DNA from: a virus
Virus record (IMG/VR): IMGVR_UViG_3300006931_000029
Span: 93,124-157,123 of that record
Strand: one strand, 5' to 3'
DNA: 64,000 bases
The translations under genes were made by a program, and so were the position numbers. How positions within the stretch are numbered: position 1 is the first letter of the stretch; each line of letters begins with the position of its first letter. Positions 1 to 64,000 of the stretch are shown here, one piece after another. A model generated the notes under the pieces. It ran no database searches. It was not told the origin of the DNA and was given only the letters and a program-made list of their open reading frames with translations.

Positions 1-379
1 ACTGGGCATCAACCGTAATGTGACTGATCGGGCTGCGCAGGTCGACCTTACCATCAGCGGGGTGTTCCAGAAGTCCGAACGACGCCCGACGCGTCATCAA
101 TTGCTTGAGGACGGAACCTTCCGAGAGGTTCTTTTCCCAAACTTTCTTGGAATATCGGCGGCGATTGCCATTGATACAGTCGCAAACCGACAGAGTTCCT
201 GGAATACGCTTTGAGGTAAGTCCAGTCTCGGGGTTTTTCGACTCCACGATCGCTGCGCGATCAGGTTTGAAGTCGAACGTGTCTTCGAGGAGAATGCGCG
301 GCACCCTCTAAGCATGAAAACATATACTCTCCCACGCTCAGGTCAGACTCTACGCTTCACTGGTTATTGAACGGCAAAG

Positions 380-661
380 TCAGAGCTCTGGGGTAGTCGC
401 GTGCTGCCGAACCTTAGGTTTGACAGGCTTCGCAATGGTAACATCTGCCGACCCAAAGTTCCACACATGATCTAACATCTTCCCTACTTCGTACATATTC
501 GCACCGCGTTCGTCGAACCATTTGTTGGTGTCTTCCGACGTAAGCTCTTCAACTTGACCGTCGTCGAGTGCGAGGATGAAATAGTCCGAAAAAGGTTCGC
601 GTGTAATTTTTACGTGAAGAGGAGGAAGAGGCTCCTGAGGAACTGTTGGTTTCTCACTCAT
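380..661 (-). CDS. hypothetical small acidic protein
   Basis: 93-aa ORF from track; compact junction with next minus-strand gene (overlap at 658-661); contains acidic VEELTSED segment reminiscent of the small-protein family seen later in window. Confidence 0.4.
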   Translation of the reverse strand: MSEKPTVPQEPLPPLHVKITREPFSDYFILALDDGQVEELTSEDTNKWFDERGANMYEVGKMLDHVWNFGSADVTIAKPVKPKVRQHATTPEL

Positions 662-1392
662 TTCCCGAAGTGAAACCTCTTCAGCAGACTGGACGAACTG
701 TTACTTTGCACGTGCTCAGGCATCGGTTTTCCCTGAGCCATTAGCGCGTCTCCGCTCACGGCACCAAGTGGCGTCGAGTCCTCCTGGATAACCGATGCGA
801 CCAGATTTTTAGCTTGGCTCTCAAGGCTTTGGTTCGAACCTCCAGTTCCAGGGCGGGCAAGCTTGAGCGCGTCGAGCGCAGAAGCGGGGCCGTTGGTTGA
901 GGCCGGTTGAGAAGCAGCAGGGGCTTCCGGAGCGGGAGAAGAAACGGGCGGTTTTTCACTTTTCGGGAGAGCTGACGGTGACAGCATCCGATCCCAGTTC
1001 GGTGTGCAGTCCGGAGCGACCAGAGCGAGAGACGCAGATAGCAGGTTTGGATTCGTCTCCAAACCTCCCTCTTTCTCTCCTGAGACACCGGTTAAGCCGG
1101 TCTCGGCGGCGCCGATTTCCGTAGGAACTGGCGCTGATCCAGTCGACGCCACTTCTTCTGCGTCGTCTGGAATGATGCTGTCATCATCGCCTTCTTTGAG
1201 CTTCTTCTTGTCCCTGGGGTCTTTGGGACGCAACTGAGGTTTCGGTTTCACGTTGAGTGCAGGACCCGCGCCATCAGACGTAGGGACGGCACCGGCACCG
1301 GTGAATTCCTGGACTGGCTTCCGGTTCTTTCCCAAAAGACTGCTGGTAAGTGAACTCATGTTCTTGTGTCTGATGAATAGCGCAATTGGCAT
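658..1392 (-). CDS. hypothetical Pro/Ala/Ser-rich low-complexity protein
   Basis: 244-aa ORF; low-complexity composition; 5' end overlaps start of plus-strand GT2 gene, so true start may be internal. Confidence 0.35.
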   Translation of the reverse strand: MPIALFIRHKNMSSLTSSLLGKNRKPVQEFTGAGAVPTSDGAGPALNVKPKPQLRPKDPRDKKKLKEGDDDSIIPDDAEEVASTGSAPVPTEIGAAETGLTGVSGEKEGGLETNPNLLSASLALVAPDCTPNWDRMLSPSALPKSEKPPVSSPAPEAPAASQPASTNGPASALDALKLARPGTGGSNQSLESQAKNLVASVIQEDSTPLGAVSGDALMAQGKPMPEHVQSNSSSSLLKRFHFGK

Positions 1393-2401
1393 CCTAACAT
1401 ATCGTCGATTCGAGTCGTTGAAGCTGTTCCTGAATCAGGTGACAGAATGGTGCAAGGGCGTACCGATTGCCGTGTTTGAGGATTGCGGCCAGATGGACGA
1501 GACTGAAGAATACCTCGTGCGAGGTGCCACGTTTGTCCGTCGAGACTTCACGCTAGAAGCCGATGTCTACACAAAGGAAATCAACGGTTGCAAGGTCGAA
1601 ATTTTTCTATCCCACGAGAACGCTGGCGTGACTGGCAATTCAAACAAGGCGATCAAATGGTTCATGGACACGAAGTGCGACCATCTGTGCCTTTGCAATG
1701 ACGATCTTGAAGTGAGTGGGCCGTTCCACAGAACGTATGCGGCGGCTCACGAGAAGCTTGGGATTGGTTTGCTGTGCCACTGCGACTTCGAAGGAGAGGC
1801 ATACAAGTGGGTGGTTGTGAAAGCGCGTGGAATTCAAGTCAAACTGCTGACGAGAATGACTGGCATCATGATGTCGTTCACTCGAGCCGTTGTCGACCGG
1901 ATCGGCTACTACGATGCCTACAACTTCACGTTCGGCCAGGAGCACTGCGACTATACTAACCGGGCGCGACTCACTGGATTTATCAATCTGAACGGCGTAG
2001 CTCAGCACTGTCTAGACGTCGTGTGTCCGGAACTCAAGCACCAAGAGGTCGAATCCAGCTTGACCGATTCCGAGAAGTTGAAGTATAACGCGGACGCCGA
2101 CGTAATGATCCAAGTTGTCGGCTCGCGTCGACCGACATCTGACACGTTCGTGGGGTACAGCACGGGGCGCTGCAGCCGAGTTGCTGGGGCCAGAGACGGC
2201 GTTGGCATTCCGGCTCACCTTCTCACCGGATATTCTCGCGTCAAAGAGAACCGTCTCGATGGTTCAAATCCCATCATCTTCAGCGATGTTCCAGAGTCAT
2301 TCGCCAACGGTATGCGTGAGATCGCAGCCGGAGACACTGTCGACCTCGGCGTCGACGTCGGTCCAACAATGGACCAAGACAACGTTAAGTTTTCAGGCTA
2401 A
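1373..2401 (+). CDS. glycosyltransferase family 2-like protein
   Basis: ORF 1253..2401, but upstream part overlaps minus-strand gene; internal ATG at 1373 gives N-terminus MNSAIGILTYRRFESL (GT2-like I-x-TYNR signature) followed by NDD (DxD-like) segment. Confidence 0.5.
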   Translation: MNSAIGILTYRRFESLKLFLNQVTEWCKGVPIAVFEDCGQMDETEEYLVRGATFVRRDFTLEADVYTKEINGCKVEIFLSHENAGVTGNSNKAIKWFMDTKCDHLCLCNDDLEVSGPFHRTYAAAHEKLGIGLLCHCDFEGEAYKWVVVKARGIQVKLLTRMTGIMMSFTRAVVDRIGYYDAYNFTFGQEHCDYTNRARLTGFINLNGVAQHCLDVVCPELKHQEVESSLTDSEKLKYNADADVMIQVVGSRRPTSDTFVGYSTGRCSRVAGARDGVGIPAHLLTGYSRVKENRLDGSNPIIFSDVPESFANGMREIAAGDTVDLGVDVGPTMDQDNVKFSG

Positions 2402-3089
2402 TCGCTTCGACACCGTAAACCACGCAGCTAACGTCTTGCGTGATCGGTTTTCCGAAGATGACCTGCAGCCGTTTATCAAGAATGAACGACGGCGGAATTT
2501 GGTAAGGACGCGCGAAGATATACCACTCCTCGTGCTGAGGAGCTGGATAGTAGAAACTGATCGTTGTACCAGCCGTGATGAACTGGCTGTAGGGACGTAG
2601 ATCGACTGGATTTGGGTTCTCTACTGTAGGGGCTAAGTCAAAGATCGCGATGTCGTCGGCGAAGTTTGGCGTGGTTCCTTTTATTTCGAACGGCGCAATC
2701 TTCAGGTACGATAGCTTGACTTTCTTGAATTTCCCTTCAGGTTCGGCCACGGATCGGCCTAGTTCAAAGCCAAACAGCGCGTTTGGCTTTGTATCTCTTG
2801 GGAGACCGATAGTGATTCGAGCCTGAGCTTCCGGCATAATCACCTGCTTGCCCATCTCTTCCCAGAACATGTCGACTAGAGAATCTTCCAAAGTCTCTTC
2901 GTCAACGTTGTTGATGTCGTAGATCGTACTTTGAGAGACGTCTTTGAACTCGCCGAACAGGCTGCGGAACCGGCGGGCACGCTCCATGTGCTTGAGAGCT
3001 TTCACGCCCTCGTAGCCTTTCGACATTTCGAGCAACTTCAACGTTGCGCGCTCAGCGAAGAGGCTCCGGTCTTTCGGCAGCGTGGTCAC
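2385..3089 (-). CDS. hypothetical protein
   Basis: 234-aa ORF; start/stop coupling with neighbours; no recognisable motif. Confidence 0.4.
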   Translation of the reverse strand: MTTLPKDRSLFAERATLKLLEMSKGYEGVKALKHMERARRFRSLFGEFKDVSQSTIYDINNVDEETLEDSLVDMFWEEMGKQVIMPEAQARITIGLPRDTKPNALFGFELGRSVAEPEGKFKKVKLSYLKIAPFEIKGTTPNFADDIAIFDLAPTVENPNPVDLRPYSQFITAGTTISFYYPAPQHEEWYIFARPYQIPPSFILDKRLQVIFGKPITQDVSCVVYGVEAISLKT

Positions 3090-3769
3090 TTCGGGCGGTT
3101 TTGCCAGGATGCCCAGTGAAACGGAGCTTTCTCGTGTTCAGGCCGGTCCGAGGTGTAGTAGTAGAGAGCGAGGCTAAGCCGCTGTTCGGCTTTCAACGGA
3201 AGCGGATGGCCGTGGAACGCGTTGTCGGTGATCGTGAACACGACCATTCGATTGGCAATCGGAGCGATCTTGTGGACGCAGGACGACATGTCACGCTTCC
3301 ATAGCTCAAGATAGCCGTTCCAACTCTCTTCCCACGTCGGGTTGAGATACAGCAGCACGTTCAGTCGCCGGTGCAAGTTCAACTTCGGATGAACGTTGAA
3401 GTCGGCATGAACTTCGAGATGGCCGCCTCGAAGAGTCTTGTGGATACCGCCGCCGAGAAGAGTCGGGTCGATCAGCAATTCCTGAATGCCCGTCAAATCC
3501 TCCAGGAACTTGACCATTTCCTTGCTGTAAAAGAAAGACACCGCTTCTAGCGTGTGCGGGGGCATCTGATTCGGATCGGCTATCCAGCGCTTGTGCATCT
3601 GGTGCCCATGGTCGTCACGAAGCCACTTCGCGTCTGGAATCGCCGTGATTTCGGTAGCGATCTTACTAATCGTCTCCGGCTCAAAGACGCCATCCAACAC
3701 GATGTTGGGATACGGAGCAGCCGCAAGATACTTTTCCCTTAGTTCAAGTCCTTTGTCGATGTAGTTCAT
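3086..3769 (-). CDS. 2OG-Fe(II) oxygenase, prolyl-4-hydroxylase-like
   Basis: HLEVHAD (H-x-D), RRLNVLLYLN, distal His and RLSLALYY (R-x-S) motifs typical of P4H/PhyH-type 2-oxoglutarate dioxygenases. Confidence 0.55.
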   Translation of the reverse strand: MNYIDKGLELREKYLAAAPYPNIVLDGVFEPETISKIATEITAIPDAKWLRDDHGHQMHKRWIADPNQMPPHTLEAVSFFYSKEMVKFLEDLTGIQELLIDPTLLGGGIHKTLRGGHLEVHADFNVHPKLNLHRRLNVLLYLNPTWEESWNGYLELWKRDMSSCVHKIAPIANRMVVFTITDNAFHGHPLPLKAEQRLSLALYYYTSDRPEHEKAPFHWASWQNRPK

Positions 3770-4086
3770 GACGGCGGCGTCCTCACCCCAATTTGGTAAC
3801 TCACGGCAAGCTTAGCAGCCGCTTCCGGCATCGTGTTGATTTCAGAGCGCGCCATGATAACGTGGTAGCAGCAACGATAAACAAGAATGGCGATCCACAC
3901 AGCAAGGACTAGCAAGACGCCAAGCATCACCATGACGAGATTCTGCCACGTTGGCGTGCCGAAAGCCCACCAGAAAAACGTGGTGATAACCGTGGCGATG
4001 ATCGAACCAGAGGCGAAGAAGTCAATCGGCCGAATGAAGCCGACTTGAAACAACGCTCTGGTCTGCTCGTCCAAGAGCGGTTTCAT
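3766..4086 (-). CDS. small membrane protein
   Basis: 106-aa ORF with two long hydrophobic stretches; overlaps neighbours by 4 nt. Confidence 0.4.
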   Translation of the reverse strand: MKPLLDEQTRALFQVGFIRPIDFFASGSIIATVITTFFWWAFGTPTWQNLVMVMLGVLLVLAVWIAILVYRCCYHVIMARSEINTMPEAAAKLAVSYQIGVRTPPS

Positions 4087-5573
4087 TCCTTGGTGAATGT
4101 CTCGTCGGCGTGCTGGTCGATAACCTTGACAGCTTCCTCGGCCACCATCTCAGGCGGCAAATAGAAGGAGCGCACCTTGCGAACGAGAATCTTCTTCAGC
4201 GCCTCACTCGGCTTGCAGAAACGAAGCTCGAATGGTTCGCCCTCTTTGCCGATATAGAAGACGCATTTCGCCTTGCCGTCTTTGTGGGAGTAGTAGACGT
4301 CGGAACCAAACTTGATTTGTTTGTAGTGGTCCCGAAGGTGGACAAGAAGAGCTTCGTCACGTTCTGTCGGCGTGAATGGGCCGGATGAAGGGGCGGCGGG
4401 AGCTTTTTGCTGTTGTTCGGGAGTGGGCGGTGTGTCTGACGAGGAGGCTTTTGGCATGACAGGATCGGTTGAGGGTTGTTGATCTGTGAGAACAGGAGTC
4501 CTCACATTCCGAGAACCCAATAGCTTTGGGCTCAGGGTAATCTCGCCTAGGCCGTAGTTCATTGCCTCCGTCTGACATGCGGTCTTGAGGCCGCAGGACA
4601 TGCATGTGCGATGATTCCGCTGGAAAAGGACACCGAAGCAGGACAAGCGATCCCCTTCGATGACCGGCGGCTTGGCACCGACAACAGTCAGAAGCTTCTC
4701 GACGTCGGTTGACACCTTCTCCAGCTGGTCACGAGAACAAATCGTAAAGAGCCGGGCAACGATGACCTTGTCGGTGGAGCGTGGAACCTGAACCCCGAAG
4801 ATGTTTTCAAGCGTGGCGAGCGCCGAGTTGAAGCGCACATCCTCGGGTTTGTTGTTCATGATCTTCTCCATGTATTTCGTCTTGATTGATTGATGCACGG
4901 TAGCGAAGAGTTCCTGGTCGATACCAAGACCCTCTGCCATGTGCTGGTGGCTGAGTTTCACCGAAAGCGGCTCGTTCTTCTTTCTGCCACGCGTGGTGCC
5001 CAAGTACGAGAACATGTATGCTCCCGGGTTTGGGTCTGCGAGCTGAGCTAGGACGAGTAGTTCCAGCGGAGTGAGGAAGACTTTAAGATCGTCCAACAGC
5101 TCCTGATCAAAAGAACAAGACGTGGAATCCTCCTTGCCGGCAATCTGAAGGTGGATGTCTGGATCGTCGAGGCTGACATCCGGTTTGATATTGACGCTGG
5201 TCGGATCGTTACGATCTGGAGCCCTGTGGCCAGTCCGCTTGATCGTGAAACGATGACGTTGAACAATGCCACGAACGTGGTTGTTCATCGACGTCTTTGC
5301 GACCTTAAAAAATTCAACTCGATTTCTGGCTCTAGTGAGCCAACCTGCTTTTATTACGTCAACCACTTTCTTCAAGCATTCGGCTCGAAGATCGCTGAAG
5401 TTGAGAGCGAAACAGCTGTTGTCCGTGTACATCGTAGCCACAGAGACAGCAACTTTCAGGAGGTCTTCCATCATATCCTCCAAGCGGAGGAGGGGTTGAC
5501 CGATGGCCATAGCCAATCTTGAAGATTCGACTTCGGCCGTTCTTAGCAATAGCGTAGCATCATTGACGTCCAT
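4083..5573 (-). CDS. sigma-70 family-like transcription factor with C-terminal extension
   Basis: ORF track 4083..5678; likely ATG at 5573 (MDVNDA). EFFKVAKTSMNNHVRGIVQRH resembles sigma region 2.2-2.4 (FSTYATWWIRQ pattern); LTPLELLVLAQL...SHQHMAEGLGIDQELFATVHQSIKTK resembles region 4 HTH. Confidence 0.45.
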   Translation of the reverse strand: MDVNDATLLLRTAEVESSRLAMAIGQPLLRLEDMMEDLLKVAVSVATMYTDNSCFALNFSDLRAECLKKVVDVIKAGWLTRARNRVEFFKVAKTSMNNHVRGIVQRHRFTIKRTGHRAPDRNDPTSVNIKPDVSLDDPDIHLQIAGKEDSTSCSFDQELLDDLKVFLTPLELLVLAQLADPNPGAYMFSYLGTTRGRKKNEPLSVKLSHQHMAEGLGIDQELFATVHQSIKTKYMEKIMNNKPEDVRFNSALATLENIFGVQVPRSTDKVIVARLFTICSRDQLEKVSTDVEKLLTVVGAKPPVIEGDRLSCFGVLFQRNHRTCMSCGLKTACQTEAMNYGLGEITLSPKLLGSRNVRTPVLTDQQPSTDPVMPKASSSDTPPTPEQQQKAPAAPSSGPFTPTERDEALLVHLRDHYKQIKFGSDVYYSHKDGKAKCVFYIGKEGEPFELRFCKPSEALKKILVRKVRSFYLPPEMVAEEAVKVIDQHADETFTKE

Positions 5574-5652
5574 GTGTTCCAGAGGGGGTTGACAGAGTTG
5601 ACAGAAGCAGGAGACAGAAAAACTAGACAGAGAGGTGCGACCGAAGGAGAAC

Positions 5653-6669
5653 TTACTCGTGCTCTCCGAAGACTTCATGCTCTCCTGATCGCCGCGAGTC
5701 GACCGTGGTTCGCATTTCGTCCCAAACTTCTTGAGCGCTCTTCGTTGTGCGCCCGCGTCGCTTCGCTACTTGCTCGACAGAGGAAGGGTCCTTGTCCGAT
5801 GCTTCAAGTTCGCGATAAAGGTCGTAGCTGTCACGCAGCTTTGCGAGACTCACTGGCGTTGGGATTTTGATCCGCTGCCCACCGAGTGTCATCACAATAC
5901 GCTTGAATTGATCCCACGTGATGATGTCCAGAAGGTCTGGAATGTGGTCGTACGAGTGAGCGTGGCGGACGAGGTCCTGCTCAGTGAATGGCACGTGGAC
6001 CATCTCAAGCATTTCGTTGCGCATCGCAAACAACGACCAGTTGTAGAAAAACTTCGATAGATCGATGCTGATCCCGTAGCTGTACGACGCAGAAAGGATC
6101 GCCCTTTTCTTGTCATGGGACTCCATCAAGATTGATTCAAGAAGGAAGCGTATGGCGCCGATTTCTTGTTTTGAACCCCATCGAACAGTGATGTGGTCCA
6201 ACTTACCTCGGAACGAAACAGCCGCTTCGTGTTCAAAGGCACTATGATCCTCGACACCGTGATATTTTTCCAACGATTCTCCGGTGGAATGAATTCTAGT
6301 GCGATAAGTGCTAACCTTAACGACTTCACCTCGGAAAACGTTTTTCGCGCACTTGGAGAACCAAGAGAAAAGCTTGCCCTTCTCAGGACGCCAAGCGATG
6401 AGCCATTTGACGATCTTCTCCTGTGCGGCCAAGACGAGTGTGTCGAGGTCGACCGTTGAGTCAAAGCCTTCGTACTGAGCAAACCGCTCGAACATCGGCG
6501 TCGAGCCTTTGACGATTTCGTCCAGCAGGTCAATAGCTTTCTCGTGCTCACCTGCTTCAGTCAGACGTTTCCATTCGATTGCCATCCCCGTGAGTCGAGT
6601 CGCATTGAAAATGTGCTCGCCCTCTTTTGCGGGTTCTTCGGCTGGAAGGTCTGTCTTTTTCGCGGACAT
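5653..6669 (-). CDS. hypothetical protein, possible second sigma-like/transcription factor
   Basis: 338-aa ORF; GKLFSWFSKCAKNVFRGEVVKVSTYRTR weakly resembles sigma region 2; weak. Confidence 0.35.
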   Translation of the reverse strand: MSAKKTDLPAEEPAKEGEHIFNATRLTGMAIEWKRLTEAGEHEKAIDLLDEIVKGSTPMFERFAQYEGFDSTVDLDTLVLAAQEKIVKWLIAWRPEKGKLFSWFSKCAKNVFRGEVVKVSTYRTRIHSTGESLEKYHGVEDHSAFEHEAAVSFRGKLDHITVRWGSKQEIGAIRFLLESILMESHDKKRAILSASYSYGISIDLSKFFYNWSLFAMRNEMLEMVHVPFTEQDLVRHAHSYDHIPDLLDIITWDQFKRIVMTLGGQRIKIPTPVSLAKLRDSYDLYRELEASDKDPSSVEQVAKRRGRTTKSAQEVWDEMRTTVDSRRSGEHEVFGEHE

Positions 6670-6876
6670 TTAGCGTAGGTTAGATACTTGAGGCAAAGTG
6701 GGTTGGGCAGGGAAAAGAATACTCTTCAAGGTTCTCTGGTTTACTATCCGGAGACTGGTAGAAATTACTACGGGGGTGATAGTATTTTTGACTACCCTTC
6801 CTCAGTAGTCTTTTCTAACCGAAAAGAAACACAAAAAGGCGAACAAGATGTTTGCTCCCTATTTGCTGTGAGGAAT

Positions 6877-7488
6877 TTATGTCTCGACAGTGACCTTCTG
6901 AAGCTTCTTCACGATCGCGTCGAATGCAGGTTGATGCTTGCCAAGCTCAGGATCGATGGCGATCAACTGACCTGCCGAAAGCATCAGCGTATAAGGAACG
7001 ACCGGGGTCAACTCCACCGCGCCGTTGAGACCAAGTAAATCCTGAAGTTTGCGAATATCTTTGGAAATCTCCAGTCCGGAAACTGCCTTGGTGTCCATCT
7101 TGGCCGTCAAGTCATGGGCCAACGACAGCATGCCGTGGATGGTTTGCCGGACGACCTTGGCACCAGCTGCAGACGTGGTAACTGCCTTGGCAGGATTGTT
7201 GGTCGTGGCAGGTCCAAGGCCGAGGACTTCTCTCGCGGCCAACAAGATTTCTGACTTGCCGATTTCCAACGCGTCTTTGCCGTCCTTGTGAAGCTTCACG
7301 GCTACGTTGAAAACCTCCACGGGAAAGGTTACCACCTCACCTGAGCGTTTCTTCACGCCTACCGTCTTGGAACCCAGCTTTTCTTTGATCGCTGGCTCCT
7401 TGTCCATGTAATAAAGGACTGCGTTGATTCTGACCGGCGTCGGGACGTCTTTGTCCGTCGCTGGGTCGTAAGTTTTGGGATCGCTCAT
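6877..7488 (-). CDS. hypothetical protein
   Basis: 203-aa ORF preceded on minus strand by promoter-like motif at about 7520-7533. Confidence 0.45.
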   Translation of the reverse strand: MSDPKTYDPATDKDVPTPVRINAVLYYMDKEPAIKEKLGSKTVGVKKRSGEVVTFPVEVFNVAVKLHKDGKDALEIGKSEILLAAREVLGLGPATTNNPAKAVTTSAAGAKVVRQTIHGMLSLAHDLTAKMDTKAVSGLEISKDIRKLQDLLGLNGAVELTPVVPYTLMLSAGQLIAIDPELGKHQPAFDAIVKKLQKVTVET

Positions 7489-7517
7489 CGGACGTGGTGA
7501 TTTTAGGTTACGGATTG

Positions 7518-7534
7518 GAAATTGTAAACATTAA
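7518..7534 (-). promoter_or_regulatory. TGTTTACAATTTCC promoter-like motif (minus orientation)
   Basis: 34 nt upstream of minus start 7488. Confidence 0.45.
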
Positions 7535-7543
7535 ACGGTTTCG

Positions 7544-8887
7544 TTACTCGTCGTCGAGATCGATGTCGGCATCGTCATCTTTCACGTCTTCGTCTCCTAC
7601 GACGTTGTCGCTGAACATGATTTCTCGGGCCTTCAGCCAAAGCAAGTCGAGATCAGCTTGATGGTCTTTGTAGAAGTTAACCCATTCTTTCTTCGAAGGA
7701 AGTTCAGGATCGTTCGTTGCTTTGCCCCGATCGTCGTCTTCTTCCAAGCTGCGCCCAGCCGATTTCTTAGACGATGCTGGTTGAAACGTGCTGGTGGTGA
7801 TGCCGAATTTGGCGAACTGCATCGTGAACCGCTTGGTCGACGGCGAGTATTTGGCGATGCCCAAGAAAATCATTGTCTCGAGCCGAGAGTAGAGATTGTT
7901 GAACCCACCCTCGAACAGGATAACGAGCCGACCCTCGCGAAGCGGCTTGATTTGCCGATTCTTCTGCGTGCGAAAGCCAATGAGATACCCTTGGGAGAAC
8001 CTGGCGCCGCTCAGGCGATAGTTCTCGTTGAGCCTGAACATAAACACCCGCAGAGACGAATAGAACCGCAGAGCTTTGCCACCGAAGGTAGAATAGTCGT
8101 CGTTTTGCGGAGTGCTGTAGTGAACCTTCCGCTGGCCGGGAGCCGTCTGCTTGAACGCGTCACGGACCTGGTTAGTGCAAACCATCAGCACGTTGTGCCG
8201 GTTGATTTCACGCTGCATACGACGGAACCCTTCAGACAGCATCTTCGGTTGGCGCTGGAAGTCTTCCTTGTTCCACTCCTTGGTCATCTCCTGCTTTGAA
8301 GACGTGCCGGCGATAGTGTCGACCACCAGAACCACGAAGTACAGAATGGGCTCGCGTTTCTCGTCCTTTGCGGCCTTGTTTTCCTCCAACTGTTTTTCCT
8401 TGATCTTCTCGATGACAATGTCCGACATCTTGAAAATCTGGTCGACGGTATCGCAACGAGCAATGATGCAATCAAGCGTCACTCCTTCGATGATGATCTT
8501 TTCATCTTCGTCTACCGATTGCTCGTTGTCAATGAAGACTGTGGTCACGGCAATCTTGGCCGGATCAATTTTCGTCAGCGACATCACGCCGCCGACCACT
8601 GACCGTCGGTAGATTTCTCCGATTTGTGCCTTGATCAGAGAGCGGATGCAGAGAGCGCTTTTGCCGCACGCCTCAAGCCCGTAAAGCTCAACGATTCGTC
8701 CGAAAGGAAGACCGCCGCACGCCTCATCCATCGGATCAAGCCCAGTTTTGAGGACGTACTCAACCTTGGACAGGATGTCCTCAGTCGAAAGGGCAACGTC
8801 AAACGTACCCTCTTCGTTTGAATCCTTCGGGCGTTGGCGCTTTAGTTGGCGCGCGACGATCTGATTAAGGTTGGGAATTTCGCTCAT
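7544..8887 (-). CDS. RecA/UvsX/Sak4-like recombinase ATPase
   Basis: GGLPFGRIVELYGLEACGKSAL (RecA Walker A context GRIVEIYGPESSGKT), FIDNEQSVD, and VVLVVDTIAG (RecA VVDSVAAL Walker B-like). Confidence 0.6.
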   Translation of the reverse strand: MSEIPNLNQIVARQLKRQRPKDSNEEGTFDVALSTEDILSKVEYVLKTGLDPMDEACGGLPFGRIVELYGLEACGKSALCIRSLIKAQIGEIYRRSVVGGVMSLTKIDPAKIAVTTVFIDNEQSVDEDEKIIIEGVTLDCIIARCDTVDQIFKMSDIVIEKIKEKQLEENKAAKDEKREPILYFVVLVVDTIAGTSSKQEMTKEWNKEDFQRQPKMLSEGFRRMQREINRHNVLMVCTNQVRDAFKQTAPGQRKVHYSTPQNDDYSTFGGKALRFYSSLRVFMFRLNENYRLSGARFSQGYLIGFRTQKNRQIKPLREGRLVILFEGGFNNLYSRLETMIFLGIAKYSPSTKRFTMQFAKFGITTSTFQPASSKKSAGRSLEEDDDRGKATNDPELPSKKEWVNFYKDHQADLDLLWLKAREIMFSDNVVGDEDVKDDDADIDLDDE

Positions 8888-10542
8888 TTGGCTGAATCGT
8901 GCTTCTTGACCCGGTCACGGATGCTGCTGGTAAGTGAGGATGCGCGAGTTGCTGGCTGATCATTCTTCGGTTGATCCGAAGCAGGAGCAACTTCGCCGGC
9001 GGTCGGTGCAGACGCTGGAGCTTTATCCTTGTCGTCATCCGGCAGATCGTCTTCCTCTTCCTTGTCCTCACGGCCCGCGGACGGACGTGGCGAACCAGTC
9101 ACAGCGGCTGGAGGAGGGACAATCTGACGAGAACCAGAGACGTTACGAGACATCGCCGGTGGATCATCGGTGTCTTCACGACGACCGCGTGGCTCATCTT
9201 CCTCATCAACGTCCCGAGCGCGACCACGTGGTTCTGCTTCTTCGAGATCAGGATGACGATCGGCGTCTGCAGGACGAGATGTAGCTGAGGAGCGTCTGTC
9301 GTCCGAACGGCGATCGTCTCCACCGCCAGTCGAGGTGCCACGGCGGTCGTCAGACCGACCACGGTCTTCATCTCGAGGAGCTGAGCGGCGGTCATCTGAG
9401 CGGGGTTCAGAACGACGCTCGTCGCGTACGTCACTCTTTGGAGAGTCAGAACGGGCTCGGTCGTCTGAACGACGATCATCCGAGCGTCGGTCGTCTGAAC
9501 GGCTGTCACCACGGTCGTCTCTGGATGAAGAGGATGAACGGCGATCGTCTCCATCATCGCGTGAGCGCGAACTTCCACGATCGTCCGAGCGGCTGTCACC
9601 GCGGTCGTCTCGACCTCGGCTGCTGCTTTCTTCAGCGCGACCACCGCGATCATCGTCTCGTGACCGAGAAGACGAACGATCGTCTCCATCATCGCGTGAA
9701 CGTGAACTTCCGCCACCTCGGCGGTCATCCGAACGGCTGTCACCACGGTCGTCTCGGGAGCCACCGCCACCTCGGCGATCGTCGTCCCGTCCGCCAGAAG
9801 GCCGACGGTCGAAACACAGGTCTTCGATCTTCAGGAGAATGTCGTCCAAGTCATCTCCTTCGACTGGGGCGTCCGCCTTCCAGGTAATGGACTTCAATAC
9901 TTCTGCCAGGAATTCGTCCGGGTTGGCGCTCTTCGGTGCCAATGGGAGCGGGTCTTCGCGATCAAACCGAAGTCCACGACGGCTCTTGCTCATCATCAAA
10001 TCGCAACCCTTGATGGGGTCGACGATGCTGAGCTTTGACTCTGTGCGGCGAAGAAACGTCTTGAAGATCGTCATCACGTCTTGAAACGCTTCCTTGTACA
10101 GCCAAAGCTCTTTGGCTTTCTTCAACTCGTTGCCGCGGTACTTCGTGACCTGACCGCTAGCCGACTGATATTCAATCGGCACGGCCATAACCAAATACTG
10201 CGGAACCGCAGTCATGCGGTACGCGGCAGACGACACCGCCTTGTTCCGGTCTCGATTCAGCTTGTCGATCGTATCGCACATGGCACACTTGCCATCAGGA
10301 TCGCCGCCGTGGGCAACGTCTGTGTCGCGCGTGCAAAGGTAAGGGCGTTGACCAACCCAGTGACGAGCAACGCGAGCAAACCACTTGCCGCGATCATCGA
10401 AGATGTAGGGGACGATGCGAAGCAACATCGACTCGCCGGGCTCTTTGAGAGCGATGCGATCGTTGCCACGACGGCCTTTTTGGTTGAGAAATTCCGTCTC
10501 TTTTTCGAGCTCGGCCAAGTAATCGGGATCAGTGTGCGACAT
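8884..10542 (-). CDS. Zn-ribbon protein with about 300-aa RD/RS/RGG-rich disordered tail; possible nucleic-acid binding
   Basis: N-terminal globular part with CTRDTDVAHGG...CAMCD; remainder is DRRGGGGSRDDRGDSRSDDRR-type low complexity. Confidence 0.45.
   Translation of the reverse strand: MSHTDPDYLAELEKETEFLNQKGRRGNDRIALKEPGESMLLRIVPYIFDDRGKWFARVARHWVGQRPYLCTRDTDVAHGGDPDGKCAMCDTIDKLNRDRNKAVSSAAYRMTAVPQYLVMAVPIEYQSASGQVTKYRGNELKKAKELWLYKEAFQDVMTIFKTFLRRTESKLSIVDPIKGCDLMMSKSRRGLRFDREDPLPLAPKSANPDEFLAEVLKSITWKADAPVEGDDLDDILLKIEDLCFDRRPSGGRDDDRRGGGGSRDDRGDSRSDDRRGGGSSRSRDDGDDRSSSRSRDDDRGGRAEESSSRGRDDRGDSRSDDRGSSRSRDDGDDRRSSSSSRDDRGDSRSDDRRSDDRRSDDRARSDSPKSDVRDERRSEPRSDDRRSAPRDEDRGRSDDRRGTSTGGGDDRRSDDRRSSATSRPADADRHPDLEEAEPRGRARDVDEEDEPRGRREDTDDPPAMSRNVSGSRQIVPPPAAVTGSPRPSAGREDKEEEDDLPDDDKDKAPASAPTAGEVAPASDQPKNDQPATRASSLTSSIRDRVKKHDSAK
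9290..9800. repeat. coding simple-sequence repeat (GAC/GAT/CGN-rich) underlying RD/RS-rich tail
   Basis: repeated gacgatcg/gtctgaacg-type units visible in sequence; all six frames open here. Confidence 0.5.
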
Positions 10543-10553
10543 GGTGAAATGGG

Positions 10554-11009
10554 TTAATCTGGAGTGATTGCGGGTTCGTCAGTGTAAACTTTTCTCCGTG
10601 TGGATTCAGTAGAACGGACTAGATCAAGTTTGCTTTGAAGCGAGATTTGCAGATTGATCAGCCTGCCACACCATCCTGAAAGCACGGCAAAACGACGGTG
10701 CGCTTTCTTCACGTCTTCTTGCAGAACGATCTGGCGGGAGAGATTCGTGTCAGTCTTTTTTCCGGTAAAATCTGGATCGCCTTCTAGTCGATTGAACGCT
10801 TCAGCTTCGACCTCTTTGATTTCTTGCTTCGCGACCAGTTTTTTCTCGGTGTAAATTTGAACGAGCATGTTAACCCACTCAATGAGTGCTGGCAACTCCT
10901 CGCTTGCGACAGAGATGTCGTTGTAGTCCTTCTTCAAGTAAAGGTCTACGTTGAGTTCGTAGCCTTGAAGCTTGATCGGTTCGAGTGTTGGTAGCTCGTC
11001 GTTTGGCAC
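10554..11009 (-). CDS. hypothetical protein
   Basis: 151-aa ORF in replication block. Confidence 0.4.
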   Translation of the reverse strand: MPNDELPTLEPIKLQGYELNVDLYLKKDYNDISVASEELPALIEWVNMLVQIYTEKKLVAKQEIKEVEAEAFNRLEGDPDFTGKKTDTNLSRQIVLQEDVKKAHRRFAVLSGWCGRLINLQISLQSKLDLVRSTESTRRKVYTDEPAITPD

Positions 11010-11110
11010 GGTGAAGATAGAGAAGCCGTCACGCCATAAGGGTTCTGTCGGCCCCTCCTCTGGAACTGCAAGCGGCGGCGTGACGGCTCTCGATGGAGAA
11101 CGTTATTTGA

Positions 11111-12520
11111 TCAAGGCTCGTCGCGTGACAGCTTTTCGAAGTCCGCGTCGCTGATACCTCTGCCTTTCTTGCGTGGCTTCTCCTTGGAATCACTCTTACC
11201 GCCGTCCTCTGGTTCGTACGGGATTTCTTCCCCTAAGTCGACAGTCATAGTTTCAGGATCGACCTTGCCTCTGAAGTGCTGAAACGCGGCGCCATGACGA
11301 TTGACAAACACAAAGGTTCTGAAGATGTTTTCAGCATATTCGTCGTCAGTCATACAAAGACCAATAGCGACGTCGACGATACCACCTTTCGCGAACGCTC
11401 CTTGAAACGCCTTCATGTTCGGCACGCGGTCGTTCGTCGCCTCTTTTGTCATACGGTCCGGCATGATGACGGGCACTCTGAATTCTGCTCCCAAGGCTCT
11501 GGCTTCAGTGTAGACACCAGCCTGGCGGAGATACTCTTTTTCGTAGTTGCCGGACGGCAAGACGGTGTCCGCGTAATCGATGATGATCGCTCGCAGTTTC
11601 TTGAGACCGAACTGTTGAATAGCCAGTCTGGCGTGGTTGCGAATCGTGGTGATTGTAGCAGTTCCGGCAGGATACCCCTTGATGACTAAGTTTCCAGCCA
11701 CCGACGTGACAACAGCCGTTTTGGTTAGCTCCTTGAACTTCTCTGGATTTTCGTAAAGGTAACTCATCCCTTTCTGGGTGATGTTCGTCATTCCACGAGC
11801 AAACGCCAGCTCTTGCGTGATTTCGCACGGGTAGTAGAGCACGTCGCCGCCCTGCATAGGGCTAATGATGTTCAGCGCGAGATTCATGCACACGGCCGTT
11901 TTGTAGCGCTTCGGAGGAGCCACGAGTGTCACCAGCCATCCAGGACCCCATCCTCGCTTCCAAATGCGATCCCACTGCGGGTAGCCTGTGAGAGTGCCGT
12001 AGTCGGCTTTCGTGATCTTGTCGATGACATGGGCGTAGTCCATGTGGAATACGAGTCCGAGGTCGTCTAGATTTTGGCCGACTTGAAGCGCGTCTTGAAA
12101 CAACTTTACGAACCCGTCCTCTGGAGATTTCTTCTCTTTGATCAACTCAACGCACTTTTTGATCGCGTTGATCGTTGCGCGTTCTCTCGCAAAAGTTATG
12201 ACTCTTGAGACAACAAACTCAGCATCCGACGTGTCGTGCTCCCTCAACTGGGTGATGTATTTGATGACTTCAGCGTCATCAGCCAGCGACAACTTCTTGT
12301 TTTGGTCTAGGGCGAGTTGCTTCAGCGTCGCCCACGACGGAGGCTTGCCGTACTTTCTGACGTAGTCTAACAGCGCATAAGCGATAACGGTAGCCTGTGC
12401 ACCTTGAAAATAGCTAGGCTGCAGAATTTCGCCGTACGCCAGAAACTTATCTGGATGGGCGATGAAGTGAGATATGATCGAATCTTGAAATTCGTCATCT
12501 AACGCAAAGTGATCGGGCAT
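11111..12520 (-). CDS. DnaB-like replicative helicase
   Basis: N-terminal DnaB-like helical domain pattern (DFY..H..IF...L), P-loop-like PPKRYKTAV, Walker B-like IIIDYADTV. Confidence 0.45.
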   Translation of the reverse strand: MPDHFALDDEFQDSIISHFIAHPDKFLAYGEILQPSYFQGAQATVIAYALLDYVRKYGKPPSWATLKQLALDQNKKLSLADDAEVIKYITQLREHDTSDAEFVVSRVITFARERATINAIKKCVELIKEKKSPEDGFVKLFQDALQVGQNLDDLGLVFHMDYAHVIDKITKADYGTLTGYPQWDRIWKRGWGPGWLVTLVAPPKRYKTAVCMNLALNIISPMQGGDVLYYPCEITQELAFARGMTNITQKGMSYLYENPEKFKELTKTAVVTSVAGNLVIKGYPAGTATITTIRNHARLAIQQFGLKKLRAIIIDYADTVLPSGNYEKEYLRQAGVYTEARALGAEFRVPVIMPDRMTKEATNDRVPNMKAFQGAFAKGGIVDVAIGLCMTDDEYAENIFRTFVFVNRHGAAFQHFRGKVDPETMTVDLGEEIPYEPEDGGKSDSKEKPRKKGRGISDADFEKLSRDEP

Positions 12521-12526
12521 GCGTCT

Positions 12527-13498
12527 TCAAAGAACGCCAGCCGCGTGCAGACAGCTCACGTGCTGAACAGCCAACCCTATTCTGCTCCAAAAACGTACGG
12601 CATCGGTCACAATCTCAGGCGCTTCAAAATCATCTGGCCTGAAACCGTGTCTGTCCAGCACCTCGGTCAACGCCTGGTGAAACATCTTCGACCTTAGTTC
12701 GAAGTACGCCGTAGCAACGTCTTTGCGCTTGCGCAACCATCCGTTTGTCCGGTGAATTTCAGCTCGGTGTTTTATGATGGCAGGCGATATTGGAGGATGC
12801 GAATCGTGCCACTCGTAGTAGGATGGTTCGAGACACAACCACGTAGAGTCAAGCTTGAGTTCATTTTCGGCGTAGAATTTTTCAGTGGGCGACCCACTAA
12901 ATCTCAGCTTGTGACCGACTATCCACATTCCGGCAAGGACTTCGCTGTTCAAAATTCTAGCTTTGGCTCTTGTCACTTCGTCTCCACCAGTCAGGGTAGC
13001 AAGACTCTCGCTGTCGAAGGTGCCGTATTTGTCTCGAGCAAGGCTTCTGAAATCGTTTACAAGCGTCGCAGCGCCTTTCGCGAAAAGATAACTGGCGTAG
13101 AACCTAGTTCCTGGCGCTAGCTGCTTTCTGGCCAGCATCACGCACATCATGAAAAGCTTGATCGAACAACGAGCCTGTTCTGCTGCTAAGATCAACTTGT
13201 GTTCCGCATCCTGAAATCTACGCAAAGAATCTGGTTGTTCATCTCCAAAGACCAGACGATAACACAGCTTGTAAAGCGAATCGACGTCATCGGACTCGTG
13301 GACAGAAAACTTCGACAGGTCTGCCGGAACAAAGTCGAACTCGATCTTGCTCAGTCGGACCTTTCCTCTCCTCACGACGGAGACTCCTCTGCATTCTTTC
13401 GAGTGCGGACATTTTTGGCAAACTTGGTCAGCGCTGTCGTATTCTACCCCGTAACACTTGAGCGGGACATCGACCGCGATTCGAGAAACATTCGGCAT
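12527..13498 (-). CDS. hypothetical Zn-binding protein (possible primase-associated)
   Basis: ORF 12527..13585; internal ATG at 13498 (MPNVSRIAVD) avoids overlap with polymerase gene; CQKCPHSKEC motif. Confidence 0.4.
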   Translation of the reverse strand: MPNVSRIAVDVPLKCYGVEYDSADQVCQKCPHSKECRGVSVVRRGKVRLSKIEFDFVPADLSKFSVHESDDVDSLYKLCYRLVFGDEQPDSLRRFQDAEHKLILAAEQARCSIKLFMMCVMLARKQLAPGTRFYASYLFAKGAATLVNDFRSLARDKYGTFDSESLATLTGGDEVTRAKARILNSEVLAGMWIVGHKLRFSGSPTEKFYAENELKLDSTWLCLEPSYYEWHDSHPPISPAIIKHRAEIHRTNGWLRKRKDVATAYFELRSKMFHQALTEVLDRHGFRPDDFEAPEIVTDAVRFWSRIGLAVQHVSCLHAAGVL

Positions 13499-16400
13499 GG
13501 CTATTAAGAAACTCAAAGAGAAGAAAAAGACGGTTCCTAAATTTGAACGTGACCTGGCAGAACAGACTGCCAACCACGGGTTCAAACCCGGGCCTAATCA
13601 TCCGCTGTGCTTGAAGTGTGGACTGCACCACAACGGTGCGAGAAATCCGTACCTACCGCCCTCTGGAGAAACTAAGCGGCCGCTCATCACAGTAATCGTG
13701 GATAGCGTTTCGCGTGGTGAAGACGAAGCCAACTATTTTGGTGCAACCGGAACCACCGGCCTGATGAAGAAGCTCATCAGAGACATGGCACCGGACTTGA
13801 AGCTCGACATCGAACGAATTAGGTTTGTGCCATTGACCAGATGTTCAGCTAGAGAAGGCAAGGTCAATTTCAAAACCAAAGGTAACTGGTGCCGCTGGTT
13901 TACAGTCGACGACCTACGCAATAATCCGCCAGAGATGGTGATGGCAATTGGGACTACGGCTCTCGGAGCGCTGTGTCATAAGTCTAGCGCGCAAGATTGG
14001 TCTGGTCGTCTGCTAACATGGAGGGGTTGGCCAGACGACTGGCTGATGAATCCGAAATATCTCGACGGCCACCACCACTTTGGAGCTAGGCCAAAGACCG
14101 ACGAACGCATCCCGCTGTTTGCCCTTCAAGCGCCGAAGCTGATTTACGGCACGCAGAATCCTCGAGTCATCAAGAAATGGCGAGACCAAGTTCGTGCCGG
14201 ATTAGAGATGGCGGTCAGAGGAGTGAAACCGCTCATCTACGATCGGCCATGGTGGAAACTTTCCACGAATCCAGACGAGATTGAGCAAATACTCAATTCC
14301 ATCAGAGACGGCACGTTCGTCCAGTACGACACGGAAACGACAGGTCTCGAGCCATTCCGCAACGGGTCAAAGATCGTTTTCCACATGTTCCGGTGGATCG
14401 ACGAAAATGGAAATCCACAATCGATTGGTTTTCCGTGGGACTATCCAGAGAGCCCACTGCTGCCGTTCATTAAGCGGCTAACGCCAGTCGTCCTCCGCAC
14501 TCTGGCGCGCATCAAGATCGAGGGGCATAACATCACCTTCGACATTCTTTTCAACGTAGGGACAATGGAAGGAGCTGACCTGAATGTCCTCTCGAGAGCA
14601 ATGCACGGCGACACGCTGCACATGCTTTACACCATCCGGCAAGATACCGGATCAAGAGGATTGGACATAGTCGCGTATGATTGGGCTCCGACTCTTGCCG
14701 GCTACGAAGAAGAGATGGTTCTTCTCATCGGTCAGTACCCCGAGCTTCTTGATCCGGGAGCAGGAGCAGGCGGTCACTACGCTCGGTGTCCAACCGACAA
14801 ATGGGATTCGCACCTGAAGCCGTACGTCATGGGCGACGTTGAAGTGGTTGCTGAGGCTGCTCCTTCCATGCGGAAGCGGTTGGAGACGGCGAGAATATAC
14901 CAGATTCCTCTGGCGCACCCGACCATCAGCGGCAAATTCAGGTGGTACGAAACACCGAAACGTGACTGGGTGTACGACAAGATCATGCTGCCAGCACAGC
15001 GCACGCTGACTGCGATGATGGCTAGAGGCATGCATGTCGACGTGGCAGAGGTTGCCATGCAGGAAGATTTGATGCCGAAGGCCATCTCGGCAGCGAAAAA
15101 CAAGTTACGAGCATCGCATCCGAAGATTGTGGCATGGGCAGAGCAGATGGAATCAACCGATCCTGAGTGGAAGTTCGACCTCGAGTCAAAAGATCAGCTC
15201 AAGAAAGTGCTCTACGATTTGATGGGTTTGCCGATCAAGCGGCTAACTAAAGCAGGGCGCCAGCAACTAGGCGATCTAGACGAGCGAGAAATGAAAGCTC
15301 TAGATCGCCCCACGCTGATGCAGTTTGCATCCGCAGACAAGTTTACGCTCAGCTCGTTGTCTGCGGCACACCCTGAAGTTCGTCCACTGGTCGATTACCG
15401 CAAACAACACAAGGCTTACACGACCTATGTCAGGTCCATGCGAAACCACTTTGACGCTCTTGTTGACAAAAAGAAGCGAGAAAAGCCTCCCTATTTGATG
15501 GACGACATGTGCGTCCACGCCCAGTTCAACCAAACCGGCACGCGCTCTGGACGCCTTAGTTCCAGCAATCCAAACCTTCAGCAGCTTCCTCGTGAATCTC
15601 TGGTGAAGCGGATGTACGACTCTCGATTCGGAGCGGACGGCGTCATCTACCAAGGCGACTTGTCTCAGATTGAATTGCGACTTATCGCCTGCGCCTGCGG
15701 CGACCCAACGATGGTTAAGGCGTACTGGGACAAGGTCGACCTTCACTCGCTCACTGCCAGCAAGATTTACAGGACCGAGTACGAGAAGTTCGAGAAGACC
15801 TACATGTCGTGGTTGCAGAAAAACGGCAAGGAAAAAGAGGCCAAGGACCTCGACAGTAAGCGTAAAGTTGCCAAGACTGTTAACTTCCTCACCGGCTACG
15901 GCGGCGGTCCACTAGGTCTTCAAACTTCACTTGCTCAAAACGGAGTCTACGTTTCTCTTGAGGAGTGCGAGGACATCATCGAGAATTTTTTCAACGTTTA
16001 TCCGTCGCTCAGGCGTCACATCGGTCTCTACAAGGATTTCATCCTCAAGCACGGCGTAGCAGTGTCAATCTTTGGACGAGTTCGAATCTTCGAGGAAGTT
16101 TTCTCTGACGACAACGAGTCGAAGTCAAAAGCTCTTCGGTCTGGTTACAACCATTTGATTCAATCGACCGCCTCTGACATGATGCTCGTGTGCATCACGG
16201 TCATCGAACATTTGATGCGAGACATGAACCTGGAATCCATGCTTGTTTCCACCGTGCACGATTCGATGGTTATCGACGCAAAACGAAACGAACTTCAGCA
16301 GGTTCACGAGATTTGCGATCAAGTCATCAACAACATTCCTGAGATTCTTTCGCTCTTCTTTGGCGAACCCTATGACAGGTCGTGGATCATCACACCGATC

Positions 16401-16517
16401 GAAGGCGATTTCGAAGTCGGCAAGAATTACCTCGATCAGAAGAAGGTCGTCGCAAACAAAGACGGTAGCGTTGATTGGGACTCTCTTTTGACCGATAAGG
16501 TCGAAGAGAAGAAATAA
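13497..16517 (+). CDS. family A DNA polymerase with 3'-5' exonuclease domain
   Basis: Exo I motif YDTETTGL; motif A DLSQIELRLIA; motif B KRKVAKTVNFLTGYGGGP; motif C STVHDSMVID; ATG at 13497 (MAIKKLKEK) in frame within ORF 13458..16517. Confidence 0.8.
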   Translation: MAIKKLKEKKKTVPKFERDLAEQTANHGFKPGPNHPLCLKCGLHHNGARNPYLPPSGETKRPLITVIVDSVSRGEDEANYFGATGTTGLMKKLIRDMAPDLKLDIERIRFVPLTRCSAREGKVNFKTKGNWCRWFTVDDLRNNPPEMVMAIGTTALGALCHKSSAQDWSGRLLTWRGWPDDWLMNPKYLDGHHHFGARPKTDERIPLFALQAPKLIYGTQNPRVIKKWRDQVRAGLEMAVRGVKPLIYDRPWWKLSTNPDEIEQILNSIRDGTFVQYDTETTGLEPFRNGSKIVFHMFRWIDENGNPQSIGFPWDYPESPLLPFIKRLTPVVLRTLARIKIEGHNITFDILFNVGTMEGADLNVLSRAMHGDTLHMLYTIRQDTGSRGLDIVAYDWAPTLAGYEEEMVLLIGQYPELLDPGAGAGGHYARCPTDKWDSHLKPYVMGDVEVVAEAAPSMRKRLETARIYQIPLAHPTISGKFRWYETPKRDWVYDKIMLPAQRTLTAMMARGMHVDVAEVAMQEDLMPKAISAAKNKLRASHPKIVAWAEQMESTDPEWKFDLESKDQLKKVLYDLMGLPIKRLTKAGRQQLGDLDEREMKALDRPTLMQFASADKFTLSSLSAAHPEVRPLVDYRKQHKAYTTYVRSMRNHFDALVDKKKREKPPYLMDDMCVHAQFNQTGTRSGRLSSSNPNLQQLPRESLVKRMYDSRFGADGVIYQGDLSQIELRLIACACGDPTMVKAYWDKVDLHSLTASKIYRTEYEKFEKTYMSWLQKNGKEKEAKDLDSKRKVAKTVNFLTGYGGGPLGLQTSLAQNGVYVSLEECEDIIENFFNVYPSLRRHIGLYKDFILKHGVAVSIFGRVRIFEEVFSDDNESKSKALRSGYNHLIQSTASDMMLVCITVIEHLMRDMNLESMLVSTVHDSMVIDAKRNELQQVHEICDQVINNIPEILSLFFGEPYDRSWIITPIEGDFEVGKNYLDQKKVVANKDGSVDWDSLLTDKVEEKK

Positions 16518-16518
16518 A

Positions 16519-16530
16519 TTTTTGTTTACA
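16519..16530 (+). promoter_or_regulatory. TTTTTGTTTACA promoter-like motif
   Basis: 29 nt upstream of ATG 16560; one of at least 12 occurrences. Confidence 0.5.
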
Positions 16531-16559
16531 TTGCCGTTCCAACGTGTATGGTGGTGTGA

Positions 16560-17303
16560 ATGTTAGACCAGCCATTGCAAATTAGGGCGGTCGTAAAAGG
16601 CCAGAATCGCTACTGCGGACCGGCCGCTGTTTCGATCATAGCCGGTATTGATACGACGCGAGCGGCTCGGCTCCTCAGGCAGGTAAGTGGAAAGAGAATG
16701 ATTTGCGGTGTTCACAATCATCACGTGATCGCAGCCCTGAAGAGGCTAGGTTACGAACTCCGCCCTACGCGTTTCCACGGTGGAATAACGTTTGCGAATT
16801 GGTTCAGTGGCATCGACCATGACCCTTCCAGGTTGTATCTCATCTGTGCAGGCCACCATTACTCAGTCGTTCAAGGCGATCAGTATTGCTGTTCCCAAAC
16901 TGTGAAGATCGTCGCGGTCTCTGAGGCTCCTCATCGCAGAGCTAGAATGCAGAATCTTTGGACTGTCCACAGGGTCGCAGAGATCGACTCTGAAACAGTG
17001 GTACAGTCGCCTCCAAAAGACAACTCGTGGTTGAAACGAATCACCGTGTCTCGCAGGGCAAAACAGTTTGGCGTTGAGATCGACGACCAGTCTCGACAAG
17101 GAGGTGTCATCTGGGTTTATCCTCCCGTCGGGTTATTCGACGACAATGGCAACGATCCTCAAGACCCATACAACGACGAGCACTTCCACGATTCGTGGGA
17201 AGAAGCAGAGAAAGCCGTTGAAGCCTATATCGCTCTGAAGATTCGGCCAGCAGTCGTTCTTCCCGAAGCAGCATGCCCGAACTCGCAGAATCCTTCATCC
17301 TGA
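16560..17303 (+). CDS. hypothetical protein (possible Cys/His peptidase-like)
   Basis: 247-aa ORF; CGPAAVSIIAG ... HHV/GHHY arrangement; speculative. Confidence 0.4.
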   Translation: MLDQPLQIRAVVKGQNRYCGPAAVSIIAGIDTTRAARLLRQVSGKRMICGVHNHHVIAALKRLGYELRPTRFHGGITFANWFSGIDHDPSRLYLICAGHHYSVVQGDQYCCSQTVKIVAVSEAPHRRARMQNLWTVHRVAEIDSETVVQSPPKDNSWLKRITVSRRAKQFGVEIDDQSRQGGVIWVYPPVGLFDDNGNDPQDPYNDEHFHDSWEEAEKAVEAYIALKIRPAVVLPEAACPNSQNPSS

Positions 17304-18145
17304 CGTCTCAGTTGGCCCAACTATTTGGGGTTCCGTTTGTCACAGACAGCCAACTGAAACTTCCGCGCAGGTTGGAATTGCAGCAACACGGTTCAGGACC
17401 GTACAAGCTGGTGATTCACGACTTCGTTTCCATCTGCGGCGACCAGTCAATCGAAGAGGAACTGGCAGAAGCAATGCCGACGCGTGTTCAACACCAAGGG
17501 AAGAAAGGCTGGATTCTGTGGAAGACGAAGAACGGCGTAGTCGAAACAGAAATACGATACGGGATGACCGGCAGTTTTGCTCTCGAAAAGACTCAGCACA
17601 CACGGTTGGAGTTTAAGAACGCAACAGGGTCGATCTACTTCAACGACATCAGGAAGTTCGGCGGAATTGTGACGAACGGGCATCCTGTCGCTGCGTCGGC
17701 GACATCAAATCTTAACGTCGAACAGGTCTACTACAGCCTGGTGGAATATCGAGATTCCACGATAAAAGAGCTGTTGACTGAACAAACGTTCCTACTCAGC
17801 GGAGTCGGAAACTACCTGGCGAACGAAGTTTGTTTTGCCACAAAAATCCATCCTGATTCTAGCGCCGGTCTTGTCACGTTTCCAGAGTTTGAAAAAATAC
17901 TGGTTGAATTGAAGGCGCTCGTAACCGAGAGCGTCGAGTTAGGAGGCTGTACTCTCAGGGACTTCAAGGATGTGATGGGTCGACCCGGGCAGTTTCAAAC
18001 GCGTCTCAGAATCTATGGCAAGAAAACGTGCCCAGTTTGCAGCGGTCCTGTCTCCGTCGTCCGTCGGCCCAATGCGACGACTAGCTGGGTTTGTCCAACG
18101 TGCCAAGACCTCAGGCGCTACCATCCACTGCTAAGTCCGAGTTGA
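17273..18145 (+). CDS. Fpg/Nei-family DNA glycosylase (formamidopyrimidine/endonuclease VIII-like)
   Basis: N-terminus MPELAES (catalytic Pro2-Glu3 of Fpg/Nei); C-terminal CPVCSGPVSVVRRPNATTSWVCPTCQ = C-x2-C-x16-C-x2-C zinc finger. Confidence 0.6.
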   Translation: MPELAESFILTSQLAQLFGVPFVTDSQLKLPRRLELQQHGSGPYKLVIHDFVSICGDQSIEEELAEAMPTRVQHQGKKGWILWKTKNGVVETEIRYGMTGSFALEKTQHTRLEFKNATGSIYFNDIRKFGGIVTNGHPVAASATSNLNVEQVYYSLVEYRDSTIKELLTEQTFLLSGVGNYLANEVCFATKIHPDSSAGLVTFPEFEKILVELKALVTESVELGGCTLRDFKDVMGRPGQFQTRLRIYGKKTCPVCSGPVSVVRRPNATTSWVCPTCQDLRRYHPLLSPS

Positions 18146-18758
18146 ATATCTCAACGATCAAGTTGGAGAATTCTGCTCTGACATCTGAGTGTGTCACGCA
18201 AGCGAGATTGTTGCAGACTAAATCGGTCAAAGCTAGCGGAAAACTGGTTGCAATCAGCTGCGGGGCATAAGCGCCCAAGAGTGGCAGAAGACTGAACATC
18301 TTTTTGCCGAAGACTAAGTCGGAAGTCGATCCCCACTTCTCGAAATCAACTGTCTTGGCGTTGGCGAAGCTCATTCCGCCGGAAATCAGGGCGTTGAACA
18401 GATGGACAGCAATCAACCGCGTCACCGGCATGTCCATCTTGTCCAGGGCGTCCGTGAACGAAGAGGAGCTTGATAGACTCTGCTGTACCGCTTTGATGCG
18501 CGTCAGAGAGGCAGGAACAAGTGCCAGACACCACCTGTTGGTCGTCTCTTCAGTGAACCGTTCGGCCTGGGCAAACCCGATTGCACGAGTGATGTGGACG
18601 AGCATCTCCTCCTTGGGAAACGTCTTGTCCGCCAGGATCAATTCGCCATCAGCTACGCGAGCGATGTCCGGCGTATTGCCAGACCGGACAACCTTCAGGT
18701 CGTTTAAGTCCGGCTTGAGGCCGATGGCGTTGAAGCGACTTTCGACGACATCAAGCAT
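18111..18758 (-). CDS. hypothetical protein
   Basis: 215-aa ORF. Confidence 0.4.
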   Translation of the reverse strand: MLDVVESRFNAIGLKPDLNDLKVVRSGNTPDIARVADGELILADKTFPKEEMLVHITRAIGFAQAERFTEETTNRWCLALVPASLTRIKAVQQSLSSSSSFTDALDKMDMPVTRLIAVHLFNALISGGMSFANAKTVDFEKWGSTSDLVFGKKMFSLLPLLGAYAPQLIATSFPLALTDLVCNNLACVTHSDVRAEFSNLIVEIFNSDLAVDGSA

Positions 18759-19321
18759 CAGGAGGCAGGAACGACGGCGGGGACAGCTGCGGCAGGCGCA
18801 CCTGGGGTCGCCGGCTTCGGGCCAGCGTTGAGACGCTTGAGCTCTTCGGCCTTGTAGGAACGCTCAACCTTCGGACGAGAATTGTCAGCGAAGGAAAGTT
18901 CAAAGGTACCATCCGGTTTGCGGGACTTGACGACGGCGCGGATCGGTTGGCCGTTTTCAGCAACGGCGACTTCGTCACCGATTTCAACCACACCACCAGC
19001 CGTAGGAGCTCCGAACGCCTCAACGACCTGACAGGCCGCGGTGTGGCTCGTGAACCGGCGATAGATGTTGTTGACTGGCGCCTGCTCAGGCTTCGGCGAA
19101 TCCTTGTATCCGGCAGCGAGACGGCGAAGCTCTTCGAGAATTTCGTGCGACTCCGTGACCGAGAGTTCGCCTGAGTCGTAGTTCGGTTCGACCCAGCGAC
19201 GTTCCATGGCAAGCTCATACCCGGCTTGGCCTAGGGTCTCCTGCAGCTCACCAAACATGATGATCGGCGACACGCTGTTTCGGCGATTCAAGACCTTGAA
19301 AGCGACTTCGGATTCGTTCAT
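18758..19321 (-). CDS. hypothetical protein
   Basis: 187-aa ORF; alternative frame 18751..19218 judged shadow. Confidence 0.4.
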   Translation of the reverse strand: MNESEVAFKVLNRRNSVSPIIMFGELQETLGQAGYELAMERRWVEPNYDSGELSVTESHEILEELRRLAAGYKDSPKPEQAPVNNIYRRFTSHTAACQVVEAFGAPTAGGVVEIGDEVAVAENGQPIRAVVKSRKPDGTFELSFADNSRPKVERSYKAEELKRLNAGPKPATPGAPAAAVPAVVPAS

Positions 19322-19347
19322 GTTCTTAATTACACAACCTTTTCCAC

Positions 19348-19896
19348 ATGCCTATCGTATTCGAAAAAGCTCCTCAGGACGTCCGGGAACTCCTTCAACT
19401 TGTCATCCAAGAACATCACCGGGACCTGGCGGACGCTAACGTCAATGTCGGAGTCTTGATGCAAACCAAGTTCGACAACGATGATAACGAGATTCCTTCT
19501 TTGAAGTGTCACGGGGCCATGGCGAACGCCGTCATCAAGGTTGTTTCTCGGAAAGATCGCACTCACCGCAACGAAGACTCCGAGATCGTGGTTGACGCCG
19601 TTATCTGGAAGACGTTGTCGGAGAAATGTAAACGAGCGCTGCTTGACCACGAGCTGACCCACCTCGTCGTGAAACGGGATCGCAAGACGCAGAAGTTTGC
19701 GTTGGACGATCTTAACCGTCCGCGCCTCGCTATGATCCCTGACGACTTCACGTTGACGGGATTCCTCGACGTCGTTCGCCGCAACGGTGACGCGGCTCTG
19801 GAGTACCAGTCGGTTTCCCGCGTTCACTTCGCAGTCATGGAAGCAGCAACGCAGGCCGGCAAGAAGGTTGCAGAAGAGATGGCCGCAGCGTCCTGA
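19348..19896 (+). CDS. hypothetical protein
   Basis: 182-aa ORF; stop overlaps next ATG (TGATG). Confidence 0.45.
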   Translation: MPIVFEKAPQDVRELLQLVIQEHHRDLADANVNVGVLMQTKFDNDDNEIPSLKCHGAMANAVIKVVSRKDRTHRNEDSEIVVDAVIWKTLSEKCKRALLDHELTHLVVKRDRKTQKFALDDLNRPRLAMIPDDFTLTGFLDVVRRNGDAALEYQSVSRVHFAVMEAATQAGKKVAEEMAAAS

Positions 19897-20177
19897 TGAC
19901 TGAAGTCGTCCATTGTCGACGCGAACTTTTCGACGTCTTCATTGGTCGCCCGTCGAAGTGGGGTAATCCGTACGTCGTGGGCCGTGACGGTTCACGAACC
20001 CAAGTCATTCAAAAATATCGAGCCTGGGTTGTGAACCAACCGCAACTGATGGCTGCGTTACCCGAACTGCGTGACAAGATTCTCGGCTGTTACTGCAGGC
20101 CATTGGCCTGCCACGGCGACGTGTTGGTTGATCTTATCGCCACCGAGGTGGTGAATCAGGACAAGACTCAGTCGTAA
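19896..20177 (+). CDS. DUF4326-like small protein
   Basis: WGNPY...YRAW...GCYCRPLACHGDVL pattern characteristic of DUF4326 family. Confidence 0.45.
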   Translation: MTEVVHCRRELFDVFIGRPSKWGNPYVVGRDGSRTQVIQKYRAWVVNQPQLMAALPELRDKILGCYCRPLACHGDVLVDLIATEVVNQDKTQS

Positions 20178-20628
20178 GCTTCGTCTTCAGGTACGCGATG
20201 CACATGCACTTCTGGCACAGGAAGCCATGATAGAAGGGGCATCCACGACATTTTGCGTATCGCTCTTCGTGTTGGGTTGAAGACACTGTTTGAAACCCAC
20301 TTCGTCTCCACTCAACCATGGATGACGCAAAGCGCCTCATCACTTCGCCACCAGATAGGTTCGCCTGCTGAGTGGCGGCGAGAGCAATCATCGGCGATGG
20401 CAAAACCTGTTTGCCGCAGCAGTCGGAGTTCGCAACCCCAGTTTTCAGCTCGATGTCAGGAGCGTAACCGGCGTTTCCAACCGGTGGAAACCGCTTCTCG
20501 GGGCACCCCATGAAGCTGTTCAGATTGAAATTCTTCAGGCACCTTCCATTCCACCGAGGACAACCGAGGCAGATTTTCTGGCGTCCTGGAACGTCAGGTT
20601 GCGTTCGGTTGTTGCAGCAGCTTGGCAC
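20134..20628 (-). CDS. Cys-rich hypothetical protein
   Basis: 164-aa ORF with multiple CxxC (CLGCPRW, CRGCPFYHGFLCQKCMC); convergent overlap with previous gene. Confidence 0.35.
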   Translation of the reverse strand: MPSCCNNRTQPDVPGRQKICLGCPRWNGRCLKNFNLNSFMGCPEKRFPPVGNAGYAPDIELKTGVANSDCCGKQVLPSPMIALAATQQANLSGGEVMRRFASSMVEWRRSGFQTVSSTQHEERYAKCRGCPFYHGFLCQKCMCIAYLKTKLTTESCPDSPPRWR

Positions 20629-20968
20629 GACGAGGTTTCTTTTCTTTTTCTGGTGCGTTCAGTTTTCTGATGTCGTCGTCAGTGAGAAAGTCGTCTTGGT
20701 CGAAATCACTCCACTTGAGTCCCATCGCCGCCAGATTGTCCATCTCATCGATTACAGAATCGAGCTTGTCCTCTCTGACTCTGGCGTTCAACCAAACCTG
20801 GAGCTTCTCTAGGTAGAAGGCCCGGTGTTTTTGCCAACTGTCAGCAAAGTAAAAGTGCCCGATTTCATTCTCGATAAAATCGTAGGCAAGGTCATGTGCC
20901 TCAATGTCGTATCGCGGATGATCGTCAAAGGCAAATTCAACTAAGCTCTTGGCTCTCGAGTGTGGCAT
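20594..20968 (-). CDS. hypothetical protein
   Basis: 124-aa ORF. Confidence 0.4.
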   Translation of the reverse strand: MPHSRAKSLVEFAFDDHPRYDIEAHDLAYDFIENEIGHFYFADSWQKHRAFYLEKLQVWLNARVREDKLDSVIDEMDNLAAMGLKWSDFDQDDFLTDDDIRKLNAPEKEKKPRRAKLLQQPNAT

Positions 20969-21488
20969 CTCCCTTTACGTACGTTCGAATGCTGCCGAGA
21001 CAGAAAGTACTCTTGTTCGCCTCCAGCAGAATCCGAAGGTCCTGCCTGGTTATCGTCCCTCTATCAACCAAGGTGTCGATTGCATCCTTGTCTAATCCTG
21101 AAGATACACACGAAAATTCGGCGCTGTGACCGCAGCTAAATAGCCAAAGAGCAACGGCGTGACGAGAACGGTTGATGCCGCCGGAACAGTGGACAAACGT
21201 CGGAAGTCTTGCTCCAAAACAATAGTCAAGGGCTCGCTTGATTCCAAACAACGACGTGGTCGGCCACTTGGCGTATTCGTCAATTGGAAACCACAGCGCT
21301 TTGATCCACGGCGAAGCGTCAAACGTGAAGTACGGGCTGTCGGTGACATTGATGACGGCACGAAAATTCTCCAGCAACCATGCTCGTTGCTGGTGGATTT
21401 CTAGATTTTCAACTGAACCAATCGTGATACCGAAATCCGGAACCACGACCTTCACCCACGTCGGTTTACTGGAGGTCGTTAACGCCAT
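20937..21488 (-). CDS. dual-specificity/tyrosine protein phosphatase (CX5R)
   Basis: VHCSGGINRS active-site signature HCxxGxxRS. Confidence 0.55.
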   Translation of the reverse strand: MALTTSSKPTWVKVVVPDFGITIGSVENLEIHQQRAWLLENFRAVINVTDSPYFTFDASPWIKALWFPIDEYAKWPTTSLFGIKRALDYCFGARLPTFVHCSGGINRSRHAVALWLFSCGHSAEFSCVSSGLDKDAIDTLVDRGTITRQDLRILLEANKSTFCLGSIRTYVKGDATLESQELS

Positions 21489-21876
21489 CTAAACGTCTTC
21501 CCGTGTTAGGTTCGATTTGGACAGCTCGGTCGTCCCACAATTCCGTCATCGCAAAATCCTTTTGACACGTGATCGGAAGGACAACGCCAAAGTGCTTCTC
21601 ACACCATTTTCTAATGTGAATCGCTGCCTGCATCGCGTCGCTCTCTCGGTCGTTGGCGCCAACGAACTGCTCAACCCGATCTTCAGGGTGAATCATGTTT
21701 AGCGGCCAGACACGAGCTGTGAAGATTCGAACTTTCTTCCCTTGGACGAGCCAACGTCGAAGACGCAGAGCCATCGCTGGCACTGGTTCTCCGATGTGTT
21801 CAGCGTTTTTCCACCCCTGGTAATCGGCCAAAGTTCCGTCGAGGTCAACCCCGATCCATCCGCCAATGTGAGCCAT
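21466..21876 (-). CDS. HAD-superfamily small phosphatase-like
   Basis: GVDLDGTLA (DxDGT motif I), IFTAR (motif II-like). Confidence 0.45.
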   Translation of the reverse strand: MAHIGGWIGVDLDGTLADYQGWKNAEHIGEPVPAMALRLRRWLVQGKKVRIFTARVWPLNMIHPEDRVEQFVGANDRESDAMQAAIHIRKWCEKHFGVVLPITCQKDFAMTELWDDRAVQIEPNTGRRLDGVNDLQ

Positions 21877-23177
21877 TAGATTTCGTAGAGTCCGTGCAGT
21901 CGTGGACCATCCTTGATGGCTGCAAGATGCGCCTTCGTGTAGAGGATATTGTGGTCCTTGTGGAACTGCGACGGAAAGTAATTCTCAAGGTGCACAATCT
22001 GGAAACGGCACGTCGAGCCGAGATGTTTGATGTAGTGCTGCATGTGTTTCTTCGTGTAGTACCAGAAGCTGTTTGAGTTCCAGAACGACACGTGGCTCGG
22101 GTCTTGGTACGCTCCACGCCCATCAGTTGACGGCACTTCGATCAAGAACAAACCTCCGTGGTGCAGAACTCGGTACGCCTCATTCATAAACTGCACCACC
22201 TTGTTAGGATGAATGTGTTCAATCAAATCCTGAGCGCGTAGTGCTCCGACGCTGTTGTCTGGAAATGGCCACGTCTCTTCGAGATTGGCGATCACGGGCG
22301 CGTCGTGAACGTCGACTCCTTCCCAGCCAGGAGGAGGGTTGATTCCGCCGCCGAGATCGAGACAGCGAAGACCTTGCCGTTTCCAAAAAAAGACAGCAAA
22401 ATCTTGGATGAACCTGGCGTGGACTTGCCACGTCAGCTGTTCGATCAATTTCTGGTGCTTCAACCACGTGTTGTCGCCGTGGATCAGATATTTGTAGAGC
22501 ACCTTCTCGATGTGGTAAAAATTGCCCATGCTCATCTGATAGAGCTTGCACATCAGCTCAAGATCATCGCAAACCAGCATGTTTTCGTTGTGCCCTCCGA
22601 CAGCGTTGTAAGCGTCCATTCTCCACGCTCGAACATGGTCAGGAGCATACCAGATTCTCGTGACGTTTTGAGGAATTGCCAGCGGGTGAACAGCCACTCG
22701 GTGAGTTTCCACTGTGGCACCATGAAATTCGCGCTCAGTGTATTCCCAGCCATAAGCCGGACCATAAATTTCAGGTTTGCCGTCGGCGTGAATTCGCACA
22801 GCGTCAGAGAAAACAAAGACGGCGTTAGTCTTCAGGAACGCGGCCAAAACTTCTTCCAGACAATCTACTGATAGCTCGTCATCGTGGTCGAACTCGACGG
22901 CGAAGGGACTCATGGCGTGTTGACACGCCTTCTTTTTCAAAGCGCCGACGTTGATCGAACCATCTTCGTTTTTCTTACCCTCAAACGGGAAAAATTTGAC
23001 GCGCTGATCGTTCTCGACTATTGCGTAGCATTCTTTAGACGAGTTCTTTTGCAGGATTTTGCCGTTGAGCACCACGATCCATTCCCAGTCAGTAAGCGTC
23101 TGGCGCTTCAAACTTTGGTAGGCTTGCTCAAGCCACTTAATCGAGTTGGTTGGTGTGATAACTGAAATCTGAGCCAT
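21876..23177 (-). CDS. bifunctional glycosyltransferase family 2 / SAM-dependent methyltransferase-like
   Basis: N-term ISVITPTNSIKWLEQAYQSLKRQT (GT2); C-terminal part LDLGGG...HHGGLFLIEVP resembles class I methyltransferase fold. Confidence 0.5.
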   Translation of the reverse strand: MAQISVITPTNSIKWLEQAYQSLKRQTLTDWEWIVVLNGKILQKNSSKECYAIVENDQRVKFFPFEGKKNEDGSINVGALKKKACQHAMSPFAVEFDHDDELSVDCLEEVLAAFLKTNAVFVFSDAVRIHADGKPEIYGPAYGWEYTEREFHGATVETHRVAVHPLAIPQNVTRIWYAPDHVRAWRMDAYNAVGGHNENMLVCDDLELMCKLYQMSMGNFYHIEKVLYKYLIHGDNTWLKHQKLIEQLTWQVHARFIQDFAVFFWKRQGLRCLDLGGGINPPPGWEGVDVHDAPVIANLEETWPFPDNSVGALRAQDLIEHIHPNKVVQFMNEAYRVLHHGGLFLIEVPSTDGRGAYQDPSHVSFWNSNSFWYYTKKHMQHYIKHLGSTCRFQIVHLENYFPSQFHKDHNILYTKAHLAAIKDGPRLHGLYEI

Positions 23178-23211
23178 GTTGCGTTAGTAGAACGCCCTTA
23201 GCTCATCGGAA

Positions 23212-25113
23212 TCACATCGGAATCACGGTCACCCTCATGTCCATCGATCCAGGAGTTAAATCGCCGGCAAGCCAATTCTGAAGGTTCACACCAACAGTTC
23301 CAGATGACACAACGTTTGCGGTCACGACGGCGCCAGTAGGCCAAGCGAAGCCGTCGATCCGGTTGACCATCGCTGCGTCGTTAATGTCTACACCGCCAAG
23401 CGGAACGTTCAGATCGGACGCCAGGCCGGAACCAACGGTTCCAAAATCGTGAGACACGGTTGCTGTGAGTAGCGAGATTGAGCCTTGAAATCCTTGAGGA
23501 CCTTGAAATCCCTGCGAACCTGTGCTTCCTTGAGCGCCGGTATCTCCTTGCGCTCCAGTGCCGCCGGCTGCACCTTGAAAACCTTGAAAGCCTTGTGTAC
23601 CCGTTGAGCCTTGAAATCCCTGCGCGCCAGTATCTCCCTGCGCGCCCTGGAAACCTGCTCCTTGAAAACCTTGCGTTCCAGTCGTCCCTTGAAATCCTTG
23701 GCGGCCCTGAAAACCCTGAGCGCCCGTCACACCTTGCGATCCTTGCGCACCAGTAACGCCAGACGGCCCGGCAGGAACGAAGTCAACGACGATGTCTTCA
23801 AGGTCGCCGAAAGTTCCTTCAGTCAAGAACGGAGACACCGTGAACTTCCTGTAGCCTGTTGCCGTCACGAACAGCGTGACGTTGAAAAATCCAAAGACGC
23901 TAGGATCAACTGGCGAGTAGAAGTGGAAAATACCCTTCAGAGTGCCTGATCCGACAGAGTTAATAGCACCAAGCCATGCAGAGACGTCGACGTTGTTGTC
24001 GTTAGTCGTGCTGAAATACATTTCCGTCACGGAATCAGGATCGGCGTTGTTGAACGCAATCAAGCCGAGACCAGGGTCTTGGTCCACGGTGGACGTCGAA
24101 AAAGCGTACGGTTGGAAGTTTCCACCGAGATTGCCTTGCGGTCCTTGAAACCCTTGAGCGCCAAGTCCGCCTTGATTTCCAAGCGGGCCCGGAATTCCTT
24201 GTGGACCCGACGAACCCTGCGGACCGGCGATGACGCTGGGAGCGCCTTGCGGTCCTTGAAACCCTTGGAAACCCTGAAGTCCCTGGCTGCCGACGTTTCC
24301 TCTAGCTCCTTGAAACCCTTGCGTTCCCTCAGAGCCTTGAATGCCTTGATTTCCCTGTGATCCGCGCAAAAGAACTTGAGCCGACAGTTCGCTAGGAGTT
24401 TCCGTAGACGTCGTGTCTGCGCCTAGAGTTCCTTCAATGTTCTGCTGCGTAGCAACGTCCAACATTCCGATGATGTCTTGGCGGACCTGTGCAAGATTAT
24501 CGACAGCGGCCTGCTGTTCAGCAGTCAAGACTTTCGCATTTTCGCCACCGAGACCAATCCCATTTCGATAATTCTCCTGTGTCCGTTGAATAACCGGTTG
24601 CGTGTACACGCCGACCTGATTCGTGGCGCCGCAAATTGCTCTGGCGCAGTTGACTGCTTGAATGCCAGGGCCAATTCTCTTTTCAAACTCCTTTGCCGCA
24701 TCGCTGATCATGCCGTCAACTCGCGCCTGTAGTTGACCCAATTTTGCGAACGGATGCGTGTCGAGATTTCGCAGCAGCTTCAGGTAGGCTTCGTTTACGG
24801 CGTTCTGAAGATCGATCAACGCCTTGCCGTTGAACGGCGGCAAGAGTCCAGGACACAAAGCTTGAAGCTGATTGTATTTGTCGATGTCAACCAGCACGAT
24901 TGCGGTTAACTTAGACGGATCGACCAGAGGAATGTCTAGGCCTGCGTTGAAAAGCAAGTCGGCGACTCGACGCAGTGCTGCGAAGCGACCAATCAACTTG
25001 TTAAGCTGGTCAGTCGCGCCGACCGCGATCGCGTCCAGCATGGCGCAGAGTTCTTGTGGCGTGGACTGAGGCATTTTTCTAATTACAACGTTACTTAGGT
25101 CTAAGACCTCCAC
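23212..25113 (-). CDS. collagen-like triple-helix repeat fibre protein
   Basis: two blocks of G-x-Q/G-x-x repeats (GFQGAQGSQG...), Pro-poor; contains an approx 110-aa non-collagen domain (…ATGYRKFTV…) also repeated in 46014..48248. Confidence 0.6.
   Translation of the reverse strand: MEVLDLSNVVIRKMPQSTPQELCAMLDAIAVGATDQLNKLIGRFAALRRVADLLFNAGLDIPLVDPSKLTAIVLVDIDKYNQLQALCPGLLPPFNGKALIDLQNAVNEAYLKLLRNLDTHPFAKLGQLQARVDGMISDAAKEFEKRIGPGIQAVNCARAICGATNQVGVYTQPVIQRTQENYRNGIGLGGENAKVLTAEQQAAVDNLAQVRQDIIGMLDVATQQNIEGTLGADTTSTETPSELSAQVLLRGSQGNQGIQGSEGTQGFQGARGNVGSQGLQGFQGFQGPQGAPSVIAGPQGSSGPQGIPGPLGNQGGLGAQGFQGPQGNLGGNFQPYAFSTSTVDQDPGLGLIAFNNADPDSVTEMYFSTTNDNNVDVSAWLGAINSVGSGTLKGIFHFYSPVDPSVFGFFNVTLFVTATGYRKFTVSPFLTEGTFGDLEDIVVDFVPAGPSGVTGAQGSQGVTGAQGFQGRQGFQGTTGTQGFQGAGFQGAQGDTGAQGFQGSTGTQGFQGFQGAAGGTGAQGDTGAQGSTGSQGFQGPQGFQGSISLLTATVSHDFGTVGSGLASDLNVPLGGVDINDAAMVNRIDGFAWPTGAVVTANVVSSGTVGVNLQNWLAGDLTPGSMDMRVTVIPM
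23470..23770. repeat. collagen-like GxQ coding tandem repeat
   Basis: 9-nt periodic cc(t/c)tg(a/g)aa(a/t)cc-type units; all frames open. Confidence 0.55.
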
Positions 25114-25136
25114 CCAAACCCATTCTTCAAAAGGTA

Positions 25137-25451
25137 ATGAATCACGTCACCAGAGACCAATTAGCAGACACCTTGGCCTCCAAGCAAGGGCTCACAACGA
25201 TCGAAGCGCGCAAGACCGTCGACGTTTTTATCGAAGCGCTGGCCGAAGCGCTGGCCGGTGGAAAGGACGTTGAGCTACGAGGACTTGGTTCCTTCACGGT
25301 GAAACGCACGCGCCCACGCCCTGGTCGCAATCCGATGAAGCCTGAACAGCAAGTCATCATACCTTCGAGACTCGTTGTCAAGTTCCGACCGGGCAAGATC
25401 ATCAAAGGCGGTCTTACTAAGCTGAACGAGGCCGCCGCTCCTGTGACATAA
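25137..25451 (+). CDS. HU/IHF-family DNA-binding protein
   Basis: RGLGSFTVKRTRPRPGRNPMKPEQQVIIPSRLVVKFRPGK matches the HU/IHF arm signature (GRNPKTGE..I.IPA..V.F..GK). Confidence 0.65.
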   Translation: MNHVTRDQLADTLASKQGLTTIEARKTVDVFIEALAEALAGGKDVELRGLGSFTVKRTRPRPGRNPMKPEQQVIIPSRLVVKFRPGKIIKGGLTKLNEAAAPVT

Positions 25452-25479
25452 CTTCCTGTTTGGAAGTTCGGAATGGGGA

Positions 25480-25917
25480 GTGGACTTTTTCGTAATCATA
25501 CCGGAGAAAAGGAATACCGGGTACTGTTGCGTCAAGTTCTGTCGTCACAAAACTCGAAAGAAGTATCACGACGGAAACTTTTGCCGTCGCTGCCGAGATA
25601 GGCGATACGCGATCAAAAACCCAGTGTCCTACGCCTGGGACAAGTTGCGTTACAGCGCACGGCGCCGCAAGATTCCATTTGAATTGACAATGGACCAGTT
25701 TCGTGTTTTCTGCATTGAAACAGGTTACATCGAGCAGAAGGGTAAGTCCAGCACATGTCTGACGATCGATCGAGTCGACGCATCAAAAGGCTATGCCATC
25801 AGCAACATCCAGACGCTGACACAAACAGAAAATGGCCGCAAATCTTACGTCGACAGAAAGTTGGCCGAGTACAAGGCTCCTGAGATTGAACCGTACGACG
25901 AAGAGAATCCGTTTTAA
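25480..25917 (+). CDS. Zn-binding protein with degenerate HNH_3-like segment
   Basis: Cys-rich N-term; LTIDRVDASKGYAISNIQTLTQTEN resembles DHIDGNK..NNR..NLRLVT..EN but lacks the His. Confidence 0.3.
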   Translation: MDFFVIIPEKRNTGYCCVKFCRHKTRKKYHDGNFCRRCRDRRYAIKNPVSYAWDKLRYSARRRKIPFELTMDQFRVFCIETGYIEQKGKSSTCLTIDRVDASKGYAISNIQTLTQTENGRKSYVDRKLAEYKAPEIEPYDEENPF

Positions 25918-28106
25918 GTGTCGGCTTGAGCCGTGAAGTCGGCTGTGAGGAAGTCGCAATCGTTCACCGCCCCGGCGAGCGACGTGGTTGGGTCGAAGTC
26001 GTCGATCCAGAATTCCTCGTGAAACACATAAATGCCGGCCGAGATCATCCACGGCTGGAACGTTTGCTTCGTTGGGAAAGAATCGGTCGGGTCGACTTGC
26101 CTAATTTCTCGATTGGCAATGTCATAGTAAATGCCGTTTGGCGTTAGGGCAGGTTGTCCAATGTCACCCGGGCGCCCAACTCGAAAAGCGTCTTTCAACC
26201 TGGATTCAACCACGAGAATGTAGTTCATCCACGACTCGGTAGATTCCTGTGTCCAAACAGTGGAGTTGGCGAATACCGGCTGAGTCTCTGCACTGAGCGT
26301 ATACGCCCGACGGATCGACTCCAAAGCTTTCTGCATGTAGGTTCGCTTCCACAACCGATAGCCGGAAATCTGGGATGTCTCGCGTTGAGAACCGAATCGA
26401 CGGATGTCGATCGTTCTCAGGTATAGGCCGCCGATGTTGACGTCATCCAGGAAGAGATTGACAGTCCCTGGATTCGCGTTGAAGAAGTCAAAGAAGAGCG
26501 TGTCAGGACGACCCGATTGACTGGAGAAGATTGCCGTAGACGCGACCGCTCCCATCGTGGCCGTCATTTTGCAACTGAGATTGCCTTCGCGAACGTTCAC
26601 AAACTCAACCACGCCTACAGTCAACTTACCAGAGCCGCTATCGGTTCTTTCGATCGTGAATGAACCAACGTCGCCGTCAGCAGCCAAGACGTAGGAGTTC
26701 GAGTAGATGAACGTGCCAGCATCTTGACCATAAAGGATGAAGCCTTCGAAGAGAACCGTACCGTTCCAGATGACGCGTACTAGGAAATTGTCCGTGTCTG
26801 CCGAGTTATCAGCGAACCGGAACCGAACGGTGTAACGGCCTTCGATTAGTTTGATTTGCCAGTTGAGGAAACTCGGTCCGTTAAGCGTGGCGGTTTCAGA
26901 GCCGTCTGCTGGGATGCCATTGAGGTTCAAGCTACCGAATACTCGCGCAATGCGACTAGGTTCAAAATAGATCGCCAAACGATAGTGAGCAGTTGATGGG
27001 TCGGTAATTTGAGGAGTGAAAGAAACTCCAGAGCCAGGCGCGGGAAGATAAACTCCATCCGGCTGGTAGACTGCGCCAGATGCAAGGCTCACGTCTGCAA
27101 CCGGATTCGGCTGGTAGTAAATGGGGACGGCGCGGTACGTGTTGATCTTCAGCCTATTCGACTTCTGCCGCCAAAACTGGGCGTCTTCGTAGCTAGGACG
27201 AGCTCCTCGCACGGCGAGCGTGGTGGATGGATACGTCAACGCCAGCGACCCTCCGAATGGAGTTGAACCACTGCCATCAAATGTTTCTCCGAACCATGTC
27301 ACGGTCCGCAGGAACCGGTCGTAGACGATTCGATTACGATCAACCAAACCAGGTGAGGCGACAAACGTACGATAGCGTTCACCATCGTCTTTGAGGGTGT
27401 AAATCTCTGATTCGCGTGGGCCGTCGATGTCGGTCACTTGGACGTACAGTCGAGTTGCCCGGCTGTAGAGATCGTTGAGCTCGTACGCAACGTTGGCAAT
27501 TGCCGTGGCAACCTTGTTATCGCGATCGGCGAGCAGTTGATCCGGTTCCTTGAACATCGGGACTGAAAGCGGAAGTGAACCGCTAACGGCCGAACGGCGC
27601 GTGCTTCCTTCTGCTAACGACCAAACGTCGGTTGGCGTGACGCCAGAAACGATCGATGCAATAGGCGAAACCTCGAAAACGCTGGCAACCTTAACGAGTG
27701 ACTCGTACAGAAGCACGTCTCGAGCATAAAGCTGTCGGTCTGTAGTGATCGCTGCGATTGGGCGCGACGACGGTCTAACGTGAGTCACAGCGCCTGGAAA
27801 AGCCGGCGTCGCCATGTCAGCCGTCGATGCTTGAAGATCGCCCGTTGGGACGCCCTGCACAGCTGGTCTCGTGGTGTCCAATCCGAAGACTTCAGCCGCT
27901 TCAACAGACACCTCAGAAAGCAACGCCATGAGTATGACGTCTCGGTAGGCAAGTTCGAAATCCCGCGCAGCGTATGCCGTGGCGTCGATCCCTACGTTTG
28001 CGTTGACAACGGTCAGTGCGCTACCTGGTACCCGAGATTGACCCCACGCCAGCGTGGTTGGAAGCGGGATGATTCGAACAGACTGAAGAGGAGTCGCGAG
28101 GGCCAT
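25914..28106 (-). CDS. large hypothetical structural protein
   Basis: 730-aa ORF adjacent to fibre gene; no motif recognised. Confidence 0.45.
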   Translation of the reverse strand: MALATPLQSVRIIPLPTTLAWGQSRVPGSALTVVNANVGIDATAYAARDFELAYRDVILMALLSEVSVEAAEVFGLDTTRPAVQGVPTGDLQASTADMATPAFPGAVTHVRPSSRPIAAITTDRQLYARDVLLYESLVKVASVFEVSPIASIVSGVTPTDVWSLAEGSTRRSAVSGSLPLSVPMFKEPDQLLADRDNKVATAIANVAYELNDLYSRATRLYVQVTDIDGPRESEIYTLKDDGERYRTFVASPGLVDRNRIVYDRFLRTVTWFGETFDGSGSTPFGGSLALTYPSTTLAVRGARPSYEDAQFWRQKSNRLKINTYRAVPIYYQPNPVADVSLASGAVYQPDGVYLPAPGSGVSFTPQITDPSTAHYRLAIYFEPSRIARVFGSLNLNGIPADGSETATLNGPSFLNWQIKLIEGRYTVRFRFADNSADTDNFLVRVIWNGTVLFEGFILYGQDAGTFIYSNSYVLAADGDVGSFTIERTDSGSGKLTVGVVEFVNVREGNLSCKMTATMGAVASTAIFSSQSGRPDTLFFDFFNANPGTVNLFLDDVNIGGLYLRTIDIRRFGSQRETSQISGYRLWKRTYMQKALESIRRAYTLSAETQPVFANSTVWTQESTESWMNYILVVESRLKDAFRVGRPGDIGQPALTPNGIYYDIANREIRQVDPTDSFPTKQTFQPWMISAGIYVFHEEFWIDDFDPTTSLAGAVNDCDFLTADFTAQADT

Positions 28107-28154
28107 CGGTTTCGCTTAAGTATCCGTGTTGTTAGGACTGAAACATTCCATCCT

Positions 28155-28298
28155 ATGCTCGCATTCCTCGTAGGTCTCACCATCGGTGCCGTTGTCGGTG
28201 TAATCGCAACAATTCTCGTGTTCCGCAAGAACAAGGGAGTTCAGGCTCAGGCCGAATTGGCCGTTGATGCCGTCAAACAGAAGATCGACAAGCACTAA
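28155..28298 (+). CDS. small single-pass membrane protein
   Basis: ATG at 28155: MLAFLVGLTIGAVVGVIATILVFRKNK...; within ORF 27780..28298. Confidence 0.3.
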   Translation: MLAFLVGLTIGAVVGVIATILVFRKNKGVQAQAELAVDAVKQKIDKH

Positions 28299-28648
28299 GT
28301 CTCGTCGTAGACGGGCATTCCGTTCGTCAGCCTCAGTTGGCGGTATTCCGAGCCAACATCGGCGGTCTGGTACTTCACGGTCCAGTTGAAGCCGTTGTGG
28401 AAATCCGTCCGCCAAACGTCGCGCGCATCCTCAGGGTGGTGATGCCGAATGTGAAGACTTGGCTGCATGTGAAGCAAGTTGCCGTCGATCCGATATTCCC
28501 ACGAGACGTTTGAAATCTTCGGCGTTCCGTTCTGGTGGACGTCAATGACACAAACACTCGGCTCTTTCCCTTCAGCCTTGTAGAGCAGATAGAGGCGTTG
28601 AGGAGTCGTCTGAGTCTGAAGAATGGCTGTGCCGACGACTTCGTCCAT
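28295..28648 (-). CDS. hypothetical protein
   Basis: 117-aa ORF. Confidence 0.4.
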   Translation of the reverse strand: MDEVVGTAILQTQTTPQRLYLLYKAEGKEPSVCVIDVHQNGTPKISNVSWEYRIDGNLLHMQPSLHIRHHHPEDARDVWRTDFHNGFNWTVKYQTADVGSEYRQLRLTNGMPVYDET

Positions 28649-28658
28649 GGTTTACGTA

Positions 28659-29105
28659 TCAGAGCTTCGTGACTCGGAAGTTTCCTGAAACGGAGACGCG
28701 CAACTGGGTTTCTTTCGTATTGTTCACTGCGAGAACCGCGTAGGTGTCAGGCGCTTCGAAGTCCCGCCAATAGTAAGGGTCCATTTGGTTGTAGGTCGGA
28801 ACGTCACAAGGAACATAGACGAGAGGTTGTCCAGAGTGGAGGTTCAACTGTTCGAACTCCCCGGAGTAAAGACCGGCAAACGTGATCGCCATGTTCGTCG
28901 TCAACTTCTCGGCAACCTCGTTCTGAGTCACCACGTCGATGTAGTGGACGCTCAGCCACCGAAGACTCAACCGATAGTTCGGCGGAAGTTTCACTGAGCT
29001 GACCAGCACCGACGACATCGGATAAATGATTGACTGGGACATGCAAAACGGAATGTCCAGCCACCGACCGAGAGTGCCGGTTGGAATGTAAGTTGATGGA
29101 AGCAC
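28659..29105 (-). CDS. hypothetical protein
   Basis: 148-aa ORF. Confidence 0.4.
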   Translation of the reverse strand: MLPSTYIPTGTLGRWLDIPFCMSQSIIYPMSSVLVSSVKLPPNYRLSLRWLSVHYIDVVTQNEVAEKLTTNMAITFAGLYSGEFEQLNLHSGQPLVYVPCDVPTYNQMDPYYWRDFEAPDTYAVLAVNNTKETQLRVSVSGNFRVTKL

Positions 29106-29124
29106 GGGCTTAAATAAGCCTAAA

Positions 29125-29140
29125 TTTTATTGTTTACAAA
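29125..29140 (+). promoter_or_regulatory. TTTTATTGTTTACAAAA promoter-like motif
   Basis: 17 nt upstream of ATG 29156. Confidence 0.45.
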
Positions 29141-29155
29141 ATCCAGCAGAAGCGT

Positions 29156-29566
29156 ATGGTGGTTGTCATGGACGAGCGAGCGCTCACAAACAACCTACTG
29201 GGTCGTGGCCACTCCGACTCAACCCCAGTTGCCTTTAGACCCTGGGACACCCTTCACGCACGCGTCACTCAAGGAATCGTGGCAGGTGCCGTCGGTGACC
29301 TATTGATTCTCAATGCAGTCAATGGCTTGACCGACCAACAAGCCGACATGTTTGCAGCCGCAGAGAAGCGCAGAGAACTCGAGGAGTACGAAGAAGGTAA
29401 GCGAATCCTCGCCAGAAACCAAGAGCGAGCCCACGGCAAGTGGTTAGCCACCCAGAGGCAACTTAAAGCTCCGCCTCCATTGGAACGTCAACCTGGGGAA
29501 AGCGATGCCGTTTTCGCGCTGAAACAGCTAGCGCGTCACGAATTTCTAAGCAAGTTCAGTAGGTAA
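29156..29566 (+). CDS. hypothetical protein
   Basis: 136-aa ORF. Confidence 0.4.
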   Translation: MVVVMDERALTNNLLGRGHSDSTPVAFRPWDTLHARVTQGIVAGAVGDLLILNAVNGLTDQQADMFAAAEKRRELEEYEEGKRILARNQERAHGKWLATQRQLKAPPPLERQPGESDAVFALKQLARHEFLSKFSR

Positions 29567-29569
29567 GAC

Positions 29570-29887
29570 GTGGACCCGAAAGACCTAGTCGAGCGCATGC
29601 TGGAGGACGATGACCGTGACCGGTACGATGACGAACCGAGAGACGGCTCTCTCGTCTATGCCACGATCTATCCAATCGGCGAAGAAGACGTTGACCTGGT
29701 GATTCGTTACCACGCGTCGAAAGCCCACCCTGACGATTCAGGCTACCGCCCAGGAGCTTACCACGTTGAAATCGAGGAGATTGTTCGAGACGACACAAAG
29801 GAAGACATCACGCGCAAGCTGACGCAGGATCAGTTCTACGAGCTGCAAGAAAAAGTCTCAGAACACTTCCACCACTACGTCCGATGA
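29570..29887 (+). CDS. small acidic protein, LVExML N-terminal-motif family
   Basis: N-term MDPKDLVERMLEDDD. Confidence 0.45.
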   Translation: MDPKDLVERMLEDDDRDRYDDEPRDGSLVYATIYPIGEEDVDLVIRYHASKAHPDDSGYRPGAYHVEIEEIVRDDTKEDITRKLTQDQFYELQEKVSEHFHHYVR

Positions 29888-30048
29888 GCGATAAATCTAA
29901 AACCTACGTCGTCACCAAGAACGGCGTCAAAGTCTCCAGCCCTCTTCCACTCGACGAGGCAAATGCGCAGGCAGACCAACTTCGGTCTCTGACCGAGAGC
30001 AAGGGTGAAACTGCAATCATCTCTGTTGTTCCCACGCTGATGGGATAA
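29884..30048 (+). CDS. hypothetical 54-aa protein
   Basis: ATG overlapping previous TGA (ATGA); MSDKSKTYVVTKNG...; below ORF-track length cutoff. Confidence 0.3.
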   Translation: MSDKSKTYVVTKNGVKVSSPLPLDEANAQADQLRSLTESKGETAIISVVPTLMG

Positions 30049-30054
30049 TTAGTC

Positions 30055-30405
30055 ATGGACGACAAGAAGCCGGACGAACTGGTCGAGAAGCTGCTTAACG
30101 AAGACCCGGGTGACGAGAAGCTCGATCCGGTTTACGTTCAGCGCAGAGATGACGTTCGTCGTCAAGCTGCTGAGCCGTCCAGAAAGCCGAATCCACGCGA
30201 AATGGAAATCGAGCAGGGTGACGACGATGTCGATCCGGAGGAGCAATTTGAGTTGGACCTTCGCGAAGCGATTGAAGGAACAATCGAAGGTGCAAGAGCC
30301 AGAACTTATGCCGAAAATGGCGTGCTGACCCGCAACAAGGGTTTGGTGGTGGATACGTCCTATGGGACGTTCCAAGTCACGATCGTTCTGAAGAATCGCG
30401 CTTAG
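30055..30405 (+). CDS. small acidic protein, LVExML N-terminal-motif family
   Basis: N-term MDDKKPDELVEKLLNEDP; terminates with tandem TAG TAG (30403-30408). Confidence 0.45.
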   Translation: MDDKKPDELVEKLLNEDPGDEKLDPVYVQRRDDVRRQAAEPSRKPNPREMEIEQGDDDVDPEEQFELDLREAIEGTIEGARARTYAENGVLTRNKGLVVDTSYGTFQVTIVLKNRA

Positions 30406-30644
30406 TAGCGGATGTGGTGGGCTTCGAGAGACCTGAGCCTAGCTTCAACGTTGGCGTCATAAAGCAACGCTTCAATTCGGGCTAGCCGTTCTTCGACGGT
30501 CATTCCTTTCAGGCCCGAAAGAAATACGCGCTTAGCGAGACTCGCTTTCGCCGTCCGACACGAGGCACAAACTCGAGAGCCATCTACGACTTCGTGTTTG
30601 TCTTGGTCACATTCGATGCAGTGAAAATCAGCGACTAGAGCCAT
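30402..30644 (-). CDS. Zn-ribbon small protein
   Basis: CIECDQDKHEVVDGSRVCASC (CxxC...CxxC). Confidence 0.4.
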   Translation of the reverse strand: MALVADFHCIECDQDKHEVVDGSRVCASCRTAKASLAKRVFLSGLKGMTVEERLARIEALLYDANVEARLRSLEAHHIRY

Positions 30645-31006
30645 TAGGACGCCTGTTGTTCGGCGTCTCCAAGAACGGCAGTGGCCATCTTCTGAAGTTC
30701 GACCCAGCAGGTTGGGTCGAGGTTGATCGGTTTGATTTCGTACTTCGGAAACATGTCGGCTAGTTGCCGCGGAGTGATGTCCTCGTTGATAGGAGCCAGA
30801 ATTAGCATGACCGTGCGGAGCAATTCGTCTTGGAAGTCAAGGTCGGCTCCTGCGCAGTAGTCCAAGTCAACACAGCCGCATCCTACGAGTCCCATGCGGA
30901 CACGGACACCAAACATCATCCGCGTGAACCCGATTTCCCAGCGACCACCGAGAGACACCCAGCGGTGGAAGAAATTTTCGTTGGGTTGTGCCGGTTTGAA
31001 AACCAT
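30644..31006 (-). CDS. hypothetical protein
   Basis: 120-aa ORF; promoter-like motif 27 nt upstream on minus strand. Confidence 0.4.
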   Translation of the reverse strand: MVFKPAQPNENFFHRWVSLGGRWEIGFTRMMFGVRVRMGLVGCGCVDLDYCAGADLDFQDELLRTVMLILAPINEDITPRQLADMFPKYEIKPINLDPTCWVELQKMATAVLGDAEQQAS

Positions 31007-31034
31007 GACTCTATCTTAAGAACGTATCAAAATG

Positions 31035-31050
31035 TGTAAACAAAAAAAAA
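31035..31050 (-). promoter_or_regulatory. TTTTTTTTTGTTTACA promoter-like motif (minus-strand orientation)
   Basis: plus strand reads TGTAAACAAAAAAAAA; lies between terminator and start of 30644..31006. Confidence 0.45.
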
Positions 31051-31072
31051 GAGGGCAGCTTTCGCCGCCCTC
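31041..31072 (-). terminator. rho-independent terminator
   Basis: minus strand: GAGGGCGGC-GAAA-GCTGCCCTC hairpin (9-bp stem, one mismatch) followed by T9; downstream of flotillin/NfeD operon. Confidence 0.6.
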
Positions 31073-31100
31073 CTTTTCGGGGGTTTGGTGTAGTCCGGCT

Positions 31101-32897
31101 TTAGGTCTTCTTTGCCGCGGGCACTGCAGGCGAAGGTGTCGTTTCAACGTCCGTCACCATTCCCGCCATCTGAGCGAGTTTGGACGGGTCCATCTTCAGA
31201 AGCTTCAGCAACGGCGTAACGTCAACGCCAGCCGCTTTTGCTTTGAGGAAGAATTCAGTAACCATGCCAGGGATTGCGCCAGCGAAACTGGCGACGCCGC
31301 CGCCTTTGCCGTCACCGGTGCCCATGTCAACGATGGAAACATTCTTGATCGCACCCAGCGACGTGCCGAGAGGACCGAACATTGCCGCCAACATTTTAGC
31401 GCCGGCATCGCCGCCCTTGTCGAAGAGCACAGGAAGACGATCGAGTACCATGATGAATTTGCCTTCTTCAGATAGTTGCTTCAACGCCTCGGCCAATTTC
31501 TCGGTACCTTCAGCTTCGGCGAGAAGAGCAGCGCGTTTACCGTTGGCAACAGCGAGCAATCCTTTCTCAGAACCATCGGCTTCGGCAAGAAGAGCAGCAC
31601 GCCGACCGTCAGCAGCTGCGAGTTGGTTTGCACGAACACCTTCTGCGATGGCGAGTTGGGTTGCCTTATTGCCATCGGCCTCGGCTGTCAACTTGACGCG
31701 TGTCGCTTCACCTTCAGCCGCAGCGATCGTGCGAGTCTTGGACGCGATACCTTCACCTTCCTTGACAGCAGCGTTTGCTTTACCGGTTGCCGTGATTTCC
31801 AGTTGACGCGCCGTGCGTTCAGACACGGATTGCTGGTTATCGGCCTCAATGAGGGCAGCTTTGGCTTTCGCCTCAGCTTCGACGATGATTGTCGCCTGCA
31901 GTCTCTTTTGGTTGAGACTAGCCTGCTTTTCCTGCACGGCAATACCAGCGTCAGCGGCTGCGGCGTCTCTGGCCGCTTCTTTCACCCGGAGATTTTGCTC
32001 TTGGGCTGTTTTAGCAATGGCGTTGGCCATATCGGCCTCAGCTTTTTTGCCTTCAGTTTGAACCTTAAACTCGGCAATCTGAATGTCGCGTTTCTTTTCG
32101 GCGTCAGCGACCATAGCGGCGTTCTGCGCCTTTACCTCGGCCGACTCGCGTTCAGCGTTAGACGTCTTGATGGCGGTTTCCTTCTTTGCTTCTGCCGTGG
32201 CGATTTCAGCATCACGGATGATGGCGGCGGTTTCTTTACGGCCGAGAGCCTTGATGTAGCCTTCCGCGTCTTGAACGTCTTGCACGACCAGCGTGATGAT
32301 CTGAATCCCGAGACGGCGGAACTCGTCAGACGACTCTTCAAGAACCTGCTTGTTGAACTCAGAGCGATCCCGAAGAATCTGCTCGACGCTCAACTTAGCA
32401 ATGATGCTACGAACGTGACCGCGAAGGATTTCGCTAATCGTGCTCTTGATTTCTTCGGCGTCTTTGCCGAGGAATGCTTGCACCGCATTCGATTGTTCGT
32501 CGGGATTCGGCGAAACACGGCATGTGGCAACGGCAGTGATGTTAACCGGGACGTTCTTGGCCGTCGGCACCTGTTGCTCCTTAATTTCCACCTGGAAGGC
32601 AGCTGTGCTCATGACCTCGAACCGCTCCACGATCGGCATCAAAATCTTACCACCACCGGTGATGATTTTGAATCCGCGGATACCGGTCTTCTGAACGGAC
32701 TCCTCGGTGTAGTTGTACTTGTACTTCCGGCCGTAGAAGACGCCGATGCCGTTCGGCGGAACCGTTTTGTAGCGCGATGCGGCAATGAAGCCAACGATCG
32801 CGACGCAGATAACGACGGCGATGATTACACCTGGAACGAAAAAGCCACCAAGCAAACCGGGGCTTGCTTGAGCGAGGAAGAGCATGCTAGTATTCAT
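31101..32897 (-). CDS. SPFH/band-7 flotillin-like protein
   Basis: N-terminal TM anchor, SPFH-domain-like region, long Ala/Glu/Lys-rich coiled-coil (EA repeats) typical of flotillin/YqiK. Confidence 0.65.
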   Translation of the reverse strand: MNTSMLFLAQASPGLLGGFFVPGVIIAVVICVAIVGFIAASRYKTVPPNGIGVFYGRKYKYNYTEESVQKTGIRGFKIITGGGKILMPIVERFEVMSTAAFQVEIKEQQVPTAKNVPVNITAVATCRVSPNPDEQSNAVQAFLGKDAEEIKSTISEILRGHVRSIIAKLSVEQILRDRSEFNKQVLEESSDEFRRLGIQIITLVVQDVQDAEGYIKALGRKETAAIIRDAEIATAEAKKETAIKTSNAERESAEVKAQNAAMVADAEKKRDIQIAEFKVQTEGKKAEADMANAIAKTAQEQNLRVKEAARDAAAADAGIAVQEKQASLNQKRLQATIIVEAEAKAKAALIEADNQQSVSERTARQLEITATGKANAAVKEGEGIASKTRTIAAAEGEATRVKLTAEADGNKATQLAIAEGVRANQLAAADGRRAALLAEADGSEKGLLAVANGKRAALLAEAEGTEKLAEALKQLSEEGKFIMVLDRLPVLFDKGGDAGAKMLAAMFGPLGTSLGAIKNVSIVDMGTGDGKGGGVASFAGAIPGMVTEFFLKAKAAGVDVTPLLKLLKMDPSKLAQMAGMVTDVETTPSPAVPAAKKT

Positions 32898-33587
32898 TTA
32901 TTCGACAATAAGGGTTGATCCTGAAACTGAGACGACTCTGACTTCCCGCCCGCGTGAAATAAGCAACTCAGTCATCCTCGCTCTGGCGAAGAAAGTTGTG
33001 TATTGACCACTGACAGAAAGAGCAACTTCGCCGGTACCGCCTGGCACAATGTCAATCGTGACGGTGCCGGTTCTGCCGACAGCAGAGTCGATGTCCAAAT
33101 TAGACGAGGCTTGCTGGCTGTAGAGCATGCGCAACATTCCGATCATCAATCCGCCAAGGCTCATACCGGATGCAAGACCGACAAGCGATGAGCTCGTAAC
33201 GCCAAGACCGTAGACGGTTGATAAGGCGCCGCCAGCTCCGAGACCAACGCAGAAGAGCGCGATGATCTTTGGCGAAAAGATGCTCACAGTTGCGTGGCCC
33301 GAATCTCCGCCATGATCGGCGTCATGGTCGTGCTCGTGACCGCCGTCGCCGTGTCCACCGCCGCCGAATTGGCCGAGTATCCAAGCAGCGACGAGGTAGA
33401 CCATTCCAACTGCGATGCACAGCGAGAAGACAAGAAGTTGCGTTGAGTCACGCAGGGCGTTGATGAATGAATTCATGGGAATGTTTGAGAACTGTAACGG
33501 TCTGGAAAACTTTGAGGGTACGGAAAGTGTTGAGGACAATCCCGGTTTTTGCAGTTGTCGTCGGCACAGATGTACTCTTCGCGCCAT
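32898..33587 (-). CDS. NfeD/YuaF-like membrane protein (flotillin partner)
   Basis: His/Gly/Asp-rich loop, multiple TM segments, C-terminal OB-fold-like GRTGTVTIDIVPGGTGEVALSVSGQYTTFFARA...REVRVVSVSGSTLIVE; immediately upstream of flotillin in same operon. Confidence 0.5.
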   Translation of the reverse strand: MARRVHLCRRQLQKPGLSSTLSVPSKFSRPLQFSNIPMNSFINALRDSTQLLVFSLCIAVGMVYLVAAWILGQFGGGGHGDGGHEHDHDADHGGDSGHATVSIFSPKIIALFCVGLGAGGALSTVYGLGVTSSSLVGLASGMSLGGLMIGMLRMLYSQQASSNLDIDSAVGRTGTVTIDIVPGGTGEVALSVSGQYTTFFARARMTELLISRGREVRVVSVSGSTLIVE

Positions 33588-33711
33588 TGACGCTCGTAGA
33601 TTCTGCAGGCAACTTCAAACGCTGCGTCGTCCACGTACTCTTCGCGTTGTGGTGCGCCATTCGGGTACGACGTGGTCTTCTGTAGCCAAAACTTCTTGAC
33701 GACGATCTTGC

Positions 33712-34209
33712 TCACTTGATCAGCGGGAGTTTGATCCGCGGAGACTTACGAGGACGCCTCTTGTTTTCAACCATCTTCTTCAGGATGGCTGTCCGATTCG
33801 CCTTGGCCGACACCAGAGATCGCTCGAGTGATCTGATATGGCCAACAGCTTCCGCGTACGCCACGCGGACAGAATGGTCGTGAAGCCGATTCCTGAACGT
33901 GTCGTCGTCCAGCCGCTGCTGAATCAAGCGCCGGAAAATGCGTAGAAGCGATCGGCGATGGCGGGAGTCCCATGCGACGTGGTATGAACCCCGAACGCCG
34001 TGGATATAGGCGTGCCCTGACGAATACTTCTCAGAGACCCAGTAGCCGCGAACCCTCATCAGCTCTGGAGAAGGCGGTTGCTTCTGATCCGTCTGCGCCA
34101 GTTGAAAATCTGCCGAATGAACGTAAATCTTACCGCTGTGGCAGAGGAATTCCAGGGTAGCGGAATTGCCCTTGTCGTCCTTGGCTTTAGTGAAAATCGA
34201 TTGATTCAC
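33712..34209 (-). CDS. hypothetical protein
   Basis: 165-aa ORF. Confidence 0.4.
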   Translation of the reverse strand: MNQSIFTKAKDDKGNSATLEFLCHSGKIYVHSADFQLAQTDQKQPPSPELMRVRGYWVSEKYSSGHAYIHGVRGSYHVAWDSRHRRSLLRIFRRLIQQRLDDDTFRNRLHDHSVRVAYAEAVGHIRSLERSLVSAKANRTAILKKMVENKRRPRKSPRIKLPLIK

Positions 34210-34259
34210 GAAGCCAGAGAACGTAGTCTGGCTAGCCAGGATTCAAAATTGTTTACGAA

Positions 34260-34571
34260 TCAGTTAATAGGCAACCTAGCTCTGTCTGGAATTCTCAACT
34301 GCTTGCCAGTTGGAATGTCCAGAAACGGATCGGTGAGATTGTTCACTTGAGCAATCGCCCACCACAATTTAGCCGTGCCGTAGAAGCTGAACGAGATGCG
34401 ATCAAGCCTATTCTCGGCGCCTTGGCGAACGGTGTAAATCTGGTCAGTTGCAGCTGGCAGCACCACCGGTTGTTGGAGTCCAAGGACGATGACTCCACCG
34501 ACGTCGTAAACCGGCGTCTTGCTGAACATCGAAAGACTTGGAAGTGGGACCTTCTTAACCGATACGGCCAT
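34260..34571 (-). CDS. LysM-domain protein
   Basis: YTVRQGAENRLDRISFSFYGTAKLWWAIAQVNNL...GKQLRIP matches LysM pattern. Confidence 0.45.
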   Translation of the reverse strand: MAVSVKKVPLPSLSMFSKTPVYDVGGVIVLGLQQPVVLPAATDQIYTVRQGAENRLDRISFSFYGTAKLWWAIAQVNNLTDPFLDIPTGKQLRIPDRARLPIN

Positions 34572-34576
34572 TTGCC

Positions 34577-34936
34577 CTAAGTATCACTCTTCTGGTCGCT
34601 CCGAACTAGCTTGAGAAGGTGACCGTATCTTCCTGTGAATCTTTCCACCTTGAGCGGAAACGACGGCTCCTCAATCTTCGAAAATCGTGAAGCCGTCAGG
34701 CACGGTTCGTAATTTTTTGGCCCACCTTCAGGCGGGGATCGTCGACCTATTTTCTCGCCATGCGGTGCGAAAACGATTAGGTCGATGGTGCCGTCCGACC
34801 AGGTTTCTTTAACCTTTCCGAACGTTGGGCTATGATCGTCCGTGTGATCTTTGACCCAGTCTCCGGTTTTGAACGGAAACTTATTTTTCTGTGTTTGCTT
34901 TAGGGGCAAGTTTTTCCTTAAGAGCCAGTTCAACAA
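34577..34936 (-). CDS. hypothetical protein
   Basis: 119-aa ORF; 56-nt overlap with next gene so start uncertain. Confidence 0.35.
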   Translation of the reverse strand: MLNWLLRKNLPLKQTQKNKFPFKTGDWVKDHTDDHSPTFGKVKETWSDGTIDLIVFAPHGEKIGRRSPPEGGPKNYEPCLTASRFSKIEEPSFPLKVERFTGRYGHLLKLVRSDQKSDT

Positions 34937-42822: not shown

Positions 42823-42834
42823 ATTTTGTAAACA
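42823..42834 (-). promoter_or_regulatory. TGTTTACAAAAT promoter-like motif (minus orientation)
   Basis: 29 nt upstream of minus-strand start at 42795. Confidence 0.45.
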
Positions 42835-42837
42835 TTA

Positions 42838-43041
42838 TTATTCGATGAATTCCACGTCGTGGAACCAGGCGCGTCTGATGTAGATGCCCTCTTTGATGAG
42901 ATAACCAGTGTCGGACACACCGGTTATCTTGCCCTCGTGGACTGACATTCCGAATTGGCAGAATTGCAGAAAACGGACTTGCTTGCCGATGTTACGGCGA
43001 GCCCTCCTTTTCTTCAGCCACCTAGAAAACCACTTGAACAT
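42838..43041 (-). CDS. hypothetical small protein
   Basis: 67-aa ORF. Confidence 0.35.
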   Translation of the reverse strand: MFKWFSRWLKKRRARRNIGKQVRFLQFCQFGMSVHEGKITGVSDTGYLIKEGIYIRRAWFHDVEFIE

Positions 43042-43057
43042 TCACGGCAAGAACATC

Positions 43058-43852
43058 TTACCCGATAGCCCAGATGCGAATCACACCTTGACCACCTGCG
43101 CCACCTGCGCCTGAAAAACTTGGGTTCGCGGAACGGCCACCACCGCCACCACCGCCTCCGCCCATGAAACCGGCTCCACCGGTTCCACCGCCCGCGCTAC
43201 CACCACCTCCACCGCCGCCACCCGTGCCCCAGTTTTTTGACGACGTTGGCGCTGCGTTAGCTGCGCTTCCGCCTGCTAACGTGCTGCCGAGCTTTCCACC
43301 GTTTCCACCAGCAACCGCGGCATTGCCACCTGTTTGGCCGGCGCCGTTTCCGCCGCCACCACCAGCGTCAGCTGTCGCCGGTGTTGACGCGCCAGTGTTT
43401 GCCCCAGCGCCGGCGACACCACCTTGGATTGTGGTGTTGGCAACGCTGCCTCCGTTTCCAGTAACATTTCCTGCACCGTTGCAGCCGCTTCTTCCACCCG
43501 TGCCGCCACCGCCGCCGCGAGCGCGGAGAATAACTGTGCTGCTGGACGTGACCGTCGAGTCGCCGCCCGTACCGCCTGTGTTGCCTGTGTCAGCTTGAAC
43601 AGCTGTACCGCCAGCAGCGGCCGATCCTACTGCTGCGGTCAAGCTAGACGCTACGTCGGCCGTAGCGAAGAAAGACGTCGCGAAACCTCCGCCTTGACCT
43701 CCACCACCTCCCGGATTTGTTACGCCGCACTGAGAAGAGCCGCTACCACCACCGCCGCCACTGCCAATCGCCTCGATGATTAGCATGTCGGCAGACGTTG
43801 GAACAGAGTAGCTGTTCGAGCCCGTCGTGTAGACTGTGAGTGTGACTGCCAT
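43058..43852 (-). CDS. Gly-rich paralog 1 (possible fibre/structural)
   Basis: N-term ...YSVPTSADMLIIEAIGSGGGGG, poly-Gly core, C-term GVIRIWAIG; paralog of next two genes. Confidence 0.5.
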   Translation of the reverse strand: MAVTLTVYTTGSNSYSVPTSADMLIIEAIGSGGGGGSGSSQCGVTNPGGGGGQGGGFATSFFATADVASSLTAAVGSAAAGGTAVQADTGNTGGTGGDSTVTSSSTVILRARGGGGGTGGRSGCNGAGNVTGNGGSVANTTIQGGVAGAGANTGASTPATADAGGGGGNGAGQTGGNAAVAGGNGGKLGSTLAGGSAANAAPTSSKNWGTGGGGGGGGSAGGGTGGAGFMGGGGGGGGGRSANPSFSGAGGAGGQGVIRIWAIG

Positions 43853-43855
43853 GTT

Positions 43856-44764
43856 TTAACCTTGTGCCCAAAAACGAACTACGCCGCCACCGCCAGCACC
43901 ACCGCTACCCGACGGATTTGTGTTGCTGAATCCGCTGGCGCCTCCGCCACCACCGCCACCCATGAAACCGGCAGAACCACCGCCGGAAGTTCGAGTAGAA
44001 TTGCTCATAGCGCCTCCGCCACCGCCGCCTCCGCCGCCATAACCCCAGGTGTTTGAGTGAGTAGGCGTGGTACCGCCGGGTTGGCCACCTGATCCGCTAT
44101 CAGCCGCGCCACCTGATCCGCCACCGGATGCGGTCGATCCGCCTTTAACTCCGCCGGCTCCGCCAGCCGCTCCTGCTGTCGTACCACCCGTGGATTTGCC
44201 ACCACCTCCACCACCACCGCCTGCAGCGCCTGCTGAACCTGCGACGCCGTTAGTTCCACCAGCAGCGCCGCCTGTCGTATTCGCAGCTCCTCCCGCGCCG
44301 CTTGTTCCGCTTGAAAGACCCGCGCCACCGGCGTTTCCGCCAGGTGCGGTTACGATCGCAGTACCGCTCGACGTAACAGTTGTAGAATTTCCGGCCGTAC
44401 CAGCACCACCGTTTGCCGTACCCGTAACGCCGGTGCCACCACCGCCGCCACCTATTGAGACGATCAACGACGCGGCTGCATCTGCCGTGGATATGCGAAC
44501 AAATGCGTAACCACCTCCACCACCACCACCGCCTCCGCCGCCGTTGTTGGTGGAAACGTTACTTCCGCCAGCGCCACCACCGCCACCGGTTCCGATGCCT
44601 TCAATAAACAGCAGACTCGATCCGACTGGAACCGAGTATGTTCCGTTTGCAGTGAAGACGTCTAGCTGAAAAAATCCAGCGCTAGCTCCTCCTGACGCAG
44701 CGTCAGCTGTCGACCAAAAATTTCGACAATGACTCGTTTTTGTAACTCTGCTTGATTGGATCAT
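43856..44764 (-). CDS. Gly-rich paralog 2
   Basis: FFQLDVFTANGTYSVPVGSSLLFIEGIGTGGGGG ... GVVRFWAQG. Confidence 0.5.
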   Translation of the reverse strand: MIQSSRVTKTSHCRNFWSTADAASGGASAGFFQLDVFTANGTYSVPVGSSLLFIEGIGTGGGGGAGGSNVSTNNGGGGGGGGGGGYAFVRISTADAAASLIVSIGGGGGGTGVTGTANGGAGTAGNSTTVTSSGTAIVTAPGGNAGGAGLSSGTSGAGGAANTTGGAAGGTNGVAGSAGAAGGGGGGGGKSTGGTTAGAAGGAGGVKGGSTASGGGSGGAADSGSGGQPGGTTPTHSNTWGYGGGGGGGGGAMSNSTRTSGGGSAGFMGGGGGGGASGFSNTNPSGSGGAGGGGVVRFWAQG

Positions 44765-45663
44765 CCTGTTGCCCAGATACGAATCACTCCGTCTCCGCCG
44801 ACTCCGCCGGTACCGCCGTTGTTGTTGCCGCCAGAAGTTGACGAGTGTCCGGAGCCACCTCCACCACCACCACCCATGAAACCAGCGCCGCCAGCAACCG
44901 CGTTGCCTGAAGTTCCGTTTGCGCCACCACCGCCGCCACCACCAGAACCCCAGTTAGTCGAGTGAGAGGTCGCAGCGCCTCCGTTTGCTGCTCCGCCAGC
45001 TCCTTCGCCACCATACAATCCGCCAGAGTTTCCAGCCGATCCAGTGCCAAGAGACGCGGCACTACTTGAACCTGCGCCGCCGCACCCGCCACCGCCGGCT
45101 AACGCGGCAGTAGGTTGCGTTGATGCGCCTGAAGATACTCCGATAGTTCCGTCTCCACCGCCTTGCGTTGTGGCTCCAGCACCAGCCGAACCGCCCGCGG
45201 CGTTCGTGCCGCCGCCGCCCGCACCGCCTGCGAGCGCTCGAATAATTTCGTCTCCTGAGCCGTTGTTGTCAACAACGAACGAAGGGTTTCCAGCAGCGCC
45301 AGGACTTCCGCTGCTGCCTGCTGTGCCACCACCGCCTGAACCCGTGCCACCCGCCCCAACCGTGTAAGATAGCGGGCCGGTTAAATTTGCGACAGCAAAC
45401 ATAACGCGAGCGTAGCCACCACCGCCACCACCACCACCACCGAACGCAGCAGTTGCCGTGACAAAGGATCGGCCGCCTCCGCCTTGACCGCCGCCGCCTA
45501 TGGCTTCGATCATCAACTGTGTCGCTGAACTAGGAATAGCGTAGCTGCCGGTTCCACTCGTGAAAACGTCCAACTGAAAAAATGCTCCGCCAGCGACTGG
45601 TACCGTTGTCCAATCTCTCCGTAGGTGTCCACCATCTTCTTTGTTAACCGTGGTAACGATCAT
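44761..45663 (-). CDS. Gly-rich paralog 3
   Basis: FFQLDVFTSGTGSYAIPSSATQLMIEAIGGGGQG ... GVIRIWATG. Confidence 0.5.
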   Translation of the reverse strand: MIVTTVNKEDGGHLRRDWTTVPVAGGAFFQLDVFTSGTGSYAIPSSATQLMIEAIGGGGQGGGGRSFVTATAAFGGGGGGGGGYARVMFAVANLTGPLSYTVGAGGTGSGGGGTAGSSGSPGAAGNPSFVVDNNGSGDEIIRALAGGAGGGGTNAAGGSAGAGATTQGGGDGTIGVSSGASTQPTAALAGGGGCGGAGSSSAASLGTGSAGNSGGLYGGEGAGGAANGGAATSHSTNWGSGGGGGGGANGTSGNAVAGGAGFMGGGGGGGSGHSSTSGGNNNGGTGGVGGDGVIRIWATG

Positions 45664-46010
45664 GCGTCTGTCATGCCTAGCAGTTGGACGGTTACGCCGG
45701 AACCATCTGCTAAGCCGAAGATGGCATCGTTCGTGTCAGTAAGAACCCATGGATATTTCGGTTCCAAAAGCAATGACTCGTTGGTGACGAGAGTCACTTT
45801 GTACATCTGGTTGGTCGTAGCTACAGTGCCCAGCGAACCTCCCGAATCAGGCACGTTGTTCAATGTCACGACTCTAGACGACGCGTTCGAATTGTGCAGT
45901 TGAATGCACCCGACATACGTCTTTGTCGAAGAGGGATTGGCGTAGATGGAAGCAGAAGCGCCAGTCGCAACCGACGCAATGTCCATCAGCTTGTTGAATT
46001 GAAGTGCCAT
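45660..46010 (-). CDS. hypothetical structural-cluster protein
   Basis: 116-aa ORF; preceded by TAA-1 codon-ATG junction. Confidence 0.45.
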   Translation of the reverse strand: MALQFNKLMDIASVATGASASIYANPSSTKTYVGCIQLHNSNASSRVVTLNNVPDSGGSLGTVATTNQMYKVTLVTNESLLLEPKYPWVLTDTNDAIFGLADGSGVTVQLLGMTDA

Positions 46011-46013
46011 GGC

Positions 46014-48248
46014 TTAAGTAGCGAACAGCCAGAGAAAACGAGGGTCGTTGCCGGCCACGCCCTGGAAACCTTGATTTCCCTGGAATCCTTGAAAGCCTTG
46101 CGTTCCCGTTGCGCCTTGAACTCCTTGAGGACCTTGGAAACCCTGATTTCCTTGCGATCCTTGGGAACCTTGAGAACCCTGCGATCCCGCAGGTCCAGCG
46201 AACGCGAATGTGAAACAGACCTCGTCATTCAGCGAGAACGTTGTACCGGAATCGTCCTGGTACGTGACAGCGAATTTGCGATAGCCGGTCGCCGACACCA
46301 CGCTTCCTGTGAAGATGAATGTTGCAAACGTGTTGACGTCTGCCTTCTTGTAGACCTTTATCGTGCCGCGGTTGGTAGACGATCCGAAGTTGTCCAACGA
46401 ATCCAACCATCCTGTGACGTCAACCAACGACTCGTTGAGCAAGTCAACATAAAGGAACGTAACAGAAGCATAGGTCGCGTTGTTGAACTTCAGGAAGCCA
46501 TCGCCAGGATCAGAGTCGGCTGTGTTGGTGTTGAAGAAGAAAATCTGCGTGTCGCCGCCGGCACTAGAATCACCGGACGAACCTTGGAATCCTTGCGAGC
46601 CTTGAGAACCCGTCGAGCCCTGGTTGCCTATAGACCCTTGGAATCCTTGCGAGCCTTGAGCTCCTTGATTTCCTTGAGCGCCCGTGCTTCCCGCCGCTCC
46701 TTGCGCACCAGTCAATCCCTGGAAACCCTGGCGGCCCTGGAAACCTTGTGCGCCTTGTGCGCCGTCGTTGCCGGGCGCTCCGGTCAATCCTTGAACACCT
46801 TGGTTTCCTTGGTTGCCAGTGTATGTCCACGTGAACGCAATGTCATTACCAGCAGTGAACGTCGTGCCTGAAGAATGCTGGAACGTGACGGCAATCTTTC
46901 GATAACCCGTCGCCGTTGTGACGCTTCCAGTGACGATGAACGTAATGAAGACGTTTGCATCTGCGCTCTTGAACAACTTGAGCACGCCGCGGTTCGTCGA
47001 CGAGCCAAAGTCGTCGATAGCATCCAACCACGTTGTGATGTCGACGCCACCTTTGTTGAACGTGCTCGCAAAAATCTGGGTGACAGAAGCGTAGGTCGCG
47101 TTGTTGAAACGGACCTTGCCGCTACCCGGGTCTGCGTCGCTCGTTCCGGTGTCCCATGTGTAGATTTGTGTGTCGCCGCCAGAACCTTCGCTGCCCTGCG
47201 CACCTGTAGAACCCTGATTTCCTTGGAAACCCTGAGAGCCCGTAGTTCCAGTTGAGCCTTGGAATCCCTGATTACCCTGCGAACCTTGGAATCCTTGGAA
47301 TCCCTGCGCGCCATCGGGAGGACCTTGGAATCCTTGGAATCCCTGACTGCCTTGTGATCCTTGTGCTCCCGCAGTTCCGGCTGAGCCTTGACTACCTTGC
47401 GATCCAGTCGACCCGGTCGCACCTTGAAAACCTTGAAAGCCTTGCGCTCCAGTTGATCCCGCCGCTCCTTGAAGTCCTTGGAAACCTTGGCGACCTTGGA
47501 ATCCTTGCGAGCCTTGAGCACCCGCTGCGCCTTGCGAACCCTGAAATCCCTGCGCGCCATCAGGAGGACCTTGGAATCCTTGAAAACCCTGTGCACCTTG
47601 AGAGCCAGTTGAACCTTGAAATCCCTGCGAACCCGTCGTTCCTGTCACGCCTTGGAAACCTTGACGACCTTGGAATCCCTGCGCACCTTGCGATCCCGTG
47701 GTTCCAGTTGAGCCTTGGAAACCTTGGTTGCCCTGCGCTCCGCTGATGCCATAAGTGAAGATCGCGACTCCCGTGAAAACAGGAGACGGCGCTGCTGAGA
47801 AGACCGTGCAAGTTAGCGTGACGGTCGAATTGATGTTGTCGAACGAAACGTTAGTGATGCTGTAGACAACGTGTGTCGAAGAGTTCGTCTCGAGATAGAT
47901 GACAAAGTGAGACGGTGCCAATCCCGAAAACCAACTCGAAGCGTTCTGACCCGCAAGGTTCGTTTGATTTGCGACAATGGCTGTTGCGAGTTGAGGGCTC
48001 GCATTGTTCAATCGGAAAGTTCCAGTCGTTGGATTTCCAGTCGTCAGCGACGAATAGGTGTAGCGCTGCGACGGCCCGCCTGCTGTTCCTGTCGGCCCTT
48101 GAAAACCCTGAAATCCTTGAAAACCCTGAGCGCCCTGATTCGCGTCCGCGTAATCTTTGTTGACTGCGTCTTTGCCATCAACCGGTGCACTCAAACCAGC
48201 CAACCGCTGGTTTTCGAGCGTATTGCCTCTTTGAATGATCGGAACCAT
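46014..48248 (-). CDS. collagen-like repeat fibre protein with three interspersed about 110-aa globular domains
   Basis: multiple GxQ/GxxG blocks; repeated domain ...FNNATYASVT...GSSTNRG...TGSV..ATGYRK(I/F)AVT... Confidence 0.6.
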   Translation of the reverse strand: MVPIIQRGNTLENQRLAGLSAPVDGKDAVNKDYADANQGAQGFQGFQGFQGPTGTAGGPSQRYTYSSLTTGNPTTGTFRLNNASPQLATAIVANQTNLAGQNASSWFSGLAPSHFVIYLETNSSTHVVYSITNVSFDNINSTVTLTCTVFSAAPSPVFTGVAIFTYGISGAQGNQGFQGSTGTTGSQGAQGFQGRQGFQGVTGTTGSQGFQGSTGSQGAQGFQGFQGPPDGAQGFQGSQGAAGAQGSQGFQGRQGFQGLQGAAGSTGAQGFQGFQGATGSTGSQGSQGSAGTAGAQGSQGSQGFQGFQGPPDGAQGFQGFQGSQGNQGFQGSTGTTGSQGFQGNQGSTGAQGSEGSGGDTQIYTWDTGTSDADPGSGKVRFNNATYASVTQIFASTFNKGGVDITTWLDAIDDFGSSTNRGVLKLFKSADANVFITFIVTGSVTTATGYRKIAVTFQHSSGTTFTAGNDIAFTWTYTGNQGNQGVQGLTGAPGNDGAQGAQGFQGRQGFQGLTGAQGAAGSTGAQGNQGAQGSQGFQGSIGNQGSTGSQGSQGFQGSSGDSSAGGDTQIFFFNTNTADSDPGDGFLKFNNATYASVTFLYVDLLNESLVDVTGWLDSLDNFGSSTNRGTIKVYKKADVNTFATFIFTGSVVSATGYRKFAVTYQDDSGTTFSLNDEVCFTFAFAGPAGSQGSQGSQGSQGNQGFQGPQGVQGATGTQGFQGFQGNQGFQGVAGNDPRFLWLFAT
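47170..47760. repeat. collagen-like GxQ coding tandem repeat
   Basis: 9-nt periodic ccttg(a/g)aa(a/t)cc units over about 600 nt. Confidence 0.55.
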
Positions 48249-48559
48249 TAGATGGCAATGAAGGAGACAGTTGCACTGAGGGAACTGTCGGCGCTAGCAA
48301 TGAGATAGATCGAATCCCCAGCGGAAAGAAGGATTTTTTCAGTCGAAAGGAACAGGCTGTCGTACGCTCTCATCGTCCGGCTTTTGATGATTGTGGTCGT
48401 CGGACTTGCAGCGTTTCCCTGTTTGATGACGTGAACATCCACCGTTCGCTCGGCATTTACATAGTTGCAAACCATAATGTTCACAACCGCGTAGTTCAAC
48501 CCCGCCGGGACGGTCAGAAGCGTTGTTCCCGCTGCTGCGATCAGGTTCTGTAAGATCAT
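48248..48559 (-). CDS. hypothetical protein
   Basis: 103-aa ORF coupled to neighbours. Confidence 0.4.
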   Translation of the reverse strand: MILQNLIAAAGTTLLTVPAGLNYAVVNIMVCNYVNAERTVDVHVIKQGNAASPTTTIIKSRTMRAYDSLFLSTEKILLSAGDSIYLIASADSSLSATVSFIAI

Positions 48560-51222
48560 GAGCTGAGGTCACGGTTCCAGGTGTATTGGAAATTGACGGT
48601 GAGGTAGTTCAACTTGATCTTCGTCTGAGCCTCGTCGAAAACGAACACGTAGCCGTTGTACTTCGAAGCGTTGATGCGGTTGATGACCTGCGTGTCCGGG
48701 TCCATGCCGCCGATGCCGATGGTGCGCCAATTTGTACCGTTCGCCATGTTCGTCTGGAACGTGGCTTGCTTGATGCGCGTGAATCCACCGGGAGTGTACG
48801 ACTGCAGCGTGAGAGGAAGTTCGACGTGACGGGCGGTCGATCGATCGACAGACGTTCCGATGGTAGCAGGAGCGTCGGTTGCTTCTGAGATGAACGCAGA
48901 TGCCCCAGTGACGTCTTGAATACCACCACCGATCAGGAACGCTGGGTCGCTTTGCGTGACGTCCACAACCGGCGTTGATGCCGTTGCGCTGTTCAGCACG
49001 TCGACCAACCAGTTGACGACCTGCGTCGTCGACGTTTCGATCTTGATCGTGATTGGGATCGTGAGCGTTGGTCCAGCTCCGATAGCATTGCCATTGAAGT
49101 AGACAATGTTCGAGGTCGTGGCAACGGTTGAATCGCTCTCAACGAATGAGAATTTTCCAGCGCCCGGAAAGCTGCTCGAACTGTATGTGACAACAGACAG
49201 TTCCGTCGTGTCTCGATAGACGTGAATCTCGGTTTTAACACGACCGCCTGTTCCGCGATCGCCAACAACAGGAGCTGTACCTTCGCGCCGCATCGCCGGC
49301 CGAGGATTCGTCAACACGACGAAGTAGGTCGGCAACGCTGGATTTTGACGGATAGCGTAGATCGTGTAGAACGCAACAGCGCCTCGAGTCGTGTCTGGAT
49401 CGGACCCGTTGAGAACCACCCGGTAGCGTCCATTTCCGCTGAACAAGGTGGGATCACTCAGGTCGAAGATGTCTGTTGGAAGGACGGTGAATGTCGACGC
49501 CGTTGCGCCTTCGATTGCCTCCCACTCGTCTCCAACCTCATTGAATTTCTCCCACTGATATGTCGGCGTGACGTAATTCTGCTGGACTGCCGTGAGCAGA
49601 ATGGACACCGGGTTGGACGAGGTCGGCGTGAAGTCGGTCTTCCAGTTGTCCCACGGAGATTCGCCGATGTATGGGATGGCGTTTGGAAATTGAGTTTGAG
49701 GATCGACGCCGTTCCAACCAGGAGTTAGTCCACCTTGGCGCTGAACTTGTGCCGACGGCGGTGCAACCAACGGCTGCATCATGTCGATCGCATTCTCGAT
49801 CTCACCAAACCACTGACCGGTCGATCCGTTGCCGGACCTGAAATAGAGAGTCGGGATTCCGCTGATCGTTGAGATTGGGGCGGCTGGTGAACACGTGACT
49901 TGGCGCGAGTTAGTGAACGCCGTGATGCGCGTGTATTGCGTCGAGATTTTGATGACCGAGCCAATGTCGGCGGCGGTGAACACGTATTCGCCTGTCTGAG
50001 CGCTGCCCGAATATGATAGCTCACCAGCCGTAGTCAAATTCATGTTCGCACCGACGCTGACCGCAGGTGGAATGTAGCTTCCGGTCGTGGCAACGGCAAG
50101 CTTTGCCGGAAGATTGCGGGGGTTCGTGAACGGATTTCTATCCGCTCGAGCGTAGAGTTTGATCGGCGAACCGGCTCCATTGCCCCAACGGTTGACATAA
50201 CCGAATTGAGGCCCGAGGTAATTCGAACCAGGAGCATACGGCTCGTTGCACAATTGGCTCCGGTCGTACGGCCGAGCGAGACCGTTGACGTCGACCACAC
50301 AGAGACCGTAGAGTTGGATTTGCTCCGTGCCGGTCGTGGTCGTTGCAGGCAGAACTGGCCAACCGGTCACCGTCGGAGACTTTCCATTCGGCGTAGCCGG
50401 AGACAGCTTGATGGACAGTTGGTAGGAAACCTGCAACCATTGTCCAGGAGATAGGAAGATGATGTCAGGAAGCACCACCCGGCTGAACAGCGTGGTCGCC
50501 TTTGGAGAATCTTTGAAACCCAACTCAGCGATTTGAACCGGACTCGACTCGAGATAGAAGTCGAAGGTCCTGAACATCGTCACTGTGTCACCATCAATTT
50601 CGGTACCGCACATGCCGTCACCGACCTGGTACCGCATGTTCATCGAGTATGGCGTGACGAGCGCCGTCTGATCGACGTTGTAGACATCGAACGCAGCCGA
50701 AGAAACCGTCTGAGAAACATCGACCGTTACTGTGGTCGTGTTGGTGTAGGCGGTGACTCTCGCAGACTTGTTGGTGCCGGGCCAGTAGATGAGCTTTCCG
50801 ACTATGGAAGGAGAGAAAGAGTAAGAGCCAGCAGTGATGGAAACGGTCGTTGTTGCTTGAGACGCATTCGACGCCGTGGTGACTTTGGTAGGCGTCGTTC
50901 CTGTTCCCGCTACGCAAAACTGAAAGGCCTGCGCCCACGGCATGAAGGCGATCTTGTCCAGACCTGAGTCCAAAATCAAGTTGGGTAACCATTTGTCGTG
51001 CTGAAAGTCCACGGACCCGTCGGCATTCATCACGCGGCACTTGTACCGGCCGCGAGCCGACGTAACAAACTCTTTGTGAAAGACGGAGGCGGGCATGTTG
51101 CCCCTAAATACGCAGGTCAAGCAGAGTGTAGTTAGCGTCATGGGCACCATCCACGAAACCAATCGTCGTCGCGCATCGGCTCTGGCAAGCCAAATGTGAC
51201 CTAGCGCTTTACCCGCCGCCAT
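48556..51222 (-). CDS. large hypothetical structural protein (fibre/baseplate-like)
   Basis: 888-aa ORF, Thr/Ser/Gly-rich, beta-rich composition; start uncertain. Confidence 0.5.
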   Translation of the reverse strand: MAAGKALGHIWLARADARRRLVSWMVPMTLTTLCLTCVFRGNMPASVFHKEFVTSARGRYKCRVMNADGSVDFQHDKWLPNLILDSGLDKIAFMPWAQAFQFCVAGTGTTPTKVTTASNASQATTTVSITAGSYSFSPSIVGKLIYWPGTNKSARVTAYTNTTTVTVDVSQTVSSAAFDVYNVDQTALVTPYSMNMRYQVGDGMCGTEIDGDTVTMFRTFDFYLESSPVQIAELGFKDSPKATTLFSRVVLPDIIFLSPGQWLQVSYQLSIKLSPATPNGKSPTVTGWPVLPATTTTGTEQIQLYGLCVVDVNGLARPYDRSQLCNEPYAPGSNYLGPQFGYVNRWGNGAGSPIKLYARADRNPFTNPRNLPAKLAVATTGSYIPPAVSVGANMNLTTAGELSYSGSAQTGEYVFTAADIGSVIKISTQYTRITAFTNSRQVTCSPAAPISTISGIPTLYFRSGNGSTGQWFGEIENAIDMMQPLVAPPSAQVQRQGGLTPGWNGVDPQTQFPNAIPYIGESPWDNWKTDFTPTSSNPVSILLTAVQQNYVTPTYQWEKFNEVGDEWEAIEGATASTFTVLPTDIFDLSDPTLFSGNGRYRVVLNGSDPDTTRGAVAFYTIYAIRQNPALPTYFVVLTNPRPAMRREGTAPVVGDRGTGGRVKTEIHVYRDTTELSVVTYSSSSFPGAGKFSFVESDSTVATTSNIVYFNGNAIGAGPTLTIPITIKIETSTTQVVNWLVDVLNSATASTPVVDVTQSDPAFLIGGGIQDVTGASAFISEATDAPATIGTSVDRSTARHVELPLTLQSYTPGGFTRIKQATFQTNMANGTNWRTIGIGGMDPDTQVINRINASKYNGYVFVFDEAQTKIKLNYLTVNFQYTWNRDLSS

Positions 51223-51601
51223 GCAACCACCCGATCAAGAAGAACGGCTGAACGCTCCGCCACCTTACCGGCCGAGCATCGATAGGATTTTCCTTGACAA
51301 ACTAAGCGAGTCCGATCGCTACCTGGTCACGAAACTGGATTCCGTGGACCAGCGTATTGAGTGGTTAATCGTGGTCGCTCTCTCGAGCCACAACCGAGGC
51401 ATCGACCTAGCGTCTTCTGTCAGAAAGTTAGAGGAACGTGTCGCCAGATTGGAACAGGCGAACGACCCAGAAGACAAAAGTATGCTCAAGTGGATTCGAG
51501 AGAATGTCATGGCTCCTGCTAAGATGGTCGGTTGGTTGATCGCCACCGGGATTGGAGCCCTGATCGTTGTTCTTCTAGAAAAATACTTTGGCAGCAAGTG
51601 A
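51221..51601 (+). CDS. small membrane protein
   Basis: 126-aa ORF ending with hydrophobic helix GWLIATGIGALIVVLL. Confidence 0.4.
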   Translation: MQPPDQEERLNAPPPYRPSIDRIFLDKLSESDRYLVTKLDSVDQRIEWLIVVALSSHNRGIDLASSVRKLEERVARLEQANDPEDKSMLKWIRENVMAPAKMVGWLIATGIGALIVVLLEKYFGSK

Positions 51602-52026
51602 ATTCACTCACCGACTACGTCAATCGGCTTCTCCGTCCTTCCAGAATCCTACTGGTTGAGGACGACGAAGCAGTTTGCGCTGTCATAGAGTCGCTAGCCA
51701 AGAAGTTCAACTGCGAGATGATGACCGTCCATACGGCGAAGGACGCGCTGAGAGAATCTCTCGAAACCAAGTACGATCTCGTCCTGCTCGATTACCAGTT
51801 GCCGGACGGCAACGGTGTTGAAGTGTTTAAGACAATCCGGGCCAAGTCATGTGACGTGCCGGTTTGTATCGTGACAGGCTTTCTATCCGAACACCTGATC
51901 GATCAAGTGAAGGATATTGGATTCGCAGTCTTCGTGCAGAAGCCGAAGGACTTGACGATGAAGAATCTGATCAACATCTTCATGACGTTCGGCATCAAGC
52001 CGAACCCGGCTGCAGAAGCCGGATGA
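51598..52026 (+). CDS. stand-alone response-regulator receiver (REC/CheY-like) domain protein
   Basis: ILLVEDDEAVCAVI...LVLLDYQLPDGNGVEVFKTIR...PVCIVTGF; start uncertain (GTG 51598 overlapping previous TGA, or TTG 51532). Confidence 0.45.
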   Translation: MNSLTDYVNRLLRPSRILLVEDDEAVCAVIESLAKKFNCEMMTVHTAKDALRESLETKYDLVLLDYQLPDGNGVEVFKTIRAKSCDVPVCIVTGFLSEHLIDQVKDIGFAVFVQKPKDLTMKNLINIFMTFGIKPNPAAEAG

Positions 52027-52403
52027 ACCTAGCCGAACATGTCGTAGATGTTTTGCTTGAAGCCGTGCCGTCGTCACTTCGAGTGAACCTAAGGTTTGCG
52101 CTTGATGGCCACGACGACGAGTTGGTTCTGCCCGGACTTGTGTCTGTTGAGAGCGCTCCGAAAAATACCTACGGTGGAGCATGGCGTTTGACGGTCTTCG
52201 ACGCAAAGAAAACCATGGGTTTACTCCACATCAACTTCGAGTTGGATGGACAACCAACTCTAGAGAAGGTTCAACAGGTGCTTGGGCCAGACCATGACGC
52301 GTACGAATACTTGCTCGGAGACATCAACGATTGGCTCGAATCGTCTTCCGGAGAATTTGCCACTGACTTCTCCGTGGAAGGCGTGTCCGCCCCACCCGCT
52401 TGA
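52025..52403 (+). CDS. hypothetical protein
   Basis: ATG overlapping previous TGA (ATGA); MNLAEHVVDVLLEAVP... Confidence 0.4.
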
Positions 52404-52764
52404 CCAATCAGGTGGGACCCCTTTGAGGGTCAAGTCTCGAGGTGCTTACTCATAAGTGTCAGCGCGGAGAATCGAAAAAGAAAACGGTGGACGCGAGGGA
52501 GGAGTTCGGGTTTGCTAGTTGTTTCCTAAGCTGGGCAGGACCGCTTCACTGTCCCGTTCAACGCCTTGCGGCGAAGACCCATGTTGCTTTTTCCATCCCC
52601 ACAGAACCGCTGCTCAAGCCCCTAAAGCGGGGCTCTCATAACGATTGCCGAACTACCAGAGCAGTCTCCGTCGAGACGGGAAGCAGTAGTTCATTGGCTC
52701 AGCAAAAAGGCTGACTCCGTCGAGTCAACACTCTCGGCCACCGGAAAAACGCCCCATTAGGCTT

Positions 52765-53280
52765 CTACGACCTCTCAGCCGCTTCCGCAGAACCAGGCGT
52801 TTGTTCAAGAGAACGCTGTTCAGAATCGCCAGATTTCAACGTCAGGTTTGTTCCCCTGAGAGCAGCAATGCCGGACTCCCGGGCCAAATCTTGCAGCGTA
52901 AACAGGTAATTCTTCGCCAATTCGTAAGGGTCTGCGCTCATGAATCCGTACATCGGCGAGTACGACCGCCGATCCGAGTACAGCTCAAGGGAGAAGGCGA
53001 GACCGTTGTGGTAGCTGCCGAGCGAGTCAGATTGTCCACGAGCAAACACCCTGACGTTGCGAGCGTCGTAAACGAACGACTCGATTCTTGCGTCGTTGTC
53101 CCTGATGATAACGCCGTCTCCTCTCACGAAGATGGCAATTCCTTTGCCCATTTCACCGCAGGAAAAACCCATCTTGCGAAGGATTTTCAGCGTAACCCAC
53201 CAAACACTGGACGTGTCATCGGCAGGTTCCTTTGGTGCCAGTGCAAGCAATGAATTTCTGTTTACGAGTTCCAATTCCAT
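52765..53280 (-). CDS. hypothetical protein
   Basis: 171-aa ORF. Confidence 0.4.
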   Translation of the reverse strand: MELELVNRNSLLALAPKEPADDTSSVWWVTLKILRKMGFSCGEMGKGIAIFVRGDGVIIRDNDARIESFVYDARNVRVFARGQSDSLGSYHNGLAFSLELYSDRRSYSPMYGFMSADPYELAKNYLFTLQDLARESGIAALRGTNLTLKSGDSEQRSLEQTPGSAEAAERS

Positions 53281-53296
53281 ACGTAAGGTGAGAACA

Positions 53297-53701
53297 ATGA
53301 AGCCTGCGAATCTAGTGGATCAAATGCTGGAGACCGACAGTGAGCCTGCGCGTGAGCCAACTCCTAGTTTGACGGTTCCAGACGCTGGCATGTCTCGGTA
53401 TCCGAAGGATGAAGAGGCCACTCGCAACGCTGTCGAGAAAGTCGGGGATGGACAACAGCCGGATGAATTTTTCGTGTCGATCGGCGACGAGTTCTACGAG
53501 GACGAACCTGAACAATCCGGCGAGAGCTACAGCATCGGCCAGTTTGCCGATCCGAAGGAAGCCGAGAAGATGTTCAACAACGTCGAGCTGAACGGCGCAG
53601 AAGGACCGCGCTGGGTTTCAGTCGAGAATCGTCTCAAAGGCCTGATCAAGCAACGCTACCTGAAGAAGGTGGTGAGCTATCAGGAGGAGACACGGGACTA
53701 G
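53297..53701 (+). CDS. small acidic protein, LVExML N-terminal-motif family
   Basis: AAGGTGA SD then ATG 53297; MKPANLVDQMLETDSEP; terminates with tandem TAG TAG (53699-53704). Confidence 0.45.
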   Translation: MKPANLVDQMLETDSEPAREPTPSLTVPDAGMSRYPKDEEATRNAVEKVGDGQQPDEFFVSIGDEFYEDEPEQSGESYSIGQFADPKEAEKMFNNVELNGAEGPRWVSVENRLKGLIKQRYLKKVVSYQEETRD

Positions 53702-53966
53702 TAGGAGCAGTGCCGGACGAGAACTGAGTCGGGTGTTCCTGATCGGCGCCGTCGTAGTTGGCGCTGACCAATTCGCGCAGCGAGAAGGCAACGAACGGGC
53801 CTTTGAACTGACGAAGGTCTTCTCTCGATTGAACTAGTTCGGCTTGCTTGGCAGTCAAGACGAGAATCCGTTTACCAGATCGAAACTCTTCGACAAACGC
53901 AGCGGCACGCTCAGGTTTGAACGCCGTTGCGCCTGACTCACCGAGTAACTGCTTGATGAGCGTCAT
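53646..53966 (-). CDS. hypothetical protein
   Basis: 106-aa ORF, convergent overlap with previous gene. Confidence 0.35.
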   Translation of the reverse strand: MTLIKQLLGESGATAFKPERAAAFVEEFRSGKRILVLTAKQAELVQSREDLRQFKGPFVAFSLRELVSANYDGADQEHPTQFSSGTAPTSPVSPPDSSPPSSGSVA

Positions 53967-54250
53967 AGCACGATCCAGTCTACTCCTAATCTTTCCATCG
54001 TGTCTAAGAGTTTGGAGGCTTCGGCTGAGAATTCAGCGACGTCGACTTCAACCATCTGCAGCGTGCCGACTTCGATGGTAGCGCCATCGTCGACGTTGAG
54101 ATAATCTCTCAAGCCGCGCGACAGACCGACATCTTGAGCTTTGATTGCTTTGTAGATTTTCGGGCCGTTGCTGCCTGGATTTCCAACTTGAGCGGCATCG
54201 ACAGGCGCTTCGCTCAACATCTGATCCACGATTGTCTTGGCGTTGTTCAT
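53963..54250 (-). CDS. small acidic protein, LVExML family
   Basis: MNNAKTIVDQMLSEAP. Confidence 0.45.
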   Translation of the reverse strand: MNNAKTIVDQMLSEAPVDAAQVGNPGSNGPKIYKAIKAQDVGLSRGLRDYLNVDDGATIEVGTLQMVEVDVAEFSAEASKLLDTMERLGVDWIVL

Positions 54251-54531
54251 GAGAATCCGGTTACGTCTGTGATGACCTTGGCAAATTCAGGACGCGCGCA
54301 AACTTTTGCCGCGGCATTTTTCAATGCCTGAGCGAGGTTGAATCGGTCGCTGGTCTCAGCGTTGGGCGTCATCACGATGTCGATACCTTCGAGTTCAGTA
54401 CCGTCAAGGCTGATGCTAACAGTCATGATGCGACCGCGTCGTGAAAGCTGGCGCGAGCGTCGGCCCTTATTGGCATCGCCCTCGGGTCCTTCTTCGTTGA
54501 GAAGCTTGTTAACTGTGTCAGAAGGTTTCAT
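54247..54531 (-). CDS. small acidic protein, LVExML family
   Basis: internal ATG gives MKPSDTVNKLLNEEGP and ATGA coupling to upstream gene. Confidence 0.4.
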   Translation of the reverse strand: MKPSDTVNKLLNEEGPEGDANKGRRSRQLSRRGRIMTVSISLDGTELEGIDIVMTPNAETSDRFNLAQALKNAAAKVCARPEFAKVITDVTGFS

Positions 54532-55046
54532 GGGTGTCCCGGCCTTGGCGGCCAAACTGGTTGAGCTTTCTGTTGTTGCAGCGGAGTTCTGCCTTCTCCG
54601 TATCCTAGCATGAAGCAAGCGAGCCGAGCGTACCGTCTTGCTTCTTCCGGGTTCTTGACTAAGTCGTTGGCTTTATCGATGCAGAGTGTCCAACACTCCT
54701 CCTTCATGCGAGCGTCGTACTCGGGCGAGTCTGGGTCTAAGTCTTCTGGTGCTACGTCGCCGAGGTATTGTTCGACCTCGTCCTTGATTCTTTTGACGAT
54801 TGGATTTTCTCCACGCTCGGTGATCGAATCTTCGCTCAGCAGTTGCTCAACCACGCCGCTTGGCGTGAGGTCAGGAAGTACTTTGAAGAAGTCGAAATCA
54901 GAGCCGTCTTTTCCGTCAGAAACAGGTAGCTCAACGATTTCGCCGGGCTTCACGTCGCGAGGATGGCATTCACGCTCGCCTTCCCTAGTCTTGACCACAA
55001 CGTGGTCATAACGGTCAAGAAGGTCTTTGTGCCGGATCATCCGCAT
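54528..55046 (-). CDS. hypothetical acidic protein
   Basis: 172-aa ORF; internal VVEQLLSED segment. Confidence 0.4.
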   Translation of the reverse strand: MRMIRHKDLLDRYDHVVVKTREGERECHPRDVKPGEIVELPVSDGKDGSDFDFFKVLPDLTPSGVVEQLLSEDSITERGENPIVKRIKDEVEQYLGDVAPEDLDPDSPEYDARMKEECWTLCIDKANDLVKNPEEARRYARLACFMLGYGEGRTPLQQQKAQPVWPPRPGHP

Positions 55047-55075
55047 AGTTTACCTACAGACTAACAGAACACGGC

Positions 55076-55087
55076 ATTTTGTAAACA
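55076..55087 (-). promoter_or_regulatory. TGTTTACAAAAT promoter-like motif in divergent region
   Basis: 32 nt upstream of minus start 55046; 13 nt before plus ATG 55102. Confidence 0.45.
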
Positions 55088-55101
55088 GATTCTTCCCAGC
55101 A

Positions 55102-55569
55102 ATGGAAAATGTAGCCCAGTCCGAGGAGTGGAAACGACTAGGGCTATCACTAGAAGCGTTTCAGGGAACCAATGTCCATGATTCGGCCACGTGGACCATC
55201 AAGGTGCGGCGATCTGGAGTTTCCAATGGTCTGATTCAGTTTACTATCCGGACGCGTCTGGACTATGGTCAACTAGACCCGTATGATGCTTTCCTAGGCT
55301 TGTGCGAGACGTTCGCCGGTCTTCCAGGAGATTATTACAGTTGGATCAGTCTCGCCGGCCTGCCTGACACCGAGTCGTACCGCTACCGCTTTCAGGAACT
55401 CCAACGCCAAAAACAAGGAACGATCGATGTCCTCGGCCCAGATGTTATTTCGAGAATTGCCAATTTACGTCCCACCGGGGAACAGAAGCGTGTTCTACCG
55501 GCCGGTCCAGCAAGCTTACGGGCGGTCAACCTACATCCAAATCCCGGAATGCCGATGCAAACCCCATGA
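55102..55569 (+). CDS. hypothetical protein
   Basis: ATG at 55102 (MENVAQSEEW) within ORF 55027..55569. Confidence 0.4.
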   Translation: MENVAQSEEWKRLGLSLEAFQGTNVHDSATWTIKVRRSGVSNGLIQFTIRTRLDYGQLDPYDAFLGLCETFAGLPGDYYSWISLAGLPDTESYRYRFQELQRQKQGTIDVLGPDVISRIANLRPTGEQKRVLPAGPASLRAVNLHPNPGMPMQTP

Positions 55570-56066
55570 GCGACGAGGTCCCGAGGGAGGAGTCTGTGCC
55601 TGCACCGGAGCCATCCCCAGAATCGACCCCAAAACCGGCTGGAAAACTTAGGGCGGTCAATGGCGGAGTTGGAATGCCCGGAGCTGTGCTGCTCGATCTT
55701 TTCGGCAGCTACGTTTGGGACGCCTTCGGTGACCTTCCATACCACGTCGGGTCATCGCTAGAAATTGAGAAAGGAACCACTGAGTGGGCTGGAGCGCGTC
55801 TGAACAAAAACCAATGGAGAGACGTTGATGTTCGATTGATCATGAGCGACGAAGAGTGGGAGAAGCAAGGATTCGGCGACCCAAGGGACACGCATCGAAA
55901 CGCCAAGTGGGTTGCTATCACGCTGGCATGGACGGCTTTTGGCCGCCAACTTACGGGATTGCCCATTGATTTTCAGATTCAACAACAGACCGAAGCGAAT
56001 AAGGAAGAAGGCCTCCGGTCGGCAATCGGCCTCGTTCCTCATCGTTTCAAAAAATACACACAATGA
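55566..56066 (+). CDS. hypothetical protein
   Basis: 166-aa ORF, ATGA coupling. Confidence 0.45.
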   Translation: MSDEVPREESVPAPEPSPESTPKPAGKLRAVNGGVGMPGAVLLDLFGSYVWDAFGDLPYHVGSSLEIEKGTTEWAGARLNKNQWRDVDVRLIMSDEEWEKQGFGDPRDTHRNAKWVAITLAWTAFGRQLTGLPIDFQIQQQTEANKEEGLRSAIGLVPHRFKKYTQ

Positions 56067-56413
56067 ACAAAGTCCTTACCTCGAAAGACATCAAGTCAAC
56101 GTCTCCCATTCTGTCGTGCAGCGCAGCGGTCTTCAAGCTCGGCGGCCGAGATTTTTCAGCCCGGTCGTCGGCGTTCGAATCGATGTATGAGGTCGAGAAG
56201 TTCGTGAACGAACACGCCGGTTTTCTGGTGATCTTCGACCAGCCGAATCTCTTCGTGCCTGACGTTCCAACAAGCGATCGTGACAAGGTTGTCCTCCGCT
56301 ATGTGATCTTGCCGAACTTCCACGACTTGATCAGCAGAATGTATCAAGCCACGATAGACGTCGGACTTGCCGGCGATCTGAGAAAAGACCTCGACACTTA
56401 TTTTGGAAAGTGA
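56063..56413 (+). CDS. hypothetical protein
   Basis: 116-aa ORF, coupled. Confidence 0.45.
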   Translation: MNKVLTSKDIKSTSPILSCSAAVFKLGGRDFSARSSAFESMYEVEKFVNEHAGFLVIFDQPNLFVPDVPTSDRDKVVLRYVILPNFHDLISRMYQATIDVGLAGDLRKDLDTYFGK

Positions 56414-56700
56414 GTCCGTATCAGAAAGCTATTGCCGCCGTCGTTCTCAACACGGCATTTTCCGTTGAGGAGCAGGACTACTATTGCGGCCAGCGAAATA
56501 GCGGCTGCAAGTGTCCGGTCGCTTTAGCCATCCGCCGGACTTTGGACACAAGTTCAACCGTGTCAGTCTGTGCTGCCACAATCCGAATCGACTCCGTTTG
56601 GTTTGTGACACCGAAGGAGGTCGACGCCTACATTAAGGCGTACGACAGACGAGAACCGAATTGTTTTCTGCTCGATTTCAGAATCAAAGAAGTGGCTTAA
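56410..56700 (+). CDS. hypothetical protein
   Basis: 96-aa ORF, coupled. Confidence 0.4.
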   Translation: MSPYQKAIAAVVLNTAFSVEEQDYYCGQRNSGCKCPVALAIRRTLDTSSTVSVCAATIRIDSVWFVTPKEVDAYIKAYDRREPNCFLLDFRIKEVA

Positions 56701-57392
56701 GCGTTCGCCCAGTCGAGGACGATCTTGGCCGCGGTCAAGAGACTCTCAGGTGGAATCTTCAAAGGATCGGCGTCGGCAAATTGGCCGAACGTGTCTTGCA
56801 GCTCGTCAGGAAGATTGATGGTGCCGCCGGTTTCATCGGTCATGCTGGCTCCCCAGAAACCGTCTGCCGTGCCGATGTCGAGAGTACCTAGCTTGTTCGG
56901 GCAGCTCAGGTAGCCGGGATATTCGTAGGAACACTTGACGCCATTCTCATTAAAGAATCTCTCACACTCGAGACCGAGCTGTTGAAGCGCGTTGTTCTCG
57001 TCTTCACTGAGAAGGGTTTCGACCACGTCGGATGGCGCGATAGTTTCACCTGTTGCGCGGTCGATGTCGAGTGTCCGCATGTTGCCGGACAACTTCAGCG
57101 TCTTGCGTTCAGGAGCTGGAGCCGATAGTAAATCCCAAATCTCGTTGGCATCGGTATTGATTGAACCGTCGACTTCATCCCGAGAAGCGTCAAGATGCTG
57201 TAGCAGACCTTTCATCAACCGTTGGCGCTCGGATTGAACTCCACGATCAAAATTCAGATGAGACAAGATGGCGTTCGCAAGGCGCCCAATCTCGACTTCC
57301 ATTCCACTTTCTTGATCGCGAGTGCGGCCACCGAGTTCGTTGTAGTCACGAATCTCCTTGTTGACCCACATCCTGTCGATCTTGCCGGCCAT
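56697..57392 (-). CDS. hypothetical acidic protein
   Basis: 231-aa ORF; internal DVVETLLSEDEN segment. Confidence 0.45.
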   Translation of the reverse strand: MAGKIDRMWVNKEIRDYNELGGRTRDQESGMEVEIGRLANAILSHLNFDRGVQSERQRLMKGLLQHLDASRDEVDGSINTDANEIWDLLSAPAPERKTLKLSGNMRTLDIDRATGETIAPSDVVETLLSEDENNALQQLGLECERFFNENGVKCSYEYPGYLSCPNKLGTLDIGTADGFWGASMTDETGGTINLPDELQDTFGQFADADPLKIPPESLLTAAKIVLDWANA

Positions 57393-57394
57393 CG

Positions 57395-57709
57395 TTAAGG
57401 AAGTTTGGCGATGAAGTCGGCAACGTCCCTGACAGGGATGAAATCGTTGCCGTACTCAAAGTCGGGCGCAACGGCCTTCACGAACTCAAACGTTCCGTCA
57501 GGATTGGCCATGACGTGGCAACTGATCTCTTCGCCGGTTTTGAGTTTGATTCCGATCTCGGCGACTTGCTCCGGTCCCATTACGTCGATGTGGGTAATGT
57601 CGCCAACACCAGTTCTGGCAAACGCGCCACGGAGTTCAGCAGTGAACGCCTCGATAGCGTCAGCTTCGCTCAGCATGTTTTCAACCATCTGCAGGGGCGT
57701 GATTTTCAT
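57395..57709 (-). CDS. small acidic protein, LVExML family
   Basis: MKITPLQMVENMLSEADA. Confidence 0.45.
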   Translation of the reverse strand: MKITPLQMVENMLSEADAIEAFTAELRGAFARTGVGDITHIDVMGPEQVAEIGIKLKTGEEISCHVMANPDGTFEFVKAVAPDFEYGNDFIPVRDVADFIAKLP

Positions 57710-58071
57710 TCTTCGATGAGACGGCTAACAACTTGCCTTGGAGTGGATTCTCGGCGTAAAGGACGGCTAGGGCGACTGAAGTTCGTGAAAAATTTTCCGG
57801 CACTCCGGTCGGCTTTTGCTTGTTGGATCGCCGACTGGATTTCCTCAACTCCAGCCGTTTCTTTATCCACAAAGAAGGTCAAGCTGTCAACGAAGTGCCG
57901 ACCGGCAGTCGAGTCCAGATATTCCTTCGCCTTCAGCGGATCGCCACCGAGGACGTCGATCAGGTAGTTGTAGATGCCGAGCACCTGAGCGCGGGAGACG
58001 TTGCCCCAATTGGCAAGCGTGCCGTAAAATCCCCAGTCGGTGTTGATGTCGTCGGCGGTGAACTGTGCCAT
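57706..58071 (-). CDS. hypothetical protein
   Basis: 121-aa ORF. Confidence 0.45.
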   Translation of the reverse strand: MAQFTADDINTDWGFYGTLANWGNVSRAQVLGIYNYLIDVLGGDPLKAKEYLDSTAGRHFVDSLTFFVDKETAGVEEIQSAIQQAKADRSAGKFFTNFSRPSRPLRRESTPRQVVSRLIEE

Positions 58072-58130
58072 GTGATAAATATGAGCTCAGGTCTTGAGGC
58101 TCGTGACCCATACAACACAACCCAGCTGAG

Positions 58131-58145
58131 TTTGTAAACAAAAAT
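58131..58145 (-). promoter_or_regulatory. ATTTTTGTTTACAAA promoter-like motif (minus orientation)
   Basis: about 60 nt upstream of minus start 58071. Confidence 0.4.
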
Positions 58146-58682
58146 TTACTTCACCAACTCCAGATTCTCGTGGTCGAGAATGATGCCGTACGCGCCTGGC
58201 AGTTTGCTGTCCATTGGGTTGTGACCCAACTCTGAGATGTTCACAGAATACCGTCCATCTTCGTAGGCGTCACGAATCACGCCGATCTTTCCGTTGCTGT
58301 CTCCTCGTTGGTTAGACTTCACTCTCGTGCCTGGAACAAGCTGAGTGAAACCCGACTCTTTGAACCAGACAATAGACGCCTGGCGAACGGCTTCTCTGAG
58401 GTAGGAAGATGTTCGATCCATCACTTCAACCAGAGCAGAGTCGGCATCCCATCCGTCGTGCTCGAGCTCTCGAGCGAGACGATAGCCGTCGTCGGTGGTG
58501 GAACCCTTGATCGCACCCGTTAGCTGGTCGATGACGCTGTCCCGCTCTTCAGTTTCTTGCTCGTAGTCAGTCGAGTCACCGTTTTGGTTTAACCACTCGA
58601 TGACGTCAGGAAGCAGACGCTCAACGGCGGTCTTGATGATCGCTGAGTCGTTGACGGTGGGACGTTTCGTCAGTGTCGGCAT
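58146..58682 (-). CDS. hypothetical protein
   Basis: 178-aa ORF. Confidence 0.45.
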   Translation of the reverse strand: MPTLTKRPTVNDSAIIKTAVERLLPDVIEWLNQNGDSTDYEQETEERDSVIDQLTGAIKGSTTDDGYRLARELEHDGWDADSALVEVMDRTSSYLREAVRQASIVWFKESGFTQLVPGTRVKSNQRGDSNGKIGVIRDAYEDGRYSVNISELGHNPMDSKLPGAYGIILDHENLELVK

Positions 58683-58684
58683 AC

Positions 58685-59056
58685 TTAGGTATGAACTAAG
58701 GGTTCGAGGTTGAATGACTTCAAGGCAGCAAGAGCTTCGTCCACCTTCTCGTTAGGAACAACGACCACGATAGTCTTGGTGGTTTGGGTTTTCTTCCACT
58801 CGATGAAGACCGTCTCGGTGTTGCGATCGCCATTGTACGGATCGGGACCTTTTCCCTGCCACGCGACGTAACCGCCGAAGTCGTTTTCGATGACGAATTC
58901 TCGGTCCGCTTTTCCTGGTTTCACGAACCACGATCCGTCTTCCTTTGCTCCCCACAATTCTGCCCAAAGATCGTCGTTGTAGTCCTCGAAATAAAAACTG
59001 TCTCCGAGCTCATTGATGAAACGACAAAATTCGATGGCTGTTGTGGGTGTGGACAT
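58685..59056 (-). CDS. hypothetical protein
   Basis: 123-aa ORF. Confidence 0.45.
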   Translation of the reverse strand: MSTPTTAIEFCRFINELGDSFYFEDYNDDLWAELWGAKEDGSWFVKPGKADREFVIENDFGGYVAWQGKGPDPYNGDRNTETVFIEWKKTQTTKTIVVVVPNEKVDEALAALKSFNLEPLVHT

Positions 59057-59080
59057 AGGAATGTTTACTAAAGAACACGG

Positions 59081-59887
59081 TCAGGTCTCCGAGGCCGTGA
59101 CAACAGGTTTCGATTTTTCCGAATCCCAATTCATCGCGAGACGCGATATTTGACCGACGTACTCAGCCGCTTTTTCCTTCGTCCACGCGTGAATAATCCA
59201 ACTGCCGTCTCGGTATGCCCTCGTCGTCTTTTCCGCTGAGAAGAGAAGCTCGAGCATGTCTGCCAATTCCTTTGGTATGTTTTCGATCTCGATGTGGTAG
59301 ACGCGTTTGCGACTACCGAGAACCATTGCGTGGGTCGGAATGTGGTTAAACACGACTCGGTACCACGGTCCGGTCCAGTAGCTGCCGTAGAGATTTTTCG
59401 TTTCGGTGAATTCGAGACCGTTGAAGTTGATGTCTTCGTCACACACCAGATTGTGCCAGAAATAATGATTGCTGAGATGGCCGTAGCCATTCATGCATGT
59501 CCGATGGGCGGTTCGCTTCATCGATTGGATGTGCTCCTGATTTCTCAGAGACTCCACTGTATTTTCCCACCCGCGCTGGCAGATGGGACAAATTTGGTTT
59601 CTCACGTCGGCCACGATCGTACCCGTGACCGACTTGTCGTCACCGCCAAAGTGTTCGTGCCATCGAACCCATAGCTGGTTGTATTGGTCAAACCCGCAGG
59701 CAGGAGAACCATCGTTCAGTCTGTCGGGCGTCACGGGCTTGAGGATTTCGTTTCCTTTGCTGCCACCGAAGTGGATCGTGCTCATGGGTTGGTCGGGTTT
59801 GGGATCGCGTGTGTAGAAGCATGGACCTTTGTCGCCAAAACACAGGTGGCAATCGCCATCGCCATTCGTATCATTTGGGCAAGGCAT
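59081..59887 (-). CDS. Cys-rich hypothetical protein
   Basis: ORF 59081..60097, but promoter-like motif lies inside its 5' part; ATG at 59887 (MPCPNDTNGDGDCHLCF) 28 nt downstream of motif; CPICQRGW. Confidence 0.45.
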   Translation of the reverse strand: MPCPNDTNGDGDCHLCFGDKGPCFYTRDPKPDQPMSTIHFGGSKGNEILKPVTPDRLNDGSPACGFDQYNQLWVRWHEHFGGDDKSVTGTIVADVRNQICPICQRGWENTVESLRNQEHIQSMKRTAHRTCMNGYGHLSNHYFWHNLVCDEDINFNGLEFTETKNLYGSYWTGPWYRVVFNHIPTHAMVLGSRKRVYHIEIENIPKELADMLELLFSAEKTTRAYRDGSWIIHAWTKEKAAEYVGQISRLAMNWDSEKSKPVVTASET

Positions 59888-59913
59888 AGCGTCACCCAAA
59901 CGCCTCAGCCAAT

Positions 59914-59927
59914 AATGTAAACAAAAA
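59914..59927 (-). promoter_or_regulatory. TTTTTGTTTACATT promoter-like motif (minus orientation)
   Basis: 28 nt upstream of ATG 59887. Confidence 0.5.
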
Positions 59928-60017
59928 TTGGGGCCGACGTGTGGGTTTACACCACGAGGAGCATCAGATTGAACGCTTCCGCCGTCCACGGCGGACCCGA
60001 TTACCCGTCGGCACTGA

Positions 60018-60269
60018 CTAAAATACCACAGCAGAGAACGGAAATGGACCGCCTGCAATCCTGGTGGCTTCAGCGGCAACGTCCGGCGGTAACCCATCTT
60101 TGAGCAAAGCTTCGCGTAGCTGAACGAAGATGCTGTAGTGAAGCATCAGGTAACGGACCGCAATCGCCGCCTCGTTGTGGTCGTGCGCTGCTTGCATCCA
60201 GAGCACTAGAGACTTGTTGGCTTTTCCGATGTCCTTTAGCATCTCTCCCTTAAAATTGTTGTTTAGCAT
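60018..60269 (-). CDS. hypothetical small protein
   Basis: 83-aa ORF. Confidence 0.35.
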   Translation of the reverse strand: MLNNNFKGEMLKDIGKANKSLVLWMQAAHDHNEAAIAVRYLMLHYSIFVQLREALLKDGLPPDVAAEATRIAGGPFPFSAVVF

Positions 60270-60287
60270 TTTCCTAACAATCGGGCG

Positions 60288-60920
60288 TCACGGTGAACGC
60301 GCAAGCATGTACCGCCCGTCTGGCTTTAACTCAAGCACAAAGTACCCGCAGTTTGGCGGATTCTTCTCGGCTTCAAATTGTTCGACAGTATAGTGCAGCC
60401 ACCGCATCACGATGATTCGGCTCGTGTACCCGTGCGTCACCAGAATCAAGTTATCCGGATGGTCTGGTCGAGCAAAATCTCTGTGCAACGTCTCGAGAAA
60501 AGTGGATATACGATCGAACACGTCTGCGCCTGATTCTCCATCGGGAATCCGGTACCAAAAACGGGAAAAGGCATCGCGCTCTTTGTCGATGCGAATGGCT
60601 TCTTCAGGATCGCGCAAGTGTCCCCATTCCTGCTCTCGGATGCGTGGGTCTTCCTTCACCCACGCAGGAGGTTTTATGCCAAGCCGAGAGCGAAGCATGT
60701 GTTCGGCCGTTTCCCTGGTTCGTTTGAATGGAGAAACCCACATCGCAAACGGCTCGACACCAATCACGTCTGCGAACAACCTGTCACCGGCCCAGAATGC
60801 CTGTTCCTTTCCTTTGTCAGTCAGAGGGATCAGGTGGTCCTGAGTTTTGCCTCTCGTCTCTTTGTCGGCGTTGGACATCGACTCACCGTGGCGGATGATG
60901 ACAATCCTTTTTGGCTTCAT
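60288..60920 (-). CDS. histidine phosphatase superfamily (phosphoglycerate-mutase-like) protein
   Basis: IVIIRHGESMSN (RHG catalytic motif) near N-terminus; second His region ILVTHGYT. Confidence 0.55.
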   Translation of the reverse strand: MKPKRIVIIRHGESMSNADKETRGKTQDHLIPLTDKGKEQAFWAGDRLFADVIGVEPFAMWVSPFKRTRETAEHMLRSRLGIKPPAWVKEDPRIREQEWGHLRDPEEAIRIDKERDAFSRFWYRIPDGESGADVFDRISTFLETLHRDFARPDHPDNLILVTHGYTSRIIVMRWLHYTVEQFEAEKNPPNCGYFVLELKPDGRYMLARSP

Positions 60921-60947
60921 AGTTCTCCAGAACGTGTTCTAACCTGA

Positions 60948-61385
60948 GTGCAGAAAATCATCGGCTACATCACATGGGATTCCACGCCAACAGTTGGAAC
61001 TGCCCACGGCGTCCACCGGCTTTCGTTTATCGACGTCCTCACGGGCACAAGCATGTCGTTTCCTCCTGAGGAAATCATCGTTCAACAGTTCATCATCGCC
61101 GGCAAGGTCGCTTCGCGGTTGATTGAATCATTGCCGATGTTTACACCACGCAAACCGAAGCCGGACGGGTCGCCGTGGAAAGCCAACATCAAAGACGAAC
61201 CGGACATCACGATCCTCGGCACGCTTGCGAGATGGCCGATCCTCTCCGACCCGGCACCGGAAATGGAAGACAAACTCCTCTTGATTGCCCCGAAGCCGGG
61301 TGGAGTCGACAAAGTCTTTGAGGTAACAATCACCGGCCAATTTGCCGATGCTATCCTCAACCCTCAGGAAGGTCCACGTTCGTAG
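60948..61385 (+). CDS. hypothetical protein
   Basis: 145-aa ORF. Confidence 0.4.
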   Translation: MQKIIGYITWDSTPTVGTAHGVHRLSFIDVLTGTSMSFPPEEIIVQQFIIAGKVASRLIESLPMFTPRKPKPDGSPWKANIKDEPDITILGTLARWPILSDPAPEMEDKLLLIAPKPGGVDKVFEVTITGQFADAILNPQEGPRS

Positions 61386-62314
61386 TCGGTCAAGTCTCTC
61401 CACTCGCGCATGCTGCTGATAGACGAGAGGTCGACTTCTGAGTAACGCCGTTCGATTGCGGCATCAGAGCCGACGTTGATGAAGACAGCGCCAGGTGCCG
61501 CTTGATCAACGAACTGAGTCCACGCTTTGGCGTCATAGGTTGCCGTGGTAGGGAAGGACGGAAGCTCGTGCGATTTGACTGCACGAAGGAATGGAACCGT
61601 AGCGCTGATCAACTCTGCTCGGCCGATCTCGCCATCATGCATGTTACGAGCAACGGCAATTCCACGGGCTCTTGCGTTCGGCCAACCGATCTGAAGACCC
61701 CGCGTCATCGTGCCGGTGCTGACAGCGCACCAAAACTCTGGCGGTTCGCCATGAACTTCAGCGATGTCGGCGGCAAATTTCACGATGCCGGCCGTCACCT
61801 CAGGCACGCCTTTCAGACCGAACGGCAAGTACTTTGCGCCGTGCTTAGCGGCCCACTTTCTGGCATAGCTGTTTAGCATCGGCATCGCTGCAGTCCGGAT
61901 GAACCGAAGGTCGGCGCCATAAGCCTTGCAAACCGCCTGGTGCTTCGAGACTTCGCCGCTAGCAGGGACGAAGAAGACGGTCTTCTTCCCGTACATCTGC
62001 GCAAGGACGCAGATGGCTTCTGCCGCGTGGCCGACTCGAGGAGCGCAGTAAACCAGCGTGTCTTCCGGCGTGGTGGCAATCAGCTTCTCGGCCGCGTAGG
62101 CTTTGAAACCTGCCGGGGCTTTGTCACACCTCACAACGTTCAACGGACGATCATCAGTGCCAAACCGTTCAAGCAGAGATGCCGCGTCAGGCATCCGACT
62201 TTTGAAGTTCGTGCCATAAAGTTTTAGGTAGAAGTCACGCGCACCTTGAGCGTTCAGGGGAGTTGGAATATCTCGGTTGCTGGGATCGGCTGTGATCGTG
62301 AATTGAGGCTTCAT
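61364..62314 (-). CDS. PLP-dependent fold-type II enzyme-like (ACC deaminase/D-cysteine desulfhydrase-like)
   Basis: size about 316 aa and Gly-rich GxGxxG-like and Lys-containing N-terminal segment; weak, by overall resemblance only. Confidence 0.35.
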   Translation of the reverse strand: MKPQFTITADPSNRDIPTPLNAQGARDFYLKLYGTNFKSRMPDAASLLERFGTDDRPLNVVRCDKAPAGFKAYAAEKLIATTPEDTLVYCAPRVGHAAEAICVLAQMYGKKTVFFVPASGEVSKHQAVCKAYGADLRFIRTAAMPMLNSYARKWAAKHGAKYLPFGLKGVPEVTAGIVKFAADIAEVHGEPPEFWCAVSTGTMTRGLQIGWPNARARGIAVARNMHDGEIGRAELISATVPFLRAVKSHELPSFPTTATYDAKAWTQFVDQAAPGAVFINVGSDAAIERRYSEVDLSSISSMREWRDLTDYERGPS

Positions 62315-62772
62315 TCAGTCTTTGTTTGGATCGTGGCGTGAGGAAAGGCAGGTGTTATTTTCTGGAGAATGTTGACAGCTTTTTTGCCATCTGTTTCGCC
62401 ACCTTTGAGTTCCTCGATGTGAACGTAGTCGGTCTTCGTGTTGAGCTTGTTGAATCCGAATTCCAACATGAGCAAGTGAACGGCGGCAAGCGATGGAAGT
62501 GGGCGATCCACGCTTCTCACATCTTCAATCGAAACCGAGATGTGCCGAACCCAGTCGATTGGATGGTTTTGGCGTTCGATAGAAAACGTCACCATGTAAC
62601 CCATCGGAATCATGATCGTCCTGTTAGGATCATCACCGACAGGCTTGAGCCGACCGTGTTTGTCGTTGACGCGAGCAATCATCTCCTCTAGACCGATAGG
62701 ATTTTCGTACGCGTAACGAATGACCTTTCCTATGGCCTCTCTGACGGAATTGTCGATGACTATTGGTCGCAT
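62311..62772 (-). CDS. hypothetical protein
   Basis: 153-aa ORF, coupled. Confidence 0.4.
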   Translation of the reverse strand: MRPIVIDNSVREAIGKVIRYAYENPIGLEEMIARVNDKHGRLKPVGDDPNRTIMIPMGYMVTFSIERQNHPIDWVRHISVSIEDVRSVDRPLPSLAAVHLLMLEFGFNKLNTKTDYVHIEELKGGETDGKKAVNILQKITPAFPHATIQTKTE

Positions 62773-62972
62773 AGGCGTTTCAGTTTTTCAGGTGCTTCCG
62801 GCTGTTGAACAAGAACGGTAACCGTGACCAGCCTGCATGTCCGGGCGTAGTCTTTGTGGCGGTATTTTGAATCTGTCTTGGTTAAAGCGTCGAACGCATC
62901 TCCTTCCTTGCTACGGATGGTGGACGGCAGCAACTTACCTTTCGGCGTGGTGTAGGCAAAATAGGTGCTCAT
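62760..62972 (-). CDS. hypothetical small protein
   Basis: 70-aa ORF. Confidence 0.35.
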   Translation of the reverse strand: MSTYFAYTTPKGKLLPSTIRSKEGDAFDALTKTDSKYRHKDYARTCRLVTVTVLVQQPEAPEKLKRLCDQ

Positions 62973-63241
62973 ATTCCGGCTCCCATGTTGTCGATAGCAG
63001 TTTGAGTTAAACGTTCTTGCCGACTCGGCAAGTTGAAGAGATATTGGGCCAACAGTCCAGGATTATGTTCGTTGCCGTTACCCTTCACCCGATAGATGGA
63101 GCTAGGCCATAATTTGCCTTGCTTCACCTTGTCCTGGAGCTCGTCCAAAGAGGAACACTCACAGACAACCAGGCAATTACTCAGCGCGCGTCTGGGTTGA
63201 CCGAATTTGTCGTAGAGCTGTTTTCTATCGACAGGCATCAC
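62969..63241 (-). CDS. hypothetical small protein
   Basis: 90-aa ORF. Confidence 0.35.
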   Translation of the reverse strand: MMPVDRKQLYDKFGQPRRALSNCLVVCECSSLDELQDKVKQGKLWPSSIYRVKGNGNEHNPGLLAQYLFNLPSRQERLTQTAIDNMGAGI

Positions 63242-63780
63242 CGTTTTTCGGTCGTGGTAGTGATGACGCCGATGAGCGTGTTCATCTCCTCTGCTTCCTT
63301 CAACTTAGCATCGCGCTTGTTCTTGATCGACGTGCAGTCAACAGGCAGGCGGTAGCGCTTGAAGAATTGTTTGACCCGCTGGACATTAGCGGCCATCTTG
63401 GCAGGTTCCTGCGCTTCACGAAGAGAACCGGGCTTGTCTGAAATCGGCCAAGAGATTGTGAACAAGAGTTTGTTGTCGTCCGCCTGAATGGTCACGCTCA
63501 ACGAGTCGAGCTCTGAATTGATGATTCCGTGGTTTCCTTCGAGGCCGAAACATTCGCCAAGACTCCATGATTGCACCGGATGACGGAATTCACCAGAGAC
63601 GCAGATGTGGTTCACGCTGTCGATCTCAACCTTGCATCCCATTTTTCCAACCTTCTTGAAGCCAAGATGGATGCGCTCAGAACGAGCTTCGTCTTCGAGC
63701 GCTAGAATTCGAGCGCTGCGAAAGGTGATCTCTCGACGCAATCGTAGTTGTTCGCGATAGGGTGTCTCTTTGGTTTTCAT
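63238..63780 (-). CDS. hypothetical protein
   Basis: 180-aa ORF. Confidence 0.4.
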   Translation of the reverse strand: MKTKETPYREQLRLRREITFRSARILALEDEARSERIHLGFKKVGKMGCKVEIDSVNHICVSGEFRHPVQSWSLGECFGLEGNHGIINSELDSLSVTIQADDNKLLFTISWPISDKPGSLREAQEPAKMAANVQRVKQFFKRYRLPVDCTSIKNKRDAKLKEAEEMNTLIGVITTTTEKR

Positions 63781-64000
63781 GGCTGGAGCCGTTTGCGGAT
63801 GTTCTCGATCTCTGGGTGAATGGCTTTAGCGTGGGTGATCTGTTCGAGGATCAACGGCCAACGACCGCGGTAGTCTTCGATCACGCTATCGTAGACACCG
63901 TGCTTGTCAGTGAAGTCCAGCACGTATTCGGTCTTGAACGGAACGCCGATGTACTCTTGCCCGCTCCTCCACGTTGGGTCGATAACGTAGCCGTTAAGAT
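63777..64000 (-). CDS. hypothetical protein, 5'-partial at window edge
   Basis: open minus-strand frame running to the window end. Confidence 0.3.
   Translation of the reverse strand, partial: LNGYVIDPTWRSGQEYIGVPFKTEYVLDFTDKHGVYDSVIEDYRGRWPLILEQITHAKAIHPEIENIRKRLQP

Follow-up and report, generated by a model that had tools for sequence, protein, structure and literature searches.

A stand-alone receiver domain encoded together with a putative tail-anchored membrane protein in a lineage of jumbo phages

Receiver (REC) domains are the commonest signaling switch in bacteria, and single-domain response regulators work by contacting other proteins, by relaying phosphoryl groups, or by serving as sinks. 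Bacterial representatives such as CheY, Spo0F, DivK, CpdR, and MrrA keep all active-site residues but lack an output domain; one example that serves as a hub or sink has been described (PMC5964349). In phages, the CheY-like proteins of the Alteromonas phages V22 (gp30, MN877442) and A5 (gp11) have been annotated as class II auxiliary metabolic genes (PMC7289586, PMC10579305), and jumbo phages encode cREC domains (PF20274), a divergent form of the receiver with a link to NAD+/ADP-ribose conflict systems (Iyer et al., 2021; PMC7824862). Viral stand-alone receivers make up the family PHROG 731. Our literature search found no paper that characterizes a phage-encoded response regulator or tests the function of a stand-alone phage receiver.

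The gene considered here lies in a stretch of 64,000 nucleotides of viral DNA, which was analyzed as a whole and is referred to as the window (Table 1). A preliminary description had placed a CheY-like REC domain at positions 51598-52026, and these coordinates proved exact. Read directly from the sequence, the gene starts at GTG (51598-51600) and stops at TGA (52024-52026). A longer reading from a TTG at 51532 is possible on paper; the GTG is preferred because the AAGTGAA junction with the upstream gene is invariant in five diverged relatives, which have the same first residue there. The Pfam search proposed as a check was clearly positive, with Response_reg (PF00072) matching residues 17-118 at an E-value of 1.6e-19 and 70.5 bits (curated cut-off 30.2 bits). 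The protein also matches PHROG 731 (8.6e-19) and 185 distinct PDB receiver chains at E<=1e-3. Its AlphaFold2 model (pLDDT 88.6, pTM 0.84; input alignment of 36 sequences) has the (beta-alpha)5 fold of five strand-helix units with an extra helix at the N-terminus, and the best Foldseek matches to this model are solved receiver domains (ArlR, GacS-D1, CtrA, PmrA, and PorX; TM 0.74-0.88, rmsd 1.5-2 A). The only parts outside the REC core are the N-terminal helix (alpha0, residues 4-12) and a C-terminal tail of ~12 residues after alpha5. The claim that there is no output domain was also borne out, since a Pfam scan of the 142 residues found no second domain and all 13 relatives are 140-146 aa long. 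We regard the observation of a stand-alone REC as confirmed and far beyond chance.

Table 1. Positions of the partner/REC operon, of the REC elements discussed in the text, and of the tail-fiber genes in the window.
Feature	Position	Strand	Description or evidence
Collagen-repeat tail-fiber genes	46014..48248 and 23212..25113		Phage-type genes
Divergent intergenic region between the minus-strand tail-fiber-side gene and the partner/REC operon	51142..51220	.	Alignment of five relatives
Partner gene	51221..51601	+	126-aa protein, predicted to be helical; single C-terminal hydrophobic anchor, residues 102-120
GTGA overlap, REC start codon on partner stop codon	51598..51601	+	AAGTGAA invariant in five diverged phages
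Stand-alone receiver (REC) gene	51598..52026	+	142 aa; ORF call, Pfam, AlphaFold2, Foldseek, 13 relatives
Extra N-terminal helix (alpha0), residues 4-12, before beta1	51607..51633	+	AlphaFold2 model, conservation
E21-D22, metal-binding acidic pair	51658..51663	+	Invariant in clade alignment; codons read directly
D65, phospho-acceptor Asp, end of beta3	51790..51792	+	Invariant in 13 clade members and P0014
T93, conserved Thr/Ser, end of beta4	51874..51876	+	Invariant in clade alignment
K115-P116, conserved Lys at end of beta5, then Pro	51940..51945	+	Invariant in clade alignment
Facultative third gene	52023..52403	+	126 aa; ATG overlaps REC stop codon (ATGA)

All residues expected of a working receiver are in place. 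The acidic pocket and the conserved Thr and Lys pointed out earlier correspond to the run E21-D22-D23-E24, in which E21 and D22 are the counterparts of CheY D12 and D13, and to T93 and K115-P116; the phospho-acceptor Asp, on whose presence the assignment had been made to depend, is D65. In distant relatives the position of T93 holds T or S, and K115 remains invariant when these relatives are included in the alignment. The T+1 and T+2 residues are G94 and F95, and the aromatic switch residue is F112. The REC gene is under purifying selection, with a dN/dS of ~0.04-0.15 (dN 0.13-0.32, dS saturated) in the five diverged relatives. That E21, D22, D65, T93, and K115-P116 are invariant despite the saturated synonymous divergence argues for a use of phospho-chemistry in the window clade, and an active site that is both intact and invariant suggests that the window REC is made to be phosphorylated.

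A large-database search with the REC returned 13 clusters of 62-100% identity, all within the length range given above, below which identity falls sharply to ~40% or less, among ordinary cellular response regulators. Against a profile of the 13 clade sequences the members score at least 263 bits and the best cellular receiver 59 bits. No close relatives of the REC were found in GTDB species genomes or IMG/VR, and a search of IMG/VR with the RECs of two distant relatives (L027 and L030) gave no matches. Judged by these sequence comparisons, the window REC belongs to a phage-only lineage. The top PDB sequence match is the CtrA receiver, and the best GTDB locus is a CtrA gene adjoining a ChpT-like ORF (the ORF judged by eye). 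Mimicry of CtrA was considered and rejected, as CtrA reaches only 46 bits against the clade profile, within the 45-52-bit crowd of unrelated receivers; because this is the generic score range, the donor lineage cannot be named. Similarly, among the matches listed no named response-regulator family of NCBIfam comes near its cut-off (89 families matched), and the CheY model is absent from the best 25 of these 89. For an identity as chemotaxis CheY proper, no che genes were found in the window, and PDB CheY chains score ~34 bits vs 50 bits for the top PDB match. Database matches to the REC filed under phage names are mostly bacterial contigs and carry no information on phages.

Conservation within the clade is unevenly distributed over the protein. 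Mean column conservation is 0.92-1.0 in the active-site strands and loops, 0.92 in alpha0, and 0.89-0.92 in alpha5 and the C-terminal segment; the variable helices are alpha2 (0.54), alpha4 (0.72), and alpha1 (0.76). As non-catalytic conservation is highest in alpha0 and the alpha5/C-terminal face, a specific protein partner is suggested. The alpha0 motif L-x-D-Y-V-x-R-L-L-R-P and the invariant P14 just beyond it are retained in the distant relatives L027, L029, and L030; neither V22 gp30 nor the closest cellular REC (P0014) has the motif.

The window is part of a jumbo phage of ~225 kb. Several independent metagenomes have yielded 199-229-kb contigs with an identical or near-identical REC, lengths of 222-229 kb being recurrent, and the window carries genes for a family A DNA polymerase (PolA), a DnaB-type helicase, a RecA-like protein, HU, Fpg, and a phage metallopeptidase, as well as an SPFH/NfeD pair and an AAA protease-like gene. 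A Peptidase_S77 (T4 gp21-type) prohead protease is encoded immediately to the left of the window. Both the jumbo-phage gene context and the recurrence on large phage contigs uphold the earlier view that the REC is phage-encoded. There is no close cultured relative: PolA is at most 27% identical, and an 888-aa tail-side protein is without match. Two tRNAs are encoded in the window, and stop-codon recoding was checked in view of an amber-suppressor tRNA; read with the standard code, the window has a coding density of 95.6%, and the question does not touch the REC ORF. A His_Phos_1 gene (60288..60920) was examined as a candidate SixA-type phosphatase for the REC and discarded, its nearest relatives being of the CobC/PGAM type and the SixA score only 22.8 bits (NCBIfam).

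At every clade locus examined (at least 10), the gene directly upstream of the REC encodes a small protein with a single hydrophobic segment at its C-terminus, which we call the partner. Its AlphaFold model consists of three helices and is of low confidence (pLDDT 59.5). In relatives with REC identities of 62-79% the partner is 81-94% identical, and its dN is lower as well. The start codon of the REC lies on the stop codon of the partner in the window; the same junction is an ATGA overlap in L029, L030, and L034, and in L027 the stop and start codons are adjacent. This arrangement indicates that the REC is translationally coupled to the partner and hence that the two are made together.

The pairing extends well beyond the window clade. 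Profile searches in two rounds, the first over the full library, define a wider partner family of 106-141-aa proteins (at least 31 clusters), with a hydrophobic C-terminal anchor in all members whose sequences were checked. Downstream of one distant partner homolog (P0077, 44% identical) lies the gene of a 154-aa Response_reg protein. Two others (P0110 and P0102) are ~25-30% identical to the window partner; their contigs measure 206 and 181 kb, and one of these genomes is an IMG/VR viral genome of 203 kb. Each of these two homologs is followed through an ATGA overlap by a stand-alone receiver (148 and 141 aa, respectively). The receivers of the distant pairs are 22-34% identical to the window REC; tblastn of P0102 against deposited phages gave no matches. 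When scored with the clade profile, the RECs of L027 and L030 reach 126 and 92 bits, well above any cellular receiver (at most 59 bits), and it follows that REC and partner share their line of inheritance. The partner family is found without a REC in three lineages (L028, L032, and L033), so the REC is dispensable for it.

Known families resemble the partner only weakly. Residues 64-119 resemble XhlA (PF10779) with a Pfam E-value of 0.014 and 16 bits, below the cut-off of 34.7, and the partner matches phrog_1193 at 6.8e-4, a family that matches 5 of 17 partner-family members (best 4.9e-5); the XhlA/phrog_1193 similarity is confined to the close clade and was not seen in the wider partner subfamily. 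That the partner donates phosphate through His57, in the manner of an Hpt or DHp domain, is disfavored, since this residue is invariant in the close clade only and members of the wider family have Tyr, Gly, or Asn there. A match of the partner to Hpt or HisKA profiles was not found.

Among the distant receivers there are natural variants of the active site. L027 and L029 still have the acceptor Asp, and L030 has Glu in its place (F-I-E-M-A-L-A-D-G-S-G), a D-to-E variant represented by one contig only, with the acidic pair, Thr, and Lys all retained. As Glu would be unable to drain phosphate, a receiver of the L030 type cannot act as a sink. In L034, the REC position is occupied by a 137-aa gene that is collinear with the profile of the phage RECs (hhalign P 0.0012). 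Its product has neither the acidic pair nor the conserved Thr and Lys, and gives P 0.32 against a general receiver profile and 2.4 bits against the clade HMM; it is at most a tentative candidate for a degenerate receiver.

A third gene may follow the REC. It was called in L001-L004 and L017 and is missing in L005-L007, L018, and L019; the copies of the window and L017 are 49% identical, and no match was found in Pfam, PHROG, or NCBIfam. In the relatives without this gene the REC ends in a 'VSAPPA' tail, which is the terminus of the third protein itself, suggesting an in-frame deletion. Upstream of the partner, the divergent intergenic region presumably serves as a control region. It contains a conserved block (51184..51204), GGCAAGC-N6-TGACCTAG, which occurs once in the window; one further match with 2 mismatches is at chance level. 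No sigma-70- or sigma-54-like promoters were found upstream of the operon. No holin, endolysin, or spanin was recognized next to the partner/REC pair, and a lysis-cassette context was rejected, as no multi-TM holin-like protein or endolysin domain adjoins the pair and the XhlA similarity is sub-threshold.

The source of phosphoryl groups for the REC was sought among the genes around it. The search covered the 64-kb window with flanks of 10 kb on the right and ~4 kb on the left, together ~78 kb of the ~225-kb phage genome, as well as +/-4-10 kb around eight related loci, and no HisKA, HATPase_c, or Hpt domains were found. A classical two-component operon, with a histidine kinase or Hpt gene adjoining the REC, was thus found neither in the window nor at the related loci. 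As there is no phage kinase in the ~78 kb examined, the likeliest donor would be a host kinase, a host Hpt protein, or acetyl phosphate.

Our data are consistent with a two-protein switch at the membrane that is driven by phosphorylation, with a host kinase, a Hpt protein, or acetyl phosphate as the donor, and this is the reading that we tentatively favor, if at slightly less than even confidence. The REC would be a phosphorylation-competent single-domain response regulator that never acts alone, and the partner would sit in the inner membrane by its tail anchor, with its ~100 conserved N-terminal residues facing the cytoplasm. Once a host histidine kinase, an Hpt protein, or acetyl phosphate has phosphorylated D65, the engagement of the partner by alpha0 and by the alpha4-beta5-alpha5/C-terminal surfaces of the REC would change, and a membrane function of the phage would thereby be tied to the signaling or energy state of the host. 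The coupling of the two genes, the higher conservation of the partner, the deep co-inheritance, and the conserved non-catalytic surfaces make the upstream protein the simplest candidate for the protein partner of the REC, although co-translation could also reflect a common timing instead of contact between the two. In this scheme, we infer the physical contact, the phosphoryl source, and the downstream membrane function. For the last of these, lysis timing and envelope exclusion are the leading guesses, based on the place of the pair beside the tail-fiber genes and on the weak XhlA-like architecture. A bolder version, which we hold to be unlikely, is that the pair forms an undescribed sensory module with which the phage reads the output of host kinases or the acetyl-phosphate pool through His-Asp phosphotransfer and so controls a step at the membrane, for example the timing of lysis or exclusion at the envelope. 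Similar eavesdropping is known from the quorum-sensing receptors that phages encode. In such a module, the lineages with a Glu acceptor could be locked-on versions.

The preliminary description had suggested instead that the REC could intercept host two-component relays as a phosphate sink or decoy. In such a role it would compete with a host regulator for a kinase or an Hpt protein, so that the phosphorelay is drained or blocked, and the membrane partner would merely keep it near membrane kinases. The missing output domain and the acceptor site, intact in 13 of 13 clade members, fit this proposal, as does the lack of a phage kinase within the ~78 kb examined. The small T+1 residue, G94, is in line with it as well, since a small residue at this position of receivers favors access to the active site. 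Moreover alpha1, the usual kinase-docking helix of receivers, varies among the relatives, as would be expected if it tracked different host kinases. Nevertheless, we consider a sink or decoy unlikely, although conceivable in the window clade, where D65 is invariant. The L030 REC, at 92 bits a clear member of the family, has Glu at the acceptor position, yet the partner gene and the coupling are retained. The strongest non-catalytic conservation is located in alpha0 and the alpha5/C-terminus and does not amount to mimicry of a host regulator; no named NCBIfam regulator family is approached among the matches listed, and CtrA is not specially close. A sink would also leave the higher conservation of the partner and the extra helix unexplained. 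As the REC is always made with a membrane partner, an on/off switch at the membrane appears likelier than a decoy in host signaling.

The remaining alternatives are less probable again. Cognate kinases and regulators normally adjoin, and none was found at the window, its flanks, or the eight related loci, so that a phage-encoded two-component system or phosphorelay with its kinase or Hpt gene in the remaining ~140 kb seems improbable, even if PHROGs 5982 and 20458, which are long kinase-type families, match the REC, BFVD lists viral histidine kinases, and jumbo phages have many regulatory genes. Just below this we place a pseudo-receiver that works independently of phosphorylation, in which the REC fold is an adaptor that binds the membrane partner or a host protein (a protease or envelope machinery) and the conserved Asp is structural. 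The Glu of L030 and the collinear L034 gene without acidic pair, Thr, and Lys would be readily understood in this way; on the other hand, the catalytic residues of the window clade are all invariant despite saturated synonymous divergence, and neither a general receiver profile (P 0.32) nor the HMM of the clade (2.4 bits) identifies the L034 protein as a REC. As the phage is a jumbo phage and PF20274 is among the Pfam matches to the REC, a cREC-type enzyme that processes cyclic phosphates, tied to NAD+/ADP-ribose conflict systems, was also considered. With 16.1 bits for PF20274 (cut-off 27) compared to 70.5 bits for Response_reg, such an identity is effectively ruled out by the profile scores, and the BFVD cREC entry reaches only TM 0.46 (E 6e-3). 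A scan of the neighboring genes found no genes for NAD+/ADP-ribose processing, and we regard the chance of a cREC function as close to nil.

The receiver itself is of a known kind; what is new is its pairing with a membrane partner, the lineage-specific helix, and the natural variants of the acceptor site. What had been a single annotated domain becomes a defined two-gene module that recurs in large phage genomes from many metagenomes. If the module lets the phage sense or rewire the phospho-signaling of its host, it would represent a new route of communication between phage and host, and even a REC that is no more than a sink would be the first viral one to be characterized.

When the locus is set against the described systems, it shares features with several of them. 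Like the partner, XhlA-type proteins of lysis cassettes are small, with a coiled coil ahead of a membrane anchor at the C-terminus, but the conserved N-terminal 60 residues of the partner have no counterpart in them and neither a holin nor an endolysin adjoins the pair. The cREC proteins of jumbo phages are similar to the window REC in having a receiver fold without a link to a histidine kinase; in contrast to them, the window REC is a classical Response_reg protein in a neighborhood without NAD+/ADP-ribose enzymes. With bacterial single-domain regulators the window REC has in common the complete active site and the absence of an output domain, and it differs from them in being phage-encoded, in the lack of adjoining kinase or che genes, in the extra conserved N-terminal helix, and in its constant coupling to a tail-anchored membrane protein.

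In BFVD, the REC model has ~28 viral receiver-fold matches, which include phage proteins of 143-153 aa, and V22 gp30 is one of its structural matches (hhalign E 1e-9 over the REC core). Unlike the window REC, gp30 has no alpha0 and reaches only 19.8 bits against the clade profile. The proteins encoded next to it, ORF29 and ORF31, have no detectable homology to the window partner or the third gene; the anchor of ORF31 is N-terminal, in contrast to the C-terminal anchor of the partner, and ORF29 has no hydrophobic segment above the threshold of 1.6. V22 and A5 are cultured phages with stand-alone RECs of 147-149 aa that adjoin tail-fiber genes (PMC7289586, PMC10579305), as in the window. These RECs are flanked by small hypothetical proteins (ORF29 of 125 aa and ORF31 of 136 aa in V22, gp10 and gp12 in A5), and V22 has a stomatin-like gene, comparable to the SPFH gene of the window. 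The arrangement in V22 and A5 is strikingly similar to the one described here.

The receiver proteins of relatives without the facultative third gene (P0007, P0008 and P0010; related phage loci L005 and L019) end in 'VSAPP(A/L/I)', and the third protein in the window (52023..52403, plus strand) carries the same final residues. This common ending suggests that an in-frame deletion joined the receiver gene to the final codons of a third gene that was lost. Upstream of the operon of the receiver and its membrane partner, an imperfect inverted repeat surrounds the alternative starts of the tail-side gene (850-888 aa), for which different gene callers choose different start codons. This repeat may have a regulatory role in the divergent region.

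Features in the window and in related loci
Feature	Position	Strand	Remarks
tRNA, anticodon CUA (amber suppressor)	39458..39533	+	ARAGORN label 'Pyl'; Rfam tRNA 65.8 bits; well-formed
tRNA-like gene, 96 nt, unusually long	40690..40785	+	ARAGORN tRNA-Glu(UUC); Rfam only 31.6 bits
Imperfect inverted repeat, CCTAAATAC ... GTATTTA	51096..51141; loci L005, L017, L018 (related phages)		Alignment A7
SPFH/Band-7 (stomatin-like) protein	31101..32897	-	
NfeD-like membrane protein	32898..33587	-	
AAA ATPase	34881..36743	-	
His_Phos_1 phosphatase	60288..60920	-	Nearest CobC/PGAM-type, not SixA
Metallophos phosphatase-type gene	42196..42795	-	
Dual-specificity-phosphatase-like gene	20937..21488	-	Weak match
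Threonine/serine dehydratase-like protein	61364..62314	-	phrog_7093, 9.6e-55
2OG-Fe(II) oxygenase	3086..3769	-	
Three consecutive glycine-rich paralogues (264, 302 and 300 aa)	43058..45663	-	Weak minor-tail or tail-fibre-assembly matches
Peptidase_S77 (T4 gp21-type) prohead protease, 547 aa	1..304, continuing in L020 (left flank) 1230..2873	-	Gene cut by left edge of window
393-aa protein, AcrVA2-like (anti-CRISPR family) Pfam match	L034 (distant partner-family locus) 2713..3894	-	
ORF28, ORF29 and ORF31 around the receiver gene (ORF30)	L035 (Alteromonas phage V22, MN877442) 9960..11578		

Despite the presence of an amber suppressor tRNA, the window shows no sign of TAG recoding on a large scale, because its coding density is 95.6% under the standard code; TAG serves as terminator in only 8 of the 92 rough gene calls. 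The second tRNA-like gene contains a large insertion or a long variable region, and its identity as tRNA-Glu(UUC) is uncertain.

The glycine-rich paralogues, which vary in number and content among relatives, adjoin a collagen-repeat tail fibre gene (46014..48248), and the prohead protease gene supports a T4-like head-maturation pathway. Both the His_Phos_1 and the Metallophos genes are kept in related phages. The dehydratase-like protein and the oxygenase are metabolic or modification genes.

Outside the window, the membrane-partner gene of one distant relative (L034) divergently adjoins the gene for the AcrVA2-like protein. Around the stand-alone receiver gene of V22, ORF28 encodes a permuted papain-like amidase and ORF29 a small protein with a coiled coil; the ORF31 protein, with its N-terminal membrane anchor and coiled coil, resembles a spanin in layout. 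The block from ORF28 to ORF31, including the receiver, is a possible lysis cassette; in the published papers on V22, no lysis genes are assigned. In the window, the AAA ATPase near the SPFH/NfeD pair resembles ATP-dependent proteases, and, as in the window, a stomatin-like gene is also present in V22.

Follow-up and report, generated by a model that had tools for sequence, protein, structure and literature searches.

What does a short peptide do when it is shared by small phage proteins that are otherwise unrelated? The window (the whole stretch of DNA that was analysed, 64 kb) lies within the ~225-kb genome of an uncultivated soil jumbo phage, of which ~84 kb was covered here together with regions of 4–20 kb from six other phage contigs. 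At least 11 proteins encoded in the window carried the peptide, hereafter the tag, which the first-pass annotation had described as an N-terminal motif of acidic proteins. The carriers identified, with their tags on the same strand, were as follows.

29570..29887, + strand, gene A, 105 aa, acidic, GTG start; N-terminal tag MDPKDLVERMLEDDD at 29573–29614 (19.2 bits, relatives-only HMM)
30055..30405, + strand, gene B, 116 aa, acidic, TAG stop with a second stop immediately after; N-terminal tag KPDELVEKLLNEDP at 30067–30108 (19.4 bits, relatives-only HMM)
39544..39801, + strand, gene of an 85-aa acidic protein; C-terminal copy TPEALVDRLLDS-stop at 39763–39795 (10.9 bits), without Glu
53297..53701, + strand, gene C, 134 aa, tag in a flexible N-terminal extension; MKPANLVDQMLETDSE at 53300–53341 (pattern and HMM match)
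53646..53966, − strand, gene of a 106-aa protein; variant N-terminal tag MTLIKQLLGES at 53937–53960
53963..54250, − strand, gene D, 95 aa; N-terminal tag NAKTIVDQMLSEAP at 54203–54244 (pattern and HMM match)
54247..54531, − strand, gene E, 94 aa; N-terminal tag MKPSDTVNKLLNEEG at 54487–54528 (pattern and HMM match)
54528..55046, − strand, gene G, 172 aa, in the order N-domain, tag, C-domain; internal tag TPSGVVEQLLSEDS at 54825–54866, about aa 62–75 (pattern match)
56697..57392, − strand, gene H, 231 aa, helical N-domain, linker with the tag and alpha/beta C-domain; internal tag APSDVVETLLSEDE at 56997–57038, aa 120–131 (pattern match)
57395..57709, − strand, gene F, 104 aa; N-terminal tag TPLQMVENMLSEAD at 57659–57700 (pattern match)
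57706..58071, − strand, gene of a 121-aa protein, its stop overlapping the start of F; C-terminal copy TPRQVVSRLIEE-stop at 57709–57744 (8.1 bits)

The six N-terminal and two internal copies reported previously were all found where they had been placed. Searching the six-frame translation of the window with the pattern [LIVMT]V[EDN].[ML]L[ESN][EDT] returned exactly 8 matches, each inside a gene-like ORF and none in other frames. An HMM trained solely on copies from the related phages, with the window sequence left out, matched 10 times in the window at a cut-off of ≥8 bits, versus 0.1 times per replicate in residue-shuffled ORFs (2 matches ≥8 bits in 20 replicates; top shuffled score, 10.2 bits). 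A chance origin of the tag copies is excluded. The top scores were those of A and B, both from outside the region that supplied the model. Two weaker copies proposed earlier, at the N-terminus of the 39544 gene product and within 380–661, did not score with this HMM. An independent gene caller, run on the parent contig, gave identical starts for C, D, E, and F. The fetched regions of the six related contigs contained 3–10 tag copies each; four were in L030, for which a blastn comparison with the window gave no match at E ≤ 1e-5.

The tag is a helical segment of ~12–14 residues with a Pro cap and the consensus (M)[KT]-P-x-[DN]-[LV]-V-[EN]-[RK]-L-L-(x)-E-[DE], to which Pro at position −3, present in 35 of 40 copies, belongs. 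The B homolog of L018 has the variant form MSTVKKLVDQMLGEAE, and orthologs of D and E have the MTLIKQLLGES variant in place of the canonical tag. Outside the tag, no significant similarity was found among the eight proteins A–H, in agreement with their earlier description as otherwise dissimilar, and seven of the eight are acidic as described (pI 4.3–4.9), the exception being E (pI 7.9). The same residues are encoded by different synonymous codons from copy to copy, which indicates selection on the peptide and not on the DNA. Thus, the motif exists and is selected as a peptide.

The placement of the 10 copies is not random: six begin at one of residues 1–10 (binomial P about 5e-6), and two finish at the stop codon (P about 5e-3). 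The internal copies are at domain junctions, inside disordered linkers. The N-terminal placement was therefore only part of the pattern, and the tag works at any position in a protein. The internal and C-terminal copies point to a putative position-independent docking peptide and speak against the two suggested signals that would be read at the N-terminus, a degron and a secretion tag. In AlphaFold2 models the tag was in low-confidence linkers (mostly pLDDT <50) that separate folded domains or precede them, such as residues 1–29 of C and residues 95–112 and 117–129 of H, which cover most of its tag; the models thus predict an exposed tag in disordered segments. The tag is invariant in orthologs with 41–64% identity. 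In C orthologs, the N-terminal extension varies except for the tag, in which L6, V7, and L11 never change and the register alternates between MLE-T and MLSE-E. Similarly, P120, D122, V123, V124, E125, and L128 are invariant in H orthologs (41–86% identity), among whose most conserved segments the tag ranks. H also has a second, degenerate copy at aa 80–93.

Protein modules have been fused, split, and swapped precisely at the tag. The 121-aa protein of 57706–58071 and F are the upstream and downstream halves of what in L007, L008, and L011 is a single protein with one internal tag; the window version is split at the tag, with a copy in each half. In L008, L010, and L011, the C-domain of G is a separate protein tagged at its N-terminus, and in L010 the N-domain of G is linked via the tag to another C-domain. 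In L031, the G and H genes are each split at the tag, and both halves have kept a copy. The internal relics SMKPKD and QMKPEQ mark places where a cassette of MKP, tag, and cargo was fused behind another domain.

A prohead protease, which the first-pass annotation proposed to look for outside the window, is encoded by a gene that runs off its edge.

1..304, − strand, 5′ end of the prohead protease gene, which starts at base 304 (Peptidase_S77, the T4 gp21 family; 59.7 bits, E 3.6e-16)

In its 547-aa product, the Peptidase_S77 domain is fused to a scaffold-like coiled-coil region with a high content of Ala, Lys, and Pro. The protease aligns to T4 gp21 (PDB 5JBL), with the catalytic His (in EHP) and Ser (in SSRG) conserved, and the next gene, outside the window, encodes a Gp23-family major capsid protein. 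This protease is a candidate for the enzyme that cuts the tag. In T4, gp21 cleaves after L/I-x-E, and an Asp at P1 blocks processing (PMC9026906). In 38 of 40 tags, the first or second residue past the Leu pair is a Glu (LLE, 14; LLxE, 24) that creates an [L/M]-x-E site. Asp was the sole acidic residue at this spot in one copy only, a C-terminal one, while at the following position Asp is commoner than Glu. The phi-x-E site is also kept in C orthologs despite their register switch from MLE-T to MLSE-E. Moreover, Glu was absent from 4 of 6 C-terminal copies versus ~1 of 50 N-terminal and internal ones (Fisher P = 2e-4, from counts that are not independent), which we read as reflecting that nothing there needs release. 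However, ordinary acidic docking motifs also typically have an acidic run after an amphipathic helix, which makes the Glu rule suggestive, not decisive. The N-terminus of the protease itself, MPRILLE-D, resembles the second half of the tag; T4 gp21 has LIE at residue 9 (PMC9026906).

Given these results, a shared targeting or processing signal fits the data, though not in its N-terminal-only form, and the tag may well combine a docking helix with a cleavage site and direct cargo to the prohead, much as the capsid targeting sequence of T4 does; we hold this reading with moderate confidence. Its first part, in which P-x-[DN] caps a short amphipathic helix (phi-V-x-x-L-L) with hydrophobic residues at i, i+1, i+4, and i+5, would be the docking helix, and the Glu after the Leu pair would be a gp21-type cleavage site. 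The helix would bind the prohead core, most likely the scaffold-like region fused to the S77 protease, and so co-assemble varied small, mostly acidic cargo into the head. The protease would then cut after the Glu and release the cargo from the core, and the cargo would later be ejected together with the DNA. For two-domain proteins, a single internal tag would bring both domains in and then separate them. Core binding, cleavage, presence in virions, and ejection are all inferred here.

The internal proteins of T-even phages are likewise diverse, with only a 10-residue capsid targeting sequence ending in I-x-E in common (PMC3012670, PMC9026906). In the T4 sequence, residues 4 and 7 serve targeting and processing requires residues 8 and 10, and T4 Alt has a C-terminal propeptide too (PMC9026906). 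In both systems, a short amphipathic peptide that ends in the gp21 rule (hydrophobic residue, any residue, Glu) is the sole common feature of unrelated, fast-evolving small proteins, targeting and processing residues are separable, and a protease of the gp21 family occurs together with a capsid protein of the gp23 family. The differences are that packaging is a prediction here, and that the tag is longer (~12–14 residues, with a Pro cap), is present at N-termini, internal junctions, and C-termini, and is where genes are fused and split. Carriers are also more numerous, at least 11 in 64 kb here and 3–10 per fetched region (4–20 kb) of the relatives versus 3–4 in T4. Three further observations count against capsid targeting: the tag has no detectable similarity to MKTYQEFIAE of T4; the carriers are acidic, unlike the basic internal proteins of T4 (PMC9026906, PMC6071114); and the full tag was found on neither the capsid protein nor the protease, with nothing >5 bits in L013.

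The giant phages phiKZ, 201phi2-1, and SPN3US, whose gp21-related protease removes propeptides of 20 to >250 residues after Glu (PMC9026906, PMC10052503), are alike in being jumbo phages with many head-internal proteins and packaged paralog families. The ejection proteins of SPN3US have N-terminal propeptides of 20–254 residues (PMC10052503), lengths that match the internal tag copies. Their sites, however, are a minimal S/A/G-x-E without a conserved upstream helix, unlike the L-x-E consensus behind a strongly conserved helix found here, and no phiKZ-type features were seen within the ~84 kb covered. In P1, the N-terminal 30 residues of DarB suffice to send a reporter into the capsid, and the Dar proteins have no consensus in common (PMC9024508); different from our tag, DarB is a single carrier with no tie to gp21-type cleavage. 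The tag resembles an enlarged, movable form of the signal by which T4 loads proteins into its head and which it then cuts off.

The expression signals of the carriers bear on this reading. A sigma-70-like element, TTTT-TGTTTACA, 16–18 nt, TAnnnT, was present in 16 copies (4.0 expected), including the following.

29131–29137, + strand, promoter-like element ahead of the operon containing A and B
53259–53265, + strand, promoter-like element ahead of C
55081–55087, − strand, promoter-like element ahead of G, E, D, and the 53646 gene
58134..58140, − strand, promoter-like element ahead of the operon of the 57706 gene, F, and H

The TGTTTACA element was also found 5′ of non-structural genes, such as those of an AAA ATPase and a phosphoesterase, and ahead of none of the capsid, protease, and tail-fiber genes. 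The element suggests early or middle expression of the tag operons, and its presence before non-structural genes and absence before the capsid, protease, and tail-fiber genes count against capsid targeting; in T4, internal proteins are synthesized early as well as late (PMC6071114).

These carrier operons, with an element shared with non-structural genes and with small, acidic products, are also compatible with an uncleaved docking motif for a hub other than the capsid, either a host machine (RNA polymerase, a chaperone, or a protease adaptor) or a conserved protein encoded by the phage at this locus, by which many early takeover or anti-defense proteins would be gathered in one place. This is the main alternative, and we regard it as possible, if tentative. 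Sliding-clamp-binding peptides, the SSB C-terminal tail, and the FtsZ C-terminal peptide are bacterial hub docking motifs, by which many clients share one partner; such motifs are short, disordered, portable, functional at any position, and quickly gained or lost. The tag has the same hallmarks of position independence, disordered location, and evolutionary plasticity, but its sequence matches none of the three. The cluster also contains highly conserved tagless proteins, for example a 123-aa protein (58685–59056) that is 58–93% identical across relatives and the block at 55090–56700, either of which could be the partner. Uncleaved docking, however, leaves unexplained why N-terminal and internal copies strictly prefer Glu to Asp just past the Leu pair, the register shift that keeps phi-x-E, and the loss of Glu from C-terminal copies; the three hub motifs named above are not known to have a strict Glu requirement.

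It is improbable that the tag has no shared partner and is either what is left of the common ancestor of a fast-diverging paralog family or a generic linker helix at domain boundaries. The genes are clustered, with tandem arrays that suggest duplication, and the junction positions are compatible with a linker. Nevertheless, the C-terminal domains differ in length, C and H differ in predicted secondary structure, the tag is highly conserved in H orthologs and invariant in the variable extension of C, and a linker left at a free N- or C-terminus by fission would have no reason to be kept.

Also improbable is a degron by which a phage or host AAA+ machine, for example the AAA ATPase of 34881–36743, would time the removal of early proteins. 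The phage encodes an SPFH protein besides this ATPase, whose PHROG match carries the annotation ATP-dependent protease, and the N-terminal copies resemble terminal degrons. Internal copies between two conserved folded domains, however, fit a one-terminus signal poorly, as do the copies kept by both halves after gene fission and the like conservation of the tag at C- and N-termini, and no link was found between this ATPase and the tag.

Finally, although modules are exchanged exactly at the tag, as happens with the mobile regulatory cassettes of T4-type phages, the notion that a nucleic-acid element (a recombination cassette, translational element, or promoter-proximal repeat) is what is conserved and the peptide a by-product is close to refuted, as codons for the same residues vary freely between copies, the four copies of L030 are in DNA without a blastn match to the window, 8 of 8 pattern matches are in one frame of gene-like ORFs with 0 in others, and the internal and C-terminal copies are far from translation starts.

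The search pattern [LIVMT]V[EDN].[ML]L[ESN][EDT] was run on the six-frame translation of the window and matched eight times, always in frame with a plausible gene and never in the other frames. Six matches were N-terminal and two were internal, at the places where the first-pass annotation, made from the sequence alone, had located them. The starts of the N-terminal carriers C, D, E and F were identical in the gene caller of the parent contig. To avoid circularity, an HMM of this tag was trained on 28 copies from related phages only and then run over the window, where it produced 10 matches of at least 8 bits, compared with 0.1 per replicate in residue-shuffled ORFs. The claimed motif was thus enriched over shuffled controls. 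The 10 matches consisted of the eight pattern copies and two copies at the extreme C-termini of proteins. Two weaker copies that had also been suggested, at the N-terminus of the product of 39544-39801 and in 380-661, did not score with the tag HMM.

Tag copies in the window (coordinates, strand, description)
29570-29887 (+), carrier A, N-terminal copy
30055-30405 (+), carrier B, N-terminal copy
53297-53701 (+), carrier C, N-terminal copy
53963-54250 (-), carrier D, N-terminal copy
54247-54531 (-), carrier E, N-terminal copy
57395-57709 (-), carrier F, N-terminal copy
54528-55046 (-), carrier G, internal copy
56697-57392 (-), carrier H, internal copy
39544-39801 (+), C-terminal copy, protein ending in TPEALVDRLLDS at the stop codon
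57706-58071 (-), C-terminal copy, protein ending in TPRQVVSRLIEE at the stop codon
53646-53966 (-), shorter variant tag, phi-[VI]-K-x-L-L-G-E, at the protein start

The consensus of 40 copies was [KT]-P-[AS]-[DE]-[LV]-V-[EN]-[RK]-L-L-[ES]-E-[DE], of which MKPSDLVERLLSEED is an example. The orthologues of D and E possessed the shorter variant phi-[VI]-K-x-L-L-G-E instead of the canonical tag. Among the window copies, 6 of 10 started within the first ten residues (P about 5e-6), so that the placement is non-random, and 2 of 10 ended at the stop codon (P about 5e-3). The six N-terminal copies had their Glu at residues 12-17. Of the other four copies, two are internal and two C-terminal, so that the original description of the tag as N-terminal is incorrect. 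The same tag residues were encoded by different synonymous codons among copies, which indicates that the conserved object is the peptide.

Outside the tag, the eight canonical carriers had no significant similarity to one another in all-against-all BLASTP, and no Pfam or PHROG family was shared among them. No Pfam or PHROGs match was found for these carriers, the two weaker candidates, their neighbours or ten carriers from related phages, except for one DUF5661 cargo (L011 4570-4779, a carrier starting with MRPNDLVNHLLEEEE, 48.4 bits), which was the sole cargo with a family match. Seven of the eight carriers were acidic. In the AlphaFold models of H and C, most of the tag was in low-confidence segments, largely with pLDDT < 50. 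The low-confidence stretches 95-112 and 117-129 of H lay between two folded domains, and those of C (1-6 and 8-29) lay ahead of the fold. A Sec/Tat or lipoprotein signal peptide was rejected, given that the tag contains no more than four hydrophobic residues, has acidic flanks and lacks a Cys or A-x-A site.

The window is part of a jumbo phage without close cultured relatives. It encodes a family A DNA polymerase, a DnaB-like helicase, a UvsX-like recombinase, an AAA ATPase, an SPFH protein and collagen-like tail fibres, and the same proteins were found on soil and rhizosphere metagenome contigs of up to 224,954 bp. The portion of the genome covered here was the window plus 10 kb past each end, about 84 kb of ~225 kb. 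No isolated phage matched the region at the DNA level, and the polymerase, capsid and protease proteins had only distant relatives (23–37% identity), none of them cultured with a virion proteome. Neither H nor a 123-aa neighbour (58685-59056) retrieved relatives from IMG/VR, and the neighbour retrieved none from the JGI metagenome contigs. The relatives were found via protein clusters and back-translated tag patterns; 15 of the 16 back-translated pattern matches in IMG/VR were by chance. In the six further contigs of related phages that were fetched, a marker protein was 58–82% identical where measured. All fetched regions contained tag copies.

Tag copies in the fetched contig regions of related phages
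L006/L007, 3-4
L008, 7
L010, 10
L011, 7
L018, 3
L030, 4
L031, 9

Among the H orthologues (41–86% identity), P-x-D-V-V-E-x-x-L was invariant, and the C orthologues (55–64% identity) retained L6, V7 and L11. The tag is real and portable, is under selection at the peptide level and is confined to this lineage of phages.

Comparisons with the related phages also showed that the tag is often found where protein modules are joined or separated. The product of 57706-58071 and carrier F are a single protein with one internal tag in L006, L007, L008 and L011. In the window this protein is split at the tag, with one copy ending the upstream half and another starting the downstream half. In L010, the N-terminal part is a separate protein with a copy at its end, and the C-terminal part follows a different N-domain, after SMKPKDAVNKLLEDDE. 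Similarly, G consists of an N-domain, the tag and a C-domain. This C-domain is found by itself, with a tag at its N-terminus, in L008, L010 and L011, and in L010 the tag connects the N-domain of G to a different C-domain. The G gene is divided in L031 into one whose product ends with TPGGVVEHLLS at the stop codon and a next gene starting with MKPKDLVEHLLSEAP. The N-domain of H is alone in L031, ending with TPSQAVENLLNDDAS at the stop codon, and is followed in L030 by QMKPEQLVEQLLSEQA and then a different C-domain. Given these fusions, splits and swaps at the tag, with copies in the separated parts, the tag acts as an autonomous unit needed by every polypeptide. It has the traits of a docking motif: it is short, lies in disordered regions, is found at N-terminal, internal and C-terminal positions, and modules are exchanged at it.

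An [L/M]-x-E site directly following the helix was identified in 38 of the 40 copies, as LLxE in 24 and LLE in 14, and position P3 was Leu, Met or Ile in 38 of 40. Asp was the sole acidic residue at the Glu spot in only one copy, the C-terminal LLDS, and was commoner than Glu one position further on. Moreover, the C orthologues alternated between MLE-T and MLSE-E or LLGE-E, so that the site was retained through register shifts. Glu was absent from 4 of 6 C-terminal copies (LLDS, LLAYD, LLNDDAS and LLS, each ending at the stop codon), compared with ~1 of 50 other copies (P = 2e-4, from counts that are not independent). This split, with the helix everywhere and Glu only where release would be needed, is what a bipartite signal predicts.

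The first-pass annotation had proposed looking for a prohead protease gene outside the window. Such a gene was found, of the Peptidase_S77 family of T4 gp21; it extends past the window start and is followed by a capsid gene.

Prohead protease gene and nearby genes at and beyond the window start (coordinates, strand, description)
1-304 (-), starting at base 304, running off the window and continuing at 10358-12001 of L013, the sequence beyond the window start, prohead protease gene, 547-aa product
380-661 (-), just upstream of the protease gene, 93-aa acidic protein
658-1359 (-), just upstream of the protease gene, 233-aa Pro/Ser/Ala-rich protein containing NLVASVIQEDS
14694-15089 of L013, ~4 kb past the window start, 131-aa protein starting with MSIVRKILGEGY, a variant tag

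Residues 33-187 of the protease matched Peptidase_S77 (Pfam, 59.7 bits compared with a cut-off of 27, E 3.6e-16), and the domain was 33–37% identical to gp21 of KVP40-like phages. In an alignment to T4 gp21 (PDB 5JBL), the catalytic residues, the His of EHP and the Ser of SSRG, were conserved. The remaining ~350 residues were scaffold-like, being coiled-coil-like and Ala/Lys/Pro-rich with DEAKKPA repeats and numerous L-x-E sites; the sequence suggests a fusion of protease and scaffold. By comparison, T4 gp21 is a much shorter protein, and its crystallised chain has 231 residues. The gene after the protease encodes a Gp23-family major capsid protein (Pfam Gp23, 110.9 bits). The gene of the 131-aa protein is ~1.2 kb downstream of this capsid gene, with three small genes between. 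The products of 658-1359 and 380-661 had no family match; their genes sit where T4 has its core-protein genes 67 and 68.

T-even internal proteins are a highly diverse set with only the targeting sequence in common (PMC3012670), and the carriers identified here likewise have only the signal in common. In IPIII, the capsid targeting sequence (CTS) comprises residues 1 to 10; targeting requires residues 4 and 7, and processing requires residues 8 and 10. An Asp at position 10 prevents processing and leaves targeting intact (PMC9026906). T4 gp21 cleaves after L/I-x-E (PMC9026906). Both a gp21-family protease with its catalytic residues and a gp23-type capsid protein are encoded in this genome, and the tag ends in the gp21 consensus L/I-x-E in 38 of 40 copies, the Met at P3 of the MLE copies being a small departure. 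The S/A/G-x-E sites of phiKZ and SPN3US, which have no further determinants, are unlike the tag with its Leu, Met or Ile at P3 and its conserved helix before the site. Direct comparison of the consensus with the T4 CTS MKTYQEFIAE, whose 10 residues are too few for any search tool, revealed no sequence homology; the two share only the general pattern of an MK start, alternating hydrophobic and acidic residues and a final phi-x-E. The T4 CTS is a short N-terminal sequence of ~10 residues; of the window copies of the tag, six are N-terminal and four lie elsewhere. Propeptides of T4 Alt and of giant phages show that other positions are used in systems of this type (PMC9026906, PMC10052503), including a C-terminal propeptide that is also removed from Alt (PMC9026906).

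We consider the chances about even that the tag combines a docking helix with a cleavage site at the Glu and serves to bring a diverse set of cargo proteins into the prohead of this phage, whose head would be of the T4 type. The helix would dock, the Glu site would be cut and the varied cargo would end up in the prohead; the tag would then represent a new form of the CTS, larger than that of T4 and not tied to one position. The initial suggestion of a capsid-targeting or prohead-protease signal is thus partly supported, by the matching protease in the genome, with packaging and cleavage predicted from sequence features.

The main alternative, which is possible though rather unlikely, is that a docking helix of the same type targets another hub. 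Several points speak against the capsid reading. T4 internal proteins are basic, unlike the acidic carriers found here, and none of the head proteins seen in the ~84 kb had the full tag. In addition, a promoter-like element is found upstream of the motif operons. It consists of TTTT-TGTTTACA, then 16-18 nt and TAnnnT, and resembles in sequence a sigma-70 promoter with an UP element. The element was found 16 times in the window, compared with 4.0 expected (12 of the 16 sites are 7524, 16523, 29131, 31036, 36799, 38891, 40367, 42828, 53259, 55081, 58134 and 59917). It was mostly before non-structural operons, including that of the AAA ATPase, and not before the capsid, protease and tail-fibre genes, which suggests early or middle expression. 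T4 internal proteins, however, are synthesised in large amounts at both early and late times (PMC6071114), and such timing is therefore not decisive against prohead loading. The T4 late promoter TATAAATA was absent from the window, a ATTTAGTC-like element upstream of some genes was not enriched, and a generic sigma-70 and terminator scan was uninformative. In a wider form of the alternative, again possible though rather unlikely, the tag would be a general recruitment code rather than a head-packaging signal, bringing a dozen or more unrelated effector domains to one hub, either some machine of the host or an assembly made by the phage. MKP-tag-cargo cassettes could then be freely fused, split and exchanged between phages; this would be the bacterial-virus counterpart of effector recruitment by short linear motifs in eukaryotic viruses. 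Degron, relic or linker and DNA-level readings are poorly supported, and a nucleotide-level mobile cassette was rejected because the synonymous codons differ and L030 shares the peptide with no blastn match to the window.

If the tag targets the capsid, it would be a second example of the T4 CTS principle, from an unrelated uncultivated soil jumbo phage. Beyond T4, it would act from either end or the middle, mark fusion and split points and serve a dozen or more cargo per genome, and the probable ejected proteins of such phages could be listed from sequence alone. The tagged cargo would likely be anti-defence or takeover factors, and the tag could be a portable handle for loading foreign proteins into large capsids. 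If its partner is other than the head, the tag would point to a hub where many phage effectors converge.

The window also contains a predicted amber-suppressor tRNA (anticodon CUA, 39458-39533, +) directly upstream of 39544-39801. TAG was the stop codon in only 5 of 71 genes. In B (TAG at 30403-30405) and C (TAG at 53699-53701), a second stop codon follows immediately, which, together with the suppressor tRNA, looks like protection against read-through. A tRNA-Glu(UUC) at 40690-40785 (+) was predicted to be unusually long, at 96 nt, and may contain an intron or insertion. Moreover, several accessory genes unusual for a phage were identified.

Accessory genes unusual for a phage (coordinates, strand, description)
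3086-3769 (-), 2OG-Fe(II) oxygenase
31101-32897 (-), SPFH/Band 7 protein
34881-36743 (-), AAA ATPase with a long N-terminal part without assignment
about 51598-52026 (+), stand-alone receiver domain (Response_reg)
60288-60920 (-), histidine phosphatase

The 316-aa product of 61364-62314 (-) matched a PHROG annotated as threonine dehydratase (E 9.6e-55), and the gene at this position in L008 and L010 matched Peptidase_M50, so that the annotations conflict. Two large collagen-repeat tail-fibre-like proteins are encoded at 23212-25113 (-) and 46014-48248 (-), and a GC-rich block at 42-46 kb contains three Gly-rich paralogous genes.
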